A program made the translations under genes and the position numbers. This document shows, piece by piece, positions 1 through 64,000 of a stretch of 64,000 nt of DNA (within the stretch, counting starts at the first letter, position 1; every line of letters starts with the position of its first letter). The stretch is taken from the NCBI GenBank assembly GCA_965601665.1, contig OZ271833.1, positions 562,205 to 626,204 of the forward strand. Direction: 5' to 3'. The notes under the pieces were generated by a model that saw only the letters and a program-made list of their open reading frames with translations, made no database searches and was not told the DNA's origin. This DNA comes from Gammaproteobacteria bacterium. GTDB taxonomy: Bacteria > Pseudomonadota > Gammaproteobacteria > Eutrophobiales > Eutrophobiaceae.

Positions 1-36
1 AGGACATTCATGCATTGGTAACAGGAGTGCTCAATT

Positions 37-615
37 ATGACGGATACTAATAAAGTAGAAGTTTCAAAAAGAGATTTATATTTTTTTAGGCAAAGGCTTA
101 AAAATAAAATATTTCAATCTGTTGTTGCATATTTTGCGAAGGAAGCTAAAGCAAAAAAAATCACTAAAAAAGATTTGGCTATTGCTCTTGGTAAAGACCC
201 GGCTCAAATCACTAGATGGCTATCTGGTCCAAATAATTGGACTTTAGATACCATTAGTGATCTTTTGTTAGCTTTAAATGCAGAGCTTCATCACGAAGTT
301 GTTTCTTTACACGAACAAAAAAATGTTAAGGAAGAAAACGTAGCAAAGATAGAACCAGTAATTCGAACTGCCGTATGCGATGCAGGGTTATCTGGTAGTC
401 CCTATTTGATATACCATCAGATGCTCTGGGGAAGTAGACCAACGGAACTGAGTAGTGATGAAACAGTAGTGATGCATGGAGTAAAAAAAGGAAAAGATTC
501 AGCTAGGGCGGCAATCGCTCAACATCCAACCTTTGCTTTTCCAGCCTCTAACCAAAAAACTCCATCACTTGATGATTTCAAACATAGAACAAAACCAAAT
601 GTAGGCGTGTCATGA
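37..615 (+). CDS. XRE-family helix-turn-helix protein, island cargo, 192 aa
   Basis: The ORF sits in a very AT-rich stretch. The segment KKDLAIALGKDPAQITRWLSGPNNWTLDTISDLLLALNAEL matches the XRE/Cro-type HTH pattern (…L A..LG…isr.E.G…P.l.tl..la.aL). An AGGAG-like RBS lies upstream of the ATG. The roughly 100-aa C-terminal half has no motif I recognise. Confidence 0.5.
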   Translation: MTDTNKVEVSKRDLYFFRQRLKNKIFQSVVAYFAKEAKAKKITKKDLAIALGKDPAQITRWLSGPNNWTLDTISDLLLALNAELHHEVVSLHEQKNVKEENVAKIEPVIRTAVCDAGLSGSPYLIYHQMLWGSRPTELSSDETVVMHGVKKGKDSARAAIAQHPTFAFPASNQKTPSLDDFKHRTKPNVGVS

Positions 616-1274
616 ATATATTGAATGTAAATTTAGCTAGATCCGTTTGGTTAGTTCGAACGTCTTTTTTAAATCCAGATGGAAGATCTGTTGTTCCTTT
701 ATTAGGTGCAATTATGGATAGATATTCTTTTGTAAACGCCACGCCTTTTGACCAAGTGCTAAAAAAGAATAGCGGTGAAAGTCTCAAATACGAATATGGG
801 ACCTTTATTAATAGTCAACAAATACCATTAGAAATATCTTTGACGATCCATAATGATGGTTTAGTTGTAGATACTACGTCTTCTACTGAAAATGCTGACA
901 TGTTCTTGGAGGATATTTTAACCTGGCTGCATGAAGAGCATGGTTTAGTTCACCCCGACGAATTGCCTTTTAAAAAACTTCATATTAGTGAAGTTTATTT
1001 CCATTTAAATAAGCCAACTACTTTTCTGGATGAGAAATTAAATGAATTTATAAAAAAAGCGTCTAATTCAATTAAGAATGAGAAACTTGGGAAATTTGAA
1101 TTCACTGGTTTTGCTATAAGCACTGATCCAGACAATTCGCAGAATGTATTGTCAGTACGGGTTGAAAGAGAAGTTAATACTAGTTTTGCAGAAAATAGAT
1201 TCTTTTCTTCTGCTCAACTGACAAGTAAGCAACACCTAGCTTTACTTGAGCTACTCGAAGAAGGGAATAATTAG
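612..1274 (+). CDS. hypothetical protein, 220 aa, translationally coupled to the upstream HTH gene
   Basis: Its ATG overlaps the upstream stop in an ATGA arrangement. It shares the same AT-rich composition. It has no recognisable catalytic or binding motif, no signal peptide and no TM segment. Confidence 0.45.
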   Translation: MNILNVNLARSVWLVRTSFLNPDGRSVVPLLGAIMDRYSFVNATPFDQVLKKNSGESLKYEYGTFINSQQIPLEISLTIHNDGLVVDTTSSTENADMFLEDILTWLHEEHGLVHPDELPFKKLHISEVYFHLNKPTTFLDEKLNEFIKKASNSIKNEKLGKFEFTGFAISTDPDNSQNVLSVRVEREVNTSFAENRFFSSAQLTSKQHLALLELLEEGNN

Positions 1275-1350
1275 TTGCACATTAATTACACCATTCTCGC
1301 AATTTAATTAAAAGAAATGCATATAAACAATAGTTTAAATAATTAATTAT

Positions 1351-1400
1351 AGGGATTTATAATCCCAAGGTCATAGGTTCGATCCCTATACGACCCACCA
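1351..1400 (+). repeat. tRNA-Lys(UUU) 3'-half fragment, anticodon loop to CCA; putative attR repeat of an integrated element
   Basis: The sequence …atttataatcccaaggtcataggttcgatccctatacgacccacca has a T-arm (atagg/ttcgatc/cctat), the acceptor 3' strand acgaccc, a discriminator A and CCA. Its 3' end is nearly identical to canonical tRNA-Lys (…GGTCGCAGGTTCGAATCCTGCACGACCCACCA). Nothing upstream can form a D-arm or a 5' acceptor strand, so it is not a full gene. There is a sharp AT-rich to GC-normal composition switch at this point. Confidence 0.6.
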
Positions 1401-1408
1401 TTTATTCA

Positions 1409-1801
1409 CTATGGCGTCCAAATAAACTCGACACGAATACCACTTGGTTCAAAGACCATGAAATGCTTTGCGGGCCCATCCCCTAAACTCACAGGTGCAA
1501 AGTAGATGTTAACGCCCGCAAATGTACTTGTTTTTTTGAATAACGGTTCCAGGTCGGATTCGTTCGTTACCCTTATCGCCACATGATGAAGTCCAACGTT
1601 TGCTTTTCTATCAAATGGTATGGCATCAGCATCGGTTTGCCATAGTGTAAGAAACGCATTTCCATTAGTGACAAACTTTGCCGGGTATTCCGGTACTTCC
1701 CTGGCCAGGTTCCACCCTAAACAATCGATAAAGAAGGCAGCGGTCTCGTCAAGTTTGGCTACGGCTAAACCTAAATGGGCAATACCCGTTGTTTCCATCA
1801 T
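1409..1801 (-). CDS. VOC family protein (glyoxalase/bleomycin-resistance/dioxygenase fold)
   Basis: 130 aa. It shows the βαβββ-type sequence pattern HLGLAV…GLHHVAIRV. Confidence 0.7.
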   Translation of the reverse strand: MMETTGIAHLGLAVAKLDETAAFFIDCLGWNLAREVPEYPAKFVTNGNAFLTLWQTDADAIPFDRKANVGLHHVAIRVTNESDLEPLFKKTSTFAGVNIYFAPVSLGDGPAKHFMVFEPSGIRVEFIWTP

Positions 1802-1834
1802 AGTTCTCCTGTTAAGTCTAAATAAATACGATTG

Positions 1835-3409
1835 TTAAATATCAAGCACCAGTTTGTCCGACTTCGCCCTGGACACACAGGGGCACATCATTTGGCCTGT
1901 CTCGCGTTCTTCATCTGTTAGTGCGCTATCATGATGTTCTGCCTCACCTTCAAGGACCTTTACGACACATGACTTGCAGTTTCCTGCTTTACAGCTAAAT
2001 GGTATCGGCACGTCTTCTGCCAACATGGCATCCAGTAACGACTTGTCGGCCGGAACATCAATTGTTTTTCCAGAGCGCGCAAGTTCAAGCGTGACCGGTC
2101 TTGCATCTACCAGGGCAGCCGCACTGAAACGTTCATAACGTACCCGGTTTGATGCAATCCCGTTTTTTTGTGCGGTGGCAAGTGCTGCATCAATTAAACG
2201 CTGTGGCCCACAGATGTAGAAAAGAGAATCTGTACTGGCCGCTGTCATGATGGATGCTAAATCCATACGTTGACCTTCCTGTTTGATATAGATGCTAATG
2301 GCGTCGCCGAACTCTCGCTGCAGGCGATCACGGTAGGGCATGTCCCAACGGCCACGCCCAGCATAGTGGAGGTGCATAGTTACATGACGTTCTTTCAGGT
2401 CATGTGCCATCGCCTTGATTGGCGTAATGCCGATACCGCCAGCAATCAATATGGCGGGGCGATTGTCACCGTGTAACGCAAAATTATTTTCGGGTTTGCC
2501 AGTGTGAATGATTTGACCGAGTTGATAATGGTCATGGATATAATCAGAGCCGCCACTGCCATTGTCCTCTCTCAGGACTGCAATTTCATACGCATCCTGG
2601 CGCGCAGGGTTAGTGGCAATTGAATAATGACGCCATTGCAGTTCTCCATCTTCAAGCAGTACCGGCATCTTTATATGTGAGCCTGCTGATACTTTAGGTA
2701 ACGGACTACGATCTATGGTGCGAAATTCATAGGCGCGAACATTATTGGCAATCTGTCGTATCCCTGTGATGACCAATTCAAGTTCACCTTCTCCAGGAAC
2801 GTCCGGCACCTTGCGTACAACTGATTTTGATTTAAGCGCTTGGTTCTCTTCCAATACTGGCGCCATCATTTGCTCTACTTCCGCTTCAGTGTAACGTGGT
2901 GTAATGTGTTGCGGGCAATTCCAGTCGAAGGCTTCTACATGAATGATAAAAGCACGCTCAATACGGGCGCGGTAATGATCGTCTTCCAGTTTTTCGATTG
3001 TTGCCAGATCATCCATGTCAACTGTTTCAACACGGCCGAGTAATTTCAAACGGGTTCGATTTGGATAATCCATGAAGAACAGGGCCACGCGGTTATCGTT
3101 CTTGAAGTTACCGGTGCTGACATATTGGCGGTTACCCGAATAGTCGGCGAAGCCAATGGTGTTGTCATCGAGTACTTTCATGAAACCGGTCGGGCCGCCA
3201 CGATGCTGCACATAAGGCCAGCCTGTTTCACTAACACTTGCCATGTAAAAACTGTCGCGCGCGGCAATGAAATTGGCCTCGCGTTCACTAAGAACATTGT
3301 TATAGTCATCGCCCTGATCCATGTTGGCATAGCCCTGACGACTACCCAGTTGCGCTTGCATTTCTCGTACTGCTGGAGTGAAAGCGATTTCGGCAAACTT
3401 ATGTGGCAT
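1835..3409 (-). CDS. three-domain oxidoreductase: PNPOx-like FMN-binding domain + FNR-like FAD/NAD-binding reductase + C-terminal 2Fe-2S ferredoxin
   Basis: The N-terminal domain is of the pyridoxamine-5'-phosphate-oxidase family (…WPYVQHRGGPTGFMKV…). The middle has the FNR Rossmann motif AILIAGGIGITPI. The C-terminal cysteine cluster CKAGNCKSCVVK…CPC is plant-type ferredoxin-like. Confidence 0.75.
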   Translation of the reverse strand: MPHKFAEIAFTPAVREMQAQLGSRQGYANMDQGDDYNNVLSEREANFIAARDSFYMASVSETGWPYVQHRGGPTGFMKVLDDNTIGFADYSGNRQYVSTGNFKNDNRVALFFMDYPNRTRLKLLGRVETVDMDDLATIEKLEDDHYRARIERAFIIHVEAFDWNCPQHITPRYTEAEVEQMMAPVLEENQALKSKSVVRKVPDVPGEGELELVITGIRQIANNVRAYEFRTIDRSPLPKVSAGSHIKMPVLLEDGELQWRHYSIATNPARQDAYEIAVLREDNGSGGSDYIHDHYQLGQIIHTGKPENNFALHGDNRPAILIAGGIGITPIKAMAHDLKERHVTMHLHYAGRGRWDMPYRDRLQREFGDAISIYIKQEGQRMDLASIMTAASTDSLFYICGPQRLIDAALATAQKNGIASNRVRYERFSAAALVDARPVTLELARSGKTIDVPADKSLLDAMLAEDVPIPFSCKAGNCKSCVVKVLEGEAEHHDSALTDEERETGQMMCPCVSRAKSDKLVLDI

Positions 3410-3468
3410 TTTACTATCCTCAATTTACGTGAAATCGTGCCGCGCAGAGTACTGCGCGGCACTAAGGG

Positions 3469-4014
3469 TTATGATGCTTTTTGCAGCTCAACTCTTGGAA
3501 AGTCGATGTCGACGCGGCTGGCCTTACCGAGGATATTCGTCAGTATGTTCATTCCGACATGCGTGATGATCTCGACGATTTCGGCTTCGTTATAACCTGC
3601 ATTACGTACCGCGAGTATTTCACCGGTTGTCACTTCCCCGTTGTGTTCTACCAGTGCCTTGGCAAATTTCACGGCTGCAGCAGCTTTTTCATCCTGGCTG
3701 GTACCAGCACGGTTGGCTTCAATCTCGGCATTATTTAAGCCTGCCTTACGACCAATTGCCGTATGCGCTGATACGCAGTATTGGCATTCATTCTGTTGCG
3801 CGATAGCCAGCGCGATACGCTCACGGGTTTGTGGGTCCAGGCTGCCTTCGCCTGCGATGCCATGCAGTCCAAGGAAGGCACGCAATGCGGCAGGTGAATT
3901 GGCAAAGACTTTCAGAAAATTGGGTACCATGCCCAGTTGCTGCTGGATGGCTTCCAGTAGTTGCAGCTGTTCCTGGTTGGCATTGTCTTTTTCGACTACG
4001 TTGATTCGGCTCAT
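3469..4014 (-). CDS. carboxymuconolactone decarboxylase / AhpD-family peroxidase-like protein
   Basis: The AhpD core motif CxxCxxxH is present as ECQYCVSAHT. Length is 181 aa. Confidence 0.75.
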   Translation of the reverse strand: MSRINVVEKDNANQEQLQLLEAIQQQLGMVPNFLKVFANSPAALRAFLGLHGIAGEGSLDPQTRERIALAIAQQNECQYCVSAHTAIGRKAGLNNAEIEANRAGTSQDEKAAAAVKFAKALVEHNGEVTTGEILAVRNAGYNEAEIVEIITHVGMNILTNILGKASRVDIDFPRVELQKAS

Positions 4015-4146
4015 TTCATTTCTCCGGTTAGGTTGATTTAAGGGTCACTCCAAAAATAGGTAGCAACTGGAGGAGAGTATGGTCTGTTCCGTTTTAGAAA
4101 AGAATAAGCTAATATTGGAATTAACTATTCCAAAAAAAGGAATAAT

Positions 4147-5082
4147 ATGGATAGGTTTTTACAATTAAAAGTATTTACCGCGGTAGCCGAGGAAGAGGGG
4201 TTTAACGCGGCTGCACGACGCCTGAACATGTCGCCGCCAGCTGTAACACGCACTGTTGCGGCGTTAGAGGACCATCTTGGCGTGAAACTGTTAAATAGAA
4301 CAACTCGATATGTGCGCGTTACAGATGCAGGCTCAACATACTTGCAAGACGCCCGCCGAATACTAAACGAACTTGAATCTGCTGATGAGGCAGCTGGTGG
4401 CACTAACGCAGAGCCGCGCGGTCAGCTTGTCATCACGGCTCCCGTGATGTTTGGTAATTTATTCATATTACCCCTGACACTCGAGTACCTCGAAAAGTAC
4501 CCGCTAACCAGTATTGACACTCGTTTCGTCGATAGAATGGTAAATATGCTTGAGGAAGGAATCGATATTGGTATCAGGATAGGGGAACTGGCAGATTCCA
4601 GTATGCGCGCAATCAGGGTTGGCGCCATCAAGCAGGTACTGGTAGCTTCGCCTGAATATATTAAAGAACATGGCGTACCTGAAAAACCGGCGGATTTGAA
4701 ACAACACAATCTGATCACCTCAAGTGCCGGTGATTTTACCCAGGATTGGCAATTCAAACCGGGCAAGCAACATACAAACATCCGCGTTAAATCACGTCTG
4801 TCTGTAACGACTAACGATGCTGCTATCCATGCAGCTGAGGAAGGATTCGGGATCAGTCGAGTGCTGTCTTATCAAGTTGCAGACAAGGTCAAGCAAGGGC
4901 ACCTGAAAATACTGCTTGGCGATTATCAGACAGATGCTAAACCCATTCATATCATTCATAACGAAGGACGATTTGTATCGACCAGGGTGCGTTCATACAT
5001 TGATTTTATAGCTGAAAACCTGAAGAGTAATTCCGCCTTACAGCCAGTTAGTGCAGATGCTCTTGCAATGAATAGAAATTAG
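4147..5082 (+). CDS. LysR-family transcriptional regulator
   Basis: It has an N-terminal LysR HTH (LQLKVFTAVAEEEGFNAAARRLNMSPPAVTRTVAALEDHLGVKLLNRTTR) and a C-terminal LysR substrate-binding domain. It is divergent from the AhpD-like/oxidoreductase/VOC genes. Confidence 0.85.
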   Translation: MDRFLQLKVFTAVAEEEGFNAAARRLNMSPPAVTRTVAALEDHLGVKLLNRTTRYVRVTDAGSTYLQDARRILNELESADEAAGGTNAEPRGQLVITAPVMFGNLFILPLTLEYLEKYPLTSIDTRFVDRMVNMLEEGIDIGIRIGELADSSMRAIRVGAIKQVLVASPEYIKEHGVPEKPADLKQHNLITSSAGDFTQDWQFKPGKQHTNIRVKSRLSVTTNDAAIHAAEEGFGISRVLSYQVADKVKQGHLKILLGDYQTDAKPIHIIHNEGRFVSTRVRSYIDFIAENLKSNSALQPVSADALAMNRN

Positions 5083-5090
5083 AATAGAGC

Positions 5091-5753
5091 ATGGAAATGG
5101 ACCTCTTACCACTATTTAGTAGCGCTTTTTCTATATTAATACCGTTCTTTATTGTCTTTGTTTTATTCACTGCTCTTGGAGCATATTTCCGCAGCTCATC
5201 ATTCAAGGGAAAACTCGGTGAGTCATTCGTGAATAATTTTGCGAAAGCGATGCTGGATAAGAAAACCTACTATTTGTTACAGAATGTGACGTTAAAAGAT
5301 GGTGGTGGAACAACACAGATTGATCATATTATCGTGTCAAAATATGGCGTATTTGTTATTGAGACCAAAACTATGAAAGGCTGGATCTTTGGCGAAGAGC
5401 AGCACAAAACCTGGACTCAAGTGCTCTTTAAAGATAAGTACACATTCCAGAACCCATTAAGGCAGAACTACAAGCATGTCAAAGCCGTTCAGGATTTATT
5501 GAAAATTAATGATGATCAGATTCATTCTGTTGTTGCATTCATGGGAGAGAGCACCTTTAAAACTGCCATGCCCGATAACGTGACGCAAGGATTGGATTAT
5601 ATAGACTATATCAAGTCAAAGAAGAAACCTGTGTTAACCGGGGAAGAGGTTGAAATAATAAAAATCAAGCTGGAGTCATACCGGCTAGAGAATTCTCGAC
5701 AAACGGATAAGGCACATATTGAACACGTTAAACGTTTACATGATAAAAGCTGA
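5091..5753 (+). CDS. NERD (nuclease-related domain) protein with an N-terminal transmembrane anchor
   Basis: The NERD core signature is IDHIIVSKYGVFVIETKTMKG…KTW…NP. A hydrophobic helix lies at residues about 8–32. The gene appears more AT-rich than its neighbours. Confidence 0.65.
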   Translation: MEMDLLPLFSSAFSILIPFFIVFVLFTALGAYFRSSSFKGKLGESFVNNFAKAMLDKKTYYLLQNVTLKDGGGTTQIDHIIVSKYGVFVIETKTMKGWIFGEEQHKTWTQVLFKDKYTFQNPLRQNYKHVKAVQDLLKINDDQIHSVVAFMGESTFKTAMPDNVTQGLDYIDYIKSKKKPVLTGEEVEIIKIKLESYRLENSRQTDKAHIEHVKRLHDKS

Positions 5754-5789
5754 ATTTATAACGATTTGTAATTTTATCATTAGCCCGGT

Positions 5790-7001
5790 CTAGTGATTCC
5801 TCGCAGTAATTCGCACCGAATCCGTTATTCTGTCACTCGGGTAAGCGACGATACGAGTACCGACATCAAGGCCATCGATGATTTCCGCTTCCAGGCTGGT
5901 GCGGCGGCCCAGTTCAACGTAGCGAAGTTGTGCTCTTCCATTATCTTCCACATAAACTGCCCAGCGTTCGTTGTCCCGGAACAAAGCGGTTAACGGCACC
6001 TTGAGCACATCATTACCTACCCAGATCACTACCCTTAGCTCCACCTGGTAACCATGACCAAGACGTGACCATTGCTCGGGCGGGCTGTTGAAATCGATGA
6101 TGACATTAACGCGTTGCTCCTCTATGCCCAATGCAGATACTTTTGTGAATCCAAAGGGTTCGACCCGGCGTACTTGCCCGGCAAGATCGCCGTCGCCACC
6201 CCAATCCTCGATGATCACTACCTGGCCCGGTCTGACTTTTACCGCATCGGAGGAAAGGAGGTCGACGACGATTTCCAGCGAGGCTGGATCGCCGATATCA
6301 ACCAGTGCCTTGCCTGCCGTCACCACGCCTTCGTTTTCGTGCAAGACCTGTAATATACGACCATCGACCGGCGCCCGGATCGGGATGCAATGGCAAAGTC
6401 CATGCTGGTCTTGTGTCTCAATGGGCGTCATCAATTGTGCCCGTGCATGTTCAAGTTCGAATATCCGCATTTGCAGCATCGCCTGGGAAGTGCCAAGGGC
6501 CGCGCGACGTGTTTTAAAGGCGCGCTCGGCTTCGTCGAGTGTGCGTTCGGACACGGTATTTTCTTTAAACAATTTACGATTGCGTTCCAGTTCTGCTTCG
6601 GCAAATTCCAGCTCGGCCTTTGCTTCTTCAACCGAGGCTTCTGCCAGTGTCTTTGCTGCTTTTGCAGCTTCCAGGCTAGCCTCTGCCTGAGCAGCACTGC
6701 GCGGGTCGAGAAACTCGGGATCAATGGGCTCGATTTCGGCAATGATTGTTTCATTTGCGATAACGTTGTCGCCAGGATCCAGCTCAATACGTCGCACACG
6801 ACCATCGACCGGTGCCGACAGTGTGAACACGTCTCGTACGCGGGTTTCGCCTTCTTCATCAATGCTGACCAACAGCTCACCCTTCTCAATTGTCAACAGA
6901 TCAACCAGTATGGCCCGGGGCCATAAACCGTAAACTACACCACCCAGCAGGAAGGTACCCAGTATCGCCCAAAATAGTATTCTTCTTTGCATTGCTGTCA
7001 T
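5790..7001 (-). CDS. HlyD-family periplasmic adaptor (membrane fusion protein)
   Basis: It has an N-terminal TM anchor, a coiled-coil Ala/Glu-rich middle section and β-barrel/lipoyl-like flanks typical of membrane fusion proteins. It follows the ABC genes on the same strand. Confidence 0.8.
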   Translation of the reverse strand: MTAMQRRILFWAILGTFLLGGVVYGLWPRAILVDLLTIEKGELLVSIDEEGETRVRDVFTLSAPVDGRVRRIELDPGDNVIANETIIAEIEPIDPEFLDPRSAAQAEASLEAAKAAKTLAEASVEEAKAELEFAEAELERNRKLFKENTVSERTLDEAERAFKTRRAALGTSQAMLQMRIFELEHARAQLMTPIETQDQHGLCHCIPIRAPVDGRILQVLHENEGVVTAGKALVDIGDPASLEIVVDLLSSDAVKVRPGQVVIIEDWGGDGDLAGQVRRVEPFGFTKVSALGIEEQRVNVIIDFNSPPEQWSRLGHGYQVELRVVIWVGNDVLKVPLTALFRDNERWAVYVEDNGRAQLRYVELGRRTSLEAEIIDGLDVGTRIVAYPSDRITDSVRITARNH

Positions 7002-7008
7002 TGCATCG

Positions 7009-9378
7009 TCACTCCCTGGTCTTCAATACGGCGATCAAATCAAGGTGTTTAACCCGCCGCTGGACTATTGCTGCTGAAATTACTGTTGCTACCGCGACCA
7101 CCAGCGTCGCCTTGACGTAAGTCGATGGATTGATCACCAGGGGCATCCGATAGAGTTCATTTTGAAAGGCGGTTGTGATCATCAACCAGGCCACGCTCCA
7201 GCCACCGAGGCAACCCAGCGGTATGCCCACCAGGATCAACAGGGCTACCTCGCCGATGAGGATGTAGGAGATCGCCGCCGTACTGAAGCCAAGTACCCGC
7301 AGGCTGGCCAGCTCGCGGCCACGTTCAGACAGGGCGATGCGGGTGGCGTTATAGATCACCCCGAAGCCCAGTGCACAGGAGAACATTGCGAAGATATTGG
7401 TGAAGATGAGTATTTGCTCGCCTACGGTGTCGACAAAGCCGTCGATGGCCGCGCGGCGGAGCATGACGGCAGAGACGCTGGGCATGTTTTTCAGTTCTGT
7501 AAATAGTGTAGCCAGCTGCTGTTGGTCCACCAGCAGGTTGACGAATTCGAGGCTTGGCCGCTCACGGAGCTGGCGGTTGAGTTCAGCAATATCGATGTAA
7601 GCCGGCATGTCGATATAGGTCTCTACCAGATCAGCAACGGGCAGGCTTAGTACCGGTCGGCGTCCCTCCAGCACTTCCACCTGGACCCTGTCTCCAATAC
7701 CAACGTCCAGCTTGGCGGCCAGTTCGGTACCGAGCACCAGGCCCTCAGCGGGTACGCGTACCTGTGGGCGGCCGCGGGCATCATTGATCAGCTGCAGGCG
7801 GGCGTCAGGGTGTACGCCCTGTAAGCCGCCTCGATGACTGCGGTTGCCGCTGCGGAACTTGGCACCGACGATGCGCAGGGGCTCGGCCGCCAGCACGCCG
7901 GGCAGGTGCTCAAAGGTGTGCAAGGTGTCGCTGGCCTCTGGTGCGGCCAGGCCAATCATCATGTCCTGGCGCTGGGCCTCGAAGAAATACACCTGCACCA
8001 TATGATCAATGGAATCTTTCCAGTGCATGGCCATGATCAGCACGCTGATGGCACTTGCTACGCCGAGTACCGTCACCGCTGATCGCACCGGTCGACGGGC
8101 AAGCTGGCGCAGGAGGATTCGGGTTGGCTGATCAAGCCAATGCCCCAGCGTGTCGAACACGGCTGTGTGCTTGAAACTGACCGGTGTCGGCGGGCGCATG
8201 GCTTCCGCCGGTGGCAGGTTCACCGCCTGGCGTACTGCACTGAGGGTGCCGGTGAGTGCGGCCCCCAGGCTTACCAAGGCGCCTGTAATAAATACGTCGG
8301 CACCGGGCCGGTAAATAAGCAGCGGAAAGTGAAATAAAGTGGCGTACATCTCGGTGTTAAAGCGACCGAACCAGGCACCGACGACCCAGCCAAACACAAT
8401 ACCGACAGACGTGATGGCAACCACCAGCTTGATATAGTGCCAGCCGATCTCGATGCGGGTATAACCGAAGGCCTTCAGCAAGCCGATCTCTTCACGTTCA
8501 ATGGCGATCAGGCGCATCAGTACCATATGGATGAGAAAGGCAGCCACCGCCAGAAAAATCGTTGGCAGCACGGTGGTAAAGGTTTTCATTTGCTCCAGCT
8601 CGTTCATTAGAAACCAGTTGGAAAGTTGATCGGCTCGGGCAAGCGCCCCGACACCACCGTAACGGTCAAGCAGGCGGTCAAGTTGTTGTATGACCGGCTC
8701 CGGGGCGACACCGTGCTGCAGGGACAGCACCACGTCATTAAACGCGCCATCAAGATCATAGGCCGCTGCCAGGGCTTCGCGTCCCAGCCACAGGATCCCG
8801 AAGCGATCATCGTCGGGTATCAAGGCGCCGGGGCTGATGGCATAAATGTACTCCGGCGACAGTGCCACGCCGACCACGTCCAGGGTTCGTTTACGATTGT
8901 TGATAACCGCTTTGAGCTGATCACCCGGACCGAGATCGTGGGCGTCGGCGAAGGGTTCGCTGAGCACGACTTCATCCGGGTGGCCCGGGCTGACAAAGCG
9001 GCCGGCACGTAGTGCCAGGCGATTCAACCGTGGGGTGTCGCGCTCCGGGAGCGAGGCGAGCAGGCCAATCGCCGGTTCTTCAAAGCCGGTGATGTCGAGA
9101 GTGGCAAATTTCACAATGCGCGTTTCCACCGTCTGTACACCGGGGATAGCGCCGATGCGTTCGGCAAGTCGTTCCGGGGCGCGTTCGAGGCTGGCAAAGA
9201 CATCGGCAAAGCGGTAGCGCTCGTAGTAGGCCTGGGTGGTTTCATCCAGTGCCTGGGAGGTGGACAGGGACATGATCAGCACGCCGATACCGGAAGCGAC
9301 CACCAGCGCGATGGCCACGACCTGGCCACGCAGGCGCCATAACTCTCGAACTAATTTACGGTCGAGTGGCTTCACCAC
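7009..9378 (-). CDS. ABC transporter permease with two FtsX domains (YbbP/MacB-permease-like)
   Basis: 789 aa with a duplicated FtsX-type four-TM module and large periplasmic loops. It overlaps the upstream ATPase gene by 7 nt. Confidence 0.8.
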
Positions 9379-10100
9379 TGCAGCTCGCTTGCCTTGAGTT
9401 TGTGCTCATTGACCTGCTCCCTGATGACATGACCATCGCTCATCTCGATAACCCGGTCGGCCATATCGGCGATAACAGCATTATGGGTAATCACAACAGT
9501 GGTTGTGCCCAGTTCGCGGTTGGCACGGGCGATGACTTCCAGCACGGTTACGCCGGTCTGGCTGTCCAATGCACCAGTTGGTTCATCACATAACAACACA
9601 TCGGGTCGTTTGGCGATAGCGCGGGCAACGGCGACGCGTTGCTGTTCGCCCCCGGAAAGCTGGGCAGGAAAGTGGTTCAGTCGATCGCCAAGGCCTACCA
9701 GTGTCAACGCCTCTGCAGGTGACATAGGGTTCCTGGCGATCTCCGTTACCAGGGCGACGTTTTCGCGTGCAGTGAGGCTTGCAATCAGGTTGTAAAACTG
9801 AAAAATAAATCCGACATGATCACAACGATAGCGGGTGAGGGCCCTGTCATCGTATTCACTGAGATCGTGATCGAGATACCTTACTTCACCGCTGGTAGGT
9901 ACATCCAGGCCGCCAAGTATGTTTAGCAGGGTCGATTTGCCACTGCCCGAAGGACCCAGCAGCACGACGAGTTCTCCACTGTACAGCGCAAGATCAACAC
10001 CGCGCAAGGCATGCACTTCCACCTCGCCCATCTGGTATGTCTTGGTGATGTCTCGTGCCTGAAAAACACATTTCATTTGCGATTGCGCAGTGGCGGACAC
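9372..10100 (-). CDS. ABC transporter ATP-binding protein (YbbA/LolD/MacB-NBD-like)
   Basis: Walker [15 protein letters not shown], the ABC signature [14 protein letters not shown] and Walker [12 protein letters not shown] are all present. Confidence 0.9.
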
Positions 10101-10437
10101 GATTTGCTCCTTGCCGGGGATTAATGAAATAAATGATATACACCGGCCAGTTATTCAATTTTGATCCCTATCAACAGAATAGCAGGTATTTTTAGGTGAA
10201 ATAGACCGCAATACATGGCAATCATTTAATTTGTAACGCGATACTTCAAATGAGCCGGGTGCTTGAACAATTACGCAGAAATATATTGGCGTGTATTGGT
10301 TAGGCTTGTGTGAAGATATTTCTAAATCCCAGGTCATAGGCTGATGAAAGTCATCCATGGCTTTCACCCTGCCATCGGCTGGCCACCTCAAGACATCTTT
10401 TCCTTTCAACAGATACGTATCAACAAACCCGTCGGAA

Positions 10438-12603
10438 TCATGCGGTTAAATCTGCCTTGCTCAGTGGTAGCGTACGAATGCGCTTGCCGGTAAGGGTAAA
10501 CAAGGCGTTGCACACGGCAGGTGCAATTGGTGGTGTGCCGACTTCACCGATGCCACCCATCTGGGCGCCGCTATTGATAATCGCCACATCAACCTCGGGC
10601 ATACTGCTCGCAGGCATGACCGGATAGGTATGAAAATTGGTGTTGGTCACACGGCCTTTTTCCATGGTGATTTCTTCGGCCAGTGCGGCAGAAAGTCCAT
10701 AGGCGATCGCGCTTTCCATCTGCATGGCAACAATACCGGGATTTACCGCGAAACCGCAGTCGACCACTGACCATACCTTGTGTACTTTTACTTGCGAACC
10801 TTGCAGGGAGACATCGGCTATTTGCCCAACGATACTGCCGAACGATTCATGCAGGGCCACGCCCATGGCATGTTGTTGCCCGTTCTTATTAAATACGTTC
10901 GGCGTCCAGTTTGCCATCCTGGCCACCTTCTTCAATACGGCAGCAAATCGCGGCGCATCCTTGAGCATGGAAAGGCGGTACTTGACCGGGTCGGCACCGG
11001 CCGCGTGGGCCAATTCATCCATGAATGATTCTTTAATAAAGCCGTTTACCGAATGAGCAACCGAACGCCAGTAGCCTATCGGTACCGGGCTGAGTGGCAC
11101 ATGGACGATATCCAGCTGTTTATTGCCAACATGGTACGGCTGTTTTTCTATCCCCTCGATGATCGTGACATCGATTTTTGGATCCTGCAGGAATTCCGGG
11201 TTTAACCGTCCCATGGGCCCTTCGCCGGCATTGGTCACGTGCATGGCAACGGTGTTACCGTCCTTATCAAGCCCTGCCCGATAACGCGCTGCGGTCAGCG
11301 GTCGATAGAAATCATGTTGTGTATCCTCTTCACGGGTCCAGACAACCTTGATGGGCGTCCCCTTGTGTAAGTTGGCCAGCGTGACTGCCTGGGCAACATA
11401 GTCCATCAGGAAGCGACGCCCAAAACCTCCGCCCAGGAACGGTGTTTTTACTTCTATCTGATCCAGTGCCAGTCCGGTTATCGCCGCTGCCGTGCCGGCA
11501 ACGAAATCGGCACCCTGGTTAGGCGCCCAGACGGTACACTGTTTGCCGGTTACCACGGCCGTACAGTTCATCGGTTCAAGCGTGGCATGGGCAAGGAACG
11601 GGACATGGTAGTCAGCCGTGATGGTTTTCTCGGCACTTGCCAGTGCTGTTTTCACGTCGCCTTCTTTTTCCGCAGTGATACCGGGTTTATCCAGGCTGGA
11701 TAACAGTGTCTGCAGGTAACCTGCAGATGAAAAATTAGCGTTGGCACCTTCATCGAAAGTGACATTTAATGCCTCGACCGCTTTTTTAGCATGCCAGAAG
11801 TTATCGGCAATCACGGCGACCCCGTCGGGTATTGGATCCACCCATTTGACGCCCGGCATGGAGAGCACAGAATTCGCGTCAAACGATTTTACCTTGCCAC
11901 CGAAGACAGGAGATTGCCTGACCGCGGCCACCAGCATGCCGTCGACCTGTGTATCGATACCAAAGTCGGCAGTGCCGGTTGCCTTGGCGAGGCTGTCAGT
12001 ACGCTTGACCGGTTTGCCTATCAGGCGGAAGTCTTCCGGCTTTTTCAACGGTACGTTTTCCGGCACGGGTTGTTGTGCGGCGAGTGACGCGAGTTCGCCA
12101 TAGCTAATGGATTTTCCCGTCTTGCTGTTCACAACCATGCCGGGTTTGGTGTTACAGTCGGTTGGTTTCAACTGCCATTTCTCTGCTGCGGCATTGATCA
12201 ACATGGCCCTGGCCGTGGCGCCAGCGCGACGCATGGTGTCGTAAGACGAGCGGACACTCAAACTGCCACCCGTAAAGCGGACCGTGTTGTTGAACATGAT
12301 CTTGTAATCATCACCATGCGGGGCCTGTTCAATCGTCATACTCTCGATGTCGACATCCAGTTCCTCTGCCACTATCGCCGGTATCGATGTGTAGGTGCCC
12401 TGGCCCATCTCGATAAACGGGTTAAAAAAGGTAACCGAGTTGTCGGTATCGATGACTATAAACGCATTGAGCATCGCATTGTCTTGCGATGCCTGTGCAA
12501 GTTTCATCTTGCCCACCGGCAAGTACATGCCCATGACGAAGGCGCCAGCGCTGAGCCCAAGGAATTCACGTCGTGATACGGTCAGTTTGTCCTGATTACT
12601 CAT
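10438..12603 (-). CDS. molybdopterin-binding large subunit of an Ior/aldehyde-oxidase-type xanthine-dehydrogenase-family enzyme, Tat-exported
   Basis: A twin-arginine leader (SRREFLGLSAGAFVMG) is followed by aldehyde oxidase/xanthine dehydrogenase a/b hammerhead and MoCo-binding domains (…GGGFGRR…). Length is 721 aa. Confidence 0.85.
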   Translation of the reverse strand: MSNQDKLTVSRREFLGLSAGAFVMGMYLPVGKMKLAQASQDNAMLNAFIVIDTDNSVTFFNPFIEMGQGTYTSIPAIVAEELDVDIESMTIEQAPHGDDYKIMFNNTVRFTGGSLSVRSSYDTMRRAGATARAMLINAAAEKWQLKPTDCNTKPGMVVNSKTGKSISYGELASLAAQQPVPENVPLKKPEDFRLIGKPVKRTDSLAKATGTADFGIDTQVDGMLVAAVRQSPVFGGKVKSFDANSVLSMPGVKWVDPIPDGVAVIADNFWHAKKAVEALNVTFDEGANANFSSAGYLQTLLSSLDKPGITAEKEGDVKTALASAEKTITADYHVPFLAHATLEPMNCTAVVTGKQCTVWAPNQGADFVAGTAAAITGLALDQIEVKTPFLGGGFGRRFLMDYVAQAVTLANLHKGTPIKVVWTREEDTQHDFYRPLTAARYRAGLDKDGNTVAMHVTNAGEGPMGRLNPEFLQDPKIDVTIIEGIEKQPYHVGNKQLDIVHVPLSPVPIGYWRSVAHSVNGFIKESFMDELAHAAGADPVKYRLSMLKDAPRFAAVLKKVARMANWTPNVFNKNGQQHAMGVALHESFGSIVGQIADVSLQGSQVKVHKVWSVVDCGFAVNPGIVAMQMESAIAYGLSAALAEEITMEKGRVTNTNFHTYPVMPASSMPEVDVAIINSGAQMGGIGEVGTPPIAPAVCNALFTLTGKRIRTLPLSKADLTA

Positions 12604-13064
12604 GACTTACCTCCTTTCAGCGCTGCGGCTTTTTTTATAGCCGCCTGGATTTGCAGGTAAGTGCCACATCGACAGAGGTTAGTAATACCGTTCTTTATTT
12701 CTTCGTCAGTGGGTGTTGGATTGTTTTCCAGGAAAGCGGCGGCGGCCATGATTTGTCCTGACTGACAATAACCACACTGCGGCACATCAGACTCAGCCCA
12801 GGCCTTTTGTACCGGGTGTGGTTTTTCAGGCGTACCAAGACCTTCTATCGTTGTGATTGCCTTGCCCTTGGCCATGGAGACCGGCGTGATGCAGGAACGC
12901 ATGACGTTACCATCGACATGTATTGAGCAGGCCCCGCAGAGTCCCATGCCGCAGCCAAACTTTGTGCCGGTATAACCAATGACATCGCGAATCACCCAGA
13001 GCAGGGGCATGTCGTCTTCAACATCCACCTCGAGTTTTTTTCCATTTACGTTTAATGTCATCAT
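12600..13064 (-). CDS. (2Fe-2S)-binding small subunit of the molybdo-hydroxylase
   Basis: It has two 2Fe-2S clusters: the plant-type CGMGLCGACSIHV and a second C…C cluster (CGYCQSG…CRCG). It overlaps the large-subunit gene by an ATGA. Confidence 0.85.
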   Translation of the reverse strand: MMTLNVNGKKLEVDVEDDMPLLWVIRDVIGYTGTKFGCGMGLCGACSIHVDGNVMRSCITPVSMAKGKAITTIEGLGTPEKPHPVQKAWAESDVPQCGYCQSGQIMAAAAFLENNPTPTDEEIKNGITNLCRCGTYLQIQAAIKKAAALKGGKS

Positions 13065-13094
13065 GTCATTTACCTCGATTCATTGAATTAAATG

Positions 13095-14786
13095 CTAGGC
13101 TGAAATCGCCATAAAGTTGCGGTACTCCGCATCGGTATCCAGATCGATAGCGGCTTCAGGTATCGATACGGTTTTTACCTTTGTCTTGTCTTTAAAAAAG
13201 TGTTTTGCACCTTGGTCACCATGTAGTCGCATCAGCAACTCGAAATCGATATCAGGAAAAATGGCAGGTACACCGATGGACGACTCGTAATGACTGGCCA
13301 CGCGATAACCAGGTTCATGCCTCCATGCAGAGACAAGCTTCTCAAGCGCATGGCTGGTGATTAACGGCTGGTCTGCAAGGACAACCATGGCAGCCGTAGC
13401 GGATTCTGGCAATGAACTGATGCCCGTACGGATAGAGCTTGCCAGACCTTCACTCCAGTCAGGGTTATAAACAATGTGTTGTTCATAACCGTTTAGTGCC
13501 TGTCGTATTGCTTTGTCATTTGCGCCCAGGATTATTTTGAACCTGTCCTGGAAGACCTGTTGCAGTTGTTCACAGGTATGCAGGATAAGTGGTTTGCCAC
13601 GAAACTCGAGTAGCTGTTTGGGCTGGCCCATACGGCTGGAATCGCCTGCGGCAAGCAATATCGCATGGCATTGACCACGTTCCACGTTTGCATGAACCTG
13701 GACAGGACGATCATCCAGCATGCCACCAGTTCGGCCTGCGCACACGGCCTGTATCTCGGCCAGGATCGATAACGCAATTTCATCCGGTGTTTTTGAGCCG
13801 ATGTCCAGTCCGACTGGTCCGTGACTTCTATTTCTAACTGATGCCGCCAGGTCCCCTATGGCATTATATATCTGGTCACGACGGTGCGCAGGGCCAAGTA
13901 AACCAATGTACGGTATCGTTGAATGTGCCAACTCTTTAACGTAACGAATATCGTAATCAATGCTATGCGTCATCAACACCATGGCATCGTAGCGATGTAA
14001 CGGCAGGTCGCTGCTGATACTCTCGGGTCTGACTTTGACCAGTTGCACGTGTTCCGGGAAACGTGATCGAACAAGGTAGGCTGGCCGATGATCGGCAACA
14101 GTGATGTCCCAACGTAATTGCGTCGCCATGTTGACCAGCGGGATCGCATCGGGTCCCGCACCAAGCAGTAACAGGTGTTTGGCTGGCAAAATCCGTTCAC
14201 AATAAAATGTCACCGATGATCCTTCGACAGAGGCGGTGTCATAAATGATTCGTTGCTGTGTGATTCTGTCGGCAAAAAGATTGATTAATTCAACAAGAGC
14301 CCGGTTTTCATGCTGAAACCGGATAGCCGGGTTCCAGGTCACGGTGGTACCCGCAGGCAAACCATCGTGCTCGCTATCGATAACAGAACAAAGCATGAGT
14401 GCTTCGCCCGCTGCAGCTGCATCAGCTAACTCGGAAATCGGTGTATAGCCGGCGTTTTTATCCAGGGATTGCAGAAAAATACGAACGGCACCATTACAGC
14501 CAAGTCCCAGCCCCCAGATAACATCGTCTGGCGAACGCATATCGTAAAACAGTGTTTTTGATTTGCCGGTCTTGAAGACCTCGCCGGCCTGTTCAATAAG
14601 GTCACCCTCAAAACAGCCACCGGCAAGAATGCCGCTGTAGGATTTATTTGAGGACACAATCATACGCGCCCCCGCCTTTTGATAACTCGAACCCGTGGTT
14701 TCGATGATGGTGGCAAGAACAGTTTTTTCGCCTAGTTGACTTTGTTGATTACAAAAGCGAACGAAGTCACTGAATATACTGGACAT
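13095..14786 (-). CDS. XdhC/CoxI-family maturation factor fused to a MocA-like molybdenum-cofactor cytidylyltransferase
   Basis: The N-terminus has the XdhC_CoxI and XdhC Rossmann domains (LLLLGAGPDAIPLV). The C-terminus has the nucleotidyltransferase motif AILLAAGDSSRMGQPKQLL, as in MobA/MocA. Confidence 0.7.
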   Translation of the reverse strand: MSSIFSDFVRFCNQQSQLGEKTVLATIIETTGSSYQKAGARMIVSSNKSYSGILAGGCFEGDLIEQAGEVFKTGKSKTLFYDMRSPDDVIWGLGLGCNGAVRIFLQSLDKNAGYTPISELADAAAAGEALMLCSVIDSEHDGLPAGTTVTWNPAIRFQHENRALVELINLFADRITQQRIIYDTASVEGSSVTFYCERILPAKHLLLLGAGPDAIPLVNMATQLRWDITVADHRPAYLVRSRFPEHVQLVKVRPESISSDLPLHRYDAMVLMTHSIDYDIRYVKELAHSTIPYIGLLGPAHRRDQIYNAIGDLAASVRNRSHGPVGLDIGSKTPDEIALSILAEIQAVCAGRTGGMLDDRPVQVHANVERGQCHAILLAAGDSSRMGQPKQLLEFRGKPLILHTCEQLQQVFQDRFKIILGANDKAIRQALNGYEQHIVYNPDWSEGLASSIRTGISSLPESATAAMVVLADQPLITSHALEKLVSAWRHEPGYRVASHYESSIGVPAIFPDIDFELLMRLHGDQGAKHFFKDKTKVKTVSIPEAAIDLDTDAEYRNFMAISA

Positions 14787-15072
14787 AAATCAGTTGCAAT
14801 CCTGAAGAAGTACGGAAACCTTAAATCTACAAAGTTCTGATCATACGTGAACTAATAATCTAATCCATTAGTAGTTTCGCAGTTTTACATAACTGCAATA
14901 TTACAGTCAGGATAGATAATGAAATGAATAGTACCAGTATCTTTTTTGAAAAGGTTTATTGAATATATCAAGGTATATGTTTTAAAGCAGGCAGATGATA
15001 TGACACTGCCTTATCAAGAAAAATAGTATTGCCTTAATGAAAGGCCGTTTCTTTTAGATTTGATTATACAAT

Positions 15073-15552
15073 TTAAATTCTCAAAACAGCTTGGCTGGAT
15101 GAAGAACAACCGGAGAGCACCAATTCCAATGGGCTGGTATGTATAGAAAACGGGGCAACCATGATTAACGCGTTTAATCCAAGAATGTTACGACCGGAAC
15201 TATTCATCACGGCAACTTCCATTTCACCCAAGTTGCAGTTATCGCCAATACTAAACGACTCGACTTTATAAAGCGGCATCGTTTCCAGACTACTATTGGC
15301 AAGTCTTGCCACAACTTCGCCTACTTGTTCAACTTTGCCCGCACGTGATATTTCTTCAAACAAGTGGCGATTCAACGTGATAATGCCGGCGCCTGTATCC
15401 ACCATAAATTGCGAGTGCACGCTGGAATTGATCACAGCATCTACATAAAGATTTCCTGATTGCGATTTATCCATCGGCACATACACATCTTCAGCACTGC
15501 TGGATGCACATATGAACAATGACAGTAGGAAAAACAGGTATCTTATTTTCAT
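15073..15552 (-). CDS. secreted retropepsin-like (clan AA) aspartic protease
   Basis: A signal peptide (MKIRYLFFLLSLFICASSSA) is followed by the catalytic triad motif FMVDTGAG. The size and layout match the bacterial TIGR02281-type retropepsins. Confidence 0.6.
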   Translation of the reverse strand: MKIRYLFFLLSLFICASSSAEDVYVPMDKSQSGNLYVDAVINSSVHSQFMVDTGAGIITLNRHLFEEISRAGKVEQVGEVVARLANSSLETMPLYKVESFSIGDNCNLGEMEVAVMNSSGRNILGLNALIMVAPFSIHTSPLELVLSGCSSSSQAVLRI

Positions 15553-16082
15553 TTAGAGCTTTGGTGATCAACTATCGTTTTTATTCAAGGCAGAAAGCAT
15601 AAAACTTGCCATGTCTCATTGTTTTATAAGCAACTGATTTCAAGTGTTTATTTAGAATTCCTTGTGAAGGAAAAGAAAGGGTATGCACAGAAATGAAGTT
15701 TGAACGGTATTTTTTGCACAATAGCCGTGCAAAATTATTATGATTAATGGAAGGCGATCGGTTACTACTTGCCAATCCTTGATGTTATTAATGACACAGA
15801 AACGGGATGTCAACATTGAGCAAACGGGCGACACGAATTGCGCCCGATTGCCATTCTGATATGTGCACCATTTCGCATCAAGAACACGCCTTTCCATGCA
15901 CTAAAATTAAACAAAGAGAGATGTGCAGCGCAGCATTATTACCATCAATAAAACGATTAAGTATCATCAAGTTAATTCAATCATCTTTAGTAAACTATTT
16001 GTGTGTTTTTCGTCTAATATACGTGATGAATACTGACTAACAATAATTATTAGCAACACTTTAAGAGCACGAGGTAAAGATA

Positions 16083-16346
16083 ATGAAACTTACTGAAAAT
16101 GTAATTTTAACGCTGGCGTTGTCCGCGTTATCTTTAACAGCATTTGCCTATGACGATCCGCAAACAGATTATGATTCTTTATACACAACGGAATCAGACG
16201 CTGACCAAAATAATCGAGAAGTTGTAGACATAAGCGTTGTTGAAATCGTATCGCGGTCTAACAAGACAAGTGAGCGTATTGTTGATCCGCAAACGGACTA
16301 CGATAGTGTTTACATGACCGATTACCTGGAAAGCCTCGAACAATGA
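16083..16346 (+). CDS. small secreted protein with an internal tandem repeat (DPQTDYDSLY… / DPQTDYDSVY…)
   Basis: It has a signal peptide, a GAGGT RBS about 9 nt upstream, two copies of a roughly 30-aa repeat, and a strong terminator immediately downstream. Confidence 0.4.
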   Translation: MKLTENVILTLALSALSLTAFAYDDPQTDYDSLYTTESDADQNNREVVDISVVEIVSRSNKTSERIVDPQTDYDSVYMTDYLESLEQ

Positions 16347-16374
16347 GTTCGTGCATGCCTCCAGAAAACATCAA

Positions 16375-16401
16375 TGCCCCATAAGCGGGGCATTTTTTTT
16401 T
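16375..16401 (+). terminator. rho-independent terminator
   Basis: The hairpin GCCCC-ATAA-GCGGGGC is followed by a T9 run. Confidence 0.65.
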
Positions 16402-16639
16402 GGCATGATAACGGGCATGGAAAAAGCATGTTGATTAACTGGCCCGAAGATACGCAATCTGGTATTGGATTGATACAAGTGATCCATGGCTTTAGGTTTT
16501 CATGCGGCTGCTGGCAGGCCAGGTTGTTCAAGACAAACTGATTGAACCAGTGCTGTCCGGCATTTCCTTTATTTACCAGTACTATCTAAGTTAAGGTATG
16601 ACACCAATACACTTTTTCTACTTACTCTTTATTAAGGCA

Positions 16640-17158
16640 ATGATGATTAACCACATCAAAAATACAACTTTCGCACTATTACTATTTACTATCACCGTAG
16701 GTTTTATAACCCCTGCGGTTATCGCCCAGGAAGAGCCCCCGGCGGTCGGAGAACATGGTGATGCCAGTGAACGGCTAGTCACGATTATGCGCAGCTTGTT
16801 CCAGGCGGTTCGTGAAGAAGACATGGTGCACGAGGAGAATATTCCAGGCTATAAAGCGATCACGTCTGAACAAATGAACAGCTTGATCGAATCTGTCGAG
16901 CAGTTGGTTGTGTATTCCAGGGCCATGGCTGCCCAGCCACCCGTTTCGGAACTGGCAGAAAATGATGCCGTGATTTTTAGCGCTATGGCACAGCGCCTTG
17001 ATGATGAAGTCGTGACCTTGAGGCAGTTGGCAACGAACTATGATTTTCGGGTTGCTGTTTCGGCACAACAGCGTCTGTTTAATGAATCATATCGAAGATT
17101 AAATCGAACCTGTGCTGCCTGTCATCAACTGTTCCGCGATACGTTACCACAGGGGTAA
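16640..17158 (+). CDS. cytochrome c'-like (class II c-type cytochrome) periplasmic protein
   Basis: It has a signal peptide, a mostly helical acidic body and a single C-terminal CXXCH heme motif (CAACHQ), which is the class II arrangement. The start was chosen at the internal Met (MMINH…); the ORF track extends to 16598. Confidence 0.55.
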   Translation: MMINHIKNTTFALLLFTITVGFITPAVIAQEEPPAVGEHGDASERLVTIMRSLFQAVREEDMVHEENIPGYKAITSEQMNSLIESVEQLVVYSRAMAAQPPVSELAENDAVIFSAMAQRLDDEVVTLRQLATNYDFRVAVSAQQRLFNESYRRLNRTCAACHQLFRDTLPQG

Positions 17159-17301
17159 GTGAGAGAAGCACGGAATAATGAGGATTTGAATCGAACGTGG
17201 TTGCGCCAGTCAGCCATGCACCAATCATGATTGTTGGCGAATTACGCGTTTACACTTCAGTCAAGATTTTGTTCTATTTAATAGAGTCCGATATAACTCA
17301 T

Positions 17302-17988
17302 TCAAAAGTTTGTGAGCATGCCAAGGAAGAGTATGTGATTCATAACATCTGCAGCGCCGCCTTGTCCATTGATGTACTGGTTCTGGTAACCGGTATCAAA
17401 GGCCAGCATTTTCGATACCCGATAATTGATACCAAGAAATAATCGGTTTTGATTAAACCCTGACTGTGGCCCACCGTCGCTATCGTTGACATGAATAAAG
17501 ACTTCCTCGTTGACAGCGAGTGATAGTCTATCGTGAATGTTTGTTAATGGGTAAGTGAAACGCCCAAAATAGCGTACACGTAGCGATGTATCATCCACAC
17601 CCTCCAGGAACCGTTGTTCAAATCGAACGCGATGTACTAATTTTGCATTGTTGAAAGATTGACTGGCCAGTAATTCCTGGAAAGAACGATGCTCAACCCG
17701 TTTGCGATCGTACGTCGGGATTAGTCCATAGCCCTGGTACAAACCGATGTTCGGTGTAATTTGATAGCCTAGTGCGCCACGCATTAATAAGGTGTCGATA
17801 CTGCCATCGTTACCGCCCTGGATATCGTTTACAGTAAAACGCGGTTGTAAATCAACGAACGCGCGATAATGCTCCGCAAACTGAAAACGACTTAAAGACA
17901 TAAACCAGGTGCTGGTACGAGTTTCGGTCTCGGCTTGTACACCTGTTGAAACTATCAGTAATGTGAACACAATCTTCCTGCTTAACAC
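17302..17988 (-). CDS. DUF2490-family outer-membrane-associated protein
   Basis: It has a signal peptide and a β-rich sequence with alternating aromatic residues, and ends in an aromatic residue (…LGMLTNF). The family assignment is from memory of DUF2490 and is moderate. Confidence 0.5.
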   Translation of the reverse strand: MLSRKIVFTLLIVSTGVQAETETRTSTWFMSLSRFQFAEHYRAFVDLQPRFTVNDIQGGNDGSIDTLLMRGALGYQITPNIGLYQGYGLIPTYDRKRVEHRSFQELLASQSFNNAKLVHRVRFEQRFLEGVDDTSLRVRYFGRFTYPLTNIHDRLSLAVNEEVFIHVNDSDGGPQSGFNQNRLFLGINYRVSKMLAFDTGYQNQYINGQGGAADVMNHILFLGMLTNF

Positions 17989-18001
17989 TTTATATCTCCT
18001 G

Positions 18002-18628
18002 TTATTTGTAAAGAGTCAGGAACTGGCTGGTTGTTTTTTCCACGTGTTGAATGAAGTCCTTCTTGCTCATCTTTATGGGTAAATTCATCATGCTGCGCAT
18101 TAGCATTTCACCTGCGACCATATACATATACTGGCTTGCCGCCTGCCTCGTGTTATCAATATGAAGGCGTTTACTGTCAACCTGGCCCTGTAGAAAACGT
18201 GAAATTGTATCCAGCGTCTTTTGTGGCCCATTTTTATAGAACAGCTCTGCCATATCGTGATGTCGCATACTTTCGCCTACGACGACACGATGCATGTTAA
18301 TCACGTCATCATCGTTGAGTAATTCATACAAGCGCATGGCTATCTGAACCAGTCCCTCACGCGGGTCATCAGGAACAGTGTGATCATCATCGAACACGTA
18401 CGATTCAACCTTATTCTTGATGACGTTCTGAAACAGGTCTTCCTTGCCTTTAAAGTGGGAGTACACCGTGGCCTTTGAGACACCGGCCATTTCGGCTATC
18501 GAATCAATTGATGCTGCTTCGTAACCCTTGGTCAGGAACTCACAACCCGCTGCATACAGCATCGCACTGCGCTTCTCCTCACTCTTCGGCCTGCCGGTCG
18601 CCACTTTTTTCGAAATCTTACTTGACAT
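18002..18628 (-). CDS. TetR/AcrR-family transcriptional repressor
   Basis: It has the TetR N-terminal HTH (ASIDSIAEMAGVSKATVYSHFKGKEDLF). It is divergent from the RND efflux operon. Confidence 0.85.
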   Translation of the reverse strand: MSSKISKKVATGRPKSEEKRSAMLYAAGCEFLTKGYEAASIDSIAEMAGVSKATVYSHFKGKEDLFQNVIKNKVESYVFDDDHTVPDDPREGLVQIAMRLYELLNDDDVINMHRVVVGESMRHHDMAELFYKNGPQKTLDTISRFLQGQVDSKRLHIDNTRQAASQYMYMVAGEMLMRSMMNLPIKMSKKDFIQHVEKTTSQFLTLYK

Positions 18629-18714
18629 ACTAAACCGTTCAGTTTACTTTTTAGATACTATACTGAACAGTCTAGTATTTATATGTTGTTAATGCAACCC
18701 GCAAGGACAGAAAA

Positions 18715-19875
18715 ATGAATGAAAAAACCGATAGTTATCCGCGTTTTGCGACTATTTTAACGCTGTCCATATTAGGAATTGTAGTGTCAGGGCTGGCGTT
18801 CACCCCGTTAATACGTGCTGATAACCAGCTAAATGTGGATCAGGATCGTGCCTCTATATTGACGGTCAATACCGCGACGCTGTTGCCTGAAAATGCGTAT
18901 TCTATAAAGCGACGTTTCATTGGCCGTGTTGAGGCAAACCAAAACAGCGCGGTTGGCTTCGAACTGGCTGGAAAGATAGCCGCCGTGTTGGTTGATGAGG
19001 GCGCCAGTGTAGAAAAGGGTCAGGTTCTGGCAACACTGGATACCGAACGTCTTCAGGTACAAAAAAAAGAACTTATCGCGCGTGTAAGAGAAATAGAAAC
19101 GCGCATCAATCTTTCAAGGACTACCCTGGAGCGCATGGAAAAGGCGTTGGCTTACGAGGGCGTTACCTCGCAGCAGGTTGATGAAGCCAGGCAACAGCGT
19201 GATGCAAGTGAAGCAGCATTGACTGTTATTCATGCGTCAATCGCCGCTGTCGATACCGAGATAGAAAAGTCCAGTCTGTTGTCTCCGTTTGATGCCTATG
19301 TCATCGCACGGCAATCAGATAACGGTCGCGTTGTTGAAGCCGGGCAGCCTGTTTTAACGTTGCAACAACGTTCTGTGCAAACGGCACGTATTGGTGTTGC
19401 CGGCGATGCGATAGATCAGTTCCGTGAAGGTGCAATTGTTAGTTTATTGGTAGAAGGCAAGAACAGCGAGGGCAGGGTTCGAACAATACTACCCGTCCGC
19501 GATGCGGTTACCCGGATCGTCGATGTCATCCTTGAATTAACTGAAGCTGCTGCCAGGCCCGGCGATCTGGTTGAGCTCGATATCAAACAAAATGTAAAAG
19601 CAGATGGATATTGGGTCCCGCTTACTGCGCTGTCAGAAGGCGAACGTGGCACGTGGACTTTATTACTCGCCGAGAAGCGTAACGGTTCTGATAAATATCG
19701 TTTAACCCGACACTTTGTCGATATTGTGCATAAGGAAGCGAAGCGCGCCTACATAAAGCGTCTTGAATACGATCTGAACCGGTATGTAACCAATGGGCTG
19801 CAACGTGTTGTGCCCGGCCAGTTAGTGCGCATACAACAAACAGGTGAACAATTTGTTGCGGGAGTTGAGTCATGA
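18715..19875 (+). CDS. RND efflux periplasmic adaptor subunit
   Basis: It has membrane-fusion-protein architecture, with a TM/lipoyl/coiled-coil layout. Its stop overlaps the start of the RND pump. Confidence 0.8.
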   Translation: MNEKTDSYPRFATILTLSILGIVVSGLAFTPLIRADNQLNVDQDRASILTVNTATLLPENAYSIKRRFIGRVEANQNSAVGFELAGKIAAVLVDEGASVEKGQVLATLDTERLQVQKKELIARVREIETRINLSRTTLERMEKALAYEGVTSQQVDEARQQRDASEAALTVIHASIAAVDTEIEKSSLLSPFDAYVIARQSDNGRVVEAGQPVLTLQQRSVQTARIGVAGDAIDQFREGAIVSLLVEGKNSEGRVRTILPVRDAVTRIVDVILELTEAAARPGDLVELDIKQNVKADGYWVPLTALSEGERGTWTLLLAEKRNGSDKYRLTRHFVDIVHKEAKRAYIKRLEYDLNRYVTNGLQRVVPGQLVRIQQTGEQFVAGVES

Positions 19876-22800
19876 CTTCGTTGAATTCAAAAAAAGCCGA
19901 TACGCTGTCTGGCTGGTTTGCTGCCGATAATTATATTGTTTACCTGGCATTGTTAATCATCGTTGTTGCAGGCTTATCTGCATTACTGAGCTTGCCACGT
20001 ATTGAAGACCCGCGAATTACCACTCGTAACGCAATCATTACCACCACGATGCCCGGTGCCTCCGCCGAGCAAATCGAAGCTGAAATAACCAAGCCACTGG
20101 AAGACGGTATACGCGAAATATATGAAGTAAAACGAATTGAATCGACTTCACGGGCCAATGTTTCCATTATTACTATCGAGATGCAGGACAACATTTCTTC
20201 CGACACCAATGAAGAAGTGTTTTCCAAGCTGCGGGACAAGTTGTCCGAAGTGCAAAAAGAGTTACCGGTGAATGCCAGTAAGCCAATCCTTGACGACAAG
20301 CGCGGCGCTGTAGCTTTTACCCTAATCAACGCCGTGCAATGGAACGGTAAGACAGCACCACAACTTGGTTTAATGAACCGCGTGGCAGAGGAACTGGCAG
20401 ACCGCTTACGTAATACCAACGGCACAGAAATCGTGCGTTTGTTCGGTTCTCCAAGTGAGGAAATAACAGTCACTGTAAACACGGCAAAGCTGAGCCAAAT
20501 TGGCCTGGGCATGAACGAATTGGCACAGTTACTTGCCGCTTCTGATAGCAAGGTTGTCGCCGGTGTCATGCGCACGTCAAACCAGGATTTGCAAATAGAA
20601 GTACAAGGTGAGTTTGATGGCGTGCAGCGTGTCAGTAATATTCCTGTGGTTGTCAATAACAATCGTGTCGTTAACCTGCGTGATATTGCCGAGGTGACAC
20701 GCGATTGGCGTTTACCGGAAACAGAGATTGCGCTGGTGAATGGCCAGCGCGCAATATTTGTAGCCACGCGCATGCTGCCGGACAGGAAGGTGCAATCCTG
20801 GTCTGATGAAGCCAGGGCACGCGTCGCTGATTACCAGTTAACACTGGATCCAAGAATACAGCTGTTGACTACCTATGATGAAAGCAGTTACACGATGGAT
20901 CGACTGGGTAACCTGGGTGGTAACCTCTTATTGGGAGCCTTTGTCGTCATGGCCGTCGTGATGGTGTTTATGGGCTGGCGCAGTGCGGTTGTCGTCGGTT
21001 CGGCTTTACCACTGAGTATGGCTATTTCGTTATTCAGTCTCTCCTTGTTTGGCCAACAGTTACACCAGATGACTATCTTTGGCCTGATTGTGGCCATTGG
21101 CTTGCTGATTGATAACGCGATTGTTATTACCGATGAAATCCGCAAGAACATCCGTAAAGGTGTTGATATCTTTGATGCAGTCAACGTGTCGGTCAGACAC
21201 CTGGCAATGCCGTTGTTTACATCTACCTTCACAACAATTCTTGGGTTCATGCCGGTATTTCTGTTGCCAGGTAATGTTGGCGACTTTGTCAGTCCGATTG
21301 CAATCAGTGTGGTGTTGGCACTGGTCGCTTCATTTGCAGTCTCACTGTTACTAATACCCGCATTAACTGTACGTTTCGCCATACCATCAGAAAAAGATCA
21401 CAATTGGTGGCAGCAAGGCATACGCCCTGTATGGTTGATCAATGCGTATCGTGAAGTCCTGTTAAGAGCCTTGCAGCGCCCGCTCACGAGCATGATGGTT
21501 GTTACGGTGTTTGCTTTTTCCGGCTTTTTCGCCGCAACAACGCTGGGTAATGAATTTTTTCCAAGCGCCGACCGCGATCAGTTTCAGATTGAACTCTGGA
21601 TGCCTGCTGATGCTTCCATTAATGGCACGTTGCACGTTGCGAAACGTATTGATCAGAAAGTACGGTCAATGCCAGGTGTTAAAAACACGACCTGGTTAGT
21701 AGGTGGCAGTACACCACCGGTTTATTACAACGCCATTCAAACCCAGGACCAGAACCCGGCCTATGCGCAAGCTATCGTCTATGCCGACGATACAGAAACT
21801 GCCGTTACCCTGATTTCAACTTTGCAGAAACAGCTTGAACAGACTTTCCCCAGCTCACAAATTGTTGTTAGTCCGTTTGGTCAGGGTCCACCAATAGAAG
21901 CGCCGATTGGTTTCCGTATTTCGGGCCCGGATATAAAACGTCTGATCGAATACGGTGAACAACTAAGACTGGTAATGAATCGTGTGGATGGCGTTACTCA
22001 CACGCAGGCAACGATGACCAGTGGACAACCCAAGCTATGGTTTGCTGCCGATGAAGACCGGGTGCGCCAGGCTGGAATAACATTGCAGGAACTTGCCGGC
22101 CAGTTAAATTTCCTTCTCGAGGGGGTAGTAGGTGGGTCAGTGCTGGAAGACCTGGAAAGACTGCCCGTGCGTTTACGTGCTGATCAGTCAACTCGTTCTT
22201 CATTAAATGAAATCGCATCATTGTCCGTGACCTCACCTGTAACTTCGCAGCGTGGTGATTGGATACCACTGCAATCTCTCGGTGAGTTCGATTTAAAACC
22301 TGAAATGTCGAGTATTACAAGGCGTAATGGCGAGCGGGTAAATAATGTTTACGGTTATATTTTGCCCGGGCAATTACCAATAAACATCATGCGTACTATT
22401 CAGGCAGAGATCGACGCGCAAGGACTTGTCCTTCCAGCCCCTTACCGGTTGGAGATTGCCGGTGACTCCGAAGAACAAAAGCGTGCCGTTGGCCAGTTGT
22501 TAACGTACCTTCCTGTATTGCTGACGTTAATGATCACAACGGTGATCCTATCTTTCCGTAACCTGGGTCTGTCGATGGTGATCGGAATGGTGGCCTTGCA
22601 GTCCGTGGGTTTTGGAATGCTTTCATTATGGCTTGGACAGTTTAACCTGGGCTTTAACCCGTTGATCGGCACGGCGGGACTGATTGGTGTCGCGATCAAT
22701 GGGACGATCGTGATACTGGCCGCGTTAAAGTCGAATGCCAAAGCCAGCGCAGGTGACCTCGAACAGGTCGTTCTGGTGACGATGGATTCCGGCCGCCACA

Positions 22801-23024
22801 TTATATCGACAACGTTGACGACCGTAGGTGGTTTCATACCGTTATTGGTCTTCAGTAGTGGTCAGTTTTGGCCACCGCTTGCCATCGTCATTGCAGGTGG
22901 TGTCGGGTTTTCAATCATTCTTTCATTACTGTTTACACCTTGTGCGTTTGCTTTCCTGGCACGCTTTAACAGTAAGCAGCATACAAGCCTGAATCCCGCT
23001 ATCACTGAAGGAGGTTATGCATGA
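19872..23024 (+). CDS. RND efflux permease (AcrB/HAE1 family)
   Basis: 1050 aa with 12 TM helices and two large periplasmic loops, typical of the AcrB family. Confidence 0.9.
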   Translation: MTSLNSKKADTLSGWFAADNYIVYLALLIIVVAGLSALLSLPRIEDPRITTRNAIITTTMPGASAEQIEAEITKPLEDGIREIYEVKRIESTSRANVSIITIEMQDNISSDTNEEVFSKLRDKLSEVQKELPVNASKPILDDKRGAVAFTLINAVQWNGKTAPQLGLMNRVAEELADRLRNTNGTEIVRLFGSPSEEITVTVNTAKLSQIGLGMNELAQLLAASDSKVVAGVMRTSNQDLQIEVQGEFDGVQRVSNIPVVVNNNRVVNLRDIAEVTRDWRLPETEIALVNGQRAIFVATRMLPDRKVQSWSDEARARVADYQLTLDPRIQLLTTYDESSYTMDRLGNLGGNLLLGAFVVMAVVMVFMGWRSAVVVGSALPLSMAISLFSLSLFGQQLHQMTIFGLIVAIGLLIDNAIVITDEIRKNIRKGVDIFDAVNVSVRHLAMPLFTSTFTTILGFMPVFLLPGNVGDFVSPIAISVVLALVASFAVSLLLIPALTVRFAIPSEKDHNWWQQGIRPVWLINAYREVLLRALQRPLTSMMVVTVFAFSGFFAATTLGNEFFPSADRDQFQIELWMPADASINGTLHVAKRIDQKVRSMPGVKNTTWLVGGSTPPVYYNAIQTQDQNPAYAQAIVYADDTETAVTLISTLQKQLEQTFPSSQIVVSPFGQGPPIEAPIGFRISGPDIKRLIEYGEQLRLVMNRVDGVTHTQATMTSGQPKLWFAADEDRVRQAGITLQELAGQLNFLLEGVVGGSVLEDLERLPVRLRADQSTRSSLNEIASLSVTSPVTSQRGDWIPLQSLGEFDLKPEMSSITRRNGERVNNVYGYILPGQLPINIMRTIQAEIDAQGLVLPAPYRLEIAGDSEEQKRAVGQLLTYLPVLLTLMITTVILSFRNLGLSMVIGMVALQSVGFGMLSLWLGQFNLGFNPLIGTAGLIGVAINGTIVILAALKSNAKASAGDLEQVVLVTMDSGRHIISTTLTTVGGFIPLLVFSSGQFWPPLAIVIAGGVGFSIILSLLFTPCAFAFLARFNSKQHTSLNPAITEGGYA

Positions 23025-24475
23025 GACGTTCATACCTTGTTATACAAATGCTGATGGCAAGCAGCTTGTTACTGGGTGGTTGTACGGTGGGTCCTGATTA
23101 TGCTCGGCCACAGTCTCAAACGCCACAGAAATGGAGCGCTAATACTGAAGGTGTGCTACTGACTCTGGACTCGAAACAACTTACGCGCTGGTGGCAACAG
23201 TTTGATGACCCGTTGCTTGAACAACTGATAACAGAAGCAATGGAAAACAATCTGGATCTCGAGATCGCGCGCACAAGATTGCTGAAAGCACGTGCAGGTC
23301 GAAAACTGGCCAGATCATTTTCCTTGCCGCAGTTAAACAGCAGTTCTGCCTATCAGCGTCGGTCATTCAGCACAGAAACAGCCTCTCCGGAGGCCGGGCT
23401 TTCCAATGCGGGTTTGATAGACAGGCAAAATGATCAATACGAAGTTGGTTTTGATGCCAGTTTTGAAGTCGATCTGTTTGGCGGGAATCGACGTCGAAAT
23501 GAAGCCGCAATGGCCAGGGAAGGTGCCGCCAGTGAAGGAATACAAGAGGTGCAGGTGGCCGTTTTGGCCGAGGTTGGTCGTGCCTATATGGAAATCAGGG
23601 GCCTGCAGTTTGAAAAACAAACCGTGCTCAACAATATTTCATTGCAGCAGGAAACACTCAAGTTAACAAATTTAAATCGCGAAACAGGTCTGGCCACGGC
23701 TTTCGATATAGATCGATTGCAGTCGTTACTCGACTCTACCAGGGCACAGCTACCGGCAATAGAAGCACGTATTGACGCTAATATTTTTGCACTGGGTTTA
23801 TTGACCGGTGAATTGCCCGCCCGCTGGCTTGAGACACTGCGACTCTCATCACCATTACTGACAACACCAACACTGGTCGAGGCAGGACTGCCCCCGGAGA
23901 TATTGCGCCGTCGCCCGGATATACGCCGCAGTGAAAGGGAACTGGCTGCTGCGAGTGCCGATGTGGGCATTGCCATATCCGAGTTATACCCGCGTTTTTT
24001 TCTTTCAGGGATTGGCGCATTTCAATCACAAACAACAGGCAATCTGCTTACGTCTTCAGCATGGGCATTTGCAGTGGGGCCAATGGTGCAATTACCTCTG
24101 TTCCAGGGCGGCAAGCTACGCGCCAATATCAAGGACAAGGAGGCCGATCTATTACGCGCAGAACTAAATTATGAAAAGTCTATATTAAATGCCCTCGCCG
24201 AAGTCGATAGCAAGCTGGCTGAATACAGCAGCTTGCAGCGTGCGCTGACACATCTGTTTTCCGCTGTCGAAGCTGCTCGCTCAGCTGCCGAACGCGCAAA
24301 AAAACTCCAACGCGATGGACTTGGTAACTCGTTGGACGTACTTGATGCCGAGCGCGAACTTCGCAACATCGAAAACAGCTATGCGCGTCAACAAACTTCT
24401 GCCGCCATAACGTTAATTGCCTTATACAAGTCGTTAGGTGGAGGCTGGGAAGAGGACACTTCCCGGCAAGGTTAA
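23021..24475 (+). CDS. RND efflux outer-membrane factor lipoprotein (NodT/OprM family)
   Basis: It has a lipobox (LLLGGCTVGPDYARP), which is the canonical OMF N-terminus, and tandem OEP repeats. Confidence 0.85.
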   Translation: MRRSYLVIQMLMASSLLLGGCTVGPDYARPQSQTPQKWSANTEGVLLTLDSKQLTRWWQQFDDPLLEQLITEAMENNLDLEIARTRLLKARAGRKLARSFSLPQLNSSSAYQRRSFSTETASPEAGLSNAGLIDRQNDQYEVGFDASFEVDLFGGNRRRNEAAMAREGAASEGIQEVQVAVLAEVGRAYMEIRGLQFEKQTVLNNISLQQETLKLTNLNRETGLATAFDIDRLQSLLDSTRAQLPAIEARIDANIFALGLLTGELPARWLETLRLSSPLLTTPTLVEAGLPPEILRRRPDIRRSERELAAASADVGIAISELYPRFFLSGIGAFQSQTTGNLLTSSAWAFAVGPMVQLPLFQGGKLRANIKDKEADLLRAELNYEKSILNALAEVDSKLAEYSSLQRALTHLFSAVEAARSAAERAKKLQRDGLGNSLDVLDAERELRNIENSYARQQTSAAITLIALYKSLGGGWEEDTSRQG

Positions 24476-24496
24476 ATCACATAGGAGGACTGATAA

Positions 24497-25306
24497 ATGA
24501 AGCATAACCATCTCAAGAAGTACGGGCCATGGGCCATCATCACCGGGGCCACTGATGGAATTGGCAAGGCCATTGCCGAGCAGTTAGCAATACTCGGTTA
24601 CAACCTTGTGTTAGTTGCTCGGCGGGAACCCGTCTTGCAACAACTCGCAAGTGCATGGCACGAATCACATGGTGTTGATGTCAGGTTTATTAGCGCTGAT
24701 CTTTCACGGGAACAGGCACTGTCATTAATTGAAAAAGAAACCGGTGACCTGGATATTGGTTTACTGGTAGCTGCGGCCGGTTATGGATCTGCGGGTGATT
24801 TTATAGACGCCAACCTGGGCGATGAACTTAGCATGATCGATGTGAACTGTCGCAGCGTGGTGCAACAATCCCAGTACTTCGCCAGACGTTTTAAACAACG
24901 TGGATCCGGCGGCATGATCCTGTTTAGCTCTGTCTTTGCCTTTCAAGGCGTACCACTTAGTGCCAATTATGCGGCAACCAAGGCCTTCATTCAGAGTTTT
25001 GCCGAGGCATTGCATGAGGAACTCGCGCCAAGCAACATTGATGTCCTCGCTGCGGCCTATGGCCCGGTTAAAACCGGATTTGCCACACGCGCCGATATGG
25101 TGATGAAGTTTGCGCAATCACCAACGACCGTTGCCATGGCCACACTGAACGCGCTTGGAAATGCAACAACGTCGAGACCGGGTGCGGTTTCAAAGCTGCT
25201 CGGTTATTCACTTGCCATGCTACCGCGCCGTTTGCGCACATGGGTGTTATCCATGGTCGTTGCCGACATGACCCGCCATCAACATCATGCCCAACAAACT
25301 CACTGA
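24497..25306 (+). CDS. SDR-family short-chain dehydrogenase/reductase
   Basis: It has the cofactor-binding motif TGATDGIGKA and the catalytic YxxxK motif (YAATK). Confidence 0.85.
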   Translation: MKHNHLKKYGPWAIITGATDGIGKAIAEQLAILGYNLVLVARREPVLQQLASAWHESHGVDVRFISADLSREQALSLIEKETGDLDIGLLVAAAGYGSAGDFIDANLGDELSMIDVNCRSVVQQSQYFARRFKQRGSGGMILFSSVFAFQGVPLSANYAATKAFIQSFAEALHEELAPSNIDVLAAAYGPVKTGFATRADMVMKFAQSPTTVAMATLNALGNATTSRPGAVSKLLGYSLAMLPRRLRTWVLSMVVADMTRHQHHAQQTH

Positions 25307-25322
25307 GACAGAGGAGAACATC

Positions 25323-25745
25323 ATGAAAACGCTTATTCTTACATTGGTATTTTCTATTTTTCCATTGCTGGCTACAGCGAACCAGGCCCAGGATATTGAA
25401 GGGGTCTGGCTTAATGCCAAGGGCGATGGCTATATTGAATTGATAATCAACGACAAGGTATTAACCGGTACCATTATTGGCAGTCCGTTGCCTGAGGATG
25501 CGAATAGAAAAGACGAAAACAACCCGGACCCTGCCTTACGAGAAAGACTGCTCGAGGGGACAACCATACTCAAGGACTTCACGTATGCAGGTGATAAGCT
25601 ATGGAAGGGTGGTACGATTTATGATCCGAACAATGGCAAAACCTACGACTGCAAAATTACCTTTATCGATGATCAGACCATTGAGGTGCGCGGCTATGTC
25701 GGTATCTCCTTGTTTGGTCGTACCGAGGTCTGGACACGTCAGTAA
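25323..25745 (+). CDS. DUF2147-domain periplasmic protein
   Basis: It has a signal peptide followed by IEGVW…GYIELI…GGTIYDPNNGKTYDCKI…VRGYVG, a family-typical pattern. The start was set at the internal ATG, which follows a GAGGAG RBS. Confidence 0.6.
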   Translation: MKTLILTLVFSIFPLLATANQAQDIEGVWLNAKGDGYIELIINDKVLTGTIIGSPLPEDANRKDENNPDPALRERLLEGTTILKDFTYAGDKLWKGGTIYDPNNGKTYDCKITFIDDQTIEVRGYVGISLFGRTEVWTRQ

Positions 25746-25776
25746 TAACTGTGAGGAAGCCGGATCTCCAGTTATT
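25744..25776. terminator. candidate bidirectional hairpin between convergent genes
   Basis: An 8-bp inverted repeat (aataactg … cagttatt) encloses a 17-nt loop. There is no clean U-run. Confidence 0.25.
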
Positions 25777-25784
25777 GATCGGTA

Positions 25785-26693
25785 TTAACCGTCTGACCCC
25801 AATACCCGTTTACTTCTTAACTGAAAATCTTGTAGTAACTCGTTGACTAATTCATTTGGGAAGTGGCTTTTCACCGTGACCGCATAAAAGTTTTCAAATA
25901 CATTCGGTATCGTCATGTAGTGTACAAGCTTGCCGCTAAGCAGTTCATCTTTAACGACCACGTCCGGCATCACTGACAGTGCTCCGCTATCGCGCGCAAG
26001 CAACCGCAGCATCGGCATGTCATCGGCTTCGGCGGCAATGTCAGGACGGAACTGGTACTGGGCGCAAAAACCATCAAACGCCGAGCGGATGGGCGTATCA
26101 GTAACAGGCAGTACCCAGCGTTGACTGACATAGCGCTGATTGAATCGTTTACCAAGTTTCAGACCTGGTGGACCAATGACCGATACCGGTTGCCGTCCCA
26201 GTAACTGGCAACGCCATAGCTGCTGTTCACTCCCCAATACTTCTATATTGGTGAGCGCCATATCGAACTGGTGATTGGATAAATCATTGAGCAGGTTACC
26301 CTGGCGTCGCGCATGCAGGCTGTAGGTGATATCGCTACGCCTAATCAGTGGCTCGATGAAACTCTCGATAAAATTTCGAGACATTGTTGATAAGGTGCCG
26401 ATGCGAAGTGTCTGCTTTTGGGGCGTAATCCCTTTGGTCAGCAATAATTCCAGTTCTTCACCTTTGGCAAATATCTCTTCCGCGTATAACAGCGTCCTTT
26501 TGCCGGATTCCGTTAATACCAGTTTTCTGCCCTCACGGGAGAACAAGTCAACGTCCATGGTCGATTCTAACTGCTTGATTTGACTGGAAAGAGCTGACTG
26601 CGATACGTGCAGGCTTTTTGCCGTTTCGGTCAGGTTTCCAGTCCTGGCAACGTGCCAGAAGTAGTACAGATGATGATAATTCAGTTTGGCCAT
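25785..26693 (-). CDS. LysR-family regulator, NhaR-like
   Basis: The N-terminus (LNYHHLYYFWHVARTGNLTETAKSL) closely resembles E. coli NhaR (INYNHLYYFWHV…). It is divergent from the dabB/dabA operon. Confidence 0.8.
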   Translation of the reverse strand: MAKLNYHHLYYFWHVARTGNLTETAKSLHVSQSALSSQIKQLESTMDVDLFSREGRKLVLTESGKRTLLYAEEIFAKGEELELLLTKGITPQKQTLRIGTLSTMSRNFIESFIEPLIRRSDITYSLHARRQGNLLNDLSNHQFDMALTNIEVLGSEQQLWRCQLLGRQPVSVIGPPGLKLGKRFNQRYVSQRWVLPVTDTPIRSAFDGFCAQYQFRPDIAAEADDMPMLRLLARDSGALSVMPDVVVKDELLSGKLVHYMTIPNVFENFYAVTVKSHFPNELVNELLQDFQLRSKRVLGSDG

Positions 26694-26790
26694 AGTTCTT
26701 TATTATAGAACGATTTGTTAAATATTATATATTTTACTTAAGTTTTGTCGCCGCTAAAATTCTCATCGTCAAAAATTATCTGGAGATGTA

Positions 26791-28341
26791 GTGATGAACA
26801 CTATGAATTTTACCGGGCTACTTTGGCCCATGCTGTTGAGCTTGCCAGTCCTGGCAATAGTATTCAGTAGTAGCCAACGGCGTTGGCAAATTGCCCAGTT
26901 TTTCATGGGGACGAACCTGTTGTTGGCCGTGGCGGCCTGGATTCAGGCTGTATTTTTTGCCTCCGCGCCACTGGCATCCAGCCTGATACATTTAACTGCA
27001 CTGGACACGACCGTGCTGGTACTGATCAGCTTTATCGGCCTGGTGGTATTACGTTATGCCAAAAACAACCTTGAAGGCGATCAGGACGATGCCCGTTTCC
27101 TGAAATGGTATATCGCAACGGTACTGGCAGTTATCGTTACTGTTACCACCAACCACCTTGCTGTCTTCTGGTTAAGCTGGACGGCTATCAGCCTGGCACT
27201 ACACCAGTTACTGATGTTTTATCCGGACCGACCACGTGCCATTCTTGCGGCACACAAAAAATTCCTTTTTGCACGAGTTTCTGAAGCGTTGTTGGCCGTT
27301 GCTTTCTTCCTGCTTTACCAGCAACATGGCTCACTGATCATCAGTGAAGTCATTAATGAGATCAGCGCAGCAACTACGCTTAGCCTACAACATCAGATAG
27401 CTGCTGTATTGCTGGGCGCCGTCGCTTTAATTAAGTGTGCGCAACTACCGCTACATGGCTGGTTAATCCAGGTAGTTGAAGCGCCTACTCCTGTTTCTGC
27501 GTTGTTGCACGCAGGCATTATTAACCTGGGTGGTTTCCTGTTGTTGCTGTTTTCACCGCTTTTCGGACAGGTCGCTGCAGCACAATGGCTGGTTTTGATT
27601 GTTGCCGGACTATCAACATTGATAGCGGCACTGGTCATGATGACCCGAATCAGTATTAAAGTACGTCTTGCCTGGTCAACTACCTCGCAGATGGGTTTGA
27701 TGCTGATTGAGTGCGGACTAGGTCTATATGAACTGGCTCTGTTGCACTTGCTCGCGCACTCCTGCTACAAGGCTTACGCCTTCCTGAGCTCAGGTAACGC
27801 AGTTAATGACTTTCTGCGCCAGGCCTATGTGAAGGTATCACTTCCTTCATTTGCAAACTGGTCCTTGGCGATTTCTGCTTCTGTTGCGATTGTTGTAGCA
27901 AGCATCTATCTGACAGGTGCTGCAGTTCCTGCCAGTCCATGGATACTTGTGACCATTGCATTGAGCAGCCTGCTAGCATTCCGTTTTCAACATACGCACA
28001 AGATTTCGTTCATGCGTTCATTGTTTACAGGTGCTGGTGTGGTCGCTTTTTACCTATTAATGAAAACAGTTATGCCACTGTTGTTACCCGAGGTTAACGT
28101 CAGCTACAGCTGGATGGCAGATGCATGGATAAGCGCTGTATTTATTAGCTTGATGACAGGCTACCTGTACCTGCAATATCAGACCCGGAGTCAATTATCT
28201 CGCAAGTTATTCATTGCACTAAACGCAGGATTTTATCTTGATGAGTGGGCTACGCGTACCACGCTGAAGTTATGGCCAATAAGCGTACCGCGCTCGACCA
28301 ATAAACACATGGCTATCCCATCGGAGGTGATTTATGAGTAG
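26791..28341 (+). CDS. dabB: DabB/MpsA-type NuoL/MnhA-like proton-conducting membrane subunit
   Basis: 516 aa with about 13 TM helices. It carries the PF00361 signature KCAQLPLHGWL…APTPVSALLHAGIINLGGFLLL (compare NuoL [34 protein letters not shown]). Its stop overlaps the start of the DUF2309 gene. Confidence 0.65.
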   Translation: MMNTMNFTGLLWPMLLSLPVLAIVFSSSQRRWQIAQFFMGTNLLLAVAAWIQAVFFASAPLASSLIHLTALDTTVLVLISFIGLVVLRYAKNNLEGDQDDARFLKWYIATVLAVIVTVTTNHLAVFWLSWTAISLALHQLLMFYPDRPRAILAAHKKFLFARVSEALLAVAFFLLYQQHGSLIISEVINEISAATTLSLQHQIAAVLLGAVALIKCAQLPLHGWLIQVVEAPTPVSALLHAGIINLGGFLLLLFSPLFGQVAAAQWLVLIVAGLSTLIAALVMMTRISIKVRLAWSTTSQMGLMLIECGLGLYELALLHLLAHSCYKAYAFLSSGNAVNDFLRQAYVKVSLPSFANWSLAISASVAIVVASIYLTGAAVPASPWILVTIALSSLLAFRFQHTHKISFMRSLFTGAGVVAFYLLMKTVMPLLLPEVNVSYSWMADAWISAVFISLMTGYLYLQYQTRSQLSRKLFIALNAGFYLDEWATRTTLKLWPISVPRSTNKHMAIPSEVIYE

Positions 28342-30763
28342 CACAGCTTCAAATTTAGAAACGACGCAGTCAGATATCGCCACTGCCGTTGCCAGCGCGT
28401 GCGCACGTGTCGCGCCAACCTGGCCATTAGACCAGGCGATTGCGGTCAATCCCTGGTGGGAGATGCGACAGACCCCGATGGCAGAGATTGCCGCTAAAGT
28501 TGAAACACTGGGTCAGGTGCAGTGCCTGATGCCGAAGAGTTACTACAGTTCTCTCTGGCAGAAGCAGATTCAGAGCGAACATCTGCAGGAAGCAGCAAAG
28601 TTGCTCGGTGTTGAGGTAACTGAAGACGAACTGGTGGCATTCCTTGCTGATGAAAGCACAGAAACACATCACTGGCACAATTTTAATGACTTGCTCGATT
28701 CACAACCTGAGCGTGTCAAGAAGATGCCATGGCGCGATGAAATCGTGCAGCAGATTAGTCAGTTTTGTGGTTTGTGTTTTGAATATCCTGGACGTGTAGA
28801 TTCAACTGCTGTCAATGGCTGCGGTCTGTATGAAGCATGGTTGGAAGTTGTACAGCAAGACCGCGGTATCGAGGTGCTGATGGGCGAGGATCTGCAGCAA
28901 TACTTCAAGGCATTGCCGGGTTCACCCGCGCAATTGTTTTCAGAGGTCTTTGCTGGCATGGGTAAACCGGAAAACTTTAGCGAATATGCGTACGCACTGT
29001 TGCTGGATATTCACGGCTGGGCTTCCTGGATGGCGTACACTGCGTGGCAGGATGCTTTTAATGAAAAGGATAACAATCTTGTCGAGCAGCTACTGGCCAT
29101 GCGCATGGCATGGGAATGGGTGCTCTGGCAACACACGCAGAATTCACAAGCGGCCATGTTTAAACTGCTGGAAAAACAGTTTCTCCGTCAGTTTGAACAG
29201 TGCGATTTTTATGAGCACTTGCACCTTGCCAAGCAGGAATACCTGTGGGTATGGCAGCGCGCGATGGAGTTGTCTTACCAACAGCCGCTGAACAAGATGC
29301 TGATGTCGCAACAGTCAAAGCAGGCCCCAGAGTCGAAGCCGGCATTGCAGGCGGCTTTCTGTATTGATGTACGTTCAGAGCCAATGCGACGTGCGTTGGA
29401 GTCGCAGTCTGACGATATTCAAACTATTGGTTTTGCCGGATTCTTCGGCTTGCCGATTGAATATTCTCCGGCTGAAAGTGATTACACGCGTCCGCAATTA
29501 CCAGGTTTGTTACCAGCAGCAATTAAGGTTCAACCTGCGGGTTTGAGTGGTGATGCGAGCGACACCAGTAAAGAGATTTATCGTTCAAACAGCGATCAAA
29601 ACTCTATTGAGGCCGCGCCTTCGACATTTGGCCTGGTTGAAATGACAGGGCTGTTCAAGTCATTCAAGCTGATTAAAGACAGTTTTTCACCTAGCAAGCC
29701 ATCGCATGGCATCAACGACATTGAAGCGGTAGGTAAATGGGAACTGTTGCAGGATGGCAAGCAGGTTAGTTCCGAAGAGCTGATCAACCTGGCAAAAGGC
29801 ATACTCGGTGCCATGGGGCTGACGAAAAACTTTGCCCCACGTGTATTGTTACTCGGCCATGGAAGTTGCACTGCCAACAACCCGCAGGCCGCTGGTCTTG
29901 ATTGCGGTGCCTGTGGCGGTCAGACCGGTGAAGTAAACGTTAAGGTCCTTTCCCAGATACTTAATGATAAGGACGTACGTGACGGCTTGAAACAAGCCGG
30001 TATTGATGTGCCTGCTGACACCCGCTTTATCGGTGGTCTGCATAGCACAACCACGGATGACATCATTCTTTACGGACGATTAGGTAAAGAAGGCTGGCAG
30101 CAATGGCTCAAGGATGCCACAACAATGGCGCAAAAGAACCGTGCTGAAAGCGTTGGTGTCAATCCGGAAAAAGACGTAGCTGAACAGTTTGAACAGCGTT
30201 CCAGGGACTGGTCACAAATTCGTCCGGAATGGGCGCTGGCAAATAACGCCGCGTTTATCGTTTCGCCTCGATACCTGACCAGGGATCTGAACCTTGAAGG
30301 TCGCACCTTCCTGCATGATTACAACTGGCAGGAAGATGAAGGCTATGGTGTGCTGGAACTCATTATGACAGCGCCCATGATCGTGACTAACTGGATCAAC
30401 CTGCAGTATTACGCGTCGGTGACGGACAACCTTAAGTATGGTTCCGGTAACAAGATGTTGCATAACGTGGTTGCTGACCATATCGGTGTCTTCGAAGGTA
30501 ATGCCGGTGACCTGCGTATCGGGTTGGCCATGCAGTCCCTGCATGACGGCAAGGAATGGCGCCACCAGCCAAACAGGTTGAGCGTTTATATTGCCGCGCC
30601 AACTGAGGCAATGTCGGACATCATTAATCGTCATGAGCATGTTGCCGACCTGTTGAACAAGGACTGGTTATACCTTTATCAACTCGACAACGATAACGGT
30701 GGTATCAAACAATACGTTAAGGGAGAATGGAAGCAGGTTTCTGAAGAAGGCTTCACTGCATGA
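28334..30763 (+). CDS. dabA: DabA/MpsB-type DUF2309 (UPF0753) protein, putative CO2-hydrating subunit
   Basis: It is a soluble 809-aa protein encoded immediately after, and overlapping, the NuoL-like membrane gene. It has conserved Cys/His/Asp positions (…[21 protein letters not shown]…) as expected for the zinc site. This pairing is the MpsAB/DabAB arrangement. Confidence 0.6.
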
Positions 30764-31683
30764 CAACTACCCTGACGCATTTGCGTACGCTCGAAGCGGA
30801 GGCCATCCACATTATTCGTGAGGTGGCCGCCAGCTTCGACAATCCTTGCCTGTTTTACTCAATTGGTAAGGACTCAACCGTGATGTTACACCTGGCCAGG
30901 AAAGCATTCTGGCCAGGCACGGTGCCTTTTACCCTGCTGCACATTGATACCACGTGGGAATTTGGTGAGATGGGCCGCTTCAGGGATCGTATCGTTGATA
31001 AACATGGTTTGCGCTTATCGGTCTATATTAACGAGGAGGCGTTGGCCGCTGGAATTCATCCGATTGAATCCGGGTCGGTAAAATATAACGATATGATGAA
31101 GACCCAGGCATTAAAACAGGCGATGGCCATGCATCAATTTGATGCTGCGCTGGGCGGGGCGAGGCGTGATGAAGAAAAGTCGCGGGCCAAGGAACGTATC
31201 TTTTCCATTCGCGACAAGCACCAGGGCTGGGACCCCAAGCAACAGCGCCCCGAACTCTGGAATCTTTATAATGCCAACATCAACAAGGGTGAATCAGTCA
31301 GGGTTTTTCCCCTATCCAACTGGACCGAACTCGATATCTGGCAGTATATCCTGTTGGAAAAGATCGAGATTGTGCCACTGTATCTGTCTGCACCAAGGCT
31401 GAGCTGGATTTGTGATGAAAGCCAGCAGGTGTTTGCCATGGACGACGAACGTATGATGCCTTATCTCAGTGAAACAGAGAAACAATCGCTGGAGATGCGT
31501 AATATCCGTTTCCGAACCCTGGGCTGTTATCCGCAAACCGGGGGTGTAATGAGTGAAGCTGACAGCGTTGGCGATATCGTGCAGGAACTGCTGGTGGCCA
31601 GAACCAGCGAGCGGGAAGGGCGCATGCTGGACAAAGACCAGGTTGGGTCCATGGAAATCAAGAAACGCGAGGGTTATTTTTAG
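30760..31683 (+). CDS. cysD: sulfate adenylyltransferase subunit 2 (CysD), with no adjacent CysN
   Basis: It is near-colinear with E. coli CysD ([20 protein letters not shown]…[18 protein letters not shown]…[18 protein letters not shown]…[15 protein letters not shown]…RFRTLGC…[11 protein letters not shown]). Its ATG overlaps the dabA stop in an ATGA arrangement. Confidence 0.9.
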
Positions 31684-31689
31684 CCATCA

Positions 31690-33836
31690 TTAATCAAGGT
31701 CAAAAGACAGCTCCGCCAGGAAACTGCGGTCGCTCAATGGAAAATCGCCACTGTAGACGCCGAACATATTGAAAGCGGAAGGGTAGCGTGCATCATTGTT
31801 AAACGCGTTCTTGACCAGTATGGCAGCATTAAAGTTATTTATAATTTTTCGTTTTTCCAGCTTCAAATCAACCAGCGTATCGTTCGCAATGTCATTGCGT
31901 GTATCGTTCGTCGCCCTGTTACGATTGGCAATGTAATTCGCCTGTACATACGCAAACCAACCCGGGGCAGGATTCCAGTCAGCAGCGACAAACGCATCGA
32001 GATGAGGTACATCAACTACTTTCTTGTCTGTTGCCTGATCATTGGTCATTATCCATGCAATGTTACCTGAAAGGTTAAGGCTATTAATGGGCTGCCATGT
32101 CATTTCATATTCAAGCCCATAGGCTTCCTGTTCGCGTGCATTTTCGGCCATAAAGACCCCGGCGCCATCAGGCACGAACTCGATCAGGTCATCGGCATAA
32201 TAATAGAAAAAATTGGCGCCATAGCTCATTCGAGTTGATGGGGTGAACGTCATACCAAATTCAACGGTGTCAATTTTTTCCGGATCTAGATCCGGATTGC
32301 CCAAAGATACCGGGTTATTGGTTGTGAATTGATCAGTTGTCGTTGGTGGTCGAAATGCACTGCTATAAAGGAGTTTAAGTGTCAGTGCGTTGGTGGTATT
32401 CCAGAGTAGCGCCACTCTCGGATTTATCGTGCTGCCAAAGTCCGAGTAATCGTCAATACGTATACCTGTAGTCAGGTTCCAGCGTTGGCTGATATCCCAT
32501 TCATCCTGCAGTGACAGGCTGTAAATATGCCGGTTGTTGTCTCTAAACCAGACAAATGGCGTTTCCGTCGTAACTGTAGATACCGTGGGCGTGACGCCTG
32601 GACCAAAGTTTTTGATTTCATAGGAATTTGATTCTTCGTACTGATAGCGAGTAGACAAACGTATGCGATGGTCTTCCAGACCGGTATAGATCCCGGTGAA
32701 TTCAAACGATGGTTTTAACATTAGTCTGCCAGGAGATCCCTGTACGCCATCAGGAAAGTTGACTGGCACTGCACCGGGGCCGGGGCCTAAATTACCTGAA
32801 GGTTGTACCAGTAAGGTAGCATCTGCTGGAAACAATGTTGTCTCCACCGGTTCATCCGTGTAGTTGAAGCTTGCCCGGAAGTTCAGGTTCCAGTCACCCA
32901 GGTCATCGAGCGTATTGTATTGGAGATCCGACAGGATATTTGTGGTTTCAATATTGCCGGTTGGATCCAAAGCGTTGGCAAAGCCTCCACCTGTGCCCTG
33001 GTTTGGTTTATCGTTAAGCCAGAAATTGATATCCCAATGATTTTTTTTAAATGACAGGTGCAAATCGATAACCTCGTAATCGGTGTTTAGCCTGCCAGGT
33101 GACAGAGATGCGGAGGTGTTGAAGATACCATCCAAGACACTTTGCTGGTCAGATGGTACAACTCGGTCGCCATCACCTTTTGTCGTCTGGTATTCACCGG
33201 TCAGCGCGATTTCCCAGCCTGAATAGAGACCGCCATGGTTGGCCCAAGCGTGATAGGTGTTGCTCGTTCCTGCACGCGTTCCGAACGTGGTACCATCAAT
33301 GTCGTTGCCATCTTTCGTTACGATGTTAACCACACCACCAAATGCATCGGCACCATAAACTGCTGAGCCTGGCCCGCGTATGACCTCGACACGTTTGATA
33401 TTATTTACAGTTTTTAGAAATTGCGAAACCGGTGAACCCTTGAAAGGGGTGTGGATAGTCAAGCCATCAAGCAGGAACAGTACCTGGTTATTACGCTGGT
33501 TTTGCAAGCCACGCACAGTCACTTTTTTTCAAAAACCTGATTTCCTGTGCTGATATGAAAACCTGGAACCCGCTCCAGTACTTCATAAAGATCGATAGCT
33601 CCCATCCGACGTATTTGTTCGGCAGTGATAATGGTCGCTACGGCAGGTAATGTCTCCCTGGTACGCGTGGTTCCTGTGGCCACGGTTATCTCGGCAAGCT
33701 CATCCAGGTCGAGGCTTAATAAGCGCTCTAATTCATAGTCAGTTTCTCTGGCGGCAGTGTTTGCGCAAGAGAGTAACAAAAGAGGTATCGCTATGGTATG
33801 TGTGTACCTGTTTAGCCTGGCCTTGACGTTATTCAC
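31690..33836 (-). pseudogene. TonB-dependent receptor interrupted by a 1-nt frameshift in an A7 homopolymer
   Basis: The N-terminal signal peptide and plug region (33519–33836) end in …NQVFEKK*. The plug continues in another frame as (KK)VTVRGLQN…VLFLLDG (31690–33522). The junction is gaaaaaaag (T7 on the + strand at 33523–33529). A run of A8 or A5 would restore one ORF. The C-terminus has a β-barrel ending …ELSFDLD. Confidence 0.7.
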
Positions 33837-34131
33837 TGCTTGTTACCATCCTGTAATTCTATTTTAGTTTTATTATTGACTATGCATTTAGTATTGAAGT
33901 TTCTATTGCGGTAGCAAGTGGCCAAAAGCAGAGAAAGATTACGAAGATAGTGTATCAACATTCCCCGATATAGATGTGAATATCGACCCCGTGGCTAAAG
34001 CCAATCTTTATTACGTTTTTATAAAACGTTCACAAATATATTAATTTCATAGGGTTTATGCTGTTATACTATTATTGTATAACTAAAACTATAGACTGCT
34101 ACAGGGAAGCGCACCCGGTTTCGGAGACCCC

Positions 34132-35145
34132 TTGATGACTGCTAAATCTGTTCTTTTGGCAGATGATGACCAGACGACGCTTACTGTCCTGACTGCGACA
34201 CTTGAAGATTATGGCTACCGTGTTGATAGCACGGATCGTGGCGAGAAATGTTTATTCAAGGCCATGGAGCAGGATTACGATGCGTTTCTCATTGACCTGA
34301 ATATGCCAGGTTTGGGTGGAGTGGAGCTGTGTAAAAAATTACGCGCCCTGGAACAGTACAAACTCACTCCCATTATTATCATCACGTCCATGGACGAGGA
34401 AACCAACCTCGGCGAGGTATTATCCGCGGGCGCCAGCGACTTTATTTCCAAACCGGTCAATCCCGTGGTACTGAATGCGCGTTTAAAAAACCACCTGGAA
34501 AAGCAAGAGTACTATGATGAACTGGAGCGCATCCGCCGTTATCTGAATCGTTATATTTCATCCCGAACGCAACGCATGGTGGAGGCCTACGCAACGACAG
34601 GGCTGGTGCCTGAACCAGAACTCCATCATGTTTGCGTGATGTTTACTGACATCCGTGGTTTTACCCGCTTAAGCACCAAAATTGATCTGCAGGAATTATT
34701 TGCCAGAATCAGTTATAGCCTCGGTCAACAGGTAGACCTCGTTTACAAATATCACGGCTATATCGACAAGTTCGGTGGTGATGGGCTAATGGCCATCTTT
34801 GATGGTGAATTGGCAGTCAGCAACGCCTGTGAATGCGCCCGACAAATAATCGATCAAGCCACCAGGCATCCCGATCCCTTGCCTATCGGTATAGGACTTC
34901 ATTACGGTCCCGTGTTGATTGGTAATATTGGTTCCAACGAACATCTGGACTACTCGGCGCTGGGCGAAACAGTCAATCTGGCGTCGAGGATATGTAACTA
35001 TGCCGATGCAATGCAAATAAGAGCAAGTGAAACAATTATAGAACAATTAAGTGATGATAACAGCATACGACATACCGATGTAGAGTATGCCACCCTACGA
35101 GGTTACGAGGAGCAGATACCCATATACCGTTTTCATTTTGACTGA
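34132..35145 (+). CDS. response-regulator receiver domain fused to a class III adenylate/guanylate cyclase
   Basis: The REC domain has an LLADDD acidic pocket and the phospho-acceptor region FLIDLNMPG. The cyclase (CHD) domain has VMFTDIRGFT…KFGGDGLMAIF. Confidence 0.8.
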   Translation: MMTAKSVLLADDDQTTLTVLTATLEDYGYRVDSTDRGEKCLFKAMEQDYDAFLIDLNMPGLGGVELCKKLRALEQYKLTPIIIITSMDEETNLGEVLSAGASDFISKPVNPVVLNARLKNHLEKQEYYDELERIRRYLNRYISSRTQRMVEAYATTGLVPEPELHHVCVMFTDIRGFTRLSTKIDLQELFARISYSLGQQVDLVYKYHGYIDKFGGDGLMAIFDGELAVSNACECARQIIDQATRHPDPLPIGIGLHYGPVLIGNIGSNEHLDYSALGETVNLASRICNYADAMQIRASETIIEQLSDDNSIRHTDVEYATLRGYEEQIPIYRFHFD

Positions 35146-35213
35146 AATATTTGCCGTTTGTCACTTTCTGACATTATACTTTATGAAATTATAATAATTA
35201 AAAAGGCAAAATC

Positions 35214-37061
35214 TTGAGATCCAAGTATACTATTCTCTTCAGTAGTATCCTTATCATTACTTTGCTGTCCTCATTCGTAGCGGCAGAAGCAAAACCACTC
35301 ATCCTTACCGACAATAGCAACAAGTATTCACTTCTCAAGGAAGCAGAATATTACGAAGACCAGAGTGGACAACTGGATATTGAAGCTATTCTTCAACGTC
35401 ATGCAAATGGTGAATTTGTCAGACCAGAAGAATTTATAAACTCACCTGGTTTTACGGATTCTGCTTACTGGTTTCGAATCAGCATATTTAATGACCGTTC
35501 AGCGGTTGATGCATGGTTGTTACAACTAACATATGCCATGCTCGATCACATCGACGTCTATTTGCTCGATAATTCAGGCCAGATAAAGCATGAGCACATG
35601 GGCGATGCCCAGCCTTTTAGTCAAAGGCAGATAGAACATCGTACATTTTTGTTTGATATGGCACTGCCAAAAAGAGAGATAGTCGAACTCCTGGTGCGGA
35701 TAAAAACAACCAGCTCCATGCAGCCTAAAATGTATTTGTGGGAAGCAACCACGTTCAACCATGATAACCAGGGTAATCAACTGGCATTTGGTATTTACTA
35801 CGGTGTTTTCCTCGCCATGCTCTTCTATAACCTGCTGGTGTACATATCTATTCGAGACAAGATTTACCTGTTTTATGTCGCCTATGTGCTTTCATTCAGC
35901 TTGTTTATGTGCTGCCTCAATGGATTGGGTTATCAGTACATCTGGCCTGATTTCCCCGGTTGGCAATCGCATGCCAGTGCGACACTGATGTCAGTTGCCT
36001 GTTTTAGTGCAATTCTTTTTGCCCGCACACTGTTGCGTTTGAAAGACTATTTGCCGCGCTGGGATAAATTCTTTCAGTGGTCGATGTACTATTTTACTTT
36101 GCTTGCTATAGCATCATTGTATCTTCCATATACCTATGTCGCCCAGATTTGTACGGCGAGTAGTCTGCTGTTATCTATTTTACTGAATTTTATTGGCTGG
36201 TTAAGCCTGAAGCATGAGAACCAGGTTGCCCGGTTTTACGTATTGGCATGGACTTTTTTTCTACTTGGCGCCAGCGTCTATGCTCTGAAAACCTATGGCG
36301 TGTTACCGCAGATCTTTATTACCGAATATGCCATGCAAATAGGCTCAATGCTGGACGTGGTTTTGCTATCAATGGTGCTGAGCTATCGAGTCAAGATGCT
36401 GCAGGAACAAAATGTTAAAATTCAGCTACAGGCTACGATAGAACTTGAAAGCAAAGTGCAGGAAAGAACCAGGAAGCTGAATGAAACGCTTGATGCCCTG
36501 TCTGAAAGCTACGCGAAAGTTGAAAAGCTAAATTACAGTGATCCATTAACAGACATCAAGAATCGGCGTTTTTTTGACGAGTTCTATTTACACGAAATGA
36601 AGAACGCGATTCGTAGTAAAGGGTCTATCGCAGTTATGGTTGCCGATATTGATCATTTTAAGCAGGTTAATGATGAATACGGCCATAATGCCGGCGACAA
36701 GGTGCTTATTTGTATAGGTCAATTGATCAAGGAAAATCTGCCTCGTGAGAATGATTTTGTAGCCCGTTATGGTGGCGATGAATTTGTGATTGTATTGCCG
36801 TTTACCGACAAGGAAGGTGCGCTGTTAATCGCTAAACGTATTAAAAACAGTATCTCTGAGCTTCAGGTGGAACATGAAAATCGCAACATTATGACAACGA
36901 TTAGCATTGGCATTTCGGCCATGCAACCGTCGTATGAAACCGACACCTACCGGTTAATTACCGAAGCTGATCGTGCCCTGTATGAGGCAAAAGAACTGGG
37001 AAGAGATCGGATCCGTTGCTACCATAATGGTGATGTCGAATTAAAGAGCGTCGACAGCTGA
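35214..37061 (+). CDS. 7TMR-DISM sensor diguanylate cyclase (GGDEF)
   Basis: It has a signal peptide and a periplasmic 7TMR-DISMED2-like domain, then 7 TM helices, a coiled coil and a GGDEF domain with RYGGDEF and an I-site-like RxxD. Confidence 0.8.
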   Translation: MRSKYTILFSSILIITLLSSFVAAEAKPLILTDNSNKYSLLKEAEYYEDQSGQLDIEAILQRHANGEFVRPEEFINSPGFTDSAYWFRISIFNDRSAVDAWLLQLTYAMLDHIDVYLLDNSGQIKHEHMGDAQPFSQRQIEHRTFLFDMALPKREIVELLVRIKTTSSMQPKMYLWEATTFNHDNQGNQLAFGIYYGVFLAMLFYNLLVYISIRDKIYLFYVAYVLSFSLFMCCLNGLGYQYIWPDFPGWQSHASATLMSVACFSAILFARTLLRLKDYLPRWDKFFQWSMYYFTLLAIASLYLPYTYVAQICTASSLLLSILLNFIGWLSLKHENQVARFYVLAWTFFLLGASVYALKTYGVLPQIFITEYAMQIGSMLDVVLLSMVLSYRVKMLQEQNVKIQLQATIELESKVQERTRKLNETLDALSESYAKVEKLNYSDPLTDIKNRRFFDEFYLHEMKNAIRSKGSIAVMVADIDHFKQVNDEYGHNAGDKVLICIGQLIKENLPRENDFVARYGGDEFVIVLPFTDKEGALLIAKRIKNSISELQVEHENRNIMTTISIGISAMQPSYETDTYRLITEADRALYEAKELGRDRIRCYHNGDVELKSVDS

Positions 37062-37141
37062 TAGTTTTACCGCAAGTATTCTGATCATTTTTGGATTTCA
37101 CCTTCCAATTTTTACCCGTTGCGCTGGTTTGGACAACTGCG

Positions 37142-37756
37142 ATGTTTGCAATCGTCTTGCTGGTATTGATTGCATTGCGTGTCGATTGGCACAAAAACCG
37201 TAGCAGGGGTGTACTCAATCTATGGTTTGTGAGTATATTTTTTCTCGCAATCGCCTGGATGATTCGAGCCAATATTGGTGAGGAGTACAATATCCATCTG
37301 CTGGGTGCGATGTTATTTGCGCTGATGTTTGGTTGGCAATTGGGTGTGCTGGGCATCGCCATCGTCTGTACGTTGGTATGTCTATGGGGCAATATGCTTT
37401 GGGCTAACCTGCCGCTTGCGATACTTATTAATGCCGTCTTTGCTGTCTCGTTTAGTTACCTGTTATTCCTGCTAATTGAATACATACTGCCGCATAATCT
37501 TTATGTCTACCTGTATTTGTCCGCGTTCTTCGGTTCTGCTATTTCCTATTCACTAGCGGGTACGATTTCAGCCTTGTTGTTCTTTTGGCTGGACGTACAG
37601 ACCTGGTCAACGTTGATGAATGAGTATTTACCGTTTCTTTACCTGATGAGCTTTTCCGAGTCATTCCTGACTTGTGGCTTGTTGACCCTGTTTGTGGTTT
37701 ACAAACCTGAATGGGTGTTCAGTTTTCGCGATGAGCGTTATTTGCGAGGTAAGTAA
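37142..37756 (+). CDS. small polytopic membrane protein of unknown family, about 6 TM
   Basis: It is hydrophobic throughout. The ORF track starts at a TTG (37091); the first ATG is at 37142. I recognise no motif. Confidence 0.4.
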   Translation: MFAIVLLVLIALRVDWHKNRSRGVLNLWFVSIFFLAIAWMIRANIGEEYNIHLLGAMLFALMFGWQLGVLGIAIVCTLVCLWGNMLWANLPLAILINAVFAVSFSYLLFLLIEYILPHNLYVYLYLSAFFGSAISYSLAGTISALLFFWLDVQTWSTLMNEYLPFLYLMSFSESFLTCGLLTLFVVYKPEWVFSFRDERYLRGK

Positions 37757-37764
37757 GCCATTGT

Positions 37765-39795
37765 TTATTCAGCTTTGCTGACCTCGACCATTGCATCGAA
37801 GGCAGATTGCCCCGCGCTAAATGCAAACAGGTCGACAGCAGCATCGGGAATGCAAGGTGCCCCACTGGTTAACCGGTTGATGCCTTGCCATCCATCCCGC
37901 ATCCAGACTATACCTTTTGCTATATCGTCAGTAACAAGCGCCCGGGCTTGCATATCTCCCCGTTGATTATATATTCGAACCCGGTCTTTATTATTTATAC
38001 CACGTGTTGCTGCATCCTCTGTGGAAAGCCACAGTTCGGGTTCCTTGTTATGTTTGCTTAGTCCAGGCAAGGCCTGACCATGATCATAGAATGCATGAAA
38101 GTGTTTGAGTGTGCGTCCTTGCCTGAATGCAAGCGGATATGAATCAACATCGGTGTTCTCATAGGACGGAAGGGGTGACAGGCCAACATCCAGCGCCTGT
38201 TGGGAATAAAATTCGACCTTTCCAGAAGGCGTTGGATAATTGTGTTTTGTGTAAGCCTGGTGTTTGATATTTAACGGGCGTATGCCTCCTGCTTCCCTGA
38301 GTTTGGCAACGGTTGCATGGTGGGTCGAAGGGTGACAGATGACGGCATCAATAAACCCTTCGTCATTATCCCATGGAAAAAAATCCTCGACTTCGAAATG
38401 CTGAGCCAGTTGTTGCAAGAGCTGACTTAGCGTACGGGTCTCAGCGGGAGCGGGTAGCGCCTGCTCCATGAAATAGAGATGCGTGTTTGTCATTTTGCAT
38501 CCAATTTGCTCCAGCCATGCTGTAGCCGGTAGTACAATATCTGCATACTTGCGTGTGGTGTCGTTATCAAACAGATCATGACAAATAACCAGGTCCATCT
38601 CTTCCAACGCATTCTCGATTTCAACACTGTTGGCAAAGGAAGACAGCATATTGGTACCTGACAACAACAGTGCCTTGACCTTTTCATTAAGCATTGCTTC
38701 TGTCATCGCCGACATCTGGTTGGGCACAATATTTTTACAGCGATTGCCTGAATCCGGTGTAATAGCATTTAAGCCTTGTCCTGAACTACTCGCACCATGT
38801 CTCGGTCCGAGTCCGGCGCCCGGTACACCGAGTTTCCCTGATAATGCCGGCAGACATGCAATAGCCCTGGCTGCTTGCCAGCCATGTCGCTGTTTATGCA
38901 TGGAGCTACCACCAACAAGTATCATGGCTTGCTTCGTTGCCGCGTAGTCTCTGCTCAGTTGTTTTATCGTGTTACTGTCTATGCCCGTCATTGTTGCGGC
39001 CCATTCAGGTGTATATTGCTGGATATGTTCGACGAGTGCCTCAAAGCCAAGGGTATGCCTGTCGATAAACGTCTGGTCAACTAATTGTTCTGTTACCAAT
39101 ACGTGCATCATCGCTAGCGCCAGGGCTGCATCGCTGCCCGCCTTAATCGGATAATAATCATCCGCTAGCGCTGCCGCCTCGCTACGACGAATATCAATCG
39201 TAATGATGCGAGCGCCACGCTTTCTTGCCTTTGTTAAATGCGGGGCCGTGTTAGGTTGGCTGGCGATATTGGCGCCCCAGAGAATAATCAGATTGGCATT
39301 AGCTGACATGTCTTCTTTTGTATGCACATCCAGTACGCCGGTTAGCCCAAAACCAAAACCGGGTAATCCCCAGCAAATCATTGCCGGGTGCCACCACTGG
39401 CAACCGTACAGGTGTGCAAATCGCCTCGATAACAGGCCGCCGAGTCGCGTGCCGTAATTTGTCGCTGCATCACCATGGCCAAGCCAGATACCGAATTCTT
39501 CCGGTTTGATCTTGCTTAATCGGGAAGTGATTTCAGTCAATGCATCCTGCCAGCTGACGGTTTCCCAGTTCGAATCGCGTTGACGTCTGATTTTTGGGTA
39601 AAGAATTCGCCGGGGGTTATTAATAATTTGATGTGCTGCCTGTCCACGCAGGCACAGGAAACCCTGGCTGTCAGGATTTTCGTCATCGCCAGTGATTGAC
39701 TCAAGTTGATTCCCTGTAACCGTCACCTTCATACCACACAGTGTTGGATGGCAGTTCATCGGACACATGGTACGAACTGTGTGGCTTTCAGACAT
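37765..39795 (-). CDS. standalone molybdopterin (bis-MGD) oxidoreductase, NasA/FdhA-like, with an N-terminal 4Fe-4S domain
   Basis: Near the N-terminus is CPMNCHPTLCGMKV…FLCLRG (CxxCxxxC…C). It has the molybdopterin oxidoreductase and C-terminal molybdopterin-dinucleotide-binding domains. There is no signal peptide and no adjacent FeS or cytochrome subunit. The start may instead be the upstream ATG/TTG at 39864/39867, which would overlap egtD by about 45 nt. Confidence 0.75.
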   Translation of the reverse strand: MSESHTVRTMCPMNCHPTLCGMKVTVTGNQLESITGDDENPDSQGFLCLRGQAAHQIINNPRRILYPKIRRQRDSNWETVSWQDALTEITSRLSKIKPEEFGIWLGHGDAATNYGTRLGGLLSRRFAHLYGCQWWHPAMICWGLPGFGFGLTGVLDVHTKEDMSANANLIILWGANIASQPNTAPHLTKARKRGARIITIDIRRSEAAALADDYYPIKAGSDAALALAMMHVLVTEQLVDQTFIDRHTLGFEALVEHIQQYTPEWAATMTGIDSNTIKQLSRDYAATKQAMILVGGSSMHKQRHGWQAARAIACLPALSGKLGVPGAGLGPRHGASSSGQGLNAITPDSGNRCKNIVPNQMSAMTEAMLNEKVKALLLSGTNMLSSFANSVEIENALEEMDLVICHDLFDNDTTRKYADIVLPATAWLEQIGCKMTNTHLYFMEQALPAPAETRTLSQLLQQLAQHFEVEDFFPWDNDEGFIDAVICHPSTHHATVAKLREAGGIRPLNIKHQAYTKHNYPTPSGKVEFYSQQALDVGLSPLPSYENTDVDSYPLAFRQGRTLKHFHAFYDHGQALPGLSKHNKEPELWLSTEDAATRGINNKDRVRIYNQRGDMQARALVTDDIAKGIVWMRDGWQGINRLTSGAPCIPDAAVDLFAFSAGQSAFDAMVEVSKAE

Positions 39796-39820
39796 TCTGA
39801 TTAGCTGGTCGACATGCTGG

Positions 39821-40807
39821 TCAGGGAACAACCCAAAGTGAATCCACGAAGCGTTCTTCGTCATCAACGAAGTGCCGTACTACCTCAAATCCTGCATCTT
39901 CAGCCATTTGTTCGATGTCTTCTTCGAGATATTTGAATGAATATTCCAGGTGGATAGGTTCAGCCTTATCAAAGTCAAAGTACTGATCCAGTGCTTCAAT
40001 AAAAACACGTTGTCGTTTCCTGGAAATAAGAAAGCTCTCCATTGCGCCCAGTCTCGGATTATAGGCGCCGTAATGTTCAAACTGTTCAAGATCGAACTGC
40101 CCGCCAAGCTCACGATTTATCCGTGCCAACAGGTTTAGATTGAATAAACGGGTATAGCCAGCACTGTCGTTGTAGGCCCGGTTTAAAGTTGAAATGTCTT
40201 TTTTCAAGTCAAAACCAATTAGGGCATGGTCGCCAGGTTTCAGTATGCCATGCAGTTTTGCCAGGAATCGTTGGCTTTGTAATGGATTGAAGTTGCCAAT
40301 GTTAGAGCCAAGAAACAGCACCAGCTGTGTATTGCCAGAGTGCTGTCGCACATGGCTCAAGCCGGCAAAGTAGTCGGCGATCACACCATGAATCGTTAGT
40401 AGTTCATGTTGGCCAAGCGTTTCTGCAAGTTGGTCCATGGCCTTTGCAGAAATATCGATCGGGTAGAGGTTTATCCTGGAATTGCGTGTCAGGAAACCGT
40501 CAAGGAGCAGTTCAGTCTTGTGTCCATCGCCGACGCCAAGTTCGATAATATCAATGACATCGGCATTGATGCTGGCAGCCAGATCGCTGCTTATGGTTTC
40601 AAGGATACTGTACTCGGCACGGGTCAGATAGTAATCCTCGTGTGCGGTAATTTTCTGAAACAGGATACTGCCCTTGTCGTCGTAGAAGTATTGTGCGGGT
40701 ATTTGCCTCGGCCTTGCCTGTAGTCCTTGTAGTACATCCCGGGCAAACTGGCTCTCGGTGATTGACTGGTTAGCATCCTGTTGTGCGATCAGGTTTTCAA
40801 TTTTCAT
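39821..40807 (-). CDS. egtD: L-histidine N-alpha-methyltransferase EgtD (ergothioneine biosynthesis)
   Basis: It shows the EgtD family signature …IPAQYFYDDKGSILFQKITAHEDYYLTRAEYSILE…, the SAM motif IIELGVGDGHKT, and the C-terminal DUF2260/EgtD fold. Confidence 0.85.
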   Translation of the reverse strand: MKIENLIAQQDANQSITESQFARDVLQGLQARPRQIPAQYFYDDKGSILFQKITAHEDYYLTRAEYSILETISSDLAASINADVIDIIELGVGDGHKTELLLDGFLTRNSRINLYPIDISAKAMDQLAETLGQHELLTIHGVIADYFAGLSHVRQHSGNTQLVLFLGSNIGNFNPLQSQRFLAKLHGILKPGDHALIGFDLKKDISTLNRAYNDSAGYTRLFNLNLLARINRELGGQFDLEQFEHYGAYNPRLGAMESFLISRKRQRVFIEALDQYFDFDKAEPIHLEYSFKYLEEDIEQMAEDAGFEVVRHFVDDEERFVDSLWVVP

Positions 40808-42057
40808 TTGCTGTCCCTTGCCAGGCGGATGCCGGAAAACATCCAGCGCTGATGTGGTTCATAAAAGTTTCGGTAGCTATGGCGCAAGTGCCCCTCGGGT
40901 GTCGCTATACAACCCCCGCGCAATACAAACTGGTTACACATGAATTTACCGTTGTACTCATGCAGGGGTCCTGCAAAGGTCTTGAATCCGGGGTAAGGGG
41001 AATAATGACTTGCTGTCCAGCACCATAATTGATTCCCTGCATTGCCATTATAGGGTTGTAATGCCAGCGGCCTGGATTGTTCTGTTGCAATCTTGCCTAG
41101 TTGCAATGCCACCTCGTATTCCTGTTCGGTTGGTAATCGAGCGTGCGCCCAGGCAGCAAAGGCACTGGCTTCAAAATAGCTCATGTGACAAACGGGCGCA
41201 TTCATATCCAATGGCCGCAAGCCATGTAATGTAAATTCATACCAGCTGCCATCTTTCTGGAACCAGTAGAGCGGGGACGTAATACCGTGCTCCCTGATAA
41301 AGTCGTAACCCTTGCTTAACCAGTAAGCGGGTTTGTCGTAACCACTGTTTTCCATGAACGCAAGGTATTCAGCGTTACTAACAAGTCCCTGCCTGATATG
41401 ACAATCGTGCAGGTAGATCTTATGCCGGGGTTGTTCATTATCGTAGGCAAAGCTATTGCCTTCACTGTGCCCAATCTCATAGAGGCCCTCGGTAAGCGGC
41501 ACCCAGTCCTGATTCGGGGCAGGACTGGCGGGAAGGGGTTGGCTGGCATAACAGGGCGCAATCGGATTGATACCTAATATGTATTTAATGTCCATGTACA
41601 GGAGTTCCTGGTGCTGCTGCTCGTGATGCAGGCCTAATTCAATCAATTTCAGGGCCTCGTTATCCAGGTTGCCTGATTGCAACAGTGCCAACACAGCAGC
41701 ATCAACCTGACTCCTGTAAGCAAGCACCTCATCAACAGTAGGGCGGGATAGTTGGCCTCGTTCAGCCTGTATCCAGTGTTTGCCTGCCCCCTTGTAGTAT
41801 GAGTTGAACAACTCGGTATAGCCCGCATTCATGCGCTGGTAGCCCTCTACCTGGTTCGCAAGAAGCATTTCCTCGAAAAACCAGGTCGTATGACCAAGAT
41901 GCCATTTTGGCGGGCTTACCTCGGGACAGGGCTGAATCGTATAGTCTTCGATTGCCAATGGCTGGCAGATTGCAACTGAATGATCGCGCACTTGTTGAAA
42001 GCGCGATGATAGTCGTCGGGAAATAACAGGTTCCGCAGTTGGAGATGGTTTAACCAT
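40804..42057 (-). CDS. egtB: ergothioneine biosynthesis sulfoxide synthase EgtB (DinB_2 + FGE-sulfatase domains)
   Basis: The N-terminal DinB_2 domain has an iron-binding His motif (WHLGHTTWFFEE). The C-terminus is an FGE-sulfatase/C-type-lectin-like domain. It overlaps egtD by an ATGA. Confidence 0.85.
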   Translation of the reverse strand: MVKPSPTAEPVISRRLSSRFQQVRDHSVAICQPLAIEDYTIQPCPEVSPPKWHLGHTTWFFEEMLLANQVEGYQRMNAGYTELFNSYYKGAGKHWIQAERGQLSRPTVDEVLAYRSQVDAAVLALLQSGNLDNEALKLIELGLHHEQQHQELLYMDIKYILGINPIAPCYASQPLPASPAPNQDWVPLTEGLYEIGHSEGNSFAYDNEQPRHKIYLHDCHIRQGLVSNAEYLAFMENSGYDKPAYWLSKGYDFIREHGITSPLYWFQKDGSWYEFTLHGLRPLDMNAPVCHMSYFEASAFAAWAHARLPTEQEYEVALQLGKIATEQSRPLALQPYNGNAGNQLWCWTASHYSPYPGFKTFAGPLHEYNGKFMCNQFVLRGGCIATPEGHLRHSYRNFYEPHQRWMFSGIRLARDSK

Positions 42058-42223
42058 AATCGTAATGAGTGTACTGGATGTAATTAATGATATTATTACA
42101 TTTCAGCCCGTTATGACTGATAGTACGTAGTTAACCGCATAAAGTTAATTCAGCGTACTGCTAATTGCTAAATAATTGATCCTGTTCTGGAACATAGCCG
42201 TGACACATAGTCTAAATGTTATG

Positions 42224-42490
42224 CAACATCGATTGCTTACAGTTATATCTTCGCTTGCGATAGCGTCCATCCTGCTTATTCCCTCTGTGGCGTCAGCCGA
42301 AGACAGACAAGCTCCGCAGGAAAAGACCATTGATGGCAAGCTACTGCTGCCCGACAACTACGATACCGGAAAAGAGAAAAAATGCCTTACGGTGTGTGAA
42401 GAATGGGGGGAAGACTGTATACTTAACCCCGCAACAGGTAGCCGTAAATGTCGCCGCGTCTGCAAGTCGTTTGCAGAAGAATGCTTCTAG
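42224..42490 (+). CDS. small secreted cysteine-rich protein (6 Cys in about 60 mature residues)
   Basis: It has a signal peptide (MQHRLLTVISSLAIASILLIPSVASA), then CLTVCEEWGEDC…CRRVCKSFAEEC. The start was chosen at the internal Met. Confidence 0.4.
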   Translation, partial: QHRLLTVISSLAIASILLIPSVASAEDRQAPQEKTIDGKLLLPDNYDTGKEKKCLTVCEEWGEDCILNPATGSRKCRRVCKSFAEECF

Positions 42491-42610
42491 CATTACCGTG
42501 ACGGGCCAGTGTTGTGACACCCCGATAATACCCGTTTATTCAATCCTGGTATGACTTCCGGTACAGTTTGTGCTTGGTTTTTTTGTGGTTGGGGTATTTA
42601 TGTCGTCATG

Positions 42611-42695
<85 letters not shown>

Positions 42696-42771
42696 CCTAT
42701 ATGCCGGATTATTGTCAGAGCTTTTAAGCTATTGAATTTATTATAATTATACCTGAGAGGTTAAGAAAGGG

Positions 42772-44088
42772 ATGCAAGTATCCGTTGAAAATACAGGCTC
42801 ACTCGAGCGCAAGGTGCGCGTTGCCGTACCTGAGGAAAAGATTTCGTCCGAGGTTGATACCCGGTTACAGCGCTTAAGCAAGACGACGAAAGTTCAGGGG
42901 TTTCGTCCCGGTAAGGCGCCAATGAAAGTAATCCAGGGTCGTTATGGCGTACAGGTCAGACAGGAAGTCATTGGCGAAATGTTGCAGTCCAGTCTATATG
43001 AAGCCCTGAACCAGGAAAACCTGAAGCCTGCCGGTCCGCCAAGGATTGAAGAAATTAACGATGAAAGTGGTCAGGATCTTGCGTTTACCGCGGTAATCGA
43101 AATATATCCGGAATTTGAGTTAAAGCCCGTTGCAGAACTTGAAGTTGAGCGACCTGCCTGCGCCATTGCAGACGACGAAGTCACTGAAATGATTGAAAAA
43201 TTACGCAAGCAACAGCGTACTACTGCGGAAGTTGAACGCGCTGCGCAAGACGGTGATATTGTCGATATCGATTTTGAGGGTTTTCTTGACGGCGAAGCAT
43301 TCGAGGGTGGTAAGGCCGAAAATTACAAGCTTGAACTGGGTTCCAACAGTTTTATTGAAGGGTTTGAAGCTGGTCTGGTAGGCAGGTCTGCAGGTGATGA
43401 AGACATGCTTCAACTCACGTTTCCTGAAGACTATGGCAAGGAAGAACTGAAGGGTAAGGACGTGGAATTCAAGGTGAAAGTGAATTCAGTCAGTGAACCG
43501 GTGTTGCCTGATCTGGATGCAAAATTCATGGAAATGTTTGGTGTCAAGGACGGTGACGAGTCTGCTTTCAGGGCTGAAATCAAGCGCAACATGGAGCGGG
43601 AAGCCACGATGGCGCTACGCCAACAGGTCAAAAGTATCGTCCTGGATGCACTCAATGCGGCCAATGATATCGAACTGCCACAGGGTATGGTGGAAAGTGA
43701 AAGCCAGCGTATACGTGATGAGCTTGCCGAAAATATGAAGCGCCAGGGAATTGATCCACAGCCTGTTGGTAAGGCTGAGGAAAGCTTGTTTGCCGAGCAG
43801 GCAATGAAAAGAGTATCCCTGCAACTGATTGTGGCCGAGATTATCAAGCAGAATGATATCAAGGCAGAGGCCCCCCAGGTCCGTGCCATGGTCGAGGACA
43901 TGGCCGCCGGGTATGAAGATCCGAATGCTGTGATCAATTACTATTATTCTGACCAGAAAAACCTGCAACAGGTAGAAGCACTGGTGTTGGAAGAAGAAGT
44001 GATCAACTGGGTTTTGGCCAATGCAAAGGTAACAGAAAAGCCAAGTTCGTTTGACGAAATTATGAATAAAGGGCAGACTGCCTATTAA
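42772..44088 (+). CDS. tig: trigger factor
   Basis: It has the canonical N-terminus MQVSVENTGSLERKVRVAVPEEKI…FRPGKAP and an FKBP-type PPIase middle domain. Confidence 0.95.
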   Translation: MQVSVENTGSLERKVRVAVPEEKISSEVDTRLQRLSKTTKVQGFRPGKAPMKVIQGRYGVQVRQEVIGEMLQSSLYEALNQENLKPAGPPRIEEINDESGQDLAFTAVIEIYPEFELKPVAELEVERPACAIADDEVTEMIEKLRKQQRTTAEVERAAQDGDIVDIDFEGFLDGEAFEGGKAENYKLELGSNSFIEGFEAGLVGRSAGDEDMLQLTFPEDYGKEELKGKDVEFKVKVNSVSEPVLPDLDAKFMEMFGVKDGDESAFRAEIKRNMEREATMALRQQVKSIVLDALNAANDIELPQGMVESESQRIRDELAENMKRQGIDPQPVGKAEESLFAEQAMKRVSLQLIVAEIIKQNDIKAEAPQVRAMVEDMAAGYEDPNAVINYYYSDQKNLQQVEALVLEEEVINWVLANAKVTEKPSSFDEIMNKGQTAY

Positions 44089-44122
44089 AGTTGTACATGT
44101 AGATGACCGCTAAGTTGAGACT

Positions 44123-44779
44123 ATGAATGATAATGAAATCAAGGCACTAAACCTGGTGCCAATGGTCGTCGAGCAGACGTCGCGTGGTGAACGAGCCTAT
44201 GACATCTACTCCCGACTATTGAAAGAACGCGTCATCTTTTTGGTTGGTCCGGTTGAAGACCAGGTAGCCAATTTGATCGTAGCCCAGTTGCTCTATCTGG
44301 AATCAGAAAATCCCGATAAAGACATCCACTTCTATATCAATTCCCCTGGCGGTTCAGTGACAGCCGGTCTGGGTATTTACGATACGATGCAATTCATCAA
44401 GCCGAATGTCAGCACAATGTGTGTTGGACAAGCAGCGAGTATGGGCGCGTTATTGCTGGCTGGCGGTGAATCAGGGAAACGTTACTGTTTGCCGCATTCA
44501 CGCGTGATGATTCATCAACCACTTGGGGGATTCCAGGGACAAGCGACTGACATTGATATACACGCGCGTGAAATTTTGTACGCACGTGAGCGTTTAAACC
44601 ATATACTGGCCAATCATACTGGTCAGCCACTGGAGACAATACAGAGTGATACCGAGCGTGATAATTTCATGAGCGCTGAGAAAGCTCAGGAATACGGGAT
44701 CATTGATAATGTACTTTCAGCACGACCAAGCCTTGGTGAAGAGGCCGGAGCGATGAAGGAAGAGGCGACAACTGAATAA
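44123..44779 (+). CDS. clpP: ATP-dependent Clp protease proteolytic subunit
   Basis: It is colinear with E. coli ClpP ([30 protein letters not shown]…[14 protein letters not shown]…). Confidence 0.95.
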
Positions 44780-44812
44780 AGAGACGAAATTCGGAGACGT
44801 TCGGAGCAATTT

Positions 44813-46090
44813 ATGACTGACCGCAAGAATAGTAAGAATGATGGTGATCGACTTTTATACTGCTCTTTCTGTGGCAAGAGTCAGCATGAAGTCAGGAAGC
44901 TGATCGCCGGTCCCTCTGTTTTTATCTGTGATGAATGCGTTGAGCTTTGTAATGACATTATCCGTGAGGAAATCCAGGAAAAATCAGTAACCGGTTCGGG
45001 TACCAGCCTGCCAACCCCGCATGAAATTAACAAGATCCTCGATGAATATGTCATAGGTCAGACGCGCGCCAAGAAAATACTTTCTGTAGCCGTATACAAT
45101 CATTACAAGCGCCTTGAGCAAGGCATGAAAAAGTCAGAGGTAGAACTGGCAAAAAGTAATGTATTGCTGATAGGGCCTACGGGAAGTGGTAAGACACTTT
45201 TGGCCGAAACCCTGGCCAGATTATTAAACGTACCTTTTACCATTGCCGATGCGACTACGCTTACCGAGGCTGGCTACGTGGGTGAGGATGTTGAAAATAT
45301 CATCCAGAAGCTTTTACAAAAATGTGACTACGATGTTGAGAAGGCACAGACCGGCATTGTCTACATCGACGAAATTGACAAGATTTCACGTAAGTCAGAC
45401 AACCCCTCTATTACCCGCGATGTCTCCGGCGAAGGTGTGCAGCAGGCGCTGCTAAAATTAATTGAAGGCACTGTTGCTTCGGTACCGCCACAGGGCGGTC
45501 GCAAGCATCCGCAGCAGGAATTCCTGCAGGTTAACACTGGTAATATCCTGTTTATCTGCGGTGGTGCCTTTGCCGGCCTGGACAAGATTATTCGCGAACG
45601 TTCTGAAAAAGGTGGCATAGGTTTCTCTGCCGAGGTGAAAAGCAAGGACGATCGCAAGAGCATTAGTGAGATCATTCACACGGTCGAGCCCGAGGATTTG
45701 ATTAAATATGGACTCATTCCAGAATTCGTAGGCCGATTACCGGTTGCTGCGACACTGGATGAGCTCGATGAAGACCAGTTGGTACAAATACTGCTGGAAC
45801 CAAAGAATGCGATTACCAAGCAGTATGCCCGTTTGTTTGATATGGAAGGCTGTGAACTCGAATTTCGTGAAGATGCGCTGCTGGCAGTAGCCAGAAAGTC
45901 TATGGAGCGAAAGACTGGCGCACGTGGTTTACGTTCGATAATGGAGAATGTGCTGCTTGATACCATGTATGACTTACCATCCATGGAAAATGTCACCAAG
46001 GTCGTTATCGATGAAGGCGTGATTAATGGTGAATCGGATCCGCTGATGATTTACGACGGATCAGACATTCCCAAGGCTGCATCCGATTAG
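44813..46090 (+). CDS. clpX: ATP-dependent Clp protease ATP-binding subunit ClpX
   Basis: It has the zinc-binding N-terminus [17 protein letters not shown]…CDEC and an AAA+ Walker A motif GPTGSGKT. Confidence 0.95.
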
Positions 46091-46222
46091 CAAACTCATT
46101 GCGCAGCTGAGTACTTCGTTCAATGCTGCGCGTGTCCTGCTTGAAAAGCAGGCAATGATCTCCATATATATGATGGTGAACTACAAAAACCGCCATCCAA
46201 CACTTTTTGAATAAAGGTTCCT

Positions 46223-48631
46223 ATGACAGAAGAAACTGAAACTTTCCCCGTACTGCCGCTACGTGACGTGGTGGTATATCCACACATGGTCATTCCCCTT
46301 TTTGTAGGGCGAGAAAAATCTATCAAGGCCCTTGATAAGGCAATGGAGGGAAGTAAACAAATCCTGCTTGTTGCCCAGAAAAGTGCCGCCGAGGATGACC
46401 CCGGCCAGGACGAAACCTACGATATAGGTACGTTGGCCAATATCCTGCAATTATTAAAGCTGCCCGATGGCACCATCAAGGTCCTGGTAGAGGGAACTGC
46501 GCGCGCCAGTATTAGCAAGTATTCAGAAGATGATGGCATGTTTGTCGCAGATGTCGATATTTTAGAGCCTGAAGTACTAGATGAACAGGAAATGGATGTG
46601 CATGCCCGTTCAGCCATGAACCAGTTCGAACAATACGTGAAACTGAACAAAAAAGTGCCGCCCGAAATTATTTCATCATTGTCCAGCATTGATGATGCCA
46701 GTCGACTGGCAGATACGATAGCTGCACATATGTCGATCAAGATTGAGGAAAAACAGCAGGTTCTGGAAATCATCGATATTAAAGAACGTCTTGAACACCT
46801 TATTCATTTGATGGAATCAGAAATTGACCTGTTGCAGGTGGAAAAACGTATTCGCGGGCGCGTTAAATCGCAAATGGAAAAAAGTCAGCGCGAGTATTAT
46901 CTGAACGAACAAATGAAAGCCATCCAGAAAGAGCTGGGTGAAATGGAAGACGTGCCGAACGAACTCGAGGAACTGGAACAGAAAATCGAGAAAGCCGGCA
47001 TGCACAAGGAGGCGCGGGAAAAGGCGGAGGCTGAATTAAACAAGCTGCGCATGATGTCGCCAATGTCAGCTGAGGCAACCGTGGTCAGGAACTACATTGA
47101 CTGGCTGGTGCAAGTGCCGTGGAAAACACGTAGCAAGGTTTCGCAAGACATTCTCAAGGCAGAAGAAGTGCTGGAAGAAGATCACTATGGGTTGGAAAAG
47201 GTCAAGGAACGTATTCTTGAATATCTCGCTGTACAACAGCGTGTAAAGAAAATGAAAGGACCTATTCTGTGCCTGGTCGGCCCCCCGGGTGTTGGTAAGA
47301 CATCGTTGGGTAAATCTATCGCGCGGGCGACCAATCGTAAGTTTGTTCGTATGTCACTTGGTGGTGTCAGGGATGAAGCAGAGATTCGTGGCCACCGTCG
47401 TACCTATATTGGCTCCATGCCAGGAAAAATAGTGCAAGGGATGTCCAAATCCGGCAAGAAAAACCCGCTATTCCTGCTTGATGAAATCGACAAGATGGCG
47501 ATGGATTTTCGTGGCGACCCGGCCTCCGCTTTGCTGGAGGTGCTGGACCCGGAACAAAACAACAGTTTTAACGATCATTATCTTGAGGTCGACTACGACC
47601 TGTCCGAGGTGATGTTCGTGACTACTGCGAATAGTCTCAATATTCCGGCGCCACTACTTGATCGAATGGAAGTGATTCGGCTTGCCGGTTACACCGAAGA
47701 TGAAAAGGTGAATATTGCCAAACGCTACCTGATTCCAAAACAGCTGGAACGCAATGGTCTGAAGCAGGATGAAATCACAATTCGTGACAGCGTGATACGC
47801 GACATTATCCGTTACTACACGCGAGAGGCTGGTGTCAGAAGCCTGGATCGTGAGATTGCCAATATCTGTCGTAAGGTAGTAAAACAGATTTTGTTAAAGC
47901 CTAATGACAAGTCAGTAACGATTACATCGAAGAAGCTGGAATCATTGCTCGGTGTTAAACGCTACCGCTATGGTAAGGCCGAGAACGAAAACCGAATTGG
48001 CCAGGTCACTGGGCTTGCCTGGACCGAGGTCGGTGGGGAGCTATTGACTGTCGAGGCGGCTATCGTACCGGGTAAAGGCAAGATTACCCGTACCGGTAAG
48101 CTTGGCGACGTCATGCAGGAATCGATTGAGGCAGCGATGACAGTGGTTCGCAGTCGTAGTGAAGTGCTGGGAATCGATGCTGATTTTTACAAGGAACATG
48201 ATTTCCATATTCACGTACCTGAGGGAGCGACCCCCAAGGATGGACCAAGCGCGGGTGTCGCGATGTGTACTGCGTTGGTTTCTTCCCTGACCAGTACGCC
48301 GGTTAAATCCAGCGTTGCGATGACCGGCGAAATTACATTACGTGGTGAAGTATTACCGATTGGTGGCTTAAAGGAAAAACTGCTCGCCGCACTCCGTGGC
48401 GGTATAGAAACAGTCTTGATTCCACACGAAAACAATAGGGAATTGGCCGAGATACCCAAGAATATTAAACAAAATCTTGATATCAGACCCGTACGCTGGA
48501 TAGACGAAGTGCTGGAAGTGGCACTTGAAGAGATGCCAAAACCCGGTGTAAAAAAGAAGGGAAAATCTGATATAGTGAAAAAAGATGACGCTCGAAGTGG
48601 TGGCAAAGGCAACGTTGTAAGGCCTCACTAA
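46223..48631 (+). CDS. lon: Lon protease
   Basis: It has the Lon N-terminal domain, an AAA+ Walker A (GPPGVGKTS) and the Ser-Lys dyad protease domain (…[11 protein letters not shown]…). Confidence 0.95.
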
Positions 48632-48672
48632 ATTCAAGTTGTTCATTGGCGCACTTTTTCTGACAGCATTGC

Positions 48673-48701
48673 TTGACGCGCTTTTGAGCACTTGGTATAA
48701 A
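48673..48701 (+). promoter_or_regulatory. sigma70-type promoter for hupB
   Basis: The -35 TTGACG and the -10 TATAAA are separated by a 17-nt spacer. The element lies about 100 nt upstream of the hupB ATG. Confidence 0.5.
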
Positions 48702-48802
48702 TCCAGCGCTCTGAAAATCGGGTCACTCAATCAGAAACAATCCTCACTGGAACAGTCTTTTCTATTTCTTGGGGTTAAGAATTTACAAGGGGAATAAAGA
48801 TT

Positions 48803-49075
48803 ATGAATAAAGCTGAACTTATCGATGAAATTGCAGATTCTGCTGATCTTTCCAAAGCTGCTGCTGGCAGAGCTCTTGATTCTGCAATTGATACGATAAC
48901 AAAGGCTCTAAAGAAGGGAGACACGGTCACCCTGGTAGGCTTTGGAACCTTTTCTGTGCGCAAGCGTAATGCACGTACCGGCCGTAACCCGCGAACTGGC
49001 GAAGAAATCAAGATTAAAGCTTCGAAGGTTCCTGGTTTTAAGGCTGGTAAAGCTCTGAAGGATGCCATAAACTAG
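48803..49075 (+). CDS. hupB: DNA-binding protein HU-beta
   Basis: 90 aa, with [11 protein letters not shown]…[26 protein letters not shown]…. Confidence 0.9.
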
Positions 49076-49084
49076 CGCGCCTTC

Positions 49085-49160
49085 GGGTGCTTAGCTCAGT
49101 TGGTAGAGCGTCGCCCTTACAAGGCGAAAGTCGGGAGTTCGAGCCTCTCAGCACCCACCA
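49085..49160 (+). tRNA. tRNA-Val (anticodon UAC)
   Basis: It folds as a cloverleaf with acceptor gggtgct/agcaccc, anticodon loop cttacaa and T-loop ttcgagc. The CCA end is encoded. Confidence 0.9.
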
Positions 49161-49169
49161 GAACCCACC

Positions 49170-49246
49170 GGAGTGGTAGTTCAGTTGGTTAGAATACCGG
49201 CCTGTCACGCCGGGGGTCGCGGGTTCGAGTCCCGTCCACTCCGCCA
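49170..49246 (+). tRNA. tRNA-Asp (anticodon GUC)
   Basis: It has acceptor ggagtgg/ccactcc, anticodon loop cctgtca and T-loop ttcgagt. The CCA end is encoded. Confidence 0.9.
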
Positions 49247-49260
49247 ACATTTATAATGTA

Positions 49261-49290
49261 ACGGGCGTATCAATTAGTTGATACGCCCGT
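49261..49290 (+). terminator. perfect 13-bp stem hairpin after the hupB–tRNA cluster
   Basis: The hairpin is acgggcgtatcaa-ttag-ttgatacgcccgt. It is followed by an AT-rich stretch but no clean U-run, so it could be a terminator or a processing element. Confidence 0.45.
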
Positions 49291-49316
49291 AATTCATTCT
49301 GAAACGTGATAGTAAG

Positions 49317-51221
49317 ATGTTAGGACAAATTAGAGACAAGGCGACGGGCTGGATAGCCGGCATTATTGTCGGTGCATTGATTATTTCTTTTGCTTTCTGG
49401 GGTGTCAGCTTCTATTTCGGCGGCAATGGCCAGGCTAATGTGGCGATAGTCAACGATACCGAAATCGATCTGCAAACCTATCAGCGCTCCTTCACCAGCC
49501 TGAAACGCCAGATGCAATCTATCTTCGGTAATGAACTTTCCCTTGAAGAAGAAGAGTTGATACGTCAGCAAACCATCCAGCGTCTGGTAGATACCGAGAT
49601 CGTTAACCAGATCGTTCGCGACAATAATTTCCAGGTTACCGATAAACAGGTTGCAGCCACGATTACCAACCTGGAACTATTCCAGGATGAGCAGGGTTTT
49701 GATCGTAACAAGTACGAACAAGGTATTGCTAACCTGGGTATGGCGCCAGCATACTTCGAACGACAGTTGCGTATGGATTTGTTGTCAGAACAATTACAGT
49801 CAGGCCTGGCTGAAACGCTGTTCGTTACTCAGGATGAACTGAATGACGTGTTACGTATAAAAAACCAGACGCGTGATATTACCTATACGATCATCAGTGC
49901 CGATGATTACTTCGATGAAATTGAAATAGCCGATGCTGATATCCAGGCCTATTATGATGATAACAAGCAGCAGTATGCGGCTCCTGAACAGGTAAAGATT
50001 TCCTACATTGATCTTGATGTTACAAAGCTTGCTGACAACATAGAGTTTACTGAACAGGACTTGCGCGACTACTATCAGAGCAACAAGGATCAGTATGACG
50101 TCGCAGAACAGCGCTCGGTAACAAAATTGTTTGTTAAAACTGATGAAGGCTCTTCTGAAGAAGACATTGCCAGCGCACGAGCACAAATTGAAAAAGCGCT
50201 GGAACAGGCCAACAACGGAATGGATTTCGAGAAGATTATTGAGGAATCTGGCAAGGACGATGAAAGTCTACTGGAATTCAGTGAGCACGCCTTCATGACG
50301 CGTGGCATCATGGGCGATGAAATCGATGAATTTTTATTTGCCAATGATGAAGAAGCTGTAAGTGGCATTATCGAGAGTAAATCAGGATTCAACATTGTAA
50401 AGGTCGGTGAAATTCGCGGCGGACCAAAGAATGTCTTTGAAAAAGTTGCTGAACAAGTTGAAAGTGACTATCGACGCAGCCAGGCTGAACTTCAGTATTT
50501 TGAACTTTCAGATAAAGTAGCGACGTTGGCTTACGAGCATCCGGATACACTTGAAATTGCAGCTGAAGAAACCGGCCTGCAAGCAGTTGAAACAGAGTTC
50601 TTTGCCCGCGCCAACGAAAACGAAGACATTACCAGTGACAGCAGAATCATTGCTGCCAGTTTCCAACAGGACTTGATTGATTCGGGAAACAACAGTGATG
50701 CGATTGAACTGGGCGAAAACCACTCGGCAATCATTCGTGTTGTTGATTACAAGCCTTCTGAAATCCAGCCGCTGGCAGTTGTTCGTGACGATATCATTGC
50801 TGACATCAAACAGGAGCGTGCCATTAACAAGGCAGCGGAAGAGGGTGAAACAATTATTTCTCAACTTGAATCTGGCAAGTCGACAGAAGAAGTGCAGGCC
50901 AGCAAGGAAATTAACTGGAACAGCACCGAGGGTGCCAAGCGCGATGCAACAGATGTGACGCGCTCTGTATTGCGTGCGGCTTTTCAAATTGACAAGCCCG
51001 AAGACGAGCCAGGCCTTATTGGTTATCAGCTTGGTAGTGGCGACTATGCCGTTGTTATGGTGACAGCAGTGGCTGACGGTGAAATAGAGGATGTGACCGA
51101 AACGACCTCCAAGGCAACGGCCAGCGAAATGGTGCGCGTGCGCAGCTCCAGTGAATGGCGTGAGTTTCTGGATACAGCCAGGGAAGCAGCAAGCGTCCGA
51201 ATTTTCGAAGATAACATTTAG
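49317..51221 (+). CDS. ppiD: periplasmic chaperone / peptidyl-prolyl isomerase PpiD
   Basis: It has an N-terminal TM anchor, a SurA-N-like domain and a parvulin domain. It sits in the conserved position after lon-hupB. Confidence 0.85.
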   Translation: MLGQIRDKATGWIAGIIVGALIISFAFWGVSFYFGGNGQANVAIVNDTEIDLQTYQRSFTSLKRQMQSIFGNELSLEEEELIRQQTIQRLVDTEIVNQIVRDNNFQVTDKQVAATITNLELFQDEQGFDRNKYEQGIANLGMAPAYFERQLRMDLLSEQLQSGLAETLFVTQDELNDVLRIKNQTRDITYTIISADDYFDEIEIADADIQAYYDDNKQQYAAPEQVKISYIDLDVTKLADNIEFTEQDLRDYYQSNKDQYDVAEQRSVTKLFVKTDEGSSEEDIASARAQIEKALEQANNGMDFEKIIEESGKDDESLLEFSEHAFMTRGIMGDEIDEFLFANDEEAVSGIIESKSGFNIVKVGEIRGGPKNVFEKVAEQVESDYRRSQAELQYFELSDKVATLAYEHPDTLEIAAEETGLQAVETEFFARANENEDITSDSRIIAASFQQDLIDSGNNSDAIELGENHSAIIRVVDYKPSEIQPLAVVRDDIIADIKQERAINKAAEEGETIISQLESGKSTEEVQASKEINWNSTEGAKRDATDVTRSVLRAAFQIDKPEDEPGLIGYQLGSGDYAVVMVTAVADGEIEDVTETTSKATASEMVRVRSSSEWREFLDTAREAASVRIFEDNI

Positions 51222-51558
51222 GCATACTTCTAAACTACTACGCTCATCATCTTACGCTTCGTCGGTACTCGGAATCTTCATGTATTACTTATACTGGGGT
51301 TGATGCGCTCCGGCGGAATACAACCTTACTACGCTCGTAACGATTTTAGATAGATTAATTTGAATCCGGGTGTGTAGTGATTTCCACCGCTGCGTTCGCC
51401 AAGCTTTCGTAAATTATTCTCTGTCAGTGATCGGCTGTGCTCGTCACGGTTTAAATACAGAAAAGCAGTTTTAGGAAATGCATTTACCAGGCTTTATACT
51501 CGTCCTTTCTATGCCGAACTAACTTTCTTTTATTTACAAAACACGGGTTCTGCCTGAA

Positions 51559-52773
51559 TTATGAATCAGGTATGTACCGCTCCATTACCGCCGCGCCAAC
51601 GCTGTCCCCCCAGACATTGACGGTTGTACGAAAGCGATCCAGCAGCCAGTCTACGGCCAGGATCATGCCGATACCCTCAGTAGGTAAATTGACGGCATTC
51701 AGTACGATAATCAATGTAACAAGTCCTGCCTGGGGTATGCCCGCGGCGCCAATCGCAGCCAGAGTTGCAGTCAAGAAAATCATTGTCTGTTCCATGATGC
51801 CCAATTCAATGCCGTAGGCCTGCGCGATAAACATAGCAGCGACCGCCTCGTACAGTGCTGTGCCGTCCATATTCACGGTTGCACCCAACGGCGTGACAAA
51901 TTTTACCGAGCGTTTATCAACACCGGCCTCAATCGCGCATTCCATGGTCAGTGGCAGTGTTGCAGATGAACTGGCGGTGCCAAACGCGGTAAACAATGCG
52001 CGTGACAGTTTGACCAGGTAAGTCTTGCCATGCCGGCTTAATAGACAAAGCAGCAGGAACAGCAGCAGAAAGTGTATACCCAGCCCGAAAACCACGGTCA
52101 TAAAGTATGCACCAACGTTGGCCAATTGTTGTTGTATGGCCTCGGCGCCACCTGCACGACCAATTTGTCCAGCAATTAATGCAAAGATACCTACGGGTGC
52201 CAATACCATTATCCAGATAACCAGTCGCATCATGGTTTCATTCAACCCGTCAAAGAAACGAATCATGGCTTCGTTCCTTTCTCCAATCGTGGTCATGGCT
52301 GCGGCAAAAAGCAGGCTAAAGATGATGATAGGTAGCAACTGGGTTTCGGCAGCTGATGCAACAATGTTGGGACTAACGAGTGAGCGAATGATATCGGTGA
52401 AGCCAATTTCACCTTTTGCGGCAACCATCTCGGGCACTTCATCGCTGAGTTGTTCTACCCCTATGCCTGGCTGTACCAGGTTCACAACGATTAGACCAAT
52501 GAAAACGGCAAGCGCAGTGGTGCTGGCATAATAAAGGAGTGTGAGACCGCCAAGTTTGCCGAGTTTTCGAATATCTCCAAGCGAGGAGACGCCACTGATT
52601 ACTGCTGCGATGATGAGCGGAATGATCATCATCTTTAGCAGGTCCAGGAACAGGTCGCCTATCCAGGCGATCTGGACCATTTGCGGGCCAAACAACCAGC
52701 CACAAACGAGGCCGGCTATGGCGCCCAACATGATGCCAATTACCAGTTTGTTTTCGCTGATGGCCATCAGCAA
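51559..52773 (-). CDS. dicarboxylate/amino-acid:cation symporter (DAACS family, GltP/DctA-like)
   Basis: 404 aa with the family-typical re-entrant loop motifs and an N-terminus of the type …GIMLGAIAGLVCGW…. Confidence 0.85.
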   Translation of the reverse strand: MLMAISENKLVIGIMLGAIAGLVCGWLFGPQMVQIAWIGDLFLDLLKMMIIPLIIAAVISGVSSLGDIRKLGKLGGLTLLYYASTTALAVFIGLIVVNLVQPGIGVEQLSDEVPEMVAAKGEIGFTDIIRSLVSPNIVASAAETQLLPIIIFSLLFAAAMTTIGERNEAMIRFFDGLNETMMRLVIWIMVLAPVGIFALIAGQIGRAGGAEAIQQQLANVGAYFMTVVFGLGIHFLLLFLLLCLLSRHGKTYLVKLSRALFTAFGTASSSATLPLTMECAIEAGVDKRSVKFVTPLGATVNMDGTALYEAVAAMFIAQAYGIELGIMEQTMIFLTATLAAIGAAGIPQAGLVTLIIVLNAVNLPTEGIGMILAVDWLLDRFRTTVNVWGDSVGAAVMERYIPDS

Positions 52774-52779
52774 GCAGGT

Positions 52780-53565
52780 TTATGCGATACCTATCGAGTT
52801 ATAACCGCAGTCCACGTACGTGATTTCGCCCGTCACTGCAGAGGCGTAGTCAGAGCAAAGGAATGCAGCTACATTGCCTACTTCTTCAATCGTCACGTTA
52901 CGCCGCAGTGGTGAGTTTTTTTCTACCTGGTTCAGGAAATCGCGTAGCCCCTTGATACCTGATGCCGCAAGTGTACGAATTGGACCAGCAGAGATGGCAT
53001 TTACCCGTATACCTTCAGGTCCGAGGCTGGACGCCATGTAGCGAACATTGGCTTCAAGGCTGGCCTTGGCAACACCCATGACGTTGTAGTTCGGCATGGC
53101 TCGTACGGCGCCAATATAGCTGAGCGTCAGCATGGATCCGTTGCGGCCTTTCATCATTTCCCTGCCGGCATCGCCAAGCGCAGAAAAACTATAGGAACTG
53201 ATTTCGTGGGCGGTCAGGAAACCCTCACGCGTAACATTTTCGAGGTATTCACCTTCCAGTTGCTCTTTTGGAGCAAAGGCGACAGAGTGAATCAGAATGT
53301 CCAGCCCATCCCAGTAATCGTCCAGGTGTTCAAAAACCGATGAAATCTGTTCATCGCTGGAGACATCGCAGGGAACGGTGATGTTAGAGTCCACTTCAGA
53401 GGCAAATTTTTCGACTCTGCCCCTTAATTTATCGTTTTGGTAAGTAAATGCCAGTTCTGCACCCTCGCGATGCATGGCCTGCGCAATGCCCCAGGCAATT
53501 GATCGATTACTGGCAACCCCCACAATCAATGCACGTTTGTTTTCGAGTAAACCCATACTAGTCAT
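52780..53565 (-). CDS. fabI: enoyl-[acyl-carrier-protein] reductase (NADH) FabI
   Basis: It is colinear with E. coli FabI ([38 protein letters not shown]…). Confidence 0.9.
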
Positions 53566-53680
53566 CCTATAGCTGCTTTATTGAATTATTTATTTAATTA
53601 CAACTCAAAGTGTACAGAAAAACAGGCATGTTTATAATGCTCCATTTGCAATCAAACCAGACTAAAAACAAATAATCTTT

Positions 53681-55837
53681 ATGTCGTTCCCCGGGCCCAG
53701 AATTGCCTTGCTTTGTTGCCTGCTGCTGTCAGCAGCCTGCGATAAAACCCCATGGAATAATCCATATCCGTCCGGAGAGGTAAAACAGAACGTTTACTAC
53801 GACTCTTTCTCGGAGCGCCCCAAACATCTTGACCCGATCAGCTCATACAGTGCCAACGAATATGTCTTCCTTGGTCAAATATATGAACCACCGCTGCAAT
53901 ATCATTTCCTGAAGAGGCCTTATGAACTGACGCCGTTAACCGCTACCACTGTGCCTGAACCAACCTATTTTGACGAGGAAGGGAATATGTTGGCTGCAGA
54001 CGCAGCAGTAGAAGACATCGCCAGAGTGGTTTACCGGGTGACAATCAAGCCTGACATACTCTATCAACCTCATCCTGCGTTTGCCCGTGATGCCAATAAC
54101 CAGTTCGTTTATCACGAACTGAACCCGGAAAAACTGGGCAATATTTACACGTTGGCGGATTTCAAGGTGGTGGGCACCCGGGAACTGCGTGCGCGGGATT
54201 ATGTATACCAGATCAAGCGCATGGTCCATCCAAAGGTACATTCACCTATCGCCGGCTTAATGTCCAAATACATACTGGGCTTAAGTGACTATGCAATAAC
54301 ACTCTCCCAGGCCATGCAGGAAAAAGGGGCCGGTTACCTTGATCTGGACGCGTATGACTTACCCGGTGCCCGGGTTATTGATGATTACACCTTCGAAATT
54401 GAGTTAACGCAGAAGTATCCGCAGTTTCGTTACTGGTTATCGATGTATTTCTTTGCCCCTATGCCGTGGGAAGCGGATTATTTTTATTCGCAACCGGGGA
54501 TGACGGAAAAGAATATCACGCTGGACTGGTTCCCAGTTGGTACCGGCCCTTTCATGCTGACGGAAAACAATCCTAACCGACGCATGGTGCTGGATAAGAA
54601 CCCGAATTTCCGAGGCGAGGCCTTTCCTGAAACAGGCTCCCCCGGTGACGCCGAGGCCGGCCTGTTGGATGATGCGGGCAAACCCATGCCGTTTATTGAC
54701 CGCGCGATTTATAGTCTTGAGAAGGAGTCTATACCGGAATGGAACAAGTTCCTGCAAGGCTATTATGACACCTCCGGTATTGTGTCGGACAGTTTTGACC
54801 AGGCCATCACGTTTAATACCCAGGGCGATGCCATGCTGACCGAGGAGATGCTGGATAAAGGCATCAAGTTAAAAACCGCGGTGACGACATCGACTTTTTA
54901 TATGGGCTTTAACATGGTCGATGATGTCATTGGTGGTGATAGTGAAAGTGCGCGTTTATTACGTCGCGCGATTTCCATCGCGGTCGATTACGAGGAATAT
55001 ATCTCGATCTTTGCCAATGGCAGGGGACAACCGGCGCAGGGTCCGATCCCTCCGGGTATATTCGGCCACATAGCCGGTGAAGCAGGCATTAACTACTATG
55101 TGTATACCTGGCAGGATGGCAAGCCGGTTCGTCGAAGTATCGATGAAGCACGTGACTTGATGACCCGGGCGGGTTATCCAAATGGCCGTGATGCAGAAAC
55201 CGGGCAACCTCTGGTGCTAAACCTGGACACGCCATCGGCGGGCCCAGGCACGAAGGCGCGTTTCGACTGGTTACGTAAACAATTCGCCAAGCTTGGTATC
55301 AATCTGGTTGTACGTGCAACAGACTATAACCGTTTCCAGGAAAAAATGCGCAAGGGTACCGCACAAATATTTCAATGGGGCTGGAATGCTGATTACCCTG
55401 ACCCGGAAAACTTTTTCTTTCTCTTGTTTGGCCCGAACGCGAAGGTCGATCATAACGGTGAAAACGCGGCAAACTATAACAACGAAGAATTTGATCAGTT
55501 ATTTAACGAAATGAAGAGTATGGACAATGGTCCGGCCCGGCAGACCATTATTAATGACATGGTCGAGATTGCCCGACGTGATGCGCCATGGTTGTGGGGG
55601 TTTCATCCCGTTGGCTTTACACTACATCACGGTTGGTATATGAATGCAAAGCCAAATCTTATGGCCAACAACACGCTGAAGTATAAGCGTATTGAACCAC
55701 TGGTTCGCGCGGAGCGACAACAACAGTGGAATCAGCCAGTCTGGTGGCCTGTGCTGGTATTGATACTGGGATTGATCATGGTCTTATTGCCGGCGATTGT
55801 TTCCTGGCGGCGCAAGGAGACACGTTCAATATCATGA
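53681..55837 (+). CDS. ABC transporter substrate-binding protein, family 5 (peptide/opine/nickel type), with lipoprotein-like N-terminus and extra C-terminal TM helix
   Basis: It has an SBP_bac_5 core. At 718 aa it is unusually long. The C-terminal segment WWPVLVLILGLIMVLLPAIVSWRRK is hydrophobic. Confidence 0.8.
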   Translation: MSFPGPRIALLCCLLLSAACDKTPWNNPYPSGEVKQNVYYDSFSERPKHLDPISSYSANEYVFLGQIYEPPLQYHFLKRPYELTPLTATTVPEPTYFDEEGNMLAADAAVEDIARVVYRVTIKPDILYQPHPAFARDANNQFVYHELNPEKLGNIYTLADFKVVGTRELRARDYVYQIKRMVHPKVHSPIAGLMSKYILGLSDYAITLSQAMQEKGAGYLDLDAYDLPGARVIDDYTFEIELTQKYPQFRYWLSMYFFAPMPWEADYFYSQPGMTEKNITLDWFPVGTGPFMLTENNPNRRMVLDKNPNFRGEAFPETGSPGDAEAGLLDDAGKPMPFIDRAIYSLEKESIPEWNKFLQGYYDTSGIVSDSFDQAITFNTQGDAMLTEEMLDKGIKLKTAVTTSTFYMGFNMVDDVIGGDSESARLLRRAISIAVDYEEYISIFANGRGQPAQGPIPPGIFGHIAGEAGINYYVYTWQDGKPVRRSIDEARDLMTRAGYPNGRDAETGQPLVLNLDTPSAGPGTKARFDWLRKQFAKLGINLVVRATDYNRFQEKMRKGTAQIFQWGWNADYPDPENFFFLLFGPNAKVDHNGENAANYNNEEFDQLFNEMKSMDNGPARQTIINDMVEIARRDAPWLWGFHPVGFTLHHGWYMNAKPNLMANNTLKYKRIEPLVRAERQQQWNQPVWWPVLVLILGLIMVLLPAIVSWRRKETRSIS

Positions 55838-56811
55838 TCAGTTATATCATCAGACGCATCATGTACGCGATACCGATACTCATTGGTGTCAATGTCATTA
55901 CATTTATGTTGTTTTTTGTCGTTAATACACCAGACGACATGGCACGCATGCAACTGGGTATGAAACGAGTTACCGAGGAAGCCATACAAAAATGGAAGGA
56001 AGAGCGTGGTTACGACAAGCCGGTGGTATGGAACACGCAGGCACAAGGAGCTGATAAACTGACGAATACCATCTTCTTTGAGAATTCAGTCAGGCTGTTC
56101 GTGTTTGATTTTGGTCGCTCTGAAAATGGGCGTGATATTAGCTACGATATCAGCCAACGCATGTGGCCAAGTCTTGCTATCACGGTACCGAGTTTACTGC
56201 TTGGTCTGCTTGCCTATATTACCTTCGGGTTAACGCTGGCGTTTTTTCGCGGCACCTATGTCGATGTTTCCGGCGTTATACTCTGTGTCATCATGATGTC
56301 GATCTCGGGATTGTTTTACATCATCGGTGGCCAATACCTCATTGGCAAGATGTTACATCTCGTGCCCATATCCGGTTTTGATACTGGTTTGAATGCTGTC
56401 AAATTTACCGTGCTTCCCGTACTTGTTGGTCTCATCGGTGGTATTGGCGCCAGTACTCGCTGGTATCGCACGATATTTCTCGAGGAAATGAACAAGGACT
56501 ACGTGCGCACAGCAAGAGCAAAAGGAATAGCTGAAACACGCGTGCTTTCAAAACACGTGTTCATCAACGGCTTGATACCCATTCTGACCGGCGTTGTTGT
56601 GATATTACCCACGCTGTTTATTGGTAGTCTTATCGTGGAATCCTTTTTTGCAATACCGGGTCTTGGAAGCTACACGATTGACGCGATCAATGCCCAGGAT
56701 TTCGCCATTGTACGTTCCATGGTGTTCCTTGGCTCGGTGCTCTATATCATCGGTTTAATCCTGACTGACATTTCCTACACCTTGGTTGACCCAAGAGTGA
56801 GGCTGAACTGA
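55834..56811 (+). CDS. ABC transporter permease (DppB/OppB-like)
   Basis: It is a BPD_transp_1 permease. Its start overlaps the SBP stop in an ATGA arrangement; the ORF track's earlier start is in a different context and is unlikely. Confidence 0.85.
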   Translation: MISYIIRRIMYAIPILIGVNVITFMLFFVVNTPDDMARMQLGMKRVTEEAIQKWKEERGYDKPVVWNTQAQGADKLTNTIFFENSVRLFVFDFGRSENGRDISYDISQRMWPSLAITVPSLLLGLLAYITFGLTLAFFRGTYVDVSGVILCVIMMSISGLFYIIGGQYLIGKMLHLVPISGFDTGLNAVKFTVLPVLVGLIGGIGASTRWYRTIFLEEMNKDYVRTARAKGIAETRVLSKHVFINGLIPILTGVVVILPTLFIGSLIVESFFAIPGLGSYTIDAINAQDFAIVRSMVFLGSVLYIIGLILTDISYTLVDPRVRLN

Positions 56812-58214
56812 TGCCGGTGATCTTTATCACGGATGCGTTTATCTTTCTGCTGTTGGCAATGGTTGCAGGTTTTGTCTTCTATGCACGTCGCCATGAGCAC
56901 TTGCGCGCGCCCTGGCGTGAAGTAGCGAAGCGCCCGCTGGCGATGTCAGCCGCCGTTGTGTTACTGGTTTACATTACCATCGGTTTGCTGGATTCGCTGC
57001 ACTTCCATCCGAAACTGGATGATACGAACGGCACCGGAGACAGCGTCTATTCGACTGAAATAAACAGCGTGCTCGATGTCTTACTGGATGATTTGCGCAC
57101 AAATACCGAACGTACCTATTCCGCACCGCTCGCTGCCACTGCATTTGCAAAAGAAATGATAGAACGTGAAGACGGCTCGCAGGTGCGCGACTACCCCCGC
57201 TTGAAATTTGGCGGTGCACATCTTGACGATCCTGAAAGCGAACGAGCCGGAGATATTGCCGGCCTGATGATACAAGGGTTAATCGTTGGGCTTGTCGTCA
57301 GTTCAGTTTTCGCGATTGTACTATGCGCGTTGCTGGCATGGCGCTCCGGCGTGTCTATCAAACAGACGATAAAACGTATTTCCGGCGATGAGTTTGATGT
57401 GCCCTGGTATGCCATCCTCTTAACAATCAGCATTTTGCTGGTGGTATTTTTTATTATTTACACTTTGTCCGGCCAGTACCATGTGTTCGGCACAGATAAG
57501 GTCGGTCAGGACGTGCTTTACCAGGCGTTAAAAAGCATCCGTACCGGTCTTGTGATCGGTACCTTAACCACGTTGGTCATGTTGCCATTTGCCATCATGA
57601 TGGGGCTGATGGCAGGTTACTTTCGCGGTATTATCGATGATGTTATTCAATATCTTTACACCACGTTGAATTCCATCCCGGGCGTATTGTTAATCGCAGC
57701 CTCTATCCTGTTGCTACAGGTCTACATAGGCAAGCATGAAGCGGACTTTACCAGTCTTGAACAACGTGCCGATCTCAGGTTGTTATTCCTGTGTATTATC
57801 CTTGGCATTACCAGCTGGACTGGCCTTTGCCGCTTACTACGGGCGGAAACACTCAAATTACGTGAAGTCGATTATGTGCAGGCTGCACAGGCATTTGGTG
57901 TGGGTAACTTCACCATTCTGTTACGGCACCTGTTGCCCAACGTGATGCACATCGTCATGATTTCCATCGTACTGGACTTCAGCGGGCTGGTATTAGCGGA
58001 GGCCGTGCTTTCCTACATTAACATTGGTGTAGACCCAAGCATGCATAGCTGGGGCAACATGATTAACGGGGCGAGACTGGAAATGGCCCGCGATCCTGTC
58101 GTGTGGTGGTCACTGGCGGCCGCATTTGTGTTCATGTTCCTGCTGGTTCTGGCTGCAAATCTGTTTGCTGATGCCGTGCGCGATGCGTTCGATCCGCGAT
58201 TGAGAGGAATATAA
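56811..58214 (+). CDS. ABC transporter permease (DppC/OppC-like)
   Basis: It has the second permease architecture, with a long N-terminal periplasmic loop and an EAA-type loop. Confidence 0.85.
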   Translation: MPVIFITDAFIFLLLAMVAGFVFYARRHEHLRAPWREVAKRPLAMSAAVVLLVYITIGLLDSLHFHPKLDDTNGTGDSVYSTEINSVLDVLLDDLRTNTERTYSAPLAATAFAKEMIEREDGSQVRDYPRLKFGGAHLDDPESERAGDIAGLMIQGLIVGLVVSSVFAIVLCALLAWRSGVSIKQTIKRISGDEFDVPWYAILLTISILLVVFFIIYTLSGQYHVFGTDKVGQDVLYQALKSIRTGLVIGTLTTLVMLPFAIMMGLMAGYFRGIIDDVIQYLYTTLNSIPGVLLIAASILLLQVYIGKHEADFTSLEQRADLRLLFLCIILGITSWTGLCRLLRAETLKLREVDYVQAAQAFGVGNFTILLRHLLPNVMHIVMISIVLDFSGLVLAEAVLSYINIGVDPSMHSWGNMINGARLEMARDPVVWWSLAAAFVFMFLLVLAANLFADAVRDAFDPRLRGI

Positions 58215-58216
58215 TT

Positions 58217-58627
58217 GTGAGCACGACATCCAGTATTCAACTGCCGACCGATCGCTTACCAACGATACGCGTGGTGGCCATGCCCAAGGATGCAAATCCC
58301 GGGGGATTTATTTTCGGTGGGTGGATTATGTCGCAAATAGACATTGCCGCCGCTATTCCTGCCTGGGAGCGAGCCAGGGGGCGTACCGCGACTGTAGCAG
58401 TAAACTCCATGGAATTTCATGAACCCGTATTCGTGGGTGATGTGATCAGTTGTTACGCCGATATTATAAAGACGGGAAGAACATCCATCACGGTCAAGGT
58501 GGAGGTGTATGCCGAGCGTAATCCGACCGATCCAATGATCGTTAAGGTAACCGAGGCGCAACTGACCTATGTTGCACTGGATGAAAACCGTAAACCCAGA
58601 CAACTACCGGAACTGAACGATGAATGA
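58217..58627 (+). CDS. hotdog-fold acyl-CoA thioesterase (YciA-like)
   Basis: 136 aa with …ANPGGFIFGGWIMSQIDIAAAI…, typical of the YciA/4HBT family. It is embedded between the permease and ATPase genes and overlaps the ATPase start. Confidence 0.75.
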   Translation: MSTTSSIQLPTDRLPTIRVVAMPKDANPGGFIFGGWIMSQIDIAAAIPAWERARGRTATVAVNSMEFHEPVFVGDVISCYADIIKTGRTSITVKVEVYAERNPTDPMIVKVTEAQLTYVALDENRKPRQLPELNDE

Positions 58628-60260
58628 AGCATTAATCGAGGTAAAAAATCTGACTACCGAGTTCGGTAGCGGTGATAAGGCCGTCAAGGTAGTCGATAAC
58701 GTGAACTTTACGATTAATAAAGGCGAGACGTTTGTATTACTGGGTGAATCAGGCAGCGGTAAGTCGATTACATCAATGTCGATGATGCGCCTGTTGCCGG
58801 CGGCGGCAAGGGTGACCCGTGGTGAGGTGTTGCTGAATGGGAAAGACTTATTCAAGTTACCGGAACGTCAGATGCGCGACATACGCGGCGGCGGTATCGG
58901 CATGATATTCCAGGAACCGCAAACCTCGTTAAACCCGGTATTGAGCGCTGGCCAGCAAATTCAGGAAACCCTGCTACGCCATAAGAGCCTGCCACGTAAG
59001 GACGTTATGAAGCGCAGTATCGAATTGCTTGATGCCGTGGGTATCCCGGAGCCTGATCGACGTATCAATGATTATCCACACCAGTTCTCCGGCGGCATGA
59101 AGCAACGCATCATGATTGCGATTGCACTGGCATGCGAACCGGAATTGTTAATTGCCGATGAGCCTACCACGGCACTGGACGTGACGATCCAGGCACAGGT
59201 GCTCGATTTATTAAAACAGTTACAACGTGATACGGGGATGGCAATACTGTTTATTACCCATGACCTGGGCGTTGCCGCGCAAATGGCCAATCATGTCGCG
59301 GTCATGAAGCAAGGTGTGATCGTTGAACAAAAATCCACGCGCGACCTGTTTGATAACCCTGAGCATCCATATACGCATCAGCTCTTTGATGCGATACCCA
59401 GCTGGGAAAAACGCGTCGCGGAGCAGGGTGGTGTTGATACTGATAAGACGGATCGCGAACAATTGCTAACAGTGACCGATTTAAAAGTGCATTACCCGAT
59501 ACGCAAGGGGGTATTCAAGCGCGTTGTTGGCCACGTCAAGGCGGTTGATGGCGTTTCAATTGATGTGCATAAGGGAGAAACCGTGGCCATCGTAGGCGAA
59601 TCGGGTTCCGGTAAAACCACGATGGGCAAGGGCATCCTGCAGTTACTGCAAACCACTGACGGGGCAGTACAGTTTAACGATACGGATCTTTGCCAGCTGG
59701 ATGCCGATGCACTGCGAAAGAAACGCTCTGATATCCAGATCGTTTTCCAGGATCCTTACTCATCGATGAACCCGCGCATGATGATCCGTGATATCCTGCA
59801 AGAGGGCATGCTGGCCCAGGGAGTCGGAGAAAATCGTGCTGACAGAGACCGGCTCACCGCAGAGCTACTTGAACAGGTTGGCCTGTTAGCGGAGCACCAG
59901 TACCGCTACCCGCATGAATTTTCCGGAGGTCAACGCCAGCGTATCTGTATCGCCCGCGCGCTGGCATTGAAACCGAAATTAATCATCTGTGATGAACCCA
60001 CCAGTGCACTGGATGTGTCAGTGCAGGCACAGATACTTGCCTTGTTGAAAGAGTTGCAGCAGGAATACCAGATCAGTTACCTGTTTATTACGCACAATAT
60101 CAGCGTTGTCGAATACATTGCCCATTATGTTGCTGTAATGTACAAGGGCAAGCTCGTTGAGCAGGGTAAGGTCGACCAGGTATTGCTAAACCCGCAGAAT
60201 GAATACACGCAAAAGCTTTTATCCGCGGTTCCCCGTGTTGAAAACAAGGTAACCGCTTAA
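58620..60260 (+). CDS. ABC transporter ATP-binding protein with duplicated NBDs (fused DppD/DppF-type)
   Basis: It has two full ATPase cassettes. The Walker A motifs are GESGSGKS and GESGSGKT and the signatures are FSGGMKQR and FSGGQRQR. Each has a C-terminal oligopeptide-ABC extension. Confidence 0.9.
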   Translation: MNEALIEVKNLTTEFGSGDKAVKVVDNVNFTINKGETFVLLGESGSGKSITSMSMMRLLPAAARVTRGEVLLNGKDLFKLPERQMRDIRGGGIGMIFQEPQTSLNPVLSAGQQIQETLLRHKSLPRKDVMKRSIELLDAVGIPEPDRRINDYPHQFSGGMKQRIMIAIALACEPELLIADEPTTALDVTIQAQVLDLLKQLQRDTGMAILFITHDLGVAAQMANHVAVMKQGVIVEQKSTRDLFDNPEHPYTHQLFDAIPSWEKRVAEQGGVDTDKTDREQLLTVTDLKVHYPIRKGVFKRVVGHVKAVDGVSIDVHKGETVAIVGESGSGKTTMGKGILQLLQTTDGAVQFNDTDLCQLDADALRKKRSDIQIVFQDPYSSMNPRMMIRDILQEGMLAQGVGENRADRDRLTAELLEQVGLLAEHQYRYPHEFSGGQRQRICIARALALKPKLIICDEPTSALDVSVQAQILALLKELQQEYQISYLFITHNISVVEYIAHYVAVMYKGKLVEQGKVDQVLLNPQNEYTQKLLSAVPRVENKVTA

Positions 60261-60292
60261 TTCAGTGACAAGACTATATCAGCGCTAACCGA

Positions 60293-61624
60293 TTATTCAT
60301 TATCCTGGTTTAGTTGTCCTATTGAAGCGACCACGGAGCCTGTCGCATTACTGATTTGTTCTATCACTGAACTGATTTGATCGACCAGACCGACACCTGC
60401 ATCCACGTCAGATAAACTGGTGTCCATAGAGCTGGTGGCATCTTTTACCAGTTCGAGGTTTTTAGTCACTACGCTGGCAATTTCCGAGGTTGACGCCGAT
60501 GTCCTTGCAGCCAGTTGCCTGACTTCATCAGCAACAACGGCAAAACCGCGACCCTGTTCACCGGCCCGTGCAGCCTCGATAGCAGCATTCAACGCAAGTA
60601 AATTGGTTTGGTCGGCAATGTCGCTGATCGTCTTGACAATATTTTTTATCTGGTCTGCCTGTGTATTCAGTTCATTCAACGTCGCTGAGGCCTTCTGAAT
60701 ATTACTGGCCAGATCGTTCATCAGTACTCTTGAGTTTGATGCAACGTTGGTCCCTTCTATTGCCGCTTTTTCAGTTTCCATTGATGTAGCGCTGGCGACT
60801 TCCTGTGCATTTTGCGCACGGTTAACCCGTTCCGTAATGTCAGAAGCAAACTTAATGACCCTGATCAGTTTCCCTTTGACGTCATAGATAGGACTATAAC
60901 TGGCTTCAAGCCATACGGTATCACCATTGCTGTTAACTCGCTTGAAGCGTCCTTGCATGTGTTCACCTCGACCCAGTCGGTCCCAGAATTGCCTGTACTC
61001 CGCTGAGTTAGCCAACTCTTCAGTACAAAACATACGGTGATGTTGACCAACAATGTCTTTCAGTTCGTAGCCTGCGGTTAACAGGAAGTTCTGGTTGGCA
61101 TTGATAATTGTGCCATCAAGTTCGAATTCGATAACGGCCATGGTCTGATTTACGGCCTCGATAGTGCATTTCTGTAGATGAAGATCGTTAGTCGTGTCCG
61201 TTATATCAGCAGCGATCTTGATAATCTTGATAACTTCGCCGTCAGTTGACAAGACCGGGTAATACGTTGCGTCCAACCATATTGTTTTGTCTGCGCTGGT
61301 GATGCGCTCTACCGTATCCGATAAATATTCGCCGGCATTCAGTTTATCCCAGTGATCTGCGTACTCCTGGCTCTGGGCATATTCCGGTTTACAGAACATG
61401 CGATGGTGTTGGCCGACAATGTCATCCAGCGTGTAGCCCATGGCCTGTTGGAAGTTCTTGTTGGCGGTAATAATTGTTGCATCAGGATTAAATTCAATAA
61501 TGGCCATTGAGCGGTCCAATGCCTCGTATTTCGCGCGTAAATCTGTGTTTTGCAGTTCAAGCTCGGCAATGCGTTTGGCCTGTTCAGCAATAAGTTTGTT
61601 CTTTATTGATATGGACTTAAACAT
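60293..61624 (-). CDS. soluble methyl-accepting chemotaxis protein with tandem PAS domains
   Basis: It has two near-identical PAS repeats ([38 protein letters not shown] and [38 protein letters not shown]) and a C-terminal MCP signalling domain (…[31 protein letters not shown]…). It has no TM helices. Confidence 0.85.
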
Positions 61625-61969
61625 AGTAACCTACTGAATTGCTTATTATTTTAGTATTGAAAAAAATCACTTTCGTATTATGTTGCAATCTATAAATCGA
61701 CATCTTGTTGCCAAACTTTAGTCATTCGCTGGGTTGTTACGCTACCTCGTGGGTTCGCCGCTGTTCCGGGCAGCGGTTGAAGTTATGTCGTACCTGGTAG
61801 GCAGGCAACTGGCAGTGGATAGCGTCGTGTCTATGTACTCAACGTATATCAATTACTGGCGTGCCGGCATCGACACCGACAAGGTGTGAACAATGAATGA
61901 AAATTCGTATGCTTTTTACTTTCGCAAGTGAGGACTACAATAGCTATTTTGTCGATGGAGATGAACTAT

Positions 61970-63127
61970 ATGGAACGAATTGGCCAGTTCTTGCTCGCTT
62001 TATGTTTAAGTTGTGTGGTTTTGTTCTCTCATGCACATGGCGACTGGGAAGAAATTGGCTATACCACTGGCAAGGCGGCAATGGACAATCGTTCACTCAG
62101 TAAACCCGCACGCAACAGCATCTATTCCTGTAATTTTTCCAGCATGGGCAATGCGTTGTCCGGTCGATTCTGGGTTCAACCAGATGGTACGATCTATTTC
62201 CTGAAGAAACCTTTCGTGAAGGGCAGTAGAAACTGGAACGCCAAGCTGAGCATCTCAGAAAGTAACCCAAACACGACGATCACGGGTAACGGCCTGCCCA
62301 GTCATGCGACTGGCGACTTTCCTATTGATCGTAGCTCGACGGCGTATCAATACGATCGTAATCCGTCGTCGATCCGTTCGCAAACTATCCGCTATTCTAT
62401 TCCTGGCAACCCCGGGATCGCCGAAGAGCCGACTTGCTTGCCCATGGGTACGATTGGGATTGCGTTTACCGGTGGTGCCTTTTTCAATGCGCTGGATGCC
62501 GAGCGCCGTGATGCCGTGGCTAACGAGATCTTTGACGCCTGCGAGGGCCATCCGCAACCACAGGGTTTATATCACTACCATCACAACTCGCCGTGCTTTG
62601 AACAGGGCGAGGACAATGAACATTCACCACAGGTTGGGTATGCGCTGGACGGTTTTGGTATCTATGGTCCAAAAGATGAGGGCGGTAAGTTGATAAGCAA
62701 TAGCGAACTGGATGAATGCCATGGCCATGTTGGCAAAGCTGTCGACAGGAATGGCAATACCATTAACGAGTATCACTATCATATTAATAATGAGTTTCCG
62801 TATACCCTGGGTTGTTTCAAGGGCGAAATTGAAGAATCAATGCTTAACATGCGACCACCCGGAGGTGAAGGACCCTCGGGTTATGGTGGTGGTCGTGAAG
62901 CTGGGCTAAGAGGTGGCCCATCAGGTGGAGACAGGCAAGGCGGCCCTGATGGTATGCGCGGCGGCCGACCGGATCTATCGAAAGCTGCAAAACAACTGGG
63001 TGTCAGTGAACGAGACTTGATGCGCGCACTGGGCCCACCACCACCGGATTTCAGGAGCGCCGCGCAGAAGCTGGGTGTGAGTGAGAGAGACTTGCAGGAA
63101 GCGATGCGGCCAGCAGGTGCACCTTGA
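61970..63127 (+). CDS. YHYH-family secreted protein with Gly/Pro-rich low-complexity region and duplicated C-terminal motif
   Basis: It has a signal peptide and the family-defining motifs GLYHYHHN and NEYHYHIN. The C-terminus is …GGEGPSGYGGGREAGLRGGPSGGDRQGGPDGMRGG…, followed by two copies of A(A/Q)KQLGVSERDL. The start was chosen at the ATG that follows a GGAGA RBS. Confidence 0.6.
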   Translation: MERIGQFLLALCLSCVVLFSHAHGDWEEIGYTTGKAAMDNRSLSKPARNSIYSCNFSSMGNALSGRFWVQPDGTIYFLKKPFVKGSRNWNAKLSISESNPNTTITGNGLPSHATGDFPIDRSSTAYQYDRNPSSIRSQTIRYSIPGNPGIAEEPTCLPMGTIGIAFTGGAFFNALDAERRDAVANEIFDACEGHPQPQGLYHYHHNSPCFEQGEDNEHSPQVGYALDGFGIYGPKDEGGKLISNSELDECHGHVGKAVDRNGNTINEYHYHINNEFPYTLGCFKGEIEESMLNMRPPGGEGPSGYGGGREAGLRGGPSGGDRQGGPDGMRGGRPDLSKAAKQLGVSERDLMRALGPPPPDFRSAAQKLGVSERDLQEAMRPAGAP

Positions 63128-63159
63128 TTAATTGATAGCTTTAGCAACGCTATGGACTC

Positions 63160-63780
63160 ATGGATTTAAACAAGTTGGAAAAACTGACGATTGGTCACTA
63201 TAACGATCGTGCCCAGTCTTTTTGGGAGGGCACGCGCGACCATGATGTGAGTCAGAATATTCAGGCCTTGCTGAGTGCATGCCCCGAAAAAGATCGTCTT
63301 GATATCCTCGATTTTGGCTGTGGCCCGGGGCGGGACCTATACACTTTCAAATCATTAGGTCATCGTCCCGTAGGACTTGATGGCAGCGCCGCTTTTTGTG
63401 CCATGGCCAGCGACTATGGCGGTTGTGAGGTATTGCATCAGCAGTTCCTCAAACTTGAACTGGAAGAAAACCGTTTCGATGCCGTGTTTGCCAATGCTTC
63501 TCTATTCCATATACCAGCACGGGAGTTGCCGCGCGTGTTAAATCAACTGCACCAGACGTTACGACCGGAAGGAATCCTGTTCTCATCCAACCCGCGCGGT
63601 GTTTCCGAGGGGTTTTACGGCGAAAGGTATGGCCACTATATGGAACTGGATGTAACCGCAGACTTTTTACATCAAGCAGGGTTTCAAATTTTGCACCATT
63701 ACTATCGCCCGGCAGGGTTACCGTGCGACCAGCAGCCATGGCTGGCGATTGTAAGCCAGGCATTTGCGAACGAGGGTTAG
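63160..63780 (+). CDS. class I SAM-dependent methyltransferase
   Basis: It has motif I ILDFGCGPGRD and the downstream acidic and post-I motifs. Confidence 0.8.
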   Translation: MDLNKLEKLTIGHYNDRAQSFWEGTRDHDVSQNIQALLSACPEKDRLDILDFGCGPGRDLYTFKSLGHRPVGLDGSAAFCAMASDYGGCEVLHQQFLKLELEENRFDAVFANASLFHIPARELPRVLNQLHQTLRPEGILFSSNPRGVSEGFYGERYGHYMELDVTADFLHQAGFQILHHYYRPAGLPCDQQPWLAIVSQAFANEG

Positions 63781-64000
63781 CTACTCAATGTTTCTTGCAA
63801 GCAGAAATTCTTTGCATAGAACTGATAGATTTACTTTAAGTTAGAAAAGTAAATTGATTCGAATCAGGCAAACTTTACCTAATAATTATATCGATGGGCC
63901 AATACCACGCTGTTTCCTGGCTGTCTCGTTATTCTTTGGTTTTCGATACCAGACAAAAAATGCGTAAAGCAGAACACCTATGACAATGGTGTTGCCAAGG

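Follow-up and report, generated by a model that had tools for sequence, protein, structure and literature searches.

An inorganic-carbon pump operon in this genome is paired with a dedicated divergent regulator and with an operator that is conserved across phyla. Judged by its sequence, the locus is a member of the already known DAB two-protein pump type, which traps CO2 as bicarbonate. What is new here is the conserved operator, GTTCT-N7-AGAAC together with ATTTTAC, that lies between the pump genes and the regulator gene. We consider it likely that the DAB complex hydrates CO2 in one direction, so building up bicarbonate, and that it is switched by the divergent LysR-type transcriptional regulator (LTTR) through this operator.

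An earlier note on this DNA had described a divergent LysR-type regulator gene, a NuoL-like gene and, directly after and overlapping it, a gene for an 809-aa DUF2309 protein, and had read the last two as a DabB/DabA (MpsAB-type) pair under the regulator. ORF calls in the window (the whole 64-kb stretch of DNA that was analysed) placed these genes as described, the NuoL-like frame being called at 26791-28341, with an 8-nt overlap between the dabB and dabA reading frames (ATGAGTAG), and matches to PF00361, PF10070 and the related families bore out the assignments. The matches of DabA, DabB and the regulator to their respective families are far beyond chance. The features of the locus are collected in Table 1.

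Table 1. Genes and predicted regulatory features of the dabBA locus (positions in the window).
Feature	Position	Strand	Description
lysR	25785..26693	minus	LysR-type regulator, 302 aa, NhaR-sister subfamily linked to dabBA
Predicted regulator recognition site	26695..26711		Perfect dyad GTTCTTTATTATAGAAC, GTTCT-N7-AGAAC, containing T-N11-A
Predicted lysR promoter	26724..26751	minus	GCGACA-16-TATAAT, consensus scan 10/12 matches
Second conserved element	26726..26741		TATATATTTTACTTAA, core ATTTTAC at 26731-26737
Predicted dabB promoter	26733..26760	+	Sigma-70-like, TTTACT-16-TAAAAT, consensus scan 9/12 matches
dabB	26794..28341	+	NuoL-like, presumably proton-conducting membrane subunit, 515 aa from ATG
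dabA	28334..30763	+	Beta-carbonic-anhydrase-like catalytic subunit, 809 aa
cysD	30760..31683	+	Sulfate adenylyltransferase subunit 2, 307 aa

The pump subunits

DabA spans the whole profile of Pfam PF10070, earlier named DUF2309, from position 1 to 747 (769.7 bits, cut-off 25; E=4.7e-231). Over residues 9-801 it aligns with DabA2 of Halothiobacillus neapolitanus (PDB 9rd0_A, E=1.6e-150), a subunit of the solved DAB2 complex (PDB 9rd0, 9rd8 and 9rd9; Lo et al., bioRxiv 10.64898/2026.03.13.711513; Desmarais et al. 2019). All catalytic and coupling residues of DabA that were named and mutated in the DAB2 structure paper are kept here. The zinc ligands C343, H509 and C524 align to DabA2 Cys351, His524 and Cys539, and the dyad D345-R347 aligns to Asp353-Arg355. 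The putative finger glutamate, E436, aligns to Glu444, the essential residue of the membrane-inserted finger motif in DabA2. The Ser, His and Asp of the proton relay are present (S348, H570 and D575), and L635 is a Leu replacing the usual Gln, as in DabA2. Every one of these residues is invariant in 22 homologues.

DabB matches PF00361 at 129.8 bits and NCBIfam NF006029 at 527 bits (cut-off 380), and over residues 63-509 it aligns with H. neapolitanus DabB2 (PDB 9rd0_B, E=4.2e-71). Its start is likelier to be the ATG, which lies 7 nt after GGAG and gives the same length as in relatives, than the GTG at 26791, which would give 516 aa; residue numbers used here are those of the GTG-start translation, from which 1 is subtracted for the ATG start. 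K215 aligns to the ion-pair Lys K235 of DabB2, R162 to R182, and I151 has the non-acidic T131 as its counterpart. The ion-pair Asp of DabB2, D185, is replaced by E165, a conservative change. The earlier note counted 13 transmembrane helices in DabB, a number that a crude hydropathy scan, its profile not being clean, did not confirm; the homologous DabB2 structure has 15 such helices (Lo et al., bioRxiv 10.64898/2026.03.13.711513).

The likeness to DAB2 extends from the two-subunit composition to the zinc ligands, dyad, relay, Leu and finger Glu of DabA and the ion-pair Lys and non-acidic residue of DabB. Apart from the Asp-to-Glu change, the two systems differ in their surroundings: cysD follows dabA here, a dedicated divergent LysR regulator and its operator are present, and the host looks like a heterotrophic gammaproteobacterium. 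RuBisCO, carboxysome and carbonic-anhydrase families were not found among the Pfam-scanned ORFs of the window.

By analogy with H. neapolitanus DAB2, the cytoplasmic DabA would turn CO2 into bicarbonate by hydration at a Cys2-His zinc site buried in the protein, and DabB, embedded in the membrane, would let cations (most likely protons) flow down the gradient across it. The two subunits would be coupled by a helical finger of DabA that carries a Glu and reaches into DabB, making hydration one-way and causing bicarbonate to accumulate in the cell. The accumulated bicarbonate would then feed carboxylases of central metabolism; DABs in heterotrophs and a proposed role in bicarbonate supply have been discussed by Desmarais et al.

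It is improbable, in our view, that the complex is instead an Mps-type Na+/bicarbonate symporter or membrane-potential generator. The homologous MpsAB of Staphylococcus aureus, which has the same two-protein family composition and a heterotrophic host, has been interpreted in this way, as a Na+-coupled transporter of bicarbonate, and the PF00361 family includes Na+/H+ antiporter subunits. However, DabA here retains the complete zinc site of a beta-carbonic anhydrase along with its Asp-Arg dyad and coupling Glu, and the nearest characterised relative by sequence is DAB2, MpsAB having been compared by family composition only. The substrate of DAB2 is CO2, and its activity is CCCP-sensitive and did not depend on Na+, in contrast to MpsAB, for which the use of Na+ was argued (Lo et al., bioRxiv 10.64898/2026.03.13.711513). 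We carry forward the reading as a proton-driven, one-way carbonic anhydrase.

The regulator and its linkage to dabBA

The regulator has the domains HTH_1 (PF00126, 73.5 bits) and LysR_substrate (PF03466, 71.9 bits). The earlier note had called its N-terminus strikingly NhaR-like and had taken this as a hint that the operon is salt- or Na+-regulated rather than CbbR-regulated. The regulator is indeed not CbbR-like, as the CbbR model NF045990 gives 46.9 bits against a cut-off of 450. The likeness to NhaR holds in part. The N-terminus (LNYHHLYYFWHV) closely resembles that of E. coli NhaR (INYNHLYYFWHV), with the signature NY.HLYYFWHV common to both, the alignment spans the full length (25% identity over 276 aa), and NhaR, the Na+-responsive activator of nhaA, is the nearest named relative, the NhaR equivalog NF008284 being the best NCBIfam match. 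Orthology does not hold: the score of 104.3 bits does not reach half of the curated cut-off (219) and is level with that for GltC (103.4 bits; CynR, 91.4 bits). We therefore rejected the regulator as an NhaR orthologue, given also that it falls in a subfamily of its own, one that keeps its place beside dabBA across phyla. It belongs to a sister subfamily of NhaR dedicated to DAB operons.

We surveyed 160 related loci and scored linkage only where the flanking sequence was sufficient. Of the loci with enough sequence upstream, 54 of 65 from genomes and 51 of 60 from metagenomes have a regulator homologue next to dabB, overall about 105 of 125 informative loci (~84%), and the two genes are divergent in 102 of the 105. 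The taxa include Gamma- and Betaproteobacteria, Myxococcota, Planctomycetota, Gemmatimonadales and Acidimicrobiales. DAB loci free of the regulator make up about 16% of those with adequate flank and include phototroph and chemolithotroph lineages, e.g. Marichromatium and Leptospirillum. On the same contigs the regulator is better conserved than the pump (62-73% identity, against 49-65% for DabA), and the genes on the regulator's other side vary among loci. A divergent LysR gene beside the 'Clade A' nuoL-ybcC operons, arranged as here, was already noted in 2017 with COGNAT; that work gave no regulator subfamily, operator or function, and the role of YbcC was then unassigned (Klimchuk et al. 2017, PMC5700660).

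In our judgement, a signal of inorganic-carbon shortage is more likely than Na+ to be the effector of the regulator. If the regulator acted like NhaR, it would sense Na+ (or salt or osmotic stress) and switch on dabBA, making the operon salt-regulated; we regard this as unlikely, and Na+ regulation as weakly grounded. Beyond the top NCBIfam match, the shared signature and the Na+ coupling argued for MpsAB, the automatic naming of homologues at JGI ('transcriptional activator of nhaA') points this way. Among 53 DAB-linked regulator homologues, 81 positions are at least 90% conserved; NhaR has 40 of these, 16 of them in the effector domain, and a cation signal is thus conceivable. However, the NhaR-like N-terminus is the DNA-binding end and therefore says little about the effector, and both the score and the identity to NhaR are low. 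E. coli nhaR directly follows nhaA, whereas lysR here is divergent from dabBA, and a dyad like the one described below is absent upstream of nhaA. Pfam scans of the window ORFs of at least 150 aa gave no NhaA-type family; about ten ORFs of this length that overlap others, on the opposite strand or in a different frame, were outside the scan. The regulator-operon pair is common in freshwater or soil taxa, among them Rhodoferax, Variovorax, Ramlibacter and Undibacterium, and in bog MAGs, and this argues against a general Na+ signal. DAB2, for its part, needed no Na+ and failed to rescue a delta-nhaAB strain. Glu134 of NhaR, whose substitution alters Na+ induction, aligns with Gly132 here, which is not decisive.

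The cyanobacterial regulators CcmR/NdhR and CmpR follow the same logic, a LysR-type regulator placed over inorganic-carbon uptake genes, but their similarity to this regulator is limited to the DNA-binding half. Among PDB entries the regulator matches 5y2v best (E=3.4e-13, residues 5-147), which was deposited as 'Rubisco operon transcriptional regulator' and which we take to be NdhR. CcmR/NdhR and CmpR sense Calvin-cycle or photorespiratory metabolites. Such signals are not expected in heterotrophic hosts of the regulator-DAB pair, which include Marinomonas, Pseudoalteromonas and Alcanivorax, to our knowledge organisms without RuBisCO.

The operator and the divergent promoters

The dyad is centred some 64 nt ahead of the transcription start predicted for dabB and falls within the predicted lysR 5' UTR. 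The dyad with at most one mismatch is present in 22 of 53 loci, where shuffled sequences give an expectation of 0.8. The distance from the first base of the dyad to that of the ATTTTAC core is exactly 36 nt, and the core overlaps the -35 hexamer predicted for dabB; it is presumed to be the activation site. The spacing between dyad and ATTTTAC is fixed in most loci, and the two elements stay in register across phyla, giving the cross-species consensus GTTCT.Ttt.A.aGAACg.tt.gTta..At.tAT.TATTTTAC..AA. The operator tracks the presence of the regulator: the joint motif, with up to 4 mismatches, occurs in 79 of 108 regulator-positive loci, in 5 of 21 regulator-negative loci and in 7 of 645 shuffles.

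The predicted lysR and dabB promoters overlap back to back. Promoter-like hexamer matches occur in this region at chance frequency (11 found, 12.2 expected). In the cross-species alignment a -10-like column, cA.aaT, is conserved at the predicted dabB promoter. In the classical LTTR layout, a dyad with a T-N11-A box at around -65 is accompanied by a second site at around -35. The divergent operon, the dyad near -64 and the ATTTTAC element over the -35 hexamer follow this layout, counted from a predicted start site. In the classical LTTR manner, a tetramer of the regulator would bind both the dyad and the ATTTTAC site, and the effector-bound form would activate dabB. As the dyad falls in the leader of lysR, the regulator would also repress the promoter of its own gene.

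LysR-type genes are abundant, another being present in the window at 4147-5082, and one could suppose that the regulator adjoins dabBA by coincidence and controls other genes. We think this very unlikely indeed: the adjacency recurs across phyla while the genes flanking the regulator on its far side vary, operator and regulator occur together, and the only perfect copy of the dyad in the window is the one in this intergenic region.

cysD and a possible wider module

With their overlapping frames, dabB, dabA and cysD are probably one transcript, of which cysD would be the third gene. CysD passes the cut-offs of both TIGR02039 (448.8 bits, cut-off 396.6) and NF009214 (433.5 bits, cut-off 413), shares 61% identity with its E. 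coli counterpart and aligns with 1ZUN_A (E=7e-130), conserving the PP-loop SIGKDS. The start of cysD overlaps the stop of dabA by 4 nt (ATGA), and the two are translationally coupled.

A search by tblastn with E. coli CysN found no match in the window at E<=1e-3 or in loci L002-L083 at E<=1e-10, and in the called-gene tables of the loci after L083 cysD has no GTPase gene next to it. Relatives have the dabA-cysD arrangement as well. In Deefgea piscis a five-gene set (lysR, dabB, dabA, cysD and the gene for the uncharacterised DUF6671 protein) lies between two direct copies of an IS66-family element.

It is tempting to speculate, though we would put it no higher than a long shot, that the DAB operon is a portable module larger than the two-gene pump known to date, made up of a dedicated NhaR-sister LysR sensor with its phylum-spanning operator, dabB, dabA and, in many lineages, orphan cysD and/or DUF6671 as functional accessories. 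If cysD and DUF6671 do work with DAB, the pump would be tied to an unrecognised adenylation or sulfur-related step.

A DAB operon beside a divergent LysR-type gene

The earlier note had reported a DabB/DabA inorganic-carbon pump pair next to a LysR-type gene, and the profile searches confirm that observation. PF10070 (DabA, formerly DUF2309) is matched end to end by the 809-aa protein at 769.7 bits. PF00361 is matched by the NuoL-like membrane protein encoded before it, which also exceeds the cut-off of NCBIfam NF006029 (527 bits vs 380), and the regulator carries the Pfam domains HTH_1 and LysR_substrate. dabB and dabA overlap by 8 nt, and the dabA stop overlaps cysD by 4 nt. The ATG at 26794 is the likelier dabB start than the GTG at 26791; it is preceded by GGAG at 7 nt and gives a protein of 515 aa, as in relatives. 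The Rfam matches in the window are three tRNAs only, with neither a riboswitch nor a leader close to the operon, and a terminator scan 3′ of dabA and of cysD returned nothing convincing.

Features of the DAB locus in window coordinates, with DUF6671 examples from two other loci in their own coordinates
Feature	Position	Strand	Remarks
lysR	25785-26693	-	LysR-type regulator, 302 aa
lysR-dabB intergenic region			97 nt
perfect dyad, GTTCT-N7-AGAAC	26695-26711		sole perfect copy in 64 kb
ATTTTAC	26731-26737		overlaps the promoter-like TTTACT-16-TAAAAT
predicted dabB promoter, TTTACT-16-TAAAAT	26733-26760	+
predicted lysR promoter, GCGACA-16-TATAAT		-	back-to-back with the dabB promoter
dabB	26791/26794-28341	+	NuoL-like membrane protein
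dabA	28334-30763	+	809 aa
cysD	30760-31683	+	307 aa; TIGR02039 and NF009214 passed
DUF6671 gene, Cellvibrio locus L085	8912-9763
DUF6671 gene, Deefgea piscis locus L088	8966-9787

The cryo-EM structures of the Halothiobacillus neapolitanus homologue DAB2 (9rd0, 9rd8, 9rd9) come with named functional residues (10.64898/2026.03.13.711513), whose counterparts we read from pairwise alignments. A PDB sequence search aligned DabA with DabA2 of this organism over residues 9-801 (E=1.6e-150) and DabB with DabB2 over residues 63-509 (E=4.2e-71), complex I NuoL chains following far behind at ~1e-34. The zinc ligands Cys351, His524 and Cys539 of DabA2 correspond to C343, H509 and C524 here, the dyad Asp353-Arg355 to D345 and R347, the proton relay Ser356, His585 and Asp590 to S348, H570 and D575, the Leu658 that replaces the usual Gln to L635, and the essential Glu444 of the membrane-inserted finger to E436. 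These ten functional residues of DabA are all invariant across an alignment of 22 homologues (48-76% identity). In DabB, numbered on the 516-aa GTG-start translation (minus 1 for the ATG start), K215 stands for Lys235 of DabB2, E165 for Asp185, R162 for Arg182 and the non-acidic T131 for Ile151, which is Glu in NuoL. The DAB here is complete by sequence and is presumably active. It is of the two-subunit type, without a DabC-like gene, in contrast to the heterotrimeric DAB1.

A regulator subfamily and its operator

A LysR gene of COG0583 was previously reported to lie frequently divergent at the 5′ end where ybcC is downstream of a nuoL homologue, in a report that predates the known function of the nuoL-ybcC pair (Klimchuk et al. 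2017, PMC5700660). We took 80 loci from genomes and 80 from metagenomes, each around a DabA relative, and placed the neighbours by tblastn. No locus above 65% DabA identity was among the genome-collection matches listed, and the closest relatives of the source (93-97% identity) are metagenome-derived. Among the matches listed, a regulator homologue (39-73% identity) adjoins dabB in 54 of the 65 genome loci whose upstream sequence is long enough, and the same holds for 51/60 such metagenome loci; the two genes are divergent in 102 of 105 neighbour pairs. Carriers of the pair include Gamma- and Betaproteobacteria, Myxococcota (Archangium), Planctomycetota, Gemmatimonadales and Acidimicrobiales, and DAB loci without the regulator include those of Marichromatium, Leptospirillum and a Thiotrichales MAG.

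The regulator had been described as NhaR-like at its N-terminus, and comparison of LNYHHLYYFWHV with INYNHLYYFWHV of E. coli NhaR bears this out. NhaR is also its top NCBIfam match, with 104.3 bits where the cut-off is 219, closely followed by GltC (103.4) and CynR (91.4), and its identity to E. coli NhaR is 25% over 276 residues. The view that it is not CbbR-like held as well, the CbbR model giving 46.9 bits against a cut-off of 450. No NhaA-type family was found among the window ORFs scanned with Pfam. In database searches the regulator's family is large and tight (62-96% identity), with many matches on contigs equal in size to those of DabA matches. At least 90% conservation is seen at 81 positions among 53 DAB-linked regulators; E. 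coli NhaR has 40 of these, 24 in the DNA-binding domain and linker and 16 in the effector domain. Motifs specific to the family are SRNF.E (105-110), DDMA..RL.ARD (224-235), P.VVV.DE (243-250) and E.FYA (267-271). Taken together, the scores, identities, synteny and conserved positions make the regulator a genuine relative of NhaR, yet place it in a subfamily of its own, specific to DAB operons. The JGI pipeline names its homologues 'transcriptional activator of nhaA', a label that is likely a systematic mis-annotation of the subfamily by automatic pipelines and is corrected here.

The aligned lysR-dabB intergenic regions have a conserved layout, in which a GTTCT-N7-AGAAC dyad adjoins the lysR start and ATTTTAC follows with its first base exactly 36 nt from that of the dyad. 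The operator consensus is GTTCT.Ttt.A.aGAACg.tt.gTta..At.tAT.TATTTTAC..AA, with a -10-like cA.aaT ~20 nt further on. With 0-1 mismatch the dyad occurs in 22 of 53 loci, where shuffles predict 0.8. A joint 17-position motif, allowed up to 4 mismatches, was found in 79/108 regulator-positive loci, 5/21 regulator-negative loci and 7/645 shuffled controls. Inside the window, dyads with at most one mismatch are at chance level (2 found vs 1.55 expected); what supports the operator is where it lies and how it is conserved across species, not its copy count in the window.

Promoter hexamers match in this region at chance frequency, and it is their conservation in register that supports the two predicted promoters. 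With a predicted start near 26767, the dyad centre would lie at ~-64 and ATTTTAC over the -35; a recognition site paired with an activation site over the -35 is the textbook layout of LysR-type regulators. On the minus strand the lysR transcript is predicted to start near 26717, and the dyad would also fall at ~+6 to +22 of it, a location inside the transcript that suggests autorepression.

Sodium or inorganic carbon as the signal

The earlier note had gone on to suggest that an NhaR-like regulator places the DAB operon under Na+ or salt control. This interpretation is partly supported: the DAB pair and the NhaR-like N-terminus stand, and the regulator itself falls below the cut-off of the NhaR model. 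By analogy with NhaR, Na+ is a possible signal, and some effector-domain positions are common to NhaR and the DAB-linked family. MpsAB has also been argued to be Na+-coupled (10.64898/2026.03.13.711513). However, alongside the sub-threshold NhaR score, a search upstream of E. coli nhaA found no similar dyad beyond chance. The regulator-DAB pair is, moreover, common among the matches listed in Rhodoferax, Variovorax, Ramlibacter and Undibacterium, which are freshwater or soil bacteria, and in bog MAGs. The characterised DAB2 does not need Na+ and did not rescue a delta-nhaAB strain (10.64898/2026.03.13.711513). We infer that a shortage of inorganic carbon is more likely to be the signal than Na+. 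Many hosts of the pair, such as Marinomonas, Pseudoalteromonas and Alcanivorax, are heterotrophs, so the signal is probably not a Calvin-cycle metabolite.

Neighbours of the operon and wider meaning

By sequence, the protein encoded next after dabA is a true CysD: it shares 61% identity with E. coli CysD and aligns end to end, motifs intact, with the cysN-partnered CysD of Pseudomonas syringae (1ZUN_A, E=7e-130). On these grounds the idea of a diverged paralogue with new chemistry was set aside for now. No match to E. coli CysN was found in the 64-kb window or in the fetched loci L002-L083, and the called-gene tables of later-fetched loci have no GTPase gene beside cysD. Of the 33 informative loci whose DabA identity is 45% or more, ~10 have cysD directly after dabA. 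The arrangement is also seen in the genomes of Cellvibrio and Deefgea piscis, and further in loci of Pseudohongiella, Lacimicrobium, Thalassolituus and Methylophaga; in Tamilnaduibacter cysD neighbours dabA in convergent orientation. Two equally close CysD homologues stand alone, with neither cysN nor dabA nearby. The simplest reading is a housekeeping copy with cysN elsewhere, though the gene may be functionally tied to the DAB.

A DUF6671 gene (PF20376) lies directly 3′ of dabA or cysD in ~30 of ~165 DAB loci from several phyla (further examples are the fetched loci L034, L059, L062 and L156-L159). DUF6671 is absent from the window, and searches of NCBIfam, the PDB and the literature found no match to it. 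The Deefgea piscis locus (CP081149; L088, 1-12496) has two IS66-family copies in direct orientation, which lie 10,545 nt apart and share 95.5% identity over 1952 nt; between them are exactly lysR, dabB, dabA, cysD and DUF6671, a set that resembles a mobile DAB module of composite-transposon type. In Cellvibrio (L085-L087 and L171, about 9850-15650) sua5/tsaC and carA-carB come next after the dabBA-cysD-DUF6671 operon, and in Lacimicrobium (L018, 12101-13174) sua5 lies 3′ of the operon; the enzymes of these genes all consume bicarbonate.

The window itself looks like the ordinary chromosome of a heterotroph. It encodes RND efflux, molybdoenzymes, signalling proteins, an egtD/egtB-like pair, tig-clpP-clpX-lon and a peptide ABC transporter, and no RuBisCO, carboxysome or carbonic-anhydrase family was found among its ORFs scanned with Pfam. 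The egt-like pair (39821-42057, -) consists of a histidine-specific methyltransferase (PF10017) and an adjacent DinB_2/FGE-sulfatase protein, the domain make-up of the ergothioneine genes egtD and egtB. A TonB-dependent receptor (31690-33836, -) is split at ~33520 into two ORFs in different frames, each with part of the Plug domain, and looks like a frameshift or pseudogene. The closest relative, L082, has no such receptor at this place and has the response-regulator/cyclase gene directly after cysD. In the window, 34132-37061 (+) encode a response-regulator protein with a fused adenylate/guanylate cyclase domain and, after it, a 7TMR-DISM diguanylate cyclase. A trio of a Fer2/PNPOx-type oxidoreductase, a CMD-family protein and a second LysR gene (1835-5082; 8803-12013 in L082) adjoins the DAB regulator in relatives of 93-97% identity and is ~21 kb away in the window, a displacement that indicates recent rearrangement. 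Positions 1-16000, with an HTH/unknown gene pair, a gene for a NERD nuclease-domain protein and an ABC efflux set of MacB type, vary in G+C from 0.38 to 0.58 in 2-kb windows, against 0.44-0.52 elsewhere, and may be horizontally acquired.

DABs are energy-coupled inorganic-carbon pumps that are present in heterotrophs too, and LysR regulators are among the H. neapolitanus genes needed at ambient CO2 (Desmarais et al., 10.1101/476713). The type of system is already known; what is new, and testable, is the assignment of the regulator to a subfamily, its conserved operator-promoter, and cysD and DUF6671 as neighbours. Our literature search turned up no work on which subfamily the DAB-linked regulator belongs to, on its operator or on its effector, only irrelevant papers for a named DAB regulator ('DabR'), and nothing published in the searchable literature on DAB regulation outside autotrophs. 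As energy-coupled one-way carbonic anhydrases, DABs are a recently understood class under consideration for CO2-uptake engineering. One regulator subfamily, a conserved 50-nt operator-promoter and conserved effector-domain residues make a concrete, testable regulatory model, which extends to roughly 100 further loci in several phyla. For work on DAB function in heterotrophs, cysD and DUF6671 as repeated neighbours offer inexpensive leads.

Follow-up and report, generated by a model that had tools for sequence, protein, structure and literature searches.

The dabB-dabA-cysD locus

The window, which is the whole 64-kb stretch of DNA analyzed here, carries a sulfate-activation gene, cysD, as the terminal gene of an operon that begins with two inorganic-carbon-uptake genes, dabB and dabA. 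A LysR-family protein with Pfam HTH_1 and LysR_substrate domains (25785-26693, minus strand) is encoded divergently and is the presumed regulator of the operon. It scores below the cut-offs of both of its nearest named families, NhaR and CynR (top NCBIfam match NhaR, 104 bits versus 219), and shares 63-84% identity with the LysR proteins that occupy the equivalent place in L001, L005, Cellvibrio, Deefgea and L175. The palindrome GTTC-N9-GAAC (GTTCTTTATTATAGAAC, 26695-26711), a LysR-type T-N11-A box, is a candidate operator given its conservation in all eight aligned LysR-operon intergenic regions, including those of Cellvibrio, Deefgea, a TARA contig and L175. At L175, dabBA is absent and cysD directly follows the candidate operator region. 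Alignment also reveals a conserved TATTTTAC box (26730-26760, plus strand) that is invariant or almost so across these intergenic regions and overlaps a promoter-like site (TTTACT, 16 nt, TAAAAT) 5' of dabB. The promoter-like site matches 9 of 12 consensus positions, and such matches are no commoner in the region than in shuffled sequence.

The dabB gene (26791-28341, plus strand) starts with GTG, preceded by GGAG 6 nt upstream, and encodes a NuoL/Mrp-like membrane protein that serves as the cation-translocating subunit of the DAB CO2-hydrating pump (PF00361; NF006029, 527 bits, cut-off 380). It overlaps dabA (28334-30763, plus strand) by 8 nt. The dabA product is the β-carbonic-anhydrase-like cytosolic subunit of DAB and matches PF10070 (769.7 bits) along the full profile, positions 1-747 of 747. 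DabA residues C343, D345, H509 and C524 (C-x-D...H-x14-C) are invariant in 10 DabA sequences and are spaced like the essential C351, D353, H524 and C539 of Halothiobacillus neapolitanus DabA2. The family scores, the predicted zinc site and the adjoining DabB identify the pair as DAB pump genes. Both the overlapping-ORF core of PF00361 DabB and PF10070 DabA and the zinc-site residues C-x-D...H...C are shared with the DAB and MpsAB systems of H. neapolitanus and of the heterotrophs V. cholerae, B. anthracis and S. aureus. The host of the window operon appears to be a heterotroph, and the subset of window ORFs that was scanned included no recognized Rubisco or carboxysome gene. What DAB does in heterotrophs is understood only in loose terms, as supplying carboxylases with bicarbonate.

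Described DAB operons consist of dabA and dabB, plus dabC in DAB1. The window operon differs from them in adding a third, translationally coupled gene for a sulfate-activation enzyme, and in its relatives a DUF6671 gene often comes next. The TGA stop codon of dabA overlaps the ATG of cysD in an ATGA arrangement (30760-30763, plus strand), a Shine-Dalgarno-like AGAAGG lies 10-15 nt upstream of the cysD start, and a weak internal promoter-like match (9/12) precedes cysD at 30684-30713.

CysD is the small catalytic subunit of an ATP sulfurylase that is coupled to a GTPase and converts ATP and sulfate into adenosine 5'-phosphosulfate (APS), and CysN is its textbook partner. On sequence grounds, the ORF at 30760-31683 (plus strand; ATG start, 307 amino acids) is a genuine, intact cysD that encodes this PP-loop subunit of sulfate adenylyltransferase. 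Its product matches Pfam PAPS_reduct (E = 1.5e-50), exceeds the cut-offs of NCBIfam TIGR02039 (448.8 bits versus 396.6) and of the NF009214 equivalog (433.5 bits versus 413, profile positions 1-294 of 294), and is colinear with E. coli CysD at 61% identity. Residues 2-307 align with residues 22-325 of the solved P. syringae CysD (1ZUN_A, E = 7e-130), and the PP-loop SIGKDS (residues 34-39) is intact. The fold, the PP-loop and the full-length colinear sequence are thus common to the window CysD and the E. coli CysDNC and P. syringae 1ZUN proteins. The initial annotation had recognized the gene and its ATGA coupling to dabA correctly from the letters, and only the 5' end of its span (30700-31700) was about 60 nt too generous. 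It had also not seen the linkage described; we know of no DAB operon reported with cysD, and our literature searches found no paper in which CysD or sulfate adenylyltransferase is linked to DabA, DabB or MpsAB.

The CysD subfamily and its lack of a neighboring cysN

The window cysD does not have the canonical cysDN(C) layout, in which cysN directly follows. Unlike the CysD of the CysDN ATP sulfurylases (E. coli cysDNC; the P. syringae CysD-CysN complex), it has no adjoining cysN and closes a dabBA operon to which it is coupled through dabA. Five CysN queries (E. coli and four from acidobacterial or other non-gammaproteobacterial cysDN loci) gave no tblastn match in the 64-kb window. In a neighbor-joining tree that largely tracks bacterial families, the window protein falls, apart from E. 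coli and P. syringae CysD, within one subfamily clade with a stem of 0.136. The flanks examined, up to 10 kb a side, lack cysN in all 24 loci of this subfamily with readable flanks, whereas cysN lies within about 1 kb downstream in 141 of 141 informative loci outside the clade. The window and the examined flanks of all DAB-linked loci yielded no cysN, cysC or cysH.

The subfamily is marked by the fixed differences V30C, L32F, S40T, K67E, HT109-110YN, a two-residue insertion (LSW), E234P, L259Q and I290L, among which K67E reverses a charge in the DTxWKF motif. A single fixed change, S15A, sets the cysN-unlinked members apart. The subfamily tolerates variation at G83, L86, Q156 and P206, positions that cysN-linked CysDs conserve, and 112 of the 307 aligned positions are invariant in both groups. 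By tree and signature, the window CysD belongs to a distinct subfamily whose cysN is usually unlinked. The subfamily ranges over Cellvibrionaceae, Alteromonadaceae and Marinobacteraceae and also occurs in Chitinibacteraceae, where it probably arrived through gene transfer. As judged from gene order, its cysD typically sits within a LysR-controlled inorganic-carbon-uptake operon, often with a DUF6671 gene next. DUF6671, an uncharacterized ITPase-fold, zinc-ribbon protein, is a recurrent partner that is specifically associated with this CysD subfamily, and its fold resembles nucleotide pyrophosphatases.

Recurrence of the linkage and the downstream receptor

The LysR/dabB-dabA-cysD arrangement is found in at least 11 distinct lineages of Cellvibrionaceae, Alteromonadaceae, Marinobacteraceae, Chitinibacteraceae and uncultured gammaproteobacteria, and thus spans four families and two classes. 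The dabBA-cysD loci are the window, L001-5, L009, L010, L012, L014, L086-88, L090, L092 and L094. Junctions are tight or overlapping, and the dabA-cysD junction ranges from a small overlap to a 14-nt gap in L001, L005, L009, L010, L012, L014, L086-88, L090 and L094. Across the loci, DabA identity falls to 38-39% and CysD identity stays at 70% or above; the pairwise identities of the two proteins correlate (Spearman 0.70), and both proteins give the same groupings. In Deefgea piscis, the module is flanked by two identical IS66 gene sets, an arrangement which suggests that this betaproteobacterium acquired the whole block between the IS66 copies. At L007, L008, L089 and L175, dabBA is absent while cysD persists. 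Because the arrangement recurs across several bacterial families, dabB-dabA-cysD is a conserved linkage rather than a one-off rearrangement, and the recurrence of dabA-cysD in many independent genomes rules out chance adjacency.

A convergent TonB-dependent receptor gene (31690-33836, minus strand) marks the operon boundary and lies outside the module, with 6 nt between the cysD stop and the receptor end. A frameshift at an A7 run near 33520 breaks the receptor into two minus-strand ORFs, 31690-33522 and 33519-33836. As a result, its Plug and β-barrel domains are spread over both ORFs, and the Plug domain itself is cut in two. The initial annotation was right about the broken receptor and about the cysN missing downstream of cysD; the adjacency unique to this strain that its own refutation called for is not what the lineages show. 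It had also raised a rearrangement scar; in that reading, the strain-specific event that brought in the disrupted receptor would have broken a cysDN operon. The 6-nt abutment of the two stop codons is suggestive of such a scar. However, L176 and L177, whose CysDs are 97-98% identical to that of the window, have dabA-cysD with no receptor between cysD and a response-regulator/cyclase gene, and they still have no cysN. The scar reading is refuted because dabB-dabA-cysD recurs, likewise without cysN, in at least 11 lineages and because the receptor is missing from the closest strains; with the LysR operator kept and only the receptor strain-specific, we give it a negligible chance.

Readings of the linkage

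What is the function of CysD in an inorganic-carbon-uptake operon? Its subfamily signature residues are shared with CysDs that adjoin a genuine CysN, and for this reason the window CysD is most likely a conventional ATP-sulfurylase subunit that is co-expressed with inorganic-carbon uptake, with its CysN presumed to be encoded elsewhere in the genome, a reading that we hold with slightly better than even confidence. The evidence comes from a methanotroph group (Methylococcaceae, L172-L174), whose CysDs are 75% identical to the window CysD, carry all of C30, F32, T40, E67, Y109, N110, LSW, P234, Q259 and L290, and have a DUF6671 gene nearby. Unlike the window gene, the methanotroph cysD lies directly upstream of a gene for a genuine 541-residue CysN (709 bits, cut-off 590; 57% identity to E. 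coli CysN); moreover, the neighboring transporter is SulP with PEP carboxylase instead of DAB, and the LysR, of NhaR type, shares only 27% identity with the window LysR. Methylomonas montana pairs an E. coli-type CysD with a CysN that is 82% identical to the methanotroph-group CysN, and the two CysD types therefore appear interchangeable next to a methanotroph-type CysN. A search with the sister-clade methanotroph CysN as query returned Methylococcaceae matches only.

In the conventional reading, the conserved operator and promoter, shared with the divergent LysR, would control dabB-dabA-cysD, and ribosomes that end dabA would re-initiate on the overlapping cysD start, so that CysD would be made whenever the DAB pump is made. 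CysD would then adenylylate sulfate together with a CysN from elsewhere in the genome, and the linkage would be a form of co-expression that ties sulfate activation to a low-CO2/bicarbonate-supply regulon. If this cysD were the sole copy and the operon CO2-responsive, sulfate assimilation would depend on DAB expression, a dependence that would be odd unless an internal promoter exists. Also counting against the conventional reading are the lack of cysN, cysC and cysH in the window and around the DAB-linked loci, neighbors that recall bicarbonate rather than sulfur, and the relaxed G83, L86, Q156 and P206. Of the DAB-tied role suggested for CysD at the outset, the part that stands is a conserved genomic and regulatory linkage. 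The suggested energy or AMP chemistry finds no support, given that the CysN-adjoining methanotroph CysDs share the signature and that cysD persists without dabBA.

The subfamily CysD might instead work without CysN in an inorganic-carbon function, by adenylating another anion, by acting as a bicarbonate-uptake partner (possibly with DUF6671) or by docking to DabA. The contrast between 0 of 24 subfamily loci and 141 of 141 loci elsewhere points this way, as do the movement of the module without cysN between IS66 copies, the DUF6671 association with its pyrophosphatase-like fold and the K67E reversal. The subfamily is also linked to three unrelated putative inorganic-carbon transporter families, namely DAB, SbtA-like (Sbt_1) with a CbbR-like LysR, and SulP with PEP carboxylase, and the bicarbonate-using enzymes Sua5/TsaC, PurEK, CarAB and BioD recur nearby. 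However, CysDs directly upstream of a genuine CysN carry every signature residue including E67, the window CysD exceeds the CysD equivalog cut-offs, and cysD stands alone or without DAB at L007, L008, L089 and L175. Moreover, SulP and TauE would equally fit sulfate transport, and the bicarbonate-using neighbors are housekeeping genes whose proximity may be incidental. We thus regard a CysN-free role as unlikely. We are equally doubtful that cysD landed once 3' of dabA in an ancestor and has been kept by vertical descent as a neutral hitchhiker. Such an accident would account for a CysD tree that mostly follows families, for the DabA/CysD distance correlation that a single ancient event would predict, for the loss of the association at the four loci without dabBA and for the absence of a known biochemical rationale. 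It is harder to reconcile with a junction that stays tight or overlapping despite the divergence of DabA, with the apparent block transfer into a betaproteobacterium, with the independent placement of the same subfamily after an SbtA-like transporter that has another, CbbR-like LysR, and with a candidate LysR operator that is still ahead of cysD, and would drive it, where dabBA is gone.

The conserved, apparently mobile operon joins the DAB pump and CysD under one LysR operator and offers a concrete link, open to testing, between sulfur activation and low-CO2 responses in common marine and soil Gammaproteobacteria (Cellvibrio, Paraglaciecola and Marinobacter relatives, among others). Under the automated label 'CysD', a distinct subfamily goes unnoticed that has a gene context of its own and a recurrent partner, DUF6671. 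If the enzyme is conventional, the result is a modest one of regulation and genome organization; if it is CysN-independent, the finding adds something new to inorganic-carbon physiology. We entertain, as more speculative still, that the 'CysD' subfamily, often with DUF6671, may be a dedicated CysN-free accessory of bicarbonate uptake through DAB, SbtA-like or SulP transporters that activates another anion or couples adenylate chemistry to inorganic-carbon supply, which would give heterotrophs a previously unrecognized component of inorganic-carbon acquisition.

The gene order at L006 and L093, in which a CbbR-like LysR is followed by an Sbt_1 (SbtA-like) transporter and then cysD, may be likened to sbtA-sbtB operons, where a bicarbonate transporter is followed by a small cytosolic nucleotide-binding regulator. 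Both place a cytosolic nucleotide-binding protein after the transporter, but at L006 and L093 this protein is a full-length CysD and not a PII-like SbtB, with no sign of a regulatory role. In keeping with conventional chemistry, a TauE/TSUP permease follows cysD at L006, and TauE/TSUP-looking membrane proteins, assessed by eye from N-terminal sequences, follow cysDN-cysH at two acidobacterial loci.

The dabB-dabA-cysD operon of the window

The plus-strand gene at 30760-31683 encodes a 307-aa CysD. The protein matches the Pfam family PAPS_reduct (E = 1.5e-50) and the solved P. syringae CysD (1ZUN_A; E = 7e-130), and scores 448.8 bits against the NCBIfam CysD profile TIGR02039 (curated cut-off 396.6) and 433.5 bits against the equivalog NF009214 (cut-off 413), with the entire profile covered. 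Because it exceeds the curated cut-offs and is colinear with and 61% identical to E. coli CysD, the identity proposed in the initial annotation holds. Upstream of cysD lie dabB (26791-28341; PF00361; NF006029, 527 bits versus 380) and dabA (28334-30763; PF10070, 769.7 bits, full length), which encode the DAB CO2-hydrating pump and share 8 nt. At the next junction, the ATGA at 30760-30763 contains both the stop codon of dabA and the start codon of cysD, exactly as the initial annotation had described. C343, D345, H509 and C524 of DabA are invariant across ten homologues, and their spacing equals that of C351, D353, H524 and C539, the essential residues of H. neapolitanus DabA2 (bioRxiv 10.1101/476713). 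The usual GTPase partner of CysD had been reported as missing downstream, and tblastn with five CysN queries indeed finds no cysN in the 64-kb window. Base composition is even along the operon and gives no sign of a recent island.

A LysR regulator gene (25785-26693) diverges from dabB. The intergenic region contains a conserved GTTC-N9-GAAC palindrome (26695-26711) and a conserved TATTTTAC box at 26730-26737, with a promoter-like site overlapping the box. The LysR proteins of the DAB-linked modules and of L175, a related locus that lacks dabBA, are 63-84% identical. In L175, the LysR gene and operator are followed directly by cysD-DUF6671-sua5, and both the palindrome and the TATTTTAC box precede cysD as the first gene; therefore, cysD belongs to the presumed LysR regulon with or without dabBA. 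An internal cysD promoter was considered and not adopted: the candidate matches the consensus at only 9 of 12 positions, and shuffled sequence contains matches of this kind at least as often as the region does. An Rfam scan of the window matches only three tRNAs and reveals neither a riboswitch nor a leader in the vicinity of the operon.

A convergent TonB-dependent receptor gene terminates six bases past cysD. It is split into two minus-strand ORFs (31690-33836) by a frameshift near 33519-33530 at a GAAAAAAAG (A7) run, and is either a pseudogene or the product of a homopolymer sequencing error. The initial annotation had correctly recognized this broken receptor and had raised the possibility that the junction is a rearrangement scar. 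In two loci whose CysDs are 97-98% identical to that of the window (L176 and L177), the same junction occurs without a TonB receptor at the corresponding position, and a response-regulator/cyclase gene, whose window counterpart begins at 34132, directly follows cysD. The broken receptor is therefore a strain-specific insertion, and the junction upstream of it is older and conserved. Since dabB-dabA-cysD also recurs in at least 11 lineages, a rearrangement scar is ruled out. The response regulator encoded at 34132-37061 (plus strand) is fused to an adenylate/guanylate cyclase domain, and the next gene in this interval encodes a 7TMR-DISM sensor that carries a diguanylate cyclase (GGDEF) domain.

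Recurrence of the module and a distinct CysD subfamily

Sequences closely related to the window CysD were gathered from protein, genome and metagenome collections, and their contexts were read and scanned by tblastn. The dabA-cysD adjacency pointed out in the initial annotation recurs in at least 11 lineages. The arrangement of a LysR gene with dabB-dabA-cysD is found in two lineages from Logan metagenomes (90% identity to the window CysD), metagenome contig L092 (86%), MAG GCA_028279365 (84%), the betaproteobacterium Deefgea piscis (76%), a Pseudomonadales MAG (75%), three Cellvibrio fontiphilus assemblies (74%), a Thalassocella MAG, a Marinobacteraceae isolate and a TARA contig (72% each) and a Paraglaciecola MAG (71%). 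The dabA-cysD junction is tight in every case: the two genes either overlap slightly or lie at most 14 nt apart. Identity to the window proteins falls to 39% for DabA and never below 70% for CysD; the pairwise identities of the two proteins are correlated (Spearman 0.70), and their groupings agree. In D. piscis (CP081149), identical IS66-family gene sets (1517-3874 and 12062-14419; 530-, 113- and 110-aa products) flank a five-gene unit, LysR-dabB-dabA-cysD-DUF6671, which looks like a composite transposon that brought the module into this betaproteobacterium. The DAB-linked cysD of the Paraglaciecola MAG (locus L014, 10001-10817) seems frameshifted, with the match split at about residue 248, reflecting either a pseudogene or a MAG assembly error.

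A neighbour-joining tree was built from 269 non-identical CysDs. One clade with a stem of 0.136 takes in all the listed close protein matches that passed a length filter, together with the related loci that gave an extractable cysD ORF, which excludes the frameshifted L014. The CysDs of E. coli and P. syringae fall outside this clade, as do those of alphaproteobacteria and acidobacteria. Outside the clade, cysN lies within about 1 kb in all 141 loci with enough downstream sequence; within the clade, a small basal group aside, no cysN occurs in any of 24 loci (approximately 19 lineages) with flanks of up to 10 kb a side. The position of the E. coli and P. syringae proteins suggests, as an unproven reading, that window-type cysD may be a paralogue that accompanies a canonical cysDN. 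DAB linkage accounts for at least 11 lineages of the clade, and cysD occurs without such partners in Alteromonas flava, an Alteromonadaceae chromosome and Marinobacter salinisoli. In one further lineage (L006, 3779-7787, equivalent to L093), a CbbR-like LysR gene diverges from an operon that encodes an Sbt_1 (SbtA-family) transporter, then CysD and lastly a TauE/TSUP permease; here window-type cysD is linked to an inorganic-carbon transporter of another type, unrelated to DAB.

A literature search yielded no paper that pairs DabA, DabB or MpsAB with CysD, sulfate adenylyltransferase, sulfurylase or PAPS reductase, in agreement with the initial annotation, which had regarded the linkage as undescribed. 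In structural and genetic papers on DAB, the only subunits described are DabA, DabB and, for DAB1, DabC. The dabBA-cysD feature is real; its components are known, and what is undescribed is a conserved operon architecture with a recognisable CysD subfamily.

Enzyme type and the link to inorganic carbon

Is the CysD of this subfamily a conventional enzyme subunit? Its invariant substitutions (V30C, L32F, S40T, K67E, HT109-110YN, an LSW insertion, E234P, L259Q and I290L) were considered as marks of a new function or specificity, and this idea was dropped because all of them also occur in a cysN-linked methanotroph group. This basal group of the clade (protein match P0044 and loci L172-174) carries each substitution, and in L172-174 a genuine CysN is encoded directly downstream of cysD (NF003478, 709 bits versus 590; 57% identity to E. 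coli CysN), with Methylomonas and Methylobacter CysNs as its nearest kin. The sister-clade CysN query gives at least 120 matches; the matches listed are Methylococcaceae or unnamed sequences with at least 78% identity to the query, and none was matched to a genome with a cysN-unlinked cysD. In Methylomonas montana (L178, 8589-11626), a CysN that is 82% identical to that of L173 is instead partnered by an E. coli-type CysD (76% identity to the E. coli protein, 61% to the window CysD). Beside the same kind of CysN, one type of CysD has apparently replaced the other, and the basal group and M. montana together thus indicate that window-type CysD can adjoin an ordinary CysN. The L173 locus (1742-12568) also encodes an NhaR-type LysR, PEP carboxylase, SulP, DUF6671, an FwdA/FhcA-like amidohydrolase and, besides the window-type CysD and its CysN, BioD.

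Only one fixed change, S15A, sets the cysN-unlinked members apart; positions G83, L86, Q156 and P206 are relaxed in these members. Overall conservation is 0.81 in the subfamily versus 0.80 in cysN-linked CysDs. On these sequence comparisons, the simplest reading is that the window CysD would be a conventional subunit of ATP sulfurylase, encoded by a relocated gene, with a presumed CysN encoded elsewhere in the genome. A carbon-linked role of CysD that is independent of CysN would fit the 24 loci without cysN, and the sharing of the substitutions with cysN-linked proteins speaks for the conventional subunit; we consider such a role unlikely.

Three unrelated transporter types, namely DAB, SbtA-like and SulP with PEP carboxylase, stand beside members of the subfamily, the neighbouring regulators are CbbR-like or closest to NhaR and CynR, and the bicarbonate-using enzymes Sua5/TsaC, PurEK, CarAB and BioD are encoded nearby. 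From these neighbours we infer a bicarbonate flavour, which may be partly incidental, these enzymes being encoded by housekeeping genes; SulP and TauE could transport sulfate as well. We propose, with somewhat better than even confidence, that the linkage would serve to co-express sulfate activation with an inorganic-carbon-uptake regulon. A historical, neutral linkage, which the members without dabBA would favour and the recurrence of the tight junction would disfavour, appears improbable. The sua5/tsaC product is threonylcarbamoyl-AMP synthase, which uses bicarbonate and ATP. Its gene lies directly 3' of cysD or cysD-DUF6671 in Alteromonadaceae and Cellvibrionaceae loci (L011, L014, L086-88, L094 and L175), and carAB comes next in Cellvibrio.

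DUF6671 and other genes of the window

DUF6671 is encoded 3' of cysD in many relatives and is missing from the window. At least 13 listed DUF6671 matches agree in the length of their longest contig with a listed CysD match, and therefore very probably share contigs with these CysDs. The family is small: of the candidates scored, 399 proteins reach E <= 1e-5, and those of them with organism names are all from Gammaproteobacteria. The AlphaFold model is confident (pLDDT 90.8), four CxxC pairs lie at the C-terminus, and the literature searched contains no mention of the family. DUF6671 would be the likeliest place to look for any special function of the subfamily.

Elsewhere in the window, minus-strand genes at 39821-42057 encode an EgtD-like histidine methyltransferase (PF10017) and an EgtB-like protein (DinB_2 plus FGE-sulfatase), which look like an ergothioneine-biosynthesis pair and are syntenic in the relative L005. 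A molybdenum hydroxylase cluster (10438-14786, minus strand) comprises a MoCoBD large subunit, a 2Fe-2S subunit and an unusual 563-aa protein in which an XdhC maturation factor is fused to a MobA-like nucleotidyltransferase; in L005, these two are encoded by separate genes.
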